64,000 nucleotides of DNA from positions 62,001-126,000 of the forward strand of contig NW_026928016.1 in assembly GCF_032062105.1 (NCBI RefSeq), written 5' to 3'. Shown here piece by piece: positions 1 through 64,000 of this stretch. Below the pieces are notes generated by a model. It was not told the DNA's origin. It saw only the letters and a program-made list of their open reading frames with translations, and did no database searches. Numbering within the stretch: position 1 is the first letter of the stretch; each line of letters opens with the position of its first letter. Origin of the DNA: Saccostrea cucullata. Its lineage: Eukaryota. The position numbers were made by a program, and so were the translations under genes.

Positions 1-1488
1 CTTCATGAGGATATGGGTCACCAAGGACGAGACCGAACTTACTGGTTGGAACAGCAGAGATTCTACTGGTCAAACATGTATACAGATGTAGTGGAAAAGG
101 TAGAGAAATGTGACAGGTGTGTGAGGTTTAAGACGAGAGAAGTACCAAGGACAGGATTGGTTTCCATTTTTACATCAAGACCTATGGAACTGGTTTGTAT
201 GGACTTTCTGACTCTTGAGAAGTCTAAAGGTGGGTATGAGAACATACTAGTCATTACTGACCACTTTACGAGGTATGCGGTGGCTGTTCCGACCAGGAAC
301 CAATTAGCATCTACTACGGCTAAGGTACTTTATGAACATTTCATCTGCCATTACAGTTTCCCTGAGCGTATACATTCAGACCAGGGCAGGAACTTTGAAA
401 GTTCAGTTATCAAGGAACTCTGTAAGATTGCTGGAGTAAAGAAGAGCAGAACAACTCCATACCACCCTATGGGAAATGGGCAAGTTGAAAGGTTCAACCA
501 GACATTGCTGAAGATGTTAGGGACGTTAGACAGTGAACAGAAGCATGATTGGAAAACTTACGTTTTACCTTTAGTTAATGCCTACAATTCAACGAAGCAT
601 GAGACAACGGGATTCTCGCCGCATTACCTGATGTTTGGGTGAAACCCTAGATTAGCGATAGATGCATATCTTGGATTGGAAGAAACACCTCAAAAGACCA
701 GAAGTAGGGAGAATTATGCACAGAAGCTGAAGAAAAGACTAAACTATGCATACAAGATGGCCAGAGGTAACATTGGTAGAAACAATGTAAGGTATAAACA
801 AGGTTATGACAGGCAGGTCCGTTTTGAAAAATTAGAAGTTGGAGATAGGGTTTTGGTAAGAACATTAGTATTTTCTGGTAGATCAAAATTAGCTGATAAG
901 TGGGAGAGAGATCCCTACATGGTAATAGAACAGCCTGTTTCAAACATCCCAGTCTATAGAGTCAAAAATGAGATATCAGGAAAAATTAGAACATTACATA
1001 GGAATCTTTTATTACCTTTTATGTGCATTACAAAATCTTCGAATTTAGATCAACATTCAGATAACAGGGTCCCGAACGCAGTACCAGACCAGGAAGTTGC
1101 AGAATCAGAGACAGAGTCCGAATCTGAGGATGAGGAAGTTTTGGTAAGGCATAAAAGAGTCAAACCTAAACAGTATATATCTAGTGTTTCAGATAGGTCA
1201 AGGTCATCCAAGTCACTATTAAATAGAGAAGCATCAACTAGAGAAAATACAACACTGAACCGCACAGAGCCATCAACTAGGGAGACTTCAACAAGCGAAA
1301 GTATAAAGTTAACCCACATGGAACCATCTATTCCAGCTAATGTAGTAGCAGAGCCCCGCAGGTCTGCCAGAACCAAGAAAGTACCAGATAGGTATGGTTC
1401 CTGGGTATCTCCCATAGAGACACAAGATGTGGTATGTATAAATAGGGAGAACGTCACAGGTAATCAGGATGTGTGTATATGGATTTAA
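1..1488 (+). pseudogene. Gypsy/Ty3 LTR retrotransposon pol 3' end (integrase), interrupted by one in-frame stop
   Basis: Zinc-binding H..H..CDRC motif and rve core ([26 protein letters not shown]). ORF 13-642 and ORF 676-1488 share a frame and are separated only by TGA at 640-642 (FG*NPRLAID). The C-terminus has an SH3/GPY-like segment (KLADKWERDPY) and a basic RRSARTKKVPDRY motif. Confidence 0.93.
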
Positions 1489-1728
1489 TGTGTTGTTTTT
1501 ATGTTATGTTTTTATTTCATCTTGAATAGAACTACTATGATTTAACTTAAGATTTCACTTACAATGACTTACTTAATTATCGTGTGGAGTATATTGTAGT
1601 TCATAATTTTATGATTAGTCATTAAGTCTTATTATTTGATAGTTACTTAGTTTTGATAAGACTTAAGTTAGTGTAGATAAGTTTAGTAGTAGAGTATTCT
1701 CTTTAAGAAATGTCAGGAGACATTTTAT

Positions 1729-1743
1729 TAAAGAGGGGGAGAA
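1729..1743 (+). other. Polypurine tract of the Gypsy element
   Basis: Purine run AAAGAGGGGGAGAA immediately precedes TGTCACAGG at 1744. Confidence 0.85.
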
Positions 1744-2418
1744 TGTCACAGGGTGACAATTACTTGTTTTTATTTTATTTAGAATATTTAGTTCATTTAA
1801 GATTAGTACAGCTAGCCTAGGTATTTATGTAGTAAATAAGATAGCTGTAGTAAATTCCTTTCATTCATTCATTCATACCTGGTCATTCATTGTCATCGTG
1901 TTTGTATTGTATTCTGGTTTGTCCGGTGTTCCGTGTCACGTGAGTGTTTGGTTGTCACGTGATTGTCTTGTGGTTTATTATTATCCTGGATGTGAGTTGT
2001 AAAACCAGTATGTATGGGGTGTGGTAGTTATGTACGCATGTGTGAGTCCTGGTATATATACTTATGCACGGACTATTCCTTTTTAATCTTGACGATACAT
2101 TGACGATAGTTTGGATGTTCTCCTGCGAGAAATCCACGTGAGCAGTTTGTCTAAGATATTCCTTACGGAATCTTAGTGCCTTAATTGATGTGACTGGTAA
2201 GAATAATTTAATATTAATACTGATTTTAAACTATTCTAATTAAATAAATATCAGTGTGTGTGAATTTGTAAGAGTGTGTCATTCTCATTGCAGGTCACCT
2301 TCATTCGTTTGTTCGTTTATACTTCATCATCGTAATTGTCAGCTAATAAATATATGAACCTTTATTGAGGAACTGTGTTGAATTATTATTATTCCCTGAG
2401 ATTGGGAGACCTGCGACA
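1744..2418 (+). mobile_element. 3' LTR of the Gypsy element (~675 bp)
   Basis: Begins TGTCACAGG right after the PPT and ends CCTGCGACA (9-bp inverted termini, 1 mismatch, TG...CA). AATAAA at ~2345. Sequence switches abruptly to a different repeat after 2418. Confidence 0.85.
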
Positions 2419-3022
2419 AAATCATGACCCCTAGGGCAAGGGTGGGGCTATTATGGGTGATTAAGTAGGAATACATAGGAAAAATCTCTAAGAATCTTTT
2501 TCTCTTGAACAGCAAACTTTAGACCGTCATAGATATATGGAAGCATCCTTGTGTAGTGTAGATTCAAGTTTGTTCAAATCATGAACTAGGGGTAGAGGTG
2601 GGCCACAATGGGTACTCAAGGTTTCATGTAGGAAAAATTGTTTAAATTTTCCACAAGAACAATTGTTTAAATTTTCCACAAGAACAACAAAGCTGTGATT
2701 GATAATGAATATAAAAGCATCAAAAAAGGTAATGAATATTTAAATTTGTTCAAATCATGACCAATCAGAAGAATAGAGGAGCCATTAAAGTGGATCATTA
2801 CAAAGGAAAATAAAGGCTATATCAATAAATATTTTCATCTGATAAACAGCAAAGCCATTACGTGTCTTATTCAATCAAAGGCATCCAAAGGAAGTGTAGA
2901 TTTAAGTTTGTTCAAATACCACCCCCCTTCCACTTTTATATGTGAACTTTTCAATACTGAACTGATATTTGCTTTTACTTAGCCAGTTTCTCAGGTGAGC
3001 GATGTGGCCCCTGGGCCTCTTA
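2419..3022 (+). mobile_element. 3' part of a Helentron-associated non-autonomous element (HINE/pearl-like) that hosts the Gypsy insertion
   Basis: Degenerate satellite units (TTTGTTCAAATCATGA). The 3' end CTCAGGTGAGCGATGTGGCCCCTGGGCCTCTT has a subTIR plus hairpin, the same layout as 61013-61050. Confidence 0.7.
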
Positions 3023-3315
3023 CTTGTTTTGTTTAATGTCCCTGTCAAGAATATTCACTCATATGGAGACATCATCACTTGCTGGTGGAGAGCTGCAAAT
3101 ATTGACCTATGCTTGGCATGCGGCCCATTCAGCAGTGAGGGATCTAAATTTTCATACCAGTACCTACTGCGACAAGGGACCTCGGTTTATACAGTCTTAT
3201 CCAAGGGACCTTTTTCCACGTCCCACAGTAGGATTCAAACCTGCGTTGTAAGGATCGGATCAACTCCTTACCTACATGTAGAAGTAGACACTCTTACCAT
3301 GGCACCACACAGGCA
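3023..3315 (-). mobile_element. tRNA-derived SINE (degenerate)
   Basis: The minus strand begins with a tRNA-like head: A-box-like TGGTGCCATGG and B-box-like GGTTTGAATCC. It ends in an A-rich (AAAC)n-type tail at ~3023-3035. Confidence 0.55.
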
Positions 3316-3468
3316 ACACTTTCTTAATATGAAGGATATTTAGAGGCTTCAGTTAGAATTGATAAATTGTATACTAGTAATTATATGAAGAATGATTCAA
3401 GGCCTCTGAGACTCTTGTTTCTATTAACCATACAAAATGGTTTAAATTAAAGAATTCTAGCACAAATT

Positions 3469-4021
3469 TAGCTGCAGATCTGTTACAGTAGCTCTCTGAA
3501 AAAAAATATATATAGATACATGTAGACTGGAGAGCTACAGTGCCACCCATTGAAAAAACTATATTTATTGCACACAAAAATGTGTGCTCCGTTCTCGATT
3601 TATTTCTCCATGTTTTTAAAACTGTAATCTCAAAATATAACTAACCCTATGTTCCTAACATATTCTTTCACTGTCTCCACGACCAAACATTCCACATAAT
3701 TATTGTTAATACCGGTAGTCCTCATGACCCTGATATTGTAATCATAGAATATTTCGCTTATTAACACTGCCATTTTGGTTCCAAAGTTAATTCAGTCCAA
3801 TATGCTTTGTTCAGAGGTCAACTGCGAGAATACTTGATAGAGGAGAAAGGAATTTTTTGAAATCTTCCCTTTTTTGCAATTGAGGTAAGAATTTGGAAGA
3901 ATTAATCAAGAACCGAGCGCACTTTTTTGTGCGCAATAAATATACAGTTTTTTCAATGGGTGGCACTGTAGCTCTCCGGTCTATCAATATATTTTTTAGG
4001 AGAGCTACAGATCTGCAGCTA
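3469..4021. mobile_element. MITE with ~110-bp TIRs and TA ends (copy 1)
   Basis: TAGCTGCAGATCTG...GAGCTACAGTGCCACCCATTGAAAAAAC is mirrored at 3925-4021. A second copy in the opposite orientation lies at 56259-57679. Confidence 0.85.
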
Positions 4022-6358
4022 GCACAGATCATCTACATGTATGTTACCTTATTATAGATAAAAATATTTGAAATGCATGTATCTCAGAAATACATGTATG
4101 GAGTGACCATAACAAATCCTGAACAGTTTTTATATCCTCTTTAATAAAATACATGGTAAAAAAGGGAGTTACTGTTAAGATTTAAGAAAATATAATATAT
4201 CAAATATTATATGCATGTATCAAATATTATATCAAGACAATATATGTAAAATAAAATGTTTTAATCACTAAAGATACACTGACAGAAAAGAAAAAAATAC
4301 ACAAACATATATTCTTGCCAACATATTTCCATAATTCAAAATCTTTTGAAATTTCTTGGTTAGCTTTCTTGAAATTATCTAAAATACTCTTTATGACTTC
4401 AACATAAATCAATGCTATTGATACTTTTATTTCAATCTGAATTTTTCAACATATGGTAATTAGTTGCTTTACAGCATATTATTTGAATTTGAATGACTTG
4501 TTTTCCTCAATAAATGAAAAGTGCATGGCATTCACGTTTTTTGCAAATTCAATTTTTGCAATTTTTTTAAAACAGGTAAGCTGCTTGATCACAAATCAAG
4601 AAAAATATATACCAGTACTGTAAATCACATATTTCACAGTACACAACATGTAAATGGTTTACTTGAACATGTATATGAAAATGCATGTATTTTTACATAT
4701 AGACATTTCATATTATGCAAAACCACACATTTGTCTAGTATCTTGAATTAAATTATAGACATAATTTCAGAATCAAACTGATACCTTTTTACTGTCTTTC
4801 CACTGATTTTCCACAACGTTTCACATTAAGCAGTAAATGTACAAGATGTTATACATTTTTAACATCTGAATCCTAGAAATTAAATTTTGGACTTGTGAAC
4901 ATATTTCTTTCCCAACAATAGTAATTAAAGGCTCACTTCCCAATGAAATCATGAGAACATAAATTAAAGAATGTAACAATTTTGGAGGATATGGCCAAAT
5001 GATTTGGGCTTTGGGAATGAGGACCATATACTTAATAATTCACAATCTTTTTGTGAAATTCAAAATGTTCAAAAGTTTATGACTGAAAGAAAATTGACAT
5101 CCGATTTTAAGGGTGTTCTTTAGGAGATAAATACAAACATTTACTTATTAATAAATATGCTTTAAAACAAAAAAAAATAAATGTTTATTTAAAATCATCT
5201 TCCAGCTCACCTAATCCAAGATTATTAAAACAATGATCAACGTTCTGTGCAATAACAAAGTGCATTGGAACGATCATAACAAAAATAAAATAAAAGCTAG
5301 ATTCCTTCCATCTCAAACAATTCATTTGGTCAAAAAAGCACCTCAAAACTAAACAATATTAAGACATTTCATTCTGACGAACTGAACACATTGGACGGAT
5401 ATCAGTTAACAACAGCTGCTATTGGATAACCAGAATATTTGAGATGTGCAGCATATATAATACATTCAGTAGTAAAATATTTCACTACTGTATACTGATC
5501 TGTAATAATTTCTCACAACCAATACAGTACTTGACTTGTATTTTAGAACTGGAACTTTGCAATAAAGCATGCTTGCATTATAACATGAGACTCGGCATTA
5601 TGCATGGTACATGTAACAACGTTCACCCTTAAAGAATTCTGTTTGGAAGTTTAGAAAACTGGAATAACCACAGACAAACAAAGTGAAGACAAAGCCTCTA
5701 TAACCACTAGTTTATCATTTAGAGTGGTCAAGGGACTAACAAAACAGAAATGTTAGTGTGAGGATTATATTTCGGATTTGGCTGACATATATGGAATGTT
5801 AAGACATAGTGTATATTTTTTAAAATGATAAATAAAACTATTAAAATACAGAAAGTTTCAGTAAATACATGTATTTGTAAAATATAGGATGAAAATAATT
5901 AATAGTAATTATTTCAGAAAACTTCTTGTTAATGATTAAGGCACACTTATAAAAAAAAAGTCATTTTTGCTGACATAGTCCTTTTTTACTACCTCCTGGA
6001 AACTGATATATAGGAAATATTGTTGGTAAGTTTTTAATAATTTAGATTGATTTTTTTTTCTCGAAAATTAAGTCAAGAGTATTTTAGCACATGTTATTGA
6101 CTTCCTTAAGCTCTATTAAAATATTAGCACAGGTCAATACAGGAGGCAAGTTATATAAGACAAGACACTGATTAGGAGGCCTATAATCAATCTTCATGGT
6201 GTCTACAAGCCTCACATGTACTGATTCATAACAAAATGATTTACAAAGCATAACTTCCTGTGTTTACTAAAACACTATTCATAATGTCTAACTTCAGTTC
6301 ACAATTTTAATGTTCCTTTTTAAAAGTCAAGATACTTCCAGTATATGACTTCTGTCCA

Positions 6359-9300
6359 TTATGTGTTAAAAATAATTTTCAAATGGAGATACAATGGTTT
6401 CACGGTTAACAGCTTGATGTTTTTCCTTTTGTAATCTGCTGGTTTCTGGTATCTGTTAGAAAGGAAATCCCAAAAGTGATATCAGGCATTTCAAACAAAA
6501 GATGTTTGTGAAACACTTATGCCTCCACCCCCAGTCCCTTGGACATACCGTATATCTGTTTTTTTTCGCGTGTTAGAAATTTTGCGAATATGGGGTAGAT
6601 TAATAGTACAGTTTTTATTTTGCGCAAGTTATTTTTATGATTGAAGATTTTTTTGCTTAAAATGGTATTGTCACATTATAGCTGACATTATTTCTGTGTG
6701 TTTTATATTTTGTGACTTAAAAATGGTCACAAAAAATGCAAAAAATAGATCACCGCGAAAAAAAACCAGATACGGTACATGCAAAGAAAATGAATGGAAA
6801 CTGCAAATAAATGAAAGTTTTCCTAAGCCCAAGGGACATAATTCTGTCAAAAATGCTCGATTGTACCCAAAATAAAATATACCTGATATTCTTATGATAA
6901 AGCTGTATACCAAATTTCATTTCACTATTTACAACTTCTGCAAAGAAAATGAACAGAAACTGCAAATAATTGGAATTTTTCTTAGTCAAAGGGGCATCAC
7001 TTTGTCAAACATTATTTGATCATACTTTAATCTGCATGCTAAATTTCATTTTTATGTGTGCAACCTTTGCAAAGAAAATGAATGGAAACTGTTGCAGGAC
7101 CGACAGACAGAAAAAAGCAATGCAACATGCCTTCCCTTCTTCCAAGGGGGACATTATAAACATGAAAAGCTACTTATTACATGCAAAATGACTGAATTTC
7201 AACATATCAAACTGTAATGCTTTTAACAAAAAAGATATATAAAAAAGACATGGTATTATAAAGTTAACACAATACTTTTTTGAGTGTTGTACATTAATTA
7301 CTTACAGTTCTAATGCTACTGGTCCCTCTTTGACTTCATCCCTCTCCATGAAGGCCCAACACTTTGTGCTGATCATGTTTTTCTTTGGTTTAAAATGCTT
7401 GAACTCAAAAAATATTGAAAACCCTATAAAAAAGGAATGAGACAAATTTGATTATATAAGTATCAACATTATCAATAAAAAAAACTTTTTGTTTAAAAAA
7501 AATTACATGTACCGGGTAATACTGCTGACTCAATTCAAGTTCAACTCGTGAGAAAGTGGAGGTTGCTAAAATTGAATATCCCTAACAATTCCTGTAAGGC
7601 CATCCTTAAAAAATTGTTTTTTTGCGGTAACGCGACCGACTCACCAAAATCCACCCTACTGGATTTTTTTTATGGGTTCAAAAAAATTTTTTTTTTTTTT
7701 TTACAGATCCATTTTCTAATTTTATCCTATTGACATTTTTTTACGTCCCCATTGCACCTGTAGACGCTGTTTTTTAAAAAAGAACTGATGTGTTCTGATA
7801 TTTGAACAATAAAAGATTGGATTCATTAAGAATGCCTTAATTTTCTTGTTTGATTAGTAACTTAAAGTGAAATCTAAGACATAGTTAATACCTCTATCTA
7901 ATCGAAATTTAATTCTGACTTTTTGTCTCCAAAAAAAAAAAAAAAATAAGCCTACCTACCTACCCACACCTTAAATGATGAGGCGCGTTACCGCAAAAAA
8001 AAATTTTTTTAAGGATGGCCTAAGCATTAAATTTCTAGGAACATGCATCCTTATATAGTTAAATTTAAACCCTTGTTAAAATTATATATGGATTTTTCTG
8101 GACAATTCTCTAAATTAGGACTCACTAAGAAATAAGTACACTTTAATGTTCAAAAACTTTAAATCTCACTAAAATGAGAAAACTCATTAAAAAGTTTCTT
8201 TTGAATTTTGGTACCAATTTTTGCATTAAAAGAGAATATAAAGAAATAAGGAAAAAGAAAATGATACCCAAAATATCATAAATAAAAACCTCAACCTCTA
8301 AGAATGGAGCTAAACTTTTCAAAATTCATCCATACACTGGTACTTAAAATTACACCTAAGCATTGTGTGTTGAAAACATTGCTAAATACCTGTACTAATA
8401 TACATGTACCATGAACATGATGAAATTATAAAAATAAGATACTAGTAACTCCTCACCTCAATGAATGTTTCCTATAACAAGGCAAATGACTTGTATCAAT
8501 ATGATATTTGAGATGCCTAAATCTGAAAGCTAGATTTTCAAAATAAATATGGGGAAATGGTCATTCTTATTTTTGTATAAATTTGGGTTTTAACAGGATG
8601 AATCTGGAAGATAAGCAGCCCCCTGGCACAGTCTTACAGGTGCTAGTTGAAATGACTTGGAAAATCTATGATTTAGATTTTGAAAATAGGAAAACAAGGA
8701 TTTCTAAAATTTCACATTTCTAATATAGATAAACTACATTTTATCAAAAGCATTTTCAGTTTAATAGGAAAATTTACTCATGAAAATGTTAATGGCAACA
8801 TTTGTGCAAAAAATTGCAGAAACAACTGAGGCAGGTATTTTTTGGAACAAACTGTTAAAAAACAATGAACATGAACAATTGCCCTGCACTGTGGATCCTC
8901 TTGAGGTCTGGGGCTGATGATTTTTAAATTTAGAATGTCTATCTCTACACTTACCATTGGGGAGACTCTCTATAGACTTCTGAATGTGCACCTCTTCATT
9001 AAACACAATACACTTGCTCTCTTTCTTGGTGGCTACTGGTGTATCCTGGGCAGCTGTAAGCTCTGTCCCTGTTGCATCTGCAAATCATCATCATAAACAT
9101 GTGCATATAAACAGTGCTCTAAGTGTATATACATGTATATTTTAAAAAACATACACAAAACTTGACCAAACTCAAATCCAAATGGCTCTACAAGGATAAT
9201 CTTTCATCACGTAGAAATGACACATATTTAATTTGTGTCATATCACTTGCTGTATATAGATACTATGGATTAACATGTGCTTTATATCTAGTGCTTTGTG

Positions 9301-12300
9301 TATGTAGCTCACCTCTCACTGACACAGTTATATAAGGTTCTATGTACTGAGTGGCATCTTTTAGTCCAATTCTCTCTATTTTAACTGTCAGTACTCTCAT
9401 ACCACTGTATGCTAGAGGTCTGGGCAGCAAGCTTCCTTTTGCTAAGATAAACAAACCAAACGAATTCTTATTAGATTTTATGTAAATGTATATATAAAAT
9501 TCATGTAAACATCTCTTAACATATACAAGGATCAATACGGCACATGATTTATGTGGTATGATTTCAACAGATATAATCCAAAAATTAAGAGTTTTGATCT
9601 AAAGCTAATATTCTGTCTTTGTTCTTCTTGAAAAACTTTTTTTAAAGATTTTTCCTTTAAAAATTTCCCTTTGATTTAATATGATTTTATCCTAAATCTG
9701 AGGTCATAATTTGAACAATATGAAATAACCCAAAATTGTGATTTCTTCATCTTGTAAAATCTATATATAAGTTAACTTCATATACTGTATACAGGGTTAT
9801 TTTCGCCATGCTTTGTTTTAGCCTTTTCACACTTGTAAACAATTTTGCCCCATCTTAAATTTGCCTAATCACAGTTCCGTTTAAGAAATTATACTGTATT
9901 CTTTGAATTCGTCCCGTTTTAAATTCGCCCAACCAAGGTAAGGGCGAAAGGGGCAAAAATAAAATGGAGGTTAAATTTCCCTGTATACATGAAGTTTTTA
10001 TTCAAAGGAAAATTTATTAACAATTCAAAGAATATATTCTGCATTTCAATAAAATTAAAAATGCTTTTGAGATAGAAAACTTCAGCCATAGAGTAGAAGA
10101 AAAGACTTGTAAATAGTCTTGGAGTCAATAAAGCCCTACCTCTAGATCACTGTACTTATTCTGGGAGTCAATAAAGCCCTACCTCTAGATCCCTGTACTT
10201 AGTCTGGGAGTCAATAAAGCCCTACCTCTAGATCACTGTACTTAGTCTGGGAGTCAATAAAGCCCTACCTCTAGATCCCTGTACTTAGTCTGGGAGTCAA
10301 TAAAGCCCTACCTCTTGATCACTGTACTTAGTCTGGGAATTTATAAAATATACCTCTAGATCATGTACTTAGTCTGGGAGTCATTAAAGCCCTACCTCTA
10401 GATCACTGTTTTTAGTCTGGGAGTAATAAAGCCCTACCTCTAGATTTATACCAGTCTGGGAGTCAATAAAGCCCTACCTCTAGATCCCTGTACATAGTCT
10501 GGGAGTCAATAAAGCCCTACCTCTAGATCCCTGTACATAGTCTGGGAGTCAATAAAGCCCTACCTCTAGATCCCTGTACTTAGTCTGGGAGTCAATAAAG
10601 CCCTACCTCTAGATCACTGTACTTAGTCTGGGAGTCAATAAAGCCCTACCTCTAGATCACTGTACTTTAATAGTCTGGGAATTTATAAAGCCCTACCTCT
10701 AGATCCCTGTACTTAGTCTGGGAGTCAATAAAGCCCTACCTCTAGATCACTGTACTTAGTCTGGGAATTTATAAAGCCCTACCTCTAGATCACTGTACTT
10801 AGTCTGGGAATTTATAAAGCCCTACCTCTAGATCACTGTACTTAGTCTGGGAATTTATAAAGCCCTACCTCTAGATCACTGTACTTAGTCTGGGAATTTA
10901 TAAAGCCCTCTAGATCACTGTTTTAGTCTGGGAATCCTACCTCTAGATCCCTGTACTTAGTCTGGGAATTTATAAAGCCCTACCTCTAGATCACTGTACT
11001 TAGTCTGGGAATTTATAAAGCCCTACCTCTAGATCACTGTACTTAGTCTGGGAGTCAATAAAGCCCTACCTCTAGATCACTGTACTTAGTCTGGGAATTT
11101 ATAAAGCCCTACCTCTAGATCACTGTACTTAGTCTGGGAATTTATAAAGCCCTACCTCTAGATCCCTGTACTTCGTCTGGGAGTCAATAAAGCCCTACCT
11201 CTAGATCCCTGTACTTATTCTGGGAGTCAATAAATAACCTCTAGATCACTGTACTTAGTCTGGGAATTATAAAGCCCTACCTGTAGATCATATACTTAGT
11301 CTGGGAGTCAATAAAGCCCTATCTAGATCCCTGTACTTAGTCTGGGAGTCAATTGCCCTACCTCTAGATCACTGTACTTAGTGTGGGAATTTATAAAGCC
11401 CTACCTCTAGATCACTGTACTTAGTCTGGGAATTTATAAAGCCCTACCTCTAGATCCCTGTACTTAGTCTGGGAGTCAATAAAGCCCTACCTCTAGATCC
11501 CTGTACTTAGTCTGGGAGTCAATAAAGCCCTACCGCTAGATCACTGTACTTAGTCTCTTAGTCAATAAAGCCCTACCTCTAGATCACTGTACTTAGTCTG
11601 GGAGTCAATAAAGCTCCTACCTCTGGATCCCTGTTTATCATCATCCACTTCATCACTTTCTTGAACTCTGAAATAAATACAAAAATCATTTACATCATTT
11701 ATCAACTTTAATTGCAACAACAAATTCACACCCTAAAATAATCTAAGATGTACTGTGAACAAAGTCATGAAATGAAATCCCCATCAAAAAAAAAAAAAAT
11801 GTTCAATTCAATTTTAAGTGCGACTTTGAACCTTGCCTAAAATACCTTTGTTAGAACAAAAATGACACCTCTTCTGGTGATAAGTTATCTTTAAGTTAAA
11901 TGTGGGGACATCAAATGTTTCTCCATAAAAAAATCTAGACTTGCCATGAACTTTACACATGACCTTTGGTGAAAATCATGACAAACTTTCAGGTCATAAC
12001 AATTTTCGTACTAAGAATGTGCTTCTGAAGATTTTCCATTACAAAGTTATAGCCTGGACAAGAATTCTATAATCTTCCTGTCAGTGACCTTGAACTTGTT
12101 GGAATGACATTCAATCAAGAACAAGACACACTCTGTGCTAAGTAAGAGCTTCCAATGATTCTGTATTAATCAAAGAGATATAATTCCGATGTTTTGGCTT
12201 TTTCAATCTCTGTACATAGTGTGAGTTTCCAAAGGTTTTCTTTTAGAGATGGCTCAGAATTTTGGAAAACTTTTTTCTGACAGTGACTTGAACTTGCTAA

Positions 12301-15300
12301 AATGATTTTGGGTCAAGTTCATTTCACTCCCCTGGGTTATTGGATATCCATAAACATACCAAGTATGAGCTTCCAATAATACTCCATTACAAAGTTAGAG
12401 CCCAAACAAGATTGCACGGACAAAAAACAAGATGATTTCTTTATACTGAATAAAGTGCCGCACCACAGCATGATACGCCCATCAAAAAAATACAATTTTC
12501 TTGAACAGTTTAGCCATGCAAGAAAATCACATCAACCTTGATTCTAAGATTTCCAAGATTTTTCCATTCCAGACTTCAAATATTTATCCATTCCCTGTGA
12601 TGTAGGCATTAATTATAATAAATATTACATCACTGATAGATTTGAATTTTTCTATGCTGGTTGTGTTAGACCTTGTCAAATGTCCATCATACTAAACAAT
12701 ATCAAATTAGTCTTAACACCTTAATCTATACCAAATTAATTTCGAAAAGAAAAGGCTGGCCACCAAATGACATATGCTATAAACTAGGGATGTCAACGAA
12801 TATTCGAATATTCGAATATTCATTCGATGAGTTGATATTCGAATATAAATTTATAATTCGAATATTCGTTTTTAAGTATACAAGCATTAAAAAGAGAGAA
12901 AAAACTGGAAAGTTTTATTAGAAATTGAATCAAGTTTGTAGAAAGAAAAAAAACACTCCTTTTGGATTACCTTAAAGGTGTGAAGTGTGTATCTAAGAGT
13001 AATTTATTTATTTGTTTACTTAATTAGTGGTATAATAGTGTCCAGTATTAACAATCAACTTTGTATTGTTGTAAGGACCCAGTTTTACAGTAAACACACA
13101 GACTTCTTGTTAATCTAAATATCATTAAAAATCATAATCAGGAAATTATTATTTTCAAAAAGTAATTGCTTTTAATATTTCACCATTAGATAATTGTTCT
13201 GCCTGGTATAAATTTGTAGGAGTTATCAGTGCAGACTTTAGTAAGACGATCAATTAATCTGGAACATACTAAAGAATCTTTTGAATTTTCAAAAAAAACA
13301 AAACAACAATCATTACATTTTGGATGTATACTATTCAATGATTTTAAAAAAATACATAATTGTAGTGCATATTTTGAACTCTACATGAGTTTTTATTCCA
13401 AAATAATGGCATAAAACCTATACTGTTTGACAGGAGAGTGAAGATATATATTTAATAATGCAAGATGTATTTATTTTATCGAATATTCGAATATATTCGA
13501 ATACTCCTATCGAATATTCGAATATCAATTATTGACAATTTTGACATCCCTACTATAAACTGACCAGCACTTCTTCTGTCTAACCCCCAAAGGATACAGA
13601 TAAGACTGCTTGATCCGAGTGATTGAGACAGCTGGCCTTCCTACATTGAACTCATTAATTAATCTTTAACTGGATGCTTGTCTACTCATTACTACCAAGA
13701 GATGAATGGGTCTGCACTATCTACCATAATTTTTTTTTAAACATATAAAATATTCTCAGATTTTTTTTGGTTGAGATTTAATGTCCGACAGGTTTTAATA
13801 TGTAATTCATATGGACATGCTGATTCCACCCCCACCCCCATAAAATTAGTTTTTAAATTAATAATATTATATAAAATCAGATTAGTCTATTATGCAATAT
13901 CAAATTAGTTTTAATTACTTTTCATCAAATTTTAAAACTTAGGCTAGCCAACAAGAGCTATTTTTAATCCAACAGGCTTACCCATCTGCCCAATACCCAA
14001 GGGATATAGATAACACCGATGCTCTATCAGTTAGATCCTCACACTCAAAACTCATTAATTTCTCTCTAATTTGACATGCAAATTTCTGTTATCAAAATTC
14101 TTCTTGGCCAGTGCTTGATAATTACACTCAAGGGAGAGGTAGGATTTCTCTAACATACATTATATTTGTTATAGATTGCTGTCAAGTATATGCTTAAAAA
14201 AATAAGTACATGTACAGTGGACCCTCATTTATCCGGACGCTTTGGTTCCCAGTCAATTTGTCCGGATATGTGAAGCATCCGGATATCTGAATCACCAGTT
14301 AAACAAGACAGAATAACATTTTAAAATTTCGTTCCGATGAAAAATCGTCCGGATACTGAAGCATCCGGATATCTGGCGTCCGGATATCTGAAGGTCCACT
14401 GTATTTTCTTGATTTAACACTTTTTTAATAAGGACAGTGCAATACTCTTACATTATTTGGGATACTTAAATGAATAGTAATAAGACACATTTTTTTTTTT
14501 AAATTTCACTTAAATTAAAGGTCACAGAGACCTTGAAAAAGGTCGCGACACACCTTCTACCAAAGATGCATAAACTGGTCAAGTTTGATGATTGCAAGTC
14601 TTATAGTTTTCTAGTTATGGGCCGGAAAGGATTTTTCCATATAACTTCTTAATAAAAGGTCAGAGTGACCTACTTTTTGTGCACAACACACCTTCTACCC
14701 AAGATGCATCAGATGACAAAGTTTGATAATCCTAGGACTAATAGTATTAAAGTTATGAGCCGGAAACGAAAAAGCTAACAGACAGACGGACAGACGGATG
14801 ACACGAAGCCTATAACATAATACGTCCCGTCTTAAGACGGGCGTATAAAAATCACATATTTTCATAGGGTCAAAATGTGTGTGGTTTGAAGAAAAACTAT
14901 GGGCTCATAGGGATTTGATTTGATGAAGAATTGCTTAGTAGAATGGTTGTGTTTGGAGTGTTTACCTGTTCTGTGAGCTGGGAATGGTTGTGTTTGGAGT
15001 GTTTACCTGTTCTGTGAGCTAGAAATGGTTATGTTTGGAGTGTTTACCTGTTCTGTGAGCTGAGAATGGTTGTGTTAGGAGTGTTTACTTGTGTTTATTT
15101 GTTCTTTGAGCTGGGAATGGTTGTGTTTGGAGTGTTTACCTGTTCTGTGAGCTGGGAATGGTTGTGTTTGGAGTGTATACCTGTTCTGTGAGCTGGGAAT
15201 GGTTGTGTATGGAGTGTTTACCTGTTCTCTGAGCTAGAAATTGTTATGTTTGGAGTGTTTACCTGTTCTGTGAGCTGAGAATGGTTGTGTTTGGAGTGTT

Positions 15301-18300
15301 TACCTGTGTTTATTTGTTGTTTGAGCTGGGAATGGTTGTGTTTGGAGTGTTTACCTGTTCTGTGAGCTGGGAATGGTTGTGTTTGGAGTGTATACCTGTT
15401 CTGTGAGCTGGGAATGGTTGTGTATGGAGTGTTTACCTGTTCTCTGAGCTAGAAATTGTTATGTTTGGAGTGTTTACCTGTTCTGTGAGCTGAGAATGGT
15501 TGTGTTTGGAGTGTTTACCTGTGTTTATTTGTTGTTTGAGCTGGGAATGGTTGTGTTTGGAGTGTTTACCTGTTCTGTGAGCTGGGAATGGTTGTGTTTG
15601 GAGTGTTTACCTGTTCTGTGAGCTAGAAATGGTTATGAATGGAGTGTTTACCTGTTCTGTGAGCTGGGAATGGTTGTGTTTGGAGTGTTTTCCTATTCTG
15701 TAAGCTGGGAATGGTTATGTCTGGAGTGTTTACCTGTTCTATGAGCTGGGAATGGTTGTGTTTGGAGTGTTTACCTGTTCTGTGAGCGGGGAATGGTTGT
15801 GTTTGGAGTGTTTACCTGTTCTTTGAGCTGGAAATGGTTGTGTTTGGAGTGTTTACCTGTTCTGTGAGCTGGGAATGATTGTGTTTGGAGTGTTTACCTG
15901 TTCTTCGAGCAGGGAATGGTTGTGTTTGGAGTATTTACCTGTGTTTACCCGTTATTTGAGCTGAGAATGGTTGTGTTTGGAGTGTTTACCTGTGTTTATT
16001 TGTTCTTTGAGCTGGGAATGGTTGTGTTTGGAGTGTTTACCTGTTCTTTGAGCTGGGAATGGTTGTGTTTGGAGTGTTTACCTGTTCTGTGAGCTGGGAA
16101 TGGTTGTGTTTAGAGTGTTTACCTGTTCTGTGAGCTAGAAATAGTTATGAATGGAGTGTTTACCTGTTCTGTGAGCTGGGAATGGTTGTGTTTGGAGTGT
16201 TTACCTGTTCTGTGAGCTGGGAATGGTTATGTATGGAGTGTTTACCTGTTCTGTGAGCTGGGAATGGTTGTGTTTGGAGTGTTTACCTGTTCTTTGAGCA
16301 GGGAATGGTTGTGTTTGGAGTATTTACCTGTGTTTACCCCTCCTTTGAGCTGGGAATGGTTGTGTTTGGAGTGTTTACCTGTTCTGTGAGCTGGGAATGT
16401 TGTGTTTGGAGTGTTTACCTGTTCTGTGAGCTGGGAATGGTTGTGTTTGGAGTGTTTACCTGTTCTGTGAGCTGGGAATGGTTGTGTTTGGAGTATATAC
16501 CTGTTCGGTGAGCTGGGTAGTGTTGTGTCTGGAATATTTACCTGTTCTGTGAGCTGGGTAGTGTTCGGGCCTGGAGTATTTACCTGTTCTGGGAGCAGGG
16601 AATGGTTGTGTCTGGAGTATTTACCTGTTCTGTGAGCTGGGAAGTGTTGTGTATGGAGTATTTACCTGTTCGGTGAGCTGGGTAGTGTTGTGTCTGGAAT
16701 ATTTACCTGTTCTGTGAGCTGGGTAGTGTTTGGGCCTGGAGTATTTACCTGTTCTGTGAGCTGGGTAGTGTTCGGGCCTGGAGTATTTACCTGTTCTGTG
16801 AGCTGGGAAGTGTTCGGGCCTGGAGTTGTGCTGCTGTTACATCTACAGGGAAGTCTCGACATCTCTGCTTTAAAATGCTGTCCAATGCTATAATAATGAT
16901 TTTTATATATTGTAGTTAAAAAAAATTACAATTGTATTTAAAATTTAAATGACAATTTATTGATTGCAATGTTCCATTATACAGAACAAAAACTGGTATA
17001 GAATGCTCTAGATTCTTTCAGAATATGTTATTTTTAAATTGAATTGTTGTTGCATATTTTAAACATTCCAATGAAGTAATTTAAAGCAATAACCACAAGC
17101 AAATTCGAAGAATTGTGTAGGACCCTGCTTTCGGTGTCTTTGTGAGTGAGATGTCATTTTTATGACATATTGTGTCAAATATAAACTCCCTATCATATGT
17201 CATGTAGAAATTATCACCGAAGTTGAATTTTTTATAAAGGTCAATCAAGAAGGTCAAGGGGTCAGAAATCATAGCATGCTTGGATATATCTTGTCACAGG
17301 TAAAGCACATGTCAAATATGAAAGCCCTTTCTCTTCTCAATCAAAAGTTATAAGGTACAAGACGTGTTTGTAGAACAGTGATGACCCCATATGTCAACAT
17401 AGTGAAGATTAAACTTTTCTTAAATGCAAATTAAATAATCGATACCCAAAGTAGGATTTTCTCACAAGAAATACGATTGTAAAATATGAAAGCCCTAGCT
17501 AGCGATGGGACATCGGTTAATTTTCACAATTGATCATCGGTTGGAATCGGTTACTGCTTCCGATGCGATTTTACCGATTATAATCAGATGTCATAGTTTG
17601 GTATATAAAAAGAAGACTGTTCAATTATTTCATATCATTTCTTTAGCATGAATATATAAAATATGAAATTTATTGTTTTCTTTGTTGTTTTGCTTATTTC
17701 ACACTTTCTACATACATGCATGGTTCAAACTTAACTAAAATTTCCACTAGCCATGTGGGCTCCTAAGTTTAAAGGATAAGTGCACTTAAGCAATGCTTAA
17801 TGGGCCTTTTTATGTGCCATTTACTTTAAAATATATGACCAAATTGTTCTCTTTTGGTAATAGTTAGATACTAGTGGATATTTCTAATTAAAAAGCATGT
17901 TAAGCATCACCTAAATCAGCATGGATTTGAAACAATTAAATATTTTTAAATGCCCATGGATACCCTAAATCCGGAAAAGTCGTACCGAACCTTCTTTGAC
18001 TTTCGTTTATGTAAATCAAGGAGAATAGATATTTAAATCGACACTCGAACAATCTGATGGCGGATCAAAGTCGGAAGTGCAGAATGAATGTTACTTTTTG
18101 CATCAAATCTGTTTTAAAAAATTGAATGAAATTGTGTGAAACTGTAGCCATAATGATCAAACTAAGAAATTAGTACCCTTGCATTTAAAAAAAAAATACA
18201 ATAGTAGTTTCATTGAATTTGAAATTAAAAAAGGAGTGTTTAGGTGGCTTTCAATATTTCAATACCTGTTTCATAGTCTTCCATGAATATTAAAAATGTT

Positions 18301-21300
18301 TGAGACTTTTTTTGAATGATACTACATGTAAACTCTCCTTACCCTCCCGTATTCTTAAAAACATATACATATTATTAGTTACACAGTCAGTTAGTGACCT
18401 AATACGGATTCATACAGGGTCTGAAATGGAAATCCGTATTGGGCGAGATGAAGCCGAGTCCCAATACGGATTTCCATTTCAGACCCTGTATGAATCCGTA
18501 TTAGGTCACTAAATGACTGTGTTATGAATTTATCCCGCTGAAGACCTTTTTCAATATAAAAAAAAAATATTTGTGCATATTATGAAAATATTAAGTTTTA
18601 ATCCAATGACAATCAACATAAAATATCGTTACGGTAACAAGAAATTTCACAAAACTACCTACGTAAACCGTTTCTTAGCCACCATTTTTATTTTCAATAA
18701 CAACGCATCGAACGGAGTTGCATGCCCGATTTTCATATTACGCCTTGACGGAGAAGTAATACGGAAAATTGTGATTAGCTTTTATCCAATCAGTAATCGA
18801 CAAATTTGTCTGAAGCGGGGTAAATATATATACACCCCTACTTATGTTATTGTGATTTAAATTCAAGACACGTGGGTTAGGTTTACCTATTCAAAGGTTA
18901 TAGGGTAAAACCGGTTTTATGAATAAAATTGGCAGTAAACAGGAAATTGCTATAGTCTGTTTTTTCTGAAAACATGTCCTGTGAAAAATGTGTTTCCAGA
19001 ACTTTCTGAGACTTTCATGATTTTCAACAGAAATGGGAGGCTAAAAGGGGTGGGGGTGTAAACAAAAATTAATAACACCTTATCATAGATTAATGCAAAA
19101 ATTACAGCTCAATAGCGACCGATACGCTGGTAAAACAAAATGTATAATTATCATCTACACTGACAAACCTTTGTTTGCCTTATATGGCTGTTGCTATTAA
19201 TGCGCACAGAGCATCTCACCACGAGCAATTGACCAATTGTTGATTGAATACGTTTACGCCAAATACATGTTTACATGTTTACTTCGAACACGTGGTTCAG
19301 GTCAATCTGTGAACATGTCAATGGAGTGCAAAATAAAAAAGAATGTTCTAATGAACAAAATACAAACATTAAAAGCTATGAAAGATATCAAGGGGCTCAC
19401 GGGCGTTTTTAATTTGTTGTTACATTATGTAACTAGAGAAAGATATGTTTCATAAAATGTATACGTAGTTAGTGTCAAGTTCAGAATACCTGCACTTCAA
19501 GGGTAAGGAAAACAAGCAGCTTCTCGTATGCATTTATTAATGGACAAAACATTTTTTACATAACTATGCTCGTGATCATGTGTGTTGGCCAGGGAATCTA
19601 CCTGACAATTGTATTCACCGATGGTACGATAAAGGAATTTATAAAGCGTAAAATTCCTGTAGTATTCGTAGTAACCCATAATGCAATTCTCATTCAGCTG
19701 ATTTGTCAGTTAAAGTCACATTGGTGCCTCCTTTGCTAATCTGACGCCAAAAAATATAGTCCCGGTTCCCATGCACAATATTTGTCCAAAAAGAAATTTA
19801 ATCCATGACAGCAGAAAATTGTATCATAGAGAATATTATAATTTAAACTTGAAATAATTCAAGAGAGATCTACTGAGGTATATTTCTACAGAATGATATT
19901 ATATGGTGGTGAAAACTAAAATGCAACATAACTTTTCTGTTTACCATGTCTCCCCGTGCTAGTCACTTCCTAGCCACATTTCCGTGAATAATTTACCCTA
20001 TCTCACTGAAGGCTCACTAACTCTCGCCAGAGCCACTGTCAGAGCTACTTTGAACTCATTGGGTTTTATAATTTGCAGAACACCAAAAAAGAAAAGGTTC
20101 CGAACACATTAGTAGGGGTGTTAGTGAGCACCTTTGAGGAATGTTTACCTGGGTAGAACTCACGTGACTATAAGTATTTTAAATAATTTATTCCACACGT
20201 GGGTTCAACATAGGTCATACAGGTAAATAGACCTCACTTGCTATAGGAAAAACACTACTTTTTGTACATTTCTAATATCCTAAGTAACAGTTTAATCGTG
20301 TACAAATTTCCTACTTTCACACAAATTTTACAAATGTATTATGCGTCTTTTGTCATTCGCACAAGTTTGTACAAAATAAGGCTCATAGTAAACAAAAGGT
20401 TTTAAATGAATGACCGTTCTTGATTTACTATAGAAAATCACAAATGTCGGATGACCCCTGCCACATTCTATTGTTTTGTTCTTTGTATATTCGTGGATTT
20501 CAGTGGTAAAATTTGTTGAATCGTACGGTTTAAATTTAAATTAAAGATTTGGGATGAAAAAGTTTGCTTAACTTGATTGTTTATTTTTTCACATTTTACC
20601 GGGGCCCATAAGTGCACTCGTTCTTTATAGGACCCTACAGCTAAATCTGTTAAGCCACAATCTCTGTGATTTTTGAACCCTTTGAATACATCACTGGCTC
20701 AATTAAAGTCCATGCATTGATATAATTAAATATAAAAGACACTAATGTGCATTTGTTTAAAATGAAAATTGAAGTTCAAATTACTTTGTAAAAAAAAATT
20801 TGCATCATAGCTAGAAATGAAATTGAATTTAATTAACAATTTTACTATCCTTTTTGCAAGGTTATATACTTAATCCCCTTTTCCTGGTCATTGGACTATA
20901 TATTAATTCCTAACGACACCATCACATGAATAAGAATTTTTTTTAGTTTAAATATTTTTGAAACTTATCTGGAATAAGTAGAAGCCTAATAACACTTCCA
21001 TTTCATAAGACTGCGTAACTGGAAATAATTTAATTGGATATCTACCATGTATAATCGATACACAGAGGAATGGAGGAAATTAGAAAAAAAGACGATCGTT
21101 TTAAAGATTTCACAAATCATGTAGTACTGGTAAATGGATTAGATGAAGGGTATTTACGAACAATAAGACCATGTTACTTTTATTTATTTAATTGATTGGA
21201 AGTTTTAAAGCAAAAAACATGGGGAAAGAGTCTGTTTTCAGTAAGGGGACTGAAACGGTCCTGCATGCAGATGTTTAATTCGCCACATGGGAGAACAAGT

Positions 21301-21748
21301 TATAAATTTTATGAGCCTACACCAAAATTTACTCGCGGTTCCTAAGCACCTTTGCTTCGTGCTAGTGGCAAGTATCAGAAGCACATGCCAATTTTCTTTT
21401 ATTAAAAATAAATAAATTTTAAACTAGAAATAGATAATTCTGGAATGTACCTTATTAGATTAGAAGTATGTTTCTGATGATCAATTATGAAAAATTATAA
21501 TCGATCATCGGAATCGGTAGCATTTTTTCGTCGACAATCGATGTTTTCCGATTATCTGTACAAGACTAGCCCTAGCACCACCTGTTCAAAAGCTATGGCT
21601 AAGGATAAGTTTTTGAAAGGTATAGGTCAAACTCTTAGGTCAAAGGGTCAAAATTGATGGTTTCTTAAGAAAGGTCTTGTCACAAGTATTACCCGGGTAC
21701 ATATGAAAAGTATGAAAGCCCTAACCCTTACCTTTCAAAAGTTATGGA

Positions 21749-21786
<38 letters not shown>

Positions 21787-24700
21787 ATCAAATGGTCAAA
21801 GTTCTTGATATCCAATGAAAGATCTTCTCACAAGGATTACATATGTGAAGTATGAAAGCCCTAGCCCTTATCATTCAAAAGTTATGGCCAAGGTTAAAGT
21901 TTTTTCATAAGTACGGAAATCTCCAAGGTCAGGATAATAAGGTCAAAGATCTTGATATCCAATGAAAGGTCTTCCCACAAAGAATACATATGTGAAATAT
22001 GAAAGTCCTAGTATCTACCATTCAAAAGTTATGGCCAAAGTAAAAGTTTAAAATTTTAGTGTAAAAGTGTGTCAAACTCCAAGGTCAAGGTCAAAAGGTC
22101 AAATTTGGTGTTACCCGAAGAAGGGTCTTGTCACAAGGAATACACATGTGAAATATGAAAGTCATAGTTTCACAATGTCAAAAGTTATGGGCAAGGTTAA
22201 AGATTTTGTTATGGACAGCTAGACAGACATAGGGACAGACTGACAGACGAATGAGATTTAATGTCCCCTCGTTTTTGCGAAATTGGGGGACAATAAAGGG
22301 TCATCAGACTAGTTAGTCTACAAAATTTTAGGTTTTCTGGTTAATTCCTTAGAGCCCCCTATGAAACAAACTGATACTCTACAATTTACATGTACATGTA
22401 TATAACTTTACAATGTCAACAATGCTGAAAATCATTGATATGTACTGATCTATTAGTAAACTCACTATTTCCTATCCTCTTCAGGTCATCTAATAGAATT
22501 CCATTGACTGTACCAGGTGCCTGAAAATATATCAACATCATTAGATAAAAACTATGTCCCTTATGTACATGATTGTCTTATCAAGAGTGGATCCGAAGGG
22601 GAAAAGTTTATAAATAAAAAAGGTAATTTTTCATGTTTGGTCAAACACTCAAAACAGATAAAGATAAAGGAAAACCATTCGGAATCCCCAAAATGGGAGT
22701 ATATGCATGTGCAGATGCTTATAAATGTGCATATTTCATGCAAAAATTAGAGTTTTAACAAAAATTATGGTAAGTTAACAATAAATTGTTCATTTTGCAT
22801 ATATAAAATTACTTGTAACTGATGGTTTATAGGTCTGTAACAGTCTTGTCGAAATCCGTCGGTCCTGTCGGCAAGGCCGGTAAAAATTTGTCTGGACCAA
22901 TAACATTTAAGAAAATGTCGGTCCAGATGACCGTTTGAAAAAAATTGAGCGTAATGCAAATTTAATGAAAGTCGGGATCGGGATGCGTAATTAAAGGTCA
23001 CAAACACAGAAACCAGAAGTCTCTGTCGAGACTGTAGCTCTACTGGTATGTACTTATCAAAAACCATTGCACTATTTTATGTATCTTTGTGTAGTCTACT
23101 TGTGTGCCAACTTATTTTGAAATCAAACTAGAACTGTAGAAAGAGTAGCGTTTTTAAGGAATTTCACAGAAAATTCTATTTTTATTTTTAGTAACCATGG
23201 TAACACCATTCATCGAAATCAGAAACTTATGCACTATTCTATGTATCTTAGGGTAGTCTACTTGTGTGCCAAGTTATACTAAAATCAGACCAAAACTGTA
23301 GAAGGAGTAGTGTTTTAAAGGAATTTCACAGAAAATTCTATTTTTAGTAACCATGGCAACATCGTTCATCGAAATTAAAAACCGATGCACTATTCCATGT
23401 ATCTAAGTGTAGTCTATGTGTGTGTCAAGTTATATTGAAATCAGACCAAAACTGTGGAAGGAGTAGCGTTTTTAAGGAATTTCACAGAAAATTCTTTTTT
23501 TAGTAACCATGGCAACATCGTTCATCGAAATTAAAAACCGATGCACTATTCTATGTATCTTAGTGTAGCCTACTTGTGTACCAAGTAATATTGAATTCAG
23601 ACCAAAACTGTAGCAGGAGTAGCCTTTTTTAAGGAATTTCACAAAAAATTCTATTTTTAGTAATTATGGCAACACCGTTCATCGAAATCAAAAACCGATG
23701 CACTATTCTATGTATCTTAGTGTAGCCTACTTGTGTACCAAGTAATATTGAATTCAGACCAAAACTGTAGCAGGAGTAGCGTTTTAAAGGAATTTCATAA
23801 AAAATTCTATTTTTAGTAACCATGGCAACACCGTTCATCGAAATCAAAAACCAATGCACTATTCTATGTATCTTAGTGTAGTCTACTAGTGTGCCAAGTT
23901 ATACTGAAATCAGACCAAAACTGTGGAAGGAGTAGCGTTTTAAAGGAATTTCACAGAAAATTCTATTTTTAGTAACCATGGCAACACCGTTCACCGAAAT
24001 CAAAAACCGATGCACTATTCTATGTATCTTAGTGTAGTCTACTTGTGTGTCAAGTTATATTGAAATCAGACCAAAACTGTGGAAGGAGTAGCGTTTTACA
24101 GGAATTTCAAAAAAAAATTTATTTTTAGTAACCATGGCAACAATGTTCATCGAAATTAAAAACCCATGCACTATTCTATGTATCTTAGTGTAGTCTACTT
24201 GTGTGCCAAGTTATATTGAAATCAGACTAAAATTGTAGGAGGAGTAGCGTTTTGAAAAATTGTTTACAGACGGACAGACAGACAGACGGACGGACGCCTG
24301 ACGCATTACTATCGCATAAGCTCTTCTGGTCTCTGACCAGTAGAGCTAAAAATGGCCGCATACGCGGCATGTTGACGATAGCCAAGTAAATTTGTTATCA
24401 CAAAGTCATAAAACATGTCATTTATGTCTATGTTAAAGACTCTCTATCCCAAGAAAGGAAACTTGTTAGATTGAAGGCTATTGAAAATAATTAGGGGTAT
24501 TTTGGTGCTGTTATTCATATGACTTTCTCAGAGTCAAAATAAGGTACAAGCATCTGGTCTGACAAAACTTTGACTGGTCCGCCAAAATATTTGACTTTGT
24601 CAGACTAAATGTCTGACAGTGATGAAAAAATTTCGACAAGTCTGCTGTAATGAACTTTTTCACAGGCAAAGATAAGGTTAGGTGTATTGTTGTCATGATA

Positions 24701-26987
24701 CATTAGAAGTGTATCATGAAACATATCATTTATTTAACACACGTAATTTGAATGTTTTCTGTTCTTAAATGGGAAATTCTTCATCAGGCCTAAAATAAAA
24801 TATTGTTTGTTTGCAGTTGCTGACCGGCCCACTGAAAATGCACCCGACCCAAACTTTTTTTTAGCCATTTTGTAATATTATTATTTTTTCTCCAATTTTT
24901 CAGGATATTAAAACTGTTTCATATTCAATTTTTGTCTTCATCAATCATAAGTTTATAACAAGAGTGCAGCTTATTCATGTATAGTGGGCCTATGAAAAAC
25001 TCTATTTAATGTTATCTAACAAAAATCTGGAAACTTTTTTTTTTCAAAAAAAAAAAAAAAAAAAAAAAAAATTGCCTACCTACCTACCCAGACTAAAAAT
25101 TATAGGTCGGCAACTGCAAACAAATAATTTTTTAAGCTTGGCCTCACTGTGTGAAAGTGTGAAGATAATAGATTATTTCTTCAGTTTCAAATACAAATTT
25201 ATATTATTTTGTCTGTCAAAAAAAAAAAATTAATTTCTTAAGAAAATGTTATAATACATGTACTTGTGTTTTTTTTTAAGTGTTTTTTTTTCTGCCAAGA
25301 AATGAACAAAATAAAACAACAGCAAACAATGGGGCTATATCAACCTTATTTCATCTGTTAATATTCAATTACCTGTAATGCTTTACATCTCAGGTCCAAG
25401 CAGATGCCTATCTTCCTCAATACTTTCTAAAAACAAATTCAATGTTAATGAAAAGCAAAAATCATTTTCGTCAAATAAATAAAATTTCCTGAGATGATTT
25501 CATTTAACATACTTTTTGTTCATCTGAGAAAAGCGGAATCTCTGTATTAGCAAAATCATCCAGTTGTCTTGATAGTCTGTAAAAAAGAAGTATAAATAAA
25601 TTTTTATTTATTAAGGCTTATGTCAGACTGGATTTACAGGCAGTGTGTATTTCATCAAACCATAGAGCCAAAATGTCTTAATTAAGAGATCGACTTGAGC
25701 TTAAAAGGTATAACAAAACATTTACTGACTGGGTTCTGGAGGCTCAGAATACATTTTGATGAATACCAGAACCAAACTGATTGCTTTCAGTATGGGCTTC
25801 AGTTTGCTTCTTGACATCAGCAAAACATATTCTACCCATAAACCTTGTCAATAAATGAACAATATTTTATTTTATAACAACAGTTTTGTTTTTCAAGGAT
25901 GTCTTCATATCAATATGTAGGTCTTCATAGTGCGATGGAACTCCAGAGTCTCATGGTCTGTGCCAATCCTTGATGGTCTGACATGCCAAAGTCTGATGGT
26001 GTAGAAAATACTTAACGTTTATGACGTCATAGTACTACTGTGCCAAACTTCGATGCCGTGCCAGGCCAGTGTAATAAATAAGTATTAAATATCATTATGC
26101 AAAAACTAACCCTAATCTCTCAGATAGATGCAAAACTAACCCTAACTGTTCGAAAAGTGTGTAACAACTATAACCTAGATACCTTGGGTGGATGCAAGAC
26201 TAACCCTTATCTCTCAACTTGTGCGAGGACTCACCTTAAATCTCTCAGTTTGATGCAAAGGACTTAACCTAATCAGTCAAGTGGTGTGCGAGAACTAAAC
26301 CTAATATCTCTGGAAGGTGCAAAGCAATAAGCAAAATCAATAAAATTGAATGCGAGGACGAATTCAGAAAAGATAGCTTTTGAATGCAGGACAACGGTGT
26401 CAGTGATTGACATCAAATTATTGTGACATCATAAACTTTAATCGTTTCTCTGCACCATCGTACATTGGTGTGTTAGACCATTGCTCTTTAGCGCAGCGCG
26501 TCTCATAGGAAATGAGCCATCAGACTTTGCCGTGACCATAGGACTTTGGCATCCGTACCAACAACAAACCATTGGGGTTTGAGACCATCAGACTTTGGGG
26601 TCTTACAAATATATCAGGCTCGTCAAAAAAAACAAAAAACCACCCAACTTCGTTGGATAAAAATCATATACAACTGTACATCATAGGAGATCCTATTTAT
26701 TATGTTAATGAAGGCCTGGGAAAGTAGTCTAAGAAGAGTTTTGATAGTGGATAACAATATTTTCTAGCATGTGAGTATTTACAAAGGGGATATAGAGGCC
26801 AATATAATATATATGTTTAAAAAATCCCTGCATGTTTTCTGCCTACACATGTAGTTATAACTCATAATAACCTTTTGTAGCCATCTATAGCTTCAATTGG
26901 TTGGCCCCATAAATCGAAATCTGTGCACTGAGCGAAGGATTTACCAAGCGCCAAGATTGCTTGGCGTTGTTCCTCTTCACTTGTCAT
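6359..26987 (-). CDS. AIDA: Axin interactor, dorsalization-associated protein (AIDA), 10 coding exons, 298 aa
   Basis: Exons: 26987-26872, 25576-25513, 25426-25373, 22520-22466, 16887-16791, 11667-11621, 9441-9313, 9077-8955, 7423-7306, 6452-6359. Total 897 nt, all GT-AG, phases consistent. The protein has the AIDA N-terminus (TDFDLWGQPIEAIDGY, KIGICLDLR) and the C2-type domain (GSLLPRP..VKIERIGLKDA..EPYITVSV, QDTPVA, IFFEFKHFKPKK..STKCWAFME.DE, LLTVKPLYLHL). Confidence 0.96.
6494..7161 (-). mobile_element. HINE-like element, with a nested TA-flanked MITE at 6548-6775
   Basis: AACAAAAGATGTTTGTGAAACAC end, degenerate satellite units, a GACA microsatellite and a terminal hairpin (CCCTTC..AAGGGGGACATTATAAA). 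The nested MITE reads TA|CCGTATATCTG...CAGATACGG|TA. Confidence 0.6.
7598..8020. mobile_element. PIF/Harbinger-type MITE
   Basis: ~40-bp TIRs GGCCATCCTTAAAAAA..GCGGTAACGCG, 3-bp TAA TSD on both sides, internal (CCTA)n. Confidence 0.8.
9785..9990. mobile_element. Tc1/mariner-type MITE (CTGTA termini)
   Basis: TA|CTGTATACAGGG...CCCTGTATACA inverted ends. Confidence 0.6.
10114..11634. repeat. 43-bp minisatellite, ~35 copies, built from the AIDA exon 6 / intron 6 junction
   Basis: Unit on the minus strand is ACAGGGATCTAGAG|GTAGGGCTTTATTGACTCCCAGACTAAGT. The terminal copy is the real exon end and donor at 11621/11620. Confidence 0.97.
12785..13552. mobile_element. hAT-family MITE
   Basis: TIR TAGGGATGTCAA/TTGACATCCCTA. 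Perfect 8-bp TSD CTATAAAC at 12777-12784 and 13553-13560. Subterminal tandem CGAATATT motifs at both ends. Confidence 0.93.
14215..14401. mobile_element. Tc1/mariner/pogo-type MITE (CAGTGG termini), copy 1
   Basis: TA|CAGTGGACCCTCA...GAAGGTCCACTG|TA with internal TCCGGATA repeats. Close relative at 41400-41571. Confidence 0.88.
14940..16826. repeat. 41/42/51-bp minisatellite, ~44 copies, built from the AIDA exon 5 / intron 5 junction
   Basis: Unit on the minus strand is ...CCCAGCTCACAGAACAG|GTAAAYACTCCA... The terminal copy is the real exon end and donor at 16791/16790. Confidence 0.97.
17500..21568. mobile_element. Non-autonomous hAT-like element (composite, no ORF)
   Basis: Perfect 8-bp TSD GCCCTAGC at 17492-17499 and 21569-21576. 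TAG...CTA termini with degenerate TIRs. Clustered ATCGG/CCGAT subterminal motifs at both ends. Confidence 0.8.
18381..18825. mobile_element. Foldback element with a 142-bp near-perfect palindrome (possibly a non-autonomous Crypton-like element)
   Basis: 63-bp arms at 18381-18443 and 18460-18522 (1 mismatch) around a 16-nt loop. A second inverted pair TTTATCCCGCTGAAGAC (~18529) / GTCTGAAGCGGGGTAAA (~18808) follows. The family assignment is tentative. Confidence 0.6.
22841..24644. mobile_element. TIR MITE (CAG termini) hosting a satellite-bearing HINE
   Basis: TIR CAGTCTTGTCGAAAT / ATTTCGACAAGTCTG. Direct repeat CTGTAA on both flanks (22835-22840, 24645-24650). Confidence 0.7.
23011..24352 (-). 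mobile_element. Helentron-type HINE carrying ~7.5 copies of a 156-bp satellite
   Basis: GTAACCATGG-type anchor recurs at 23191, 23347, 23503, 23660, 23816, 23972 and 24128. SubTIR AGCTCTACTGGT/ACCAGTAGAGCT, terminal hairpin AGTCTCTGTCGAGACT, GACA/GACG microsatellite. Inserted in an A/T run with no TSD. Confidence 0.9.
24787..25143. mobile_element. PIF/Harbinger-type MITE
   Basis: GGCC termini, TIR ..TTTGTTTGCAGTTGC, TCA TSD on both sides, (CCTA)n. Related to 7598-8020. Confidence 0.75.
25916..26607. mobile_element. Degenerate foldback MITE with internal spaced CTAACCCTAA motifs
   Basis: Imperfect inverted arms (AAAGTCTGATGG/CCATCAGACTTT; TTTATGACGTCA/TGACATCATAAA) enclose ~30-bp units containing TAACCCTAA. 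Confidence 0.55.
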
Positions 26988-28085
26988 GTCAATTTCTCAC
27001 ATTGCAGATTCGCTTTCGGAACTCCTTGGTTGTTACCAACTTCAAATTCAGATATTGCTAAACACCGGAAGGGTATTATAATGTAACAGTGAGAAGAATT
27101 CCGTGATTTTTGTCATAAATAAATATGGTGTATCTGAATATATACTATACGCTCATCAACTTATAGAATAGGATCATTTATTGTGTTCAAAAGTATTACA
27201 GAATATGAATCAGGACCATATTTATTTAATGAACTTTAATGTGTGTGCTTTATTTGTCATATTTCAAGATTTGTTTAAAAAAAGAAACAAAGATAAAAAA
27301 ATATACCCATGAAAAAATGAAATACACATAGAATGTTTAAATTCCACAAATTAAAACATTTTTATTCATTGAAAATGAATTTGAACGCTGTAACAATGTT
27401 ACAAATTAAAGAATTACTCAGATACTCTTAGGTTGCTCCCCATCCCATTCAGTTGAATATCAAACAAATTAGAAATTGAAAGAACTGATAATAAAGAAAA
27501 AAAATCTGATAGTATATAAACACTACGTTGTCGTTGACTTCAAATGTCCATTCCGTTTTTTAGACTGCACATTTATTAATAGTTCCGAAAAGGTTTTGTT
27601 TTTGTTGTAGATCCAAGATGTTTCGTGAGGTTTTAAACCGTTGTAGTTCATAGTACAATAATTGTCTAAAATATGAAACACGAGCCAATGCATAAATAAA
27701 GCATTTTTTAACAACATATCAACATACCATTAAAAAAAATCAATAATAAAAAGTTTTAGGAGGTCAGGTGCGAAGCATGCGCGGTAGCTCTTGACAAATT
27801 AACTTCCTGTTCGGGATTCGCGGAAGCTCTGTCGAAAAGGCTATATTATCTCATTGTAGTCGAGCCGTGGTAACAAAATGTGATGTATATTGTTTTTAGA
27901 GTCACTATGTATGCAACTGCCACAAGGCAGTTGTCTGTTTTACGACATAAATATACACAATTTGTGCGAAGTTGAAGGTCATGTTGGCTTATTCACTTCT
28001 ATAGAATATTTATGCAAAAAGAAACAAAAAGAATCATCATGGTTTCATGAATTTGTCAAATGCGGATTAGTTCTTAACAGTAGGA
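26988..28085. promoter_or_regulatory. Divergent AIDA / SOS promoter region
   Basis: ATGs are 1.1 kb apart, head-to-head, with local CpG retention. ETS-type CCGGAAG at 27065, ACTTCCTG at 27802 and CGGAAG at 27821; NRF1-like GCATGCGC at 27776. Motif matches only. Confidence 0.55.
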
Positions 28086-31000
28086 ATGTTTCCTCCAAGT
28101 TTTCCTGAAAACTTCAACGCACAAGAGTGGAAGGGTATATTTGTTCAAGCTCTTGAAAATGTAAGTCCAGGAATACGATTTCGAAGTGTTTATATTCATT
28201 TTGAATGCATGACATATTATATTAAACTAGTTATTGTATCATGGGAGGTTGGTATGAATATGAACATGATGTTGTAAGGTTATTTGATAATTTGAAAGAA
28301 GTCCAACACAACTAATCATCTCTTGTAATAAAATCATTAAAAATAGTCGGATGTGTCATTTTACCACCCTATAATCATGATAATGGCTAATGACAAATCA
28401 TTTTGGATAATGATTTATCCTTTTAAAGTATTTTAGTGGTTGCATGCAAAGATTTCTGCAAAATCAAACAAAAGAATCTTGAAAGTAAAAAAAACTTAGT
28501 TGTTGCAAAGGTCTAGTTGGCAATGTAATGCACAAAGGACCAATATAAGTAGTTAGAACATTTTTAAAAAATGAATGCATTTTACCTGCTTTAAAGATAG
28601 AATTTGTCCAATGTGTTGGCAAAGTAGAAAAGGTAAAAGGAGTTTCACTCGGGTCCTTGGACTTAGTTTTTAAGAAGATTGAGTCCAAGCGAAATTTGAT
28701 GTATTCACAAAATAATGTGAAGTCCCAATTAGCATTGTTTCACTGCAGTGTTTATCTTTTTACTCTCTATCCAAACAGCAATAAAACCTCTTTTTTACCA
28801 TGTTTCATCATGTTCATGTAAAATATTATGTAGAGGTAACCATTGAGCTTTATCCCCAAATTCAGGCATATAAATTAATTGATAAAATAAGTATCCTGAC
28901 CCCATACATTTGTTTGAATTCAATTATTAAAAGAAAAATCCTGCTATTGTGATCATAAGAAAATAATTTATTAAAAGTGTTCAAGTGTACGTAGCACATG
29001 TTGTGAAAAGTATTGCTTATTGTTAAGGTAATTTGTATGTAACTAATATATTTTATTATACTTATAGGTTCAGTACCAAGTTCATCCCACATTGATAGCT
29101 AAAGCGGATGCTTTGGAGTACATAGAAAGCCTGATCATAAGTCTCCTGGGAACGTTGTGTGCTGCCCAGCCCCACACAGTCCAGGATGTCACGGACAGAG
29201 TCAACAAGACCTTCCCTGATCCGATCGATAAGTGGGCAAATAGGGATGCGAATATTGCTCTGGAAAAGGGCAAGAAGAATTCCAGTATAGTGCTTCCTGT
29301 GGAGAAAATTCATCAGGCTCTCATAAAGGTACTTTTCTTTTTAACTGATGAAAAATCACCCCAAATTTTTTTTAGTCCTGTTCAGCCTTTCATAATCATG
29401 CACTCTGGATCTGGTCAGTTTTCATGAGACTGTTGCTGTCCAGGTTGGATAAATTATACTGTATATAAATAAACAAATAAAGTTAACTCCTATCACTTGC
29501 CTACAGAATGAATAGAATGGAACATGGTTATGGTATGAATTTTTAGACAAGTATGGTTTGCATGCTGCAATTATGGTCTTTTTCTGTTAATTATTATTTT
29601 AATAAAGTTGATATTTATAACAGAATTAAATAGCAGATATGAGATTCAAAATTAAAGTTATATAGAAACAAAATTTTTCAATGCATGGCAGCCAGGATGT
29701 ACAGGGCTTATTGACACTGACAATGTTATGATTTTTAAAAAAAAAATGAAAATGTCTGCAAGTGCATCCACATTTTAAAGTTTTTTTGTAAACAAGTTTA
29801 ATTAGTATTTATTAAGTCAGAGTGCACTCGCCCAGGGTACCAATGTTAGTCCATTAGTCTCTTACTAATAAATTGATTGGAGTGGATAGACATCACTTGA
29901 CCAATCAGCAATTGTTTTTCATGAAATACGATTTCTGTGTTTGGGATTATCTTGACTTTTTAATCTTGGGTTATGAAAAAAAAACAAAGACCATAAGGTA
30001 ACAATATACCATTCTATGAATAGCAGAATGAATATGTTGAGGATGTAGATTTGCACTTCAATGTTGTGGTCATAGTTATTATGAAGTTATGAAGAGAACA
30101 TTCTAAACTAAGAATGGTAAAGCAATCTTCTTACAGATTTGATTCAAATTTAGTAAAACTTGTTTGACAGGTAGACTAATATATAGAAAAAATCTCATGT
30201 TTAGAAACATGATGTTGTCAAGGGTATAAAAAAATAACAATCTGTGACTGAAAATCTTTCCAAATTGTATGCAGCCTACAGTTATAGACTTCAGTAAAAC
30301 TTTGTGCAAGATAAGAAAACCTTAGTCTTAAGATACTTGTATATAAATGTTAAATTTACAAAAATGGGGGCATTTAACTCTATACAGTAGAGCTACAATC
30401 TCATCAGAGATTATCTTTTGTAGAAAGACTTTGTCACAGTACAAAAAGGTGCAATTAAAAACTTAAAAGTGTAGTACATGTAGTTGAACTGTCGAAAGAG
30501 AAATAAGTTTGTCAGATCAATCTAAAGAAAGAATTGTTTATGTAAAGTGTTGGGTTTATATTACTAGATACATGAAATATTGATTTTGATCTTTGTTGTT
30601 TACAAATTGAAGTTTTAAGTTTTCAGAAAATACACAATATTTCATAACAGAAGCCTTGAGATAAACATTTAGATGTCACATGTTTATTGACACACAAAGA
30701 TAAAATAGACATTACAGAACTGTACTTAAGAGGGCAGGATGCTAGTAGTCTGCATAGGAAGGTTATTTTGTCTTATCAACTGCTACAGTCGTTGTGGTTA
30801 AATAGTTGTAACGTATAAACTTCCTCTACATCACAAACGTAGGTCGGGGCTGTACAGGGAGATAATGCAGTGTAAGGTCAGCTGTGACGTGTGACCTACT
30901 TATGACAGTACATGGACCACTTAGCTGGAGAGAGGACTGCTATGTAGAAAAAATATAAAGAATGTTAAACATCTGTTTACATTTTTTTTATTAGATAATG

Positions 31001-34000
31001 TACCGGTAGAAGATGGAGTTAAAACTGTCAAATATTTATTTATTTCATTAGTTTACTACCAAAATTATAACTAAAATAAAAAAAGAAAGGATAGAATCTT
31101 AATCACTATATTATTTACCGTGGTAAGTAAAATGGGAACTGTCTAGTCCCTAAATTGACAGACTTTGTATAAGTACAAACAGAGTAGAAGGCATGAACTT
31201 TGTCTTAACTCGATCAAGTAGAAGCACAATGAATCCAAAGGGTAACACTGTTTATTTTTCTTGGTGATTTACAGTAAACTACTTCGTCAGTAGGCTGTGA
31301 CATGATGTTAGACTTGTATCTGTGCAGGTGCATGAAAGAAGAGGGGTCCTTGGTTCTCTTTGAATAGTGGCTGAATCAGAAAAGGATGTTTTGAAAGCAG
31401 AATGAAAGACAGGCTCTTTTTGAACATGATTTAAGTTGAAAAATGACCCCAGATTTGATCATTCCTCTCTCTTTTGGTGCCCTGCATAAGGGACACATAG
31501 CTTTCCTATATTGTGATACTTTAAACCAACTATTATTCCCGAGTTGTCAGTTTGAAATTGATTTGCAAGGATTAATTGTCGTGACTGAGGAAACATTCTC
31601 TTTTAGTATAAAAACTTAATAAATGGTTTGGAGTGATTAATATTCTCGAGTTAAAGTAAGTCGCGAAACTAGTCAATAGTTTTCGCTCGTGAATAAGAAC
31701 AGTTTACAGTGTAGTACTTTCGCACCAATGTCCACTGGCAAACATTTTACATATCTCATTATGCCCATTAACTTATTGATAAACTAGTGTTTACCACAGT
31801 ACTTGCTGTGAGGTCACAGCCAAGGTCAAGGTTACAGAGAACATGATATATTTTCTTTGATTTAATTTCAGCTTGATCCCCTTTTAATCTTTTTATTCTA
31901 GAAGTCTGATTGATTTTTGTTATAACCACTATGCAGTATATATGCAGAATTAATGAAAATTGTACTCCCTAACCCTGCATGAAAATAGTTGAAGCACAAG
32001 TCAGAAAGTATTATTTTTGTTTTTATACCTAAAGAAATAATGACTACCTTCATCATGTTCATTCCTGATTGTCTTTACTTGCAGGATGTCCTGGGCTACA
32101 AAATTGAGCATAGTGTGACCTTGTATATTGTGGCTGTACTAGAATACATTGCTGCTGATATCCTAAAGGTAGGTCTGTCTGTATGTTCATCCTCAAGGTC
32201 TGTCCAGGAAAGAGAGGGGCTATGTTTAAAAGTTTCTTAAAATTAAAATATGCATTAAAATATGTTCCATAGCATTTCAAAAACATTCAAGGCATGAATT
32301 ATTATCAAAGAAAAGATATCCTAAGTATATGTTTTAAGCTCCTTTTCACCCATTTTAGTATTAAAAGGGCATATTATTAATTTTGATTTGGAAAGTACTT
32401 TAAATGTGTTACATTTAGCGGTGTATTCTTTACACATTTTTGGCAGAAAGCTAAATCCACTAAATCAAGTACATCACTAAATGACTTGTAAATCAAACAT
32501 TTATGTCTAGCACATTGAGATAGCGTTTAATCAAATCTATGCTAACTTATAGAAAATTTAATTTCTGCCAAATATTATACACACCAAATTTAATACATTT
32601 ACAGTGTGTTGATTATGTTGATAAAGGAAGATATTTAAGATTTACACATACTTATCACATACTATACTACAGTACTTAGTAGGGTTTTCATTGGTTATTG
32701 TTGTATAAATATTCTATTATATGTGTCCAGTTCAGATGACAAGTTGTCCTTTGTTTATTAAATATGTATAAATGTGAAACAGTAAACATATATATACACA
32801 ACACTATTGATCGTGTATGCAGTCATGTATATTTTTGTTTCAATAAAGACAAATTGCATCATCATGTCTCAAAATCGTTGTAAGCTAGACTTGAGTGATA
32901 TTGTCAGGAATCTCAGACAAAGTGGATATTAATCTGTTGATATAGAGGGACTGTAAATTTATTATAATGGAATTTACCTGACATTAATATGAGTTCCACA
33001 AATAGGAGGAAGTTATGGCTACCCTACTCAGTGATGAAACTCGTAGGTTTCCTCATGGGTCAAATTAATACCTTAAAGAAAAGGGTAATGGTCATTTACT
33101 TTGTTGTAATGTGTGAGCTCCAGTAATATTCTCATATGATATGTTACCTTTGTGTAAATGGAGTTATTTCAATGCATATTTATATTATTATTTACATGTT
33201 TCTTTTTTTTAATAGCTGACTGGAAATTATGTGAGAAATATAAAGCACACAGAAATCACATATCAGGACATCAAGGTGGCAATATGTGCAGATCAGGTAT
33301 CTATTTTTCTAAATAACCACTTAGTTAATCAGATGAATTTAATTGATATTTATCTTTATAAACTACCAGTACTTTTCATAAAAGAGAAAACATGAACAAG
33401 CTTTGTGTATAAAATTACACAGTGGGGACAATTTTACAAAAACTGAAAATTGTGTGACATTGAAAATCTGATGTGCTGAAATACACAAATAAATGATTAG
33501 CAATAAATATTGTCTGGAAAAAATATTATTTCAGAAGTTAATACTATGTTTATCTAGATATTTCAAGAAAAAGTATTTTAAGACAAAAGACAAGGCTACT
33601 TCATTTTACAAACAAACTGACTGACATGATTTTGCTTTTGTACAAACCCATTACGTACAAACCATGGAATGCAATAATATCACAGCTTAAGTCTGTTTTT
33701 GTTCTCTGTCCTGTGTACAGGTGTTGATGGACATGTTTTCCCCGGAGGAGGACGTGTCCCTCCCTCTGGTGGAGGAGCCTATTGGTTTGAGGACCGAGGC
33801 TCAGTCCTATGAGGACATTGTTAAGGATTTCATCTTTGAGGAGACTCAGTACATGAGGGACCTCAGCCAAATCATTAAAGTTTTCAGAGCTCCCTTTGTT
33901 AAGCATTTTCCAACCAGCAAGGTAGAACATATTCAATGATTGTAATTCTATACATTGAGTGGCATAAAAGTTATTTAAGGTTGTAATATGTTTTTATGAT

Positions 34001-37000
34001 AATTAAAGGAATCACATCATCCATCTGTCTGCTTTTAAACACTTTATTGTGACATGATAACTCAAAAAGTTTTCAAATTTTTGAAAGAAATATTTTAGTA
34101 TATACATGTATATGTTATTATCATAAGAACAAGTCACCCATTACAATATAATTGGCTATTTCAGGATCTGGAGATAATATTCAGCAATATATTGGACATT
34201 TATGAGTTTACAGCCAATCTACTGAGTTCTGTAGAGGAGCAGGTCGAGGTGGCTGCTGAGAATGAGACGCTGACTGTAGGAATCAGCTTCCTGGACATGG
34301 CAGAGGTAGCAAAAAGTGGAGGGGGAGGGGCGGTTATCTTTAACAGGGGAGGATCTGTTATCATTAACAAAAGTCAATTATATACTGTAAACCAACTATT
34401 ATTCCTGTCATCTTTAATTCGCGATTCGTCAGTTTGAAATCAATCCGCGACAATTAATTTTCGCGACTAAGGAAATATTCTCTACAAATACTTTTAAAAA
34501 ATATTGGTTACCGGCGATTAATTTTTGCGAATTCAAGGAGGTCGCAAATATTTCTCGCACATAAATAAAAGTTGGTTTACAGTATTGCACTAACCGAATT
34601 GTGTAACTAATGAACATGATTATTTCTTACTAGACATTTTTTCTAGTATGGTGTGAAGTGAAAGGAAAACAAGTGTTTGTGTCTTTTTGAGAAAGATCTG
34701 GCAGATAAAATTATAAAAAAGAAAATAACATTGTATGGTTTGTAGGAGGAGGAATTCAGTGTTTATGAGAAGTATGTAGATGATATGTTATCTCCAAGAG
34801 GAAAGGAGAGACTGTACACACTGATGCAGAGAGATGACCTTACGAGAACTCTGGAGGTCAGTATGCAACTACACAAATTACTTCCTGTGTAGGTTTTGGT
34901 CTTCTGTATAAACTGTTGTACGCTTTTAATTGGTAAATCTAAAATGTATTATAATTTTTTATGTAGGATGAGGGTCATGGATTCAAAGATGCTGTCAAAT
35001 ATGTCTTGCCAAAGCTGCTACTAGGGCCAATATACCACTGTCTTCATTATTTTGAAGTCATTAAGGTAAGGAACATGTACTCAACAAACTCTTCACTTCT
35101 TACTTCAGCTACATGTAGCAAAATAGTCATAAATGTTCATGTTTTAAGAAAAAAAGCTAAAGTCTTAAGTTTTGTGTTATTGATGTTTCTCAGGGTTTAA
35201 CAAATGTGAGTCAAAATGAAGAAGATTTAGAGTTTCTGGAACAGGCCAATGGGTTACTAGCATCATTACGATCTGTTTTGGAAAGCCGGATAAAAAATGG
35301 CAATCTTCCCAGAACAAAACCCTGGTAAGAAAATTATATCTCTGTATTAAAGAAGGTAATTACCTGAAACCCTAAATTATGACATTCTTTAAGTCAAAAT
35401 TTAATGTTTAAATGCCATTTAAAGAGGCACATGCGAATAATGGCTTGATACTTTATGAGATATCCCAATGCAGTACCTATAATCTTGTCGTTGTAGGGAG
35501 ACGTCACTGAGATTACAAGGCAGGACTGGGATTCAACAAGTTGTACAAAAGATGTCTGAACTACAGAAAAGTATAGATGGATGGGAGGGCAAGGATATCT
35601 GGCAGAGCTGTAGTGAATTTATTCTGGGTATGTACAGTGTTTTGTGTAGATGTGATATTGCAAAGTAGTTTAGTCTAGTACATGAAATATTGTACAATGT
35701 TCATGTAAATGTATTTGTCAAAGTAAAAGTAAATTCAGGAAAAATGTAACACACCAAGTAAATGTGAAACAAGATCACATCACCCAAGTTCTGATTTCTT
35801 TGCATTGGTTGCCAGTGGAATTCCGCATCCAGTATGAAATATTAATAACAGTATTTAAAGCACTGCAAGGGACGACACCGTCATATATAAAAGACCTTGT
35901 TAATTTTTATTTCCCTTCGAGATCATTGCATTCAGAGAATTCCAGGTGTTTAGTTCAACCTCATGCTCGAACCAAGTCATATGGAAATCGTTGTTTGATG
36001 TTAGCGCAGCTGCACTCTGGAATAGTCTCCCATCAGTTATGAGACATGAACAAAATCTTAACAGTTTTAAAAAGTGTCTAAAGACTCATTTCTTTAAAAT
36101 GGCTTTTTATCATTGACATATAAATATTATTGAAATTTTTATGTTCCTGTCTAAGCACACTTTATGGACTCTTTTTATTTTGTAATACTATTTTATGATT
36201 TGTGGCTATTTAGTATCTCAATTTAATGATGTACCGGGTACATAGTTGTGCCTACTTTCACAATTTTAGGGGCTAATTTTTAGATAATTTTTATAATTGT
36301 TTTCATTACTTTTCTAACTATATGTCTAATTTCAGATTCTTAATTATGTTCCAATTATTGTATATTTTTATCTTTATTTTTAATGTTTAAGCGCTTTAGA
36401 GTAATTTTAATTATATTTAGCGCTATACAAATTTATAATAATAATAATAATAATAAATGACTTTTTAAAGCAGGTTCGTACACTGAATTAAACCTTTATT
36501 GATCGAGTATGTTTCAGTCTTATAACCATGTCTTTTTAGATGGAGTTCTCATGAAACATGCCAAGGGAAAACCAACAGAGAGACATGTGTTTCTGTTTGA
36601 CGGTCTGATCATCCTGTGTAAGCCAAACATAAAGAGATCTTCTGTAACCTACCCCACGGGAGACTTCAAACTGAAAGAGAAGTTCCACATCCGTAAAGTG
36701 GAGATCAGGGACAAAGAGGACACAGATGGTAGGTTAATGAGCTCACTAGAACTGAATGCTCAAGTGAACTTCTTGGATCAGAAAGTAACTGATATCTGTC
36801 AATCTGTCATGCGAAAATCATTCAATTCATTACTCTTAGGGGTAGGGCAAGGTCACAACAGGGGATCAAACTTATAGATTACAAAGAAATTTATTGGAAA
36901 TATCTTTTTTAAAAAATCTCTATAATAGGAAAAATATTGAAATTAAGGTAGGTCCGTACTTTCAGAATTTTCTGTCAAACTGTTTATTTTTCGATTTGAA

Positions 37001-50030: not shown

Positions 50031-53000
50031 TCACCACTGATCCAAGAAGTCAAACCCAGTCATTGGTATAGAGGAGTCATTTAATGCCTGGAAAATAAAG
50101 TCACACAGTAAAGATATAATGCAGCATTAAATGTACCTAATATGTAATAGAATGCAGCATTAACTGAACCTTATACGTAATAGAATGCAGCATTAACTGA
50201 ACCTTATATGTAATAGAATGCAGTATTAACTGAACCTTATATGTAATAGAATGCAGCATTAACTGAACCTTATATGTAATAGAATGCAGCATTAACTGAA
50301 CCTTATATGTAATAGAATGCAGCATTAACTGAACCTTATATGTAATAGAATGCAGTATTAACTGAACCTTATATGTAATAGAATGCAGCATTAACTGAAC
50401 CTTATATGTAATAGAATGCAGCATTAACTGAACCTTATACGTAACAGAATGCAGTATTAAATGTATGTAATATGTAAAAGAATGTAGCATGAATGTACCC
50501 AATATAAGACCGAATGCAGCATTAAATGTATCACTTTATATCCTTTATATATGAATAGTAGGGTAAACTAACTAACATTAGACTGAGATGCATATAAATA
50601 TTTGTAGATTGAGTCGATGATACAACTCAGCACAAACAAAAAAATGTACCAATTCTTTTCCTTATTAATTAAAATGATATAAAACACCAAAACCCTCTTA
50701 AATTTTTAAGGTAAAAAAGTTGACCATCATACCAATTACCGGTAATACCTTTAAACCAAAATAAAAGTATGTTTACCTCTTCTTTTAAACCTCTGTCTGT
50801 AGAATCCAAAATGTTTATCAAAGGGATAGAGGGAAAAATAATGACTTAAATTGGAGAATTTTTTTAAAATATCCACTAAACTGATTGAATAACCAGCAAA
50901 ATCGGCCTTACCTCTGAGGGTGTGTTGTCTACTGGTTTGAGTTCAGCAGTCCTATACCCATCCTCCTCAGTAAAAGAGGGCTGTGGTAAAGTCATTTCCT
51001 CTCTCTCCATAATTTGTCTGATTGGTTCCTTTAGCAGGGGTTTGTGGGCAGGGGAGGAGTTGGAGCTGCTGGAACTGTCCTCTTCCTGGTTAATTAGTGC
51101 CACACCCACTGCCATGGCAGGGTTGTCAAAGGCATTCAGTTCCACATCATTGAATTCCCTTGAGTTGGACATAGATTTAGGCAAAGATTCTTTTCTCTTA
51201 TTTACTAGGAATTCACAGTCCTGCTGATTTTTTCTGGAGAATGAGGAAGACAGATGTAACTTTGAATTTTTACTTTCTGACTTTGCTGGTGATGTTTTCT
51301 TAGGTGAGTCTTGAAGGGTACCATTAGGTTGCTTTTCAGGAGGAGGGCCAGAGAGGTCCCCATTGCTGCCTTTGAAGGCATAGTTAATGGCCTCAGGGCT
51401 CTGACTTCTTCTCTCAGAGTCTTTCATGCCCTCTAGTGTGTTGATATCTGTACGTCTTATTGAATTCCTTTCTTTCAGCTTTTCTGGGAATGTACTATTC
51501 CACAAGCTTTCATTCGTATATTTGAATTGCCTCTCAGTTGGTTTTACAGATGAATTTGACTCTTGCTTTTTTGATTTGGCTGTTTTTGAAGGTTTTGCCA
51601 ACTCTTCAGGTTCCAAGTCTGCTAAAGTTAAATCCTCTTGACTCTGAAACACATTAAAGTATATATAATTTTAAAAAAGCCATTATTTAGTTTTATTTAG
51701 GATTACCTATTAGTTTTAAAGGGTTTCATAATAATACTATATTGATTAATATTGGTTAATTACAATTAAATACCCACATCATCAAGGTCAAGATCAACTT
51801 CCAGCTTGACAAATTAACAATAAAAATACGGAGGGAAAACATAACCTCATGACTGTTTGCTAATGCAGCACATTCAGAAATTTGTCTGTACTTATCATTG
51901 CAGGAGCCAGTACAGATAAATTGATAATATTTGACACTTAACAAAAATTTTTGCCTCATTATCAATACTAATTTTCTACCCGCGGATTAAACAGAAATTG
52001 GGATTCCGCAGAATTATGACCCCGTGGAAAAATTACGTCTACAGTAATTTTTTGATGCAAGAATTTTTAGTTTTTTACTAATAGAAATTTCAAGTAATTT
52101 AAATCTTGAAGTAAGGGATTGTGTCAAAACCAGAAGTGCTATTGATTAAGTACCCATCTGTGGATAAAGCATAGTTTTATCTCATGGGTATTATTATCCA
52201 CATATATGAGAAATAAAATTGATTTGGTTATTGCCTAGATCATGAATGGACAACTAATTAAAGCTGATCAGGTGCAGAACAAATTACACAAAAATACTAC
52301 CTTAGATCGCCATGAAAAAGGTGCAGAATGCTCATCTTGCCATGTCCAAAACTGAGGAGAAGATAAATAAGAATACAATTAAGAATGTAGATAAATAGTT
52401 TAATGTGCACTTAAGTTTTTTAAAAGCTTTATTTCTGTGTTCTTTTAAAATACAAATACATTTTAATAGATTTATCAAATATTTGCACAGAAAGATTTTA
52501 CACCCACGCTGCAATAATGTAGCCCTTTCCATTTTTTGGGGGGTGGGGTGGGTGGGGGAAGGGCTACTTCTCCTTAAGATCTCTGTAATGGTGCAAATGT
52601 GAGAGTGATTCATTCCCGCACAGATTTTGGCTTAAATTATCAGTAAATGGCTATTTAATTAGCATTTCTTACCTGAACTCCAAAAATGAAGTTATGCAAA
52701 ACATAAATCAATCCAAACATACACAGAACAATCCATATATCGGCTATTTTTCGTGTATGCCAACATCACAACTTGAATTTGTCCCCCATGTTTACCGACC
52801 TTGATTGATTTTATTTTGGGACTGCCAATGAGACTAGGGATCAGTAGGGAGCAGATGTCTGTAGGAATTACCTTATTTTAGGCATAAATATCGCCGTTTA
52901 CAAAAGAATGTCACATGGAATAGTTTCATTTATCAATGTTTAGTGATGCCATACAGCACAATCATTTAGTTATTCTGTATATCTACTTCACAAAGCAATT

Positions 53001-54727
53001 TTAATTTTTGAGAACTGTCATGGCTTTTGATGAGAGTGACTGGTAAACATTAGCAGAATTATTTATCTGGTTTTCATGTTTAACGGTATATTCTATTGAC
53101 AGTGAATAAAAATTTTGCCTTCTTAGAAGTAAGTTGACAGTAAAAACTATTTATTTTGATTGCAGTCGCTCATTTAAAAAAAAAAAATATTCTCACAATT
53201 ACGGAGATGCTGTGGAATTTTAGCCCTCTCCAGAAAATGTCCGATTAAAAAATCAGGAGGCCTACATTATTGCAGCTAAAACCCACTCACTTTCCCATCT
53301 CACTTGTACTAACATAAACAGTCATGAACACTAAAGTTATCACAAAAATGATGTGATCCTCATCTTTTAAAAGCTAAAATACCAAATCATTCGGTTAGAC
53401 TTGACTTTACCAGTCTCCAGATCAGCAAGTTCCTCATTGGACTATGGCGTAACATTTACATCACTCAACTGATAAGGGTTAAATTTCCACACTATTCCAC
53501 TGATTAGGGTTACCTGGTAGTCTTGCACCCACCTGAGATATTAGGGTTACTGTAGATTCCTTATTTTTCGCGAGTACTTTTTATTGCGAATGGACTATTC
53601 AACGTCAAATCGTGATAATAATATTTCGCAAATGGTCGATTGATTAAGAGATTTAACACTGATTTCAGCACAATAAAAATAAATGGGAATAATTTTATTT
53701 CGCATGTGGTGCTTCTCGCAAAATTACGCGATGATTAATTCCACAAGTATATTTAAGATTTTAAAGTAGTCCTTGCATTAGTATTCGACTGATTAGGGTT
53801 AGTCTCCCATCCATCCGACAGATTAAGGTTAGTCCTCGCACATTATTTGACTGATTAGGGTTAGTCTAGCATCTTCCCAAGAGATTTCGTCTAAATGTCT
53901 TAGTTCTTGCATACCATCTGCTAGATTAGGGTTAGTGACTCGTTCTGTTAGATAATTTGAGAAATTCTGTTGTTTTTGTTATTTTTCCAAGATCATAATT
54001 CAGCTTCAATGGTATTTCGTTCATTTGTTTGCATGGAAGAAGTACTAATAAACATATAAACAATATTCATTAATTTTTTCGGAGAGCGAGGTTAAAAACT
54101 TCGTTTAAAAACGAAGTTTTGAACTAAACTTTTAACTGTAGAATTCAAATTTGGGATCAAAAGGCTCAAAAACCTCGTATTAGTTATTTTTGATCACTCA
54201 CGCTATCTCATATATATACTGAAGTTGCCTTCGGCGAAACTACATTTTAGTGCGTTTTTCTGAGGACCGTTAAAGTAAAGTCATTCGAATCATTTGGTAT
54301 GCTAAACTAAGATAAATGATAAAACCTTGGATTATTGATACTTAATCCTAGAACACTAATATTATATTTATACAACTATTGAACTAAAACACATCAGGAT
54401 ATAGCAAGCTGCAGTTTTCAGAAAGATCATTTAGTTTAATATAGAGTTAAGACATACATCATTGTTCTCATCAACTATTATTTTCTCTCCAGACGATATT
54501 GCCAATCGTGGAAAACTCTGTGGGTAATCTTCTGTCTTGTCAACATCTTGGTACACTCTCCTGACGTCTGGTTTGACAAAGTAATCGTCTAGTGTGGTTT
54601 CTTTTTCCATCAGGTTCATTGCTCTCCATCTATCCCCAAGCAGTTCCTCCACCAGCAAAACATCACTCACGACCCGCTTTGTCAGGGGATTAATAGAGGA
54701 AAAATAATCCACTGTTGCCGAGTCCAT
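50031..54727 (-). CDS. C1orf198: C1orf198 homolog (DUF4706), 4 coding exons, 369 aa
   Basis: Exons: 54727-54458, 52351-52301, 51643-50912, 50087-50031. Total 1110 nt, all phase 0. Family motifs YFSSINPL, TWQDEHSAPFSW.SKSQ and C-terminal TGFDFLDQW*. Confidence 0.9.
50114..50530. repeat. 33-bp minisatellite, ~12 copies, abutting the last 3' splice site of C1orf198
   Basis: Unit TATGTAATAGAATGCAGCATTAACTGAACCTTA. It ends ~25 nt from the acceptor AG at 50088-50089. Confidence 0.92.
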
Positions 54728-55046
54728 TTTTCTCTTTTTAAAACTTTATTAAAGCAGTTTGACAGACAATGGGAAAAGACCCCGGAAATAAAAAACGATG
54801 ATAGTTCGTACGAGAACTAGTTCGATTTAGGTAAATGATTTTTTTTTTTTTAAATTTCGGAAAGTTTCCAATAAAAGTTTATTTGTTAAGTTTAAAAGTT
54901 TATGTTCTTTATATTCTCTGCATGAAAAAATTTAAAGGAATGTGATTGAGCTTAAAAAGATTAAATACATTAAAGTTAAGAAACTTCTGTGGTCGATTTA
55001 ACAAAAAGTTAAGTTTCACTTTCCTATTTACTGATTTGGATGGGAA
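54728..55046. promoter_or_regulatory. Very compact bidirectional promoter for C1orf198 / NRDE2
   Basis: Only 319 bp separate the two ATGs. ETS-type CCGGAAAT at 54782 and several CpGs. Possible 5'-UTR donor AG|GTAAAT at 54830. Confidence 0.6.
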
Positions 55047-57355
55047 ATGAATCCCCTTTTCCCAGTTTCATCAAAAAACACACTTTTTCCATTAAATACA
55101 GATGAGAATGATACAACAACTACTAAGAATTTGGATGGTCAGTGTTTCAATTTTTTTTAGTGCTAAACATGTAGAAGTTTTCATTTGTTTACCAGTTTAC
55201 ATGTCATTTCAAATTGTTTACATCTTCTCAACTTAGAATATGATATGATAATCAATCCTACCAATATAATGCATTTAATATGAGAAAATTAATATGTTTT
55301 TCATTGTACATGTAGCCTGAGTTAGACTCTAATGTGAATTACCGGTACCTTTTTTTAAAAAAAATTTCAGTGAACTTGGACTGGTTGCAGAACAAGAGTT
55401 TTCCAAGCAGACAGTTTGATGTCACGATATTACAAGGACCAAAGGAAAAGGAGAGTGTGTCAAACCAGTAAGAAAACGATTTAGACCCGTTTCTTTGATT
55501 TATATTGCCTATGTTTTATATCAAGACTTATAAATACTTAAGCAACTTTTTCATTTAGGGTGCATTTACTCCAGCATGCTAGAGGATTGAGGTTCACGGC
55601 AAGATACTTTTGACTTGGCGCCTCTAGCATCCATTATAGAAATTCTCTTTGTAGCTGCAGAACTGATGTGTTGTGATTTTTTTATTTTTGTCGTTGACCA
55701 TAAAGCTACAGATACCATAAGCAAATAATGTGCAAGTTTATGGCACAAGAGTTTCTGTGCATGATTTGGGAGAATATTTCTCCACTTTCCAGCATTGGTC
55801 CAACAACTGTCTTTTGCTCCCTAATTCTACACACACTTTTTACTAAACTATATATTTTATCCACCTCCCAAAGCTTTTATATTTGTCAAGAGAGTTTATA
55901 AGTCTGTTGACAAATTAAGCACGTAGACAGTTATATCATAACAAAAATTAATTTACATGATTGTATAACTTCTTATATTAAAGAAAACTTTGATATTACA
56001 TTCTTCATAATCATGATATTGGACTTAGACATTCTGTGACAAATATGTTGATTCATTTTATTACAGAGACATCCTTGAATCCTCTGAGGAGACACCAGAT
56101 GAGTCAAACACTAAAGGTTCACAATTTTCTCTTTTTTCTCCTGTATTTATACAACTCCTACAGTTACATATAGATTACCAATCAGTCTCTATTTATTAGC
56201 AGGATTTTAAAAAATTAAACCGGAAAGGAATAATGTGATTTCAGTATTTCGTATTACCTAGCTGCAGAACTGTAGCTCTCAGAAAAAATATATATTGATA
56301 GACCAGCTGTAGACCGGAGAGCTACAGTGCCACCCATTGAAAAAACTGTATATTTATTGTGCGCTCGGTTCTGGATTAATTCTTCCAAATTCTTACCTCA
56401 GTTGCAAAAAAGCTAGATTTCAATATAGTCCTTACTCCTTTATCAATTACTTTCGTAGTTTACATCTGTATACGAAGCGCGTCGGACCGAATTATCTTGC
56501 AAACCAAAATGGCAGTATAAATAGACGAAATTTTCGATGATCACAATTTCAGGGCCAGGAGGGCTATTAACCAGAAGTCTCTGTCGAGACTGTAGCTCTA
56601 CTGGTTTGTACTGATCAAAAACCGATGCACAGAATTATGTATCTTAGTGTAGTCTACTTGACGTGTGATAAGTTATATTGAAATCAGACCAAAACTGTAG
56701 AAGGAGTAGCATTTTAAAGGAATTCCACAGAAAATTCTACTCTTAGTAACCATGGCAACACCGTTCATTGAAATCAAAAACCGATGCACTATTATATGTA
56801 AATTAGTGTAGTTTACTTGTGTGCCAAGTGATAATGAAATCAGACCAAAACTGTAGAAGGAGTAGCGTTTTAAAGGAATTTCACAGAAAATTCTATTTTT
56901 AGTAACCATGGCAACATCGTTCATCGAAATCAAAAACCGATGCACTATTTTATGTATCTTAGTGTAGTCTACTTGTGTGCCAAGTGATATTGAAATGAGA
57001 CTAAAACTGTAGAAGGAGTAGCATCTTAAAGGAATTTCTCAGAAAATTCTATTTTTAGTAACCATGGCAACATCGTTCATCGAAACCAAAAACCGATGCA
57101 TTATTTTATGTATCTTAGTGTAGTCTACTTGTGTGCCTAGTAATATTGAAATCAGACCAAAACTTTAGAAGGAGTAGCATTTTAAAGGAATTTCTCAGGA
57201 AATTCTATTTTTAGTAACCATGGCAACACCGTTCATCGAAATCAAAAACCGATGCACTATTTTATATATCTTAGTGTAGTCTACTTGTGTGCCAAGTTAT
57301 ATTGAAATCAGACTAAAATTGTAGGAGGAGTAGCGTTTTGAAAAATTGTTTACAG

Positions 57356-57393
<38 letters not shown>

Positions 57394-59435
57394 GGACGGA
57401 TGCCGGACGCATTACTATTGCATAAGCTCTTCTGGTCTCTGACCAGTAAAGCTAAAAACAAATATAAGGAATGTTTTGTTGTGGAAACAGTGAAAGAATA
57501 TGTTAGAAACACACGGTTAGTAATATTTTGAGATGACAGTTTTAAAAACACGGAGAAATAAATCGAGAAACAGCACACTTTTCTGTGCGCAATAAATTTA
57601 CAGTTTTTTCAATAGGTGGCACTGTAGCTCTCCGGTCTATCAATATATATTTTTTTGGAGAGCTACAGTTCCACAGCTACTAATTACCATGATTCAAATT
57701 CTTATGTGAAAGGAATAGATTATTTTTTGAAGATGGAGTAATGCTCATATTCTTTAGAAACCTAAAACAATTAATTTCAAATGGTTTGGTACAAAGAATT
57801 AAGACTCTAAAAGTTAAAAACACATTACAGTAAAATGCATTTAATCATTTTAATATAGTATATAAATACACTTATGAGGAATCCTTGCAAGCATGTGATG
57901 AAGTGATTATCCTTCCCTATATAGCTGTAAATCGTATTATGAACTTTTCAATTATATAGAAATAATGATTAAATTTCATAATGTTTATCCCTGGCATTAT
58001 ATATTATGTATATTGGTACTATAAGTGTGTTTACTGTATATACATCACATTAACATGTTTAATGTGAACTGAACTGTGTAGCTTATAATTTTATATTTTT
58101 TCCATACAGTGTCAAAAAAGAGAAAGAAGAAAAAACATAAACATAAAAACAAAAAGAAAAAATATCACAAAGGGGACATTTCAAGATCACCTAGTCCTCG
58201 TGCAGAAGTCAAGACAAAGTAAGATATTTTTCTCTCTAAATTTTGCACCACAGTCTTATCCATGACATCATTAACTATTGAGTATGGCATTAATTTTACA
58301 TTTTGCGTTAAGTAGAATTTTTTATTTAAAGGGTTCCAGAGATTCAGGGAAACAAAGTATTTATTGAAGAGCTGCCTTATCTTGAACCAGAGGATGCCTT
58401 CAGGATTGATCGTAAATCTAATGTCCATAACTGGAAGTATGAATCTCTGTACAAAGGACATATTGCTGCTTTTCCCCAGCGTTTCCAAGCAAGTCTAGGA
58501 GGAGACTCCCAGTCTAGAGATACACAAAACAAAAATAAGCACAAAACAATGAGGTATTACAGCAGAGAAAATCGGAAACTCTTGGCACAAGCTCCACTGT
58601 GTCATCTTGTACCGTCCAGAAATACTGGGAGTTTCCAATCTGATGTCATACCCATCCCTCTGGAGGATGTATCAGAGAGAGCTGAGGAGAATCGGAGTGA
58701 GGATATAAGAGAGAGACTGATGGACACAGCCACCTCACATTACATACAGGGGGTGGGGGTAGAAGCAGTGGACAGTAATGTCAGTGTAACAGAGGTAGAG
58801 GAGAGACTGAACAAGAGGACAGCTGAGTTTAATCGTAGAACACGGGAGGAACCTCACAACACAGACTTATGGCTGGAATTTGTGGAGTACCAGGACTCCT
58901 TACTAAGGCTGCCAGAATTGGAGGGCTCTTTCAAAATGTCTAAGTCTGCTGTCCTGGAAAAGAAGATTGCCATCTTGAAAAAAGCCATGGAATTGAATCA
59001 GAGTAACATTGTTTTGAAACTAAAGTATTTACAGTTGTGCCAGGAAATTTTGGAACCCAATGAAATAAACAAAGAAATGGAGGACCTGCTGTTTCACAAC
59101 CCAACAAATATTTCCTTGTGGAAGCAGTACCTTATGTTCAACCAAAGCAGGCTGTCTAATTTTTCTGTGTCTAGAATGTGCAAGCTATATCAGAAGTGCA
59201 TCACAACACTTGTTAAATACCAGGAGGGAAAATTAAAGACCCATACTTTACCTGTAAACCTGTCAGAAGAGATACTTGGTATGCTTTCTCTTGATTATCT
59301 GTACATTATACAATATATATATTTTTAGGTCACCTGAGTAAACTCAGGTGACCTATTGCTATCTGTTTTCGTCCGTCGTCGTGCGTCGTGTGTTAACATT
59401 TGAACATTTTCAGCTTCTTCTCTGCAACCACTGAA

Positions 59436-59466
<31 letters not shown>

Positions 59467-62400
59467 TATGGATGAAGGGGAACAAAAATTGTGAATTTAT
59501 CCCTGCCCCCCCTGGGCCTATGGGGCCAAAACCACTAAAATTAATGCAATCTTTAAAAATCTTCTTCTTTTTGGACATCAAGCAGTCAAACTGTTTGCAT
59601 GATTGTAATCAGCATTGAGTCCTCTACCAAAATTGTGAAATTCATGGCCCTTTTATAATTGTAGTGAAAATGCATTATTTCTTTGAAAATCTCTCTGCTC
59701 CTGGGTATTAAATAAACCAACTAAGTGCATAGTTATGATGAGCAAGAGTGCCTCTACCAAAATTGTGAAAAAAGTCGGGGCTCTATTGATTATATAGTGA
59801 AATGCATGAATTCTTTGAACATCTTATCCTTTGCTCCTGGTTAATATGCTAATGATCTAATTACATATTTAAGGCCAGGATTTATTTTATTTTCAGTTTT
59901 ACAAACCCTCCGCTCAAGGTTTTGAATTTTCAGAAAATTTTTTTTCAAATTTACGAACTCGCACTTCCGGTTTTACGATGAAACGGGGGGTAAATAAAGC
60001 TAGATCTGAGAAGATAGCTTGGTTTAGTGTAAAATTCATCGATAAGAGTGCCATTCAAAATGTTTCACCCGTTCAAAGGACAAATAAAATGCTGACGACT
60101 TTGTTGCACAATGACATGCTGGTGAGATAATTATGTATTCGTTTCAAAAGTGACTGTAAATTATTTTCCTCCCCCACTGGCCCCAGGTTTTAAACTGCCC
60201 GTGGTAGCTATTGCATATTGCCAGGGACATTGTTTAGGTCTCTGTTATAGCTTACTATGGGAGAAATGGGACAAATTGTTAAGTCCATTTGAGGAAGAAA
60301 TAAACAATAACATGAAGAAGTAAAAAAATTCAACTATTAAAAGGCAAGAATATACAAATATATACACGCATGTAGTATCATTTGTATCAGACAGAAAATT
60401 ATTTTACACTTAATTGAAAAAAATGTTGACCCTACTCCCCAATACTTCCTGTCTGTTTTATGATAGGAATTATAATTTTAGGCATCAAGTAAATTTTAGA
60501 ACAATGTCTACACATTCACCTAACACATATTTAAAAAATGAAGATATATTGAAAGACTTTTAAAGAATTGATTTTTAAAAATATATTTTGATCAACATCA
60601 CAAAATTTATATAACTGGCCCAAACTGGCAGATGATGGAATAAGCAATTAAATGTTCTACTTTCCTATTTGTAAGCATTATGTGTCCAGTGGTAAGGAGC
60701 CTATTAGGATAGCATAAAAAAAGAATGTACAAATGTTAATAATTGATTTATCAAAAAAAAAATTTTAGGTATCCTCATGTTCATAACTAAACCTAAACAT
60801 AAAAAAAAAATGCTGGCCTTTTGAAGAAAGGGGCCTCTTGCAAAATAGATAATTTCACAGGGGTACCAGGGGGGTACTTTGACTAAAAATAAATTAATGC
60901 TTTGAAATCTGCCCTTTGATAAGCAATGGTGCCTCTTTCAAAATTTGTGAATTTCATGGCTTTTGGATTAAAACATGAACCAAATACAATTGCTGGAAAG
61001 TTGTTACATGATACTCAGGTGACCTATAAGGCCCGTGGGCCTCTTGTTTTATAAACTAATCTGTCAACATTTCTATAGCATATACTATAAAGATTAAACT
61101 TTTTGTTGTATGATTCTTAAGTAACTTTTATAATTGCATGTGCATAAGCTAATTAAGATGTAAAAAAGACATATTTTTCTTTCACAGGTATCTTTGTTCA
61201 GTTATGTACATTTTTGAAGCAAGCAGGACACAAGGAGAAAGCTGTAGCCTCATTTCAAGCTCTGATCGAACTTAATTTATGCTGCCCAGAGCGCCTAAGA
61301 TCAGCTGACCTGAGTGAGAAAGCCATTATTTTGGAGAGCTTCTGGGACATTGGGGTGCCCCGATTTGGGGAGGAGGGGGCCAAAGGTTGGAATTACTGGA
61401 TGGTTAACAAAGACTTACTGCCAACTGAAAGTGAAAGTAATGAGAAAGGTATTGATTTTTAGGTTTGCGAACGTAAAAGGGCGAATATAGCATAAGGCGA
61501 AAATAACCCTGTGTACAGTATTCAAGGATCTCACTAAATAAAACATCAACCTTTGTTGTCTAGGTGTCAATTTAATATATACAATTCAATTATACTTTTT
61601 AAATATACAGAAGGTAAAGTATGCTTAGCTTTGTCAATGAATAAATATTGAAAAACAAAATGTATTAACATATTGACATACATATATCATAATCTGGCCA
61701 GCCCAAGATCAACTGTTTTATTCTCCTCATGACAAGAGAATTTGTAACTTTGACCAAGACTTTCCCTGAAAAATTGACATGGTAATGTGTTTAAAACTGA
61801 GAAAATTCAGATGAATTATTGACATAAAAGGGTTTCATAGAATATATCTCTCAATTTTGCTATTCTAAGAATCAAAGTACATTTTAAAGTACATTCAGTT
61901 CTTTTTTTTGGCTTTCCTTAGATCCTTCATTAGCTGATGAAGAGGAGGCTATTTTACAGAGCAAAAAAGAAAAATGGGAGACCTGGTTACACTTAGAAAC
62001 CCTCAGAGAATCAGCTCATTGGTTGCCATGGAAACCAGACCTTTCTGCAGGGGAGACTATGGATGATTGTGAGGATATAGACAGACTTGTCCTCTTTGAG
62101 GATATTTCACCATTTGTCTTCTGTTTGCCAGAAAATCTGAAGTTTAATATTCTGATTCAATTTCTTATTTTCCTTGGATTTGAAAATAGTCAATTCATAG
62201 AAAATGTCCAGGATGCTGAGAGACTATCTGTAATATTTAACATATTTGGAATGAAAGACTTCCAAAACTCCAGAACACTAACAGAGCAGAGATTTTTACA
62301 TAAATTTATTGGCAATATTATACAACAAGGACTGTTTAGATGTAATGGAGTACCTCATAGAGAACTTACACTTCTCTGGTTAAGATATCACACACAAAAT

Positions 62401-63349
62401 GAAAATTGGGAAAAGGTTGATTGTAAGAAATTTAAGAAAATGGCAAGAAATGTGTTAAAGGATCCCTTAAACAGAAATAGTAAAGCAGTCTGGATGGAGT
62501 ATAGCCTTTCACTCTCTAGTCTTGGAGGTAAAAAAGATGCCGAGGAGGTGCTGGAGATGGCTATTCCAATGTTGTGTGTGAATACAGATGATGACAAGGA
62601 ATACATTCCAGCATTCTACAGAAGTCTTGTTGAACTTTTCCTAAATTTTCCAACAGATACTGATTTGTTTCAGTTTAGCAAGAATACAATCAGGATGGTT
62701 CCAGAGTCAGTAAACAGAAGTGTTCACACATTGATTTGTTTATGTGAAAATCGACATAGTGATTTAAAAAATGTTGACAGCACTTGTGCAGTAAAGAAAC
62801 TAAAAAGCAGAAGAAAAATGGAGGAGTTATTAGAAATGCTCTTACAGGACTACAAGATGGACCCCAAACGAAGCAAAGAGGAATGGTTTTATCTTCTGGA
62901 ATTCACTCATTGTTGTGCATTGTTTGAATATGTTGTCTCTGATCTTAACCTGGACAGTGCATTGTGTGTTTTAAACAAAGTGCTATCTCTAGTGTTCAGC
63001 TTATCGAATTCTCAAACAGAGAATGACAGCAGTGTGAATAAGAACTTTGAATTGTGTTTTGAGCAGATTTTTAGATGCAAGGTCAAGGTTATTCATCATC
63101 ACATTTCTGTCCACCATTCCTCATTAAGTCCACTTCGAGCTACAGTGGAGGCTGCACTTGAGATCTTCCCGGACCATGTGTACTTTCTGAATGTGTTTAC
63201 AGAGTTGGAGAAGGGATGTATGGTATTTGGGAGGCTAGATAGATTCTATGGACATCACCTTGGGAGAGTTAAGTCCCCTGACTTGACAGTGTTTGCTGTG
63301 GCCTCTTTGATACAGAGGAAAGTTCTCAGGAAAGACCATGTCAATGAAG
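55047..63349 (+). CDS. NRDE2: Nuclear exosome regulator NRDE2 (HAT/TPR-like repeats), 5' part; continues beyond the window
   Basis: Exons: 55047-55137, 55371-55467, 56067-56116, 58110-58218, 58332-59278, 61188-61448, 61922-63349. Phases consistent. Motifs LFP, LDWLQNKSF, Lys-rich KKRKKKKHKH, FRIDRK..NWKYESLY, EFNRRTREEPHNTDLWLEFV..QD, LEKKIAIL, QAGHKEKAV..FQA, FWD.GVPRFGEEGAKGW, WLPWKPD..DCED.DR.VLFEDI. The small 5' exons are less certain. Confidence 0.92.
56259..57679. mobile_element. Long-TIR MITE (copy 2, inverted relative to 3469-4021) with a nested HINE
   Basis: Same TIRs as copy 1. The internal sequence aligns in reverse to 3590-3900 on both sides of the 56569-57458 insertion. Confidence 0.85.
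56569..57458 (-). mobile_element. Helentron-type HINE carrying ~4.5 copies of the same 156-bp satellite
   Basis: Ends nearly identical to 23011-24352. Unit anchors at 56746, 56902, 57058 and 57214. Confidence 0.9.
59322..61050 (+). mobile_element. HINE/pearl-like element with a nested GGCC-terminus element (59873-60818)
   Basis: 5' end TTTTAGGTCACCTGAGTAAACTCAGGTGACCTA hairpin plus a CGTC microsatellite. 3' end CTCAGGTGACCTATAAGGCCCGTGGGCCTCTTGTT. The nested element has GGCCAG...CTGGCC termini. Confidence 0.8.
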
Positions 63350-64000
63350 GTAAAAATAATACCGTTGGTAGGAATCATGCATGAGGCTCAATTTTATCTG
63401 TCTACAGGTATTTATTGTGCAATGTGTATCATGACACAGGGACTAAAATACCAGTATTTGGTACAAAATTATTAATTCCAGATATTACTCATCTATTATG
63501 TTTATTTGATCAAACTTTTAAACAAAAATCACAAATTCCATATATTAATTTTTGCATTATTATCATGTTAAAATTTTGTGAAAATAAACTGACAGTGTGT
63601 TTAATAATAATAAGCAAAAAATTTTAAGGACAGGCTAAAATTTCCACTTATAGGGTATAAAAAAATGTTGAAAAAAGTTAAACTACTGCAAACATCCTTT
63701 ATATTACAATACATATAATATACTTAACAATGTAAAAAGTAAAATTTTATTTTCGTAGTTTATTTATAATAAAAATTATGGAATTTCTTTTGAAATTGTA
63801 GTGAAAATTCCATGTAAAGTTATCCCAATTTTATCAGGATATTTTTGGGAAAAATATATGTGATTGATATATGACAATAAGAAATTTTAGGCAATTTTAA
63901 ACCATCTCCATAAAATAAGGCCTTGCAAATCATGAATTTGTACTATTTGTTAAAATTTTTTGAAAATTATTCTCCCTTTATTTTTATTTTGTTAAAAATA

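Follow-up and report, generated by a model that had tools for sequence, protein, structure and literature searches.

Introduction

Transposases of the Tc1/mariner type make their 5'-strand cut within the element, and bases of the element stay on the donor (PMC7351741, PMC2874221); Sleeping Beauty cuts 3 nt inside (PMC7351741). For Tc1 of Caenorhabditis elegans, taCATGta is a known but rare footprint (PMC3520976, citing Eide & Anderson 1988), and 78% of somatic events in the worm leave one-ended 4-bp scars (10.1101/2025.10.09.681459). The pogo element Passer leaves footprints of 0-4 bp (PMC9976928), and hAT transposases form their hairpin on the flank (PMC5499845, PMC6900584).

We analysed 64,000 nucleotides of contig NW_026928016.1 of Saccostrea cucullata (the window), from an assembly of 1.17 Gb in 23,869 contigs. 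A preliminary description of the window had located short palindromic insertions at TA, among them three compared with related copies and called (a), (b) and (c) below, and had read them as transposon excision footprints. It placed all of its motifs correctly. Here we compare these insertions with paralogs, sister contigs and resident elements, and describe a second class of insertion between 5-bp repeats.

Results

Insertions (a) and (b) in a MITE

Cases (a) and (b) lie in one MITE, which the preliminary description began at 3481 and which actually spans 3469-4021 (Table 1); 22 of the 23 copies of its family having both ends found carry a 9-bp TSD. Neither (a), nor (b), nor the third 6-bp insertion at 3483-3490 occurs in any of 28 other genomic copies. 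The extra bases of (b), noticed earlier against a second copy in the window, are therefore derived, and 33 of 34 paralog alignments have a 6-bp gap at this point. Those of (a) are derived too, but one of the three arms used as its controls carries an 11-bp insertion of its own at the same site (56299-56314). Paralog alignments at (a) showed a net gap of 6 bp in 53 of 75 cases and of 8 bp in 18, because the adjoining A/AT tract differs as well. An exact-flank pattern search for the site gave 4 matches, none with TACATGTA, and the sole further copy that has it is the sister contig of that very locus (L002). The second copy of the host MITE (56250-57680) is interrupted by a HINE-like element with a 156-bp satellite, and the satellite-bearing repeats of the window are similar to bivalve HINE/Pearl elements (PMC7492417).

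Table 1. Scars, candidate scars and MITEs located in the window.
Position	Feature	Strand	Comparison or remark
3469..4021	Host MITE, TAG...CTA ends	.	553 bp = family length ~535 + three 6-bp insertions
3483..3490	Third +6 insertion, left arm, T+TACAGTA (one-ended CAG-type scar plus one base)	.	
3517..3524	Scar (a) TA-CA-TG-TA, TACATGTA	.	Paralog comparison
3710..3717	Scar (b) TA-CC-GG-TA, TACCGGTA	.	Paralog comparison
5788..5789	Plain TA; C8258 carries TACATGTA	.	Sister-contig alignment
6548..6775	CCG...CGG MITE, TA-flanked	.	
7504..7518	Compound scar TA-CATG-TA-CCGGG-TA	.	Common to C8258; not polarised
8411..8424	Candidate ATGAA-CATG-ATGAA	.	Not polarised
9574..9575	Plain TA; C8258 carries TACCGGTA	.	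Sister-contig alignment
14207..14214	TACATGTA; second TA is the MITE insertion site	.	Paralog L132 has plain TA
14215..14401	CAG...CTG MITE, 187 bp, TA duplication, very young	.	Copy identity
21690..21699	Scar (c) TA-CCC-GGG-TA, in 147-bp satellite unit	.	+8 vs two neighbouring units
28371..28384	Candidate ATAAT-CATG-ATAAT	.	Not polarised
28804..28817	Candidate TTCAT-CATG-TTCAT	.	Not polarised
32049..32062	Candidate TTCAT-CATG-TTCAT	.	Not polarised
34385..34582	CTG...CAG MITE, TA-flanked	.	
41392..41571	Second CAG...CTG MITE copy (41400-41571), inserted at second TA of a TACATGTA	.	
46833..46859	Scar cluster: TACACATGTA (46833-46842) and two TACATGTA	.	8 bp of TACACATGTA missing in organism B
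47074..47081	TACCGGTA	.	6 bp present in organism A, absent in organisms B and C
47897..48104	CTG...CAG MITE, TA-flanked	.	
56299..56314	Second-class scar TAGAC + CAG-CTG + TAGAC (+11 bp), copy B of host MITE	.	

Satellite units

Case (c) is indeed longer than its two neighbouring units, as had been described, but the wider satellite family is variable at that spot, with a net difference of 8 in 24 of 66 alignments and of 6 in 27; (c) is therefore the least clean of the three cases. No CCC..GGG element to match it had been found in the window. Other parts of the genome do contain such elements, bounded by TA (L353, 2353 bp; L073, 136 bp).

A gapped pattern for the 156-bp satellite retrieved 111 units that are longer by 3-16 bp within a 29-bp interval. 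Among the 100 of these that were listed and counted by eye, 13 contained TACATGTA, 5 TACCGGTA and 4 TACAATGTA. The cores sit at five or six different TAs and, several units being copies, amount to ~13 independent events. Within the listed units, 16 of 23 insertions of 6 bp were two-ended, none of 12 insertions of 4 bp was one-ended, and 1 of 11 insertions of 5 bp was a possible TACCGTA. Eight small insertions at a single TA start with C, and all of them were two-ended (CATG 3, CTAG 2, CCGG 1, CCCGG 1, CATGTG 1). That same TA is occupied in another unit by a 1138-bp CCG...CGG element, and two CAG...CTG elements of 457 bp each lie close to it (among 30 of 35 matches). The pattern for satellite site 4 gave, in 34 of 79 matches, 2 small insertions, otherwise substitution variants, and no full element. 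The CC+GGG core of the compound scar at 7504-7518 recurs in a satellite unit as a polarised insertion.

Abundance of the motifs

In the window TACATGTA occurs 29 times, against 3.2 and 5.8 expected under order-2 and order-4 Markov models (maxima of 8 and 12 over 60 simulations each), and TACCGGTA 5 times, against 0.25 and 0.48; TACTAGTA is not enriched there (2 against 1.35 and 0.48). Over 1.07 Mb, window included, the counts were 315 against 52, 30 against 6.5 and 34 against 14, respectively. Hence the CATG, CCGG and CTAG forms predicted earlier from local MITE ends are all present, the former two enriched within the window, but TACTAGTA enriched only in the larger sample. Compared with shuffles, the TA-flanked palindromic cores CATG, CCGG, CTAG and CGCG (and GGCC) reach ~2.5-3x, and the others at most ~1.7x. 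Among odd-length scars, CA-A/T-TG was found 54 times against 23 expected and CAG-TG 23 times against 23, and TACAGTA/TACTGTA showed no enrichment (305 against 280). The excess of perfect TACATGTA scars is ~246-250 per Mb, and CA-ended elements number at most 87 per Mb by a lenient count.

Two further motifs were enriched. TACACATGTA, a recurrent +8 form, was found 27 times against 8 expected, and TAGGCCTA 37 times against 6.4 in the 1.07-Mb sample; the latter is possibly the scar of GG...CC elements with TA duplications.

Indels between sister sequences

Sister and duplicate pairs were pooled into alignments of 246,850 columns (~247 kb) with 1.9% mismatch in clean windows; some of the pairs are repeat copies rather than haplotigs. 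Outside this count stand L071/L072 (a 99.8% pair), the unalignable extensions C14647/C4294, 18616a, 10467/5282 and 5282/21707, then 5623/20377 and the L340/L341 comparison. In the 247 kb, 8 of 28 six-base indels changed TA to TA(CATG/CCGG/CTAG)TA (P about 6e-18), and random six-base deletions yield a two-ended TA scar in only 52 of 48,000 cases (0.11%). The predicted excess at TA sites is thus large and specific. The predicted indel spectrum was borne out in part: these insertions are over-represented at 6 bp, but the size histogram has no clear overall peak there (31, 28 and 15 indels of 5, 6 and 7 bp).

Counting all lengths, 13 TA-bounded cores in the 247 kb were of the element-end type (CATG 6, CCGG 1, CTAG 1, CAATG 2, CCTGG 1, CTG 2), and two more were odd (CACTTTG, TCAG). 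The canonical one-ended Tc1/Sleeping Beauty footprint was not the main product in this sample: TACATA/TATGTA accounted for 0 of 45 four-base indels, and one-ended forms for 2 of 31 five-base indels, both TACTGTA. Among the 31 indels of at least 50 bp, one was a TA-flanked CCC...GGG element of 2353 bp and one a CAG...CTG element with a 5-bp duplication. End-derived TA scars therefore stand to TA-element presence/absence as 13 to 1. Loci with three alleles, which the preliminary description had suggested looking for, were not found: no element and scar formed an allele pair in the 247 kb, and empty site, full element and scar occur together only among paralogous satellite units of different sub-lineages.

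The long allele is the derived one, as had been supposed, since the insertions are missing from paralogs, and at 47074 the 6 bp are found in neither organism B nor organism C. C8258, the sister contig of window 2.4-15.9 kb, has insertions at two TAs that are plain in the window (Table 1). Public contigs of other organisms were compared over 44640-47450, where we used the 12 best-supported of 65 indel rows; organism B showed its own TACTAGTA-type gain at 47054 and a possible one-ended scar at 47164.

Resident elements and their target sites

At their outermost 2-3 nt, TA-flanked resident elements have the same bases as the insertions; CA, CC, CT, CG and CCC ends were all found. A census of such elements at local loci gave the starts CAG, CAC, CAT, CCG, CCC, CGA and CTG, and CA is the commonest end in elements and scars alike. 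The MITE at 14215 has 2441 candidate copies, and 11 of the 40 scored are 100% identical, two of these being the locus itself and its sister contig. At 14207, comparison with a paralog indicates that a plain TA came first and the scar with the MITE afterwards. Between the window and C8258 this MITE shows no difference, and the surrounding 1.75 kb has 36 mismatches, a pattern of recent local ancestry or conversion. A CCCG...CGGG element has a 7-bp duplication in L336 (2406-9521) and only TA in L353.

A genome search for DDE_1, with 150 matches scored, placed several matches inside TA-CAG...CTG-TA elements, in intact ORFs of 504-606 aa with CENP-B_N, HTH_Tnp_Tc5 and DDE_1 domains. Two of these elements (L133 and L134) are 99.3% identical and occupy different sites. 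Judged by this domain architecture, the putative cognate transposases of the CAG...CTG-ended elements would be of pogo type.

MITE insertion sites prefer A at -3, T at -2 and a purine at -1. The flanks of TACATGTA scars likewise prefer a purine at -1 (p=3e-19) and A at -3 (p=4e-7), but T at -2 is absent (p=0.84), and the 14215-type MITE is therefore not the sole source of the scars. The log-odds of scar flanks and MITE sites correlate with r=0.56. The control palindromes TAAATTTA and TAATATTA had no such flank bias, and a third, TATGCATA (36 sites), had some. MITEs also sit on scar TAs more often than expected, at 5 of 31 independent sites against 0.96% of TAs (p=1e-5).

Insertions between 5-bp repeats

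The insertion in copy B of the host MITE (56299-56314) belongs to a second class, in which CATG or CAGCTG stands between 5-bp repeats. Exactly its 11 bp are missing from 58 paralog alignments, and another copy (L034) has TAGAC-CATG-TAGAC (+9) at the matching site; a full element was looked for at TAGAC and not found. In a scan of all 16 palindromic 4-mers, CATG flanked by 5-bp direct repeats was counted 60 times, as against 8.4 after shuffling, and other cores reached at most ~4-fold with counts of 3-10; CAGCTG occurred 4 times against 0.8. Six sites, one of them in the window, could be polarised by paralogs lacking exactly 9 or 11 bp (CATG 5 of 58, CAGCTG 1 of 4), and the core was invariant across their differing flanks. 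The unpolarised sites mostly have no paralog for comparison, and two are satellite consensus variants. Repeats around the core were direct in 58 cases and inverted in 32, and they follow nTnAn, with T2 or A4 in 64 of 65 against a background of 56%. CATG was not found between 8- or 9-bp repeats, and 6-bp repeats gave a weak signal (7 against 3.6).

Among local TIR candidates with 5-bp duplications, 26 of 40 start with CA, all of them with CAG, and 18 are members of the CAGTCC family, which was fetched deliberately. Its TIR has 410 exact matches, and the nTnAn pattern is seen in 15 of 18 duplications. L366, whose TIRs are closely related, contains hAT domains in broken frames (DBD_Tnp_Hermes below cut-off, hAT RNase-H, Dimer_Tnp_hAT), and its TSD, TTTAT, fits nTnAn. 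The ORFs of CAGTCC copies and their surroundings, considered as a source of the transposase, were reverse transcriptases or had no match and were rejected. hAT elements with CAG...CTG ends and 5-bp duplications comprise L328, L329, L335, L337, L338 and L366; those other than L366 have intact ORFs and mostly a differing target pattern, and DUF4371-type hATs fit nTnAn in 1 of 5 cases.

L328 and L329 represent a hAT of 5 kb that encodes 690 aa in one ORF and has 5-bp duplications. Some 15 occurrences share one score, the 690-aa frame is complete in 10 of them, and on the evidence of these copies the element was probably active recently. Two other hAT elements, L331 and L346, have 6-bp duplications (hAT6-like) and CAT or CAG ends.

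Other features of the window

Exons of an SOS-like gene (PH + RasGEF matches) and of NRDE-2 lie at 29068-45610 and 58330-63384, and all scars discussed here are outside the reading frames of both genes. An open frame of 281 aa at 643-1488 has no Pfam match and resembles what we take to be the tail of a retrotransposon pol gene. A GGCC-ended MITE of 426 bp with a TAA-type duplication, presumably PIF/Harbinger-like, occupies 7597-8021, and C8258 is without any trace of it. At 18374-18529 there is a 70-bp inverted repeat, 94% complementary with a 16-bp loop, and at 45069-45240 a 172-bp segment flanked by 5-bp repeats is missing from an organism A contig.

Discussion

The insertions described here occur at TA with duplication of the TA, their cores are independent of the flanks and equal the ends of resident elements, and their target bias is similar to that of those elements. 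We think it likely that TACATGTA, TACCGGTA and TACTAGTA at TA are excision footprints of pogo- and Tc1/mariner-type elements in which the outer two bases of both ends are kept. The earlier reading is supported to this extent by the specific excess at TA, the derived state of the long allele and the matching elements with intact, apparently pogo-type transposases. Its Tc1/mariner style of footprint holds as a class, but it missed both the two-ended form, which is unlike that of canonical Tc1 or Sleeping Beauty, and the 5-bp class.

An element would insert at TA and duplicate it, and on leaving, its transposase would cut the 5' strand at each end, 2 nt or sometimes 3 nt into the element, producing two non-complementary 3' overhangs such as CA/CA. 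Two-nucleotide CA/CA overhangs are unable to pair, and end-to-end joining with fill-in of both gaps gives TA-CA-TG-TA. End joining would thus have to bridge the overhangs without overlap. The scar (CATG|TA) would itself be a favoured target, and scars would therefore chain and attract new elements. Given that the worm break is mostly one-ended and taCATGta is rare there, repair in this genome would differ. Odd-length CA-A/T-TG scars are not directly predicted from CAG-ended elements. The scars have no evident function and appear to be a mutational by-product, more numerous than the surviving elements.

Because no element and scar were seen as an allele pair, the excision step itself is one that we infer. 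The ratio of 13 to 1 moreover calls for residence times far below the divergence of the pairs. Very short residence is possible for hopping elements, although the young MITE at 14215 is kept in both sister contigs, and the ratio would also fit integration that was aborted. In that case a host nuclease, acting after strand transfer and before gap repair, would trim the element near its ends; 5' overhangs would be filled and ligated blunt to give TSD-CA-TG-TSD, the element would never be inherited, and any superfamily could be involved. Such a course would account for the scarcity of element polymorphisms and of allele pairs, for the predominance of two-ended scars, the natural product of 5'-overhang fill-in, and for an identical CA|TG core within 5-bp duplications. 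Its account of the central A/T in CA-W-TG and CC-W-GG as untemplated addition at blunt ends is matched by CAT- or CCA-ended elements, which could explain odd-length scars, and a TA-flanked CAT...ATG element is known here. Full elements are, however, stably inserted at the same TAs and persist in thousands, and one-ended TACTGTA scars, typical of true excision, do occur (2 in 247 kb). For hAT elements the 5' strand would not be recessed, and a cut at the single-strand junction should leave no element bases. The literature searched, in the parts available, gave no such pathway. We consider aborted integration unlikely. The present data are compatible with both courses, and excision remains, with fair confidence, our preferred explanation of the TA scars. 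Rather unlikely, in our judgement, is the proposal that host repair or defence, not the transposase, sets the scar, with unrelated superfamilies removed at or soon after integration and both target copies left together with the outer 2-3 bp of each end (TA for pogo/Tc1, 5 bp for hAT). If it were true, the TACATGTA sites, in their hundreds of thousands, would testify to insertions that were defeated and not to jumps that were completed.

Template switching or local hairpin repair, which copies nearby sequence, might also create short palindromes at TA; the cores are palindromic, and many of the remaining indels are short local duplications. It is largely refuted by flank independence, the same core appearing in unrelated flanks without a local template, and we regard it as very improbable: cores are confined to those that equal element ends, and in the 5-bp class the core is invariant and direct repeats exceed inverted ones. 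It is just as hard to credit that TACATGTA is a selected protein-binding site of Irx/homeodomain or MYB type. PMC3520976 argues for such a reading in oomycetes, Phytophthora among them, and cites Irx binding, and the motif is contained in PMC11134190, on a MYB factor. Here, however, TACATGTA arises by one-step insertion within satellites and MITEs and is polymorphic between sister sequences, accompanied by the sibling cores CCGG and CTAG, and selection would not explain the motif's origin.

For the 5-bp class we tentatively suggest, as somewhat less than an even prospect, that CAG...CTG hAT elements produced it by the same route as the TA class, which would require a first nick inside the element. 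This is at odds with known hAT chemistry. Since a hairpin on the flank should leave flank palindromes and no element ends in the scar, the class would stem from a nick that these hATs place within their termini, from the action of the host, or from another superfamily with 5-bp duplications. The class would accordingly mean that some hATs depart from the textbook hairpin, or that hosts remove elements by a route undescribed in the parts of the literature searched.

Scars of the TA class constitute a measurable class of mutation; scaled up to 1.17 Gb, the excess of TACATGTA would be ~3x10^5. They preserve traces of earlier transposon movement that escape repeat annotation, can be taken in error for a regulatory motif, and seed new insertion sites. 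Our literature search, which covered neither supplements nor Repbase Reports, returned no account of genome-wide TACATGTA scars in marine invertebrates, of hAT5 footprints or of the 5-bp class, and the available parts of PMC2872659, PMC7008246 and PMC12862219 held nothing relevant to these scars.

Among known systems, Tc1 of C. elegans shares with these scars the duplicated TA, the CA/TG from element ends and an identical taCATGta. In the worm TACATA/TATGTA is common, whereas the scars in this genome are mainly two-ended and inherited, with hundreds in each Mb. Sleeping Beauty and mariner (TA-cag/ctg-TA) share the internal 5'-strand cut that leaves element bases on the donor (PMC5224488, PMC7351741), and two TACTGTA indels were found here, but their TACAGTA/TACTGTA form is not enriched. 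The likeness to pogo (Tigger, Passer) lies in domain architecture, the resident TA-CAG...CTG-TA elements having the same three domains. The resident CAG...CTG hAT elements with 5-bp duplications fit the definition of hAT5, a group named in PMC12730594. The canonical hAT footprint should be a palindrome derived from the flank, whereas the 5-bp scars have an invariant CA|TG or CAG|CTG core. The TA class is thus a known type of footprint, unusual in form and abundance, and the 5-bp class is new here.
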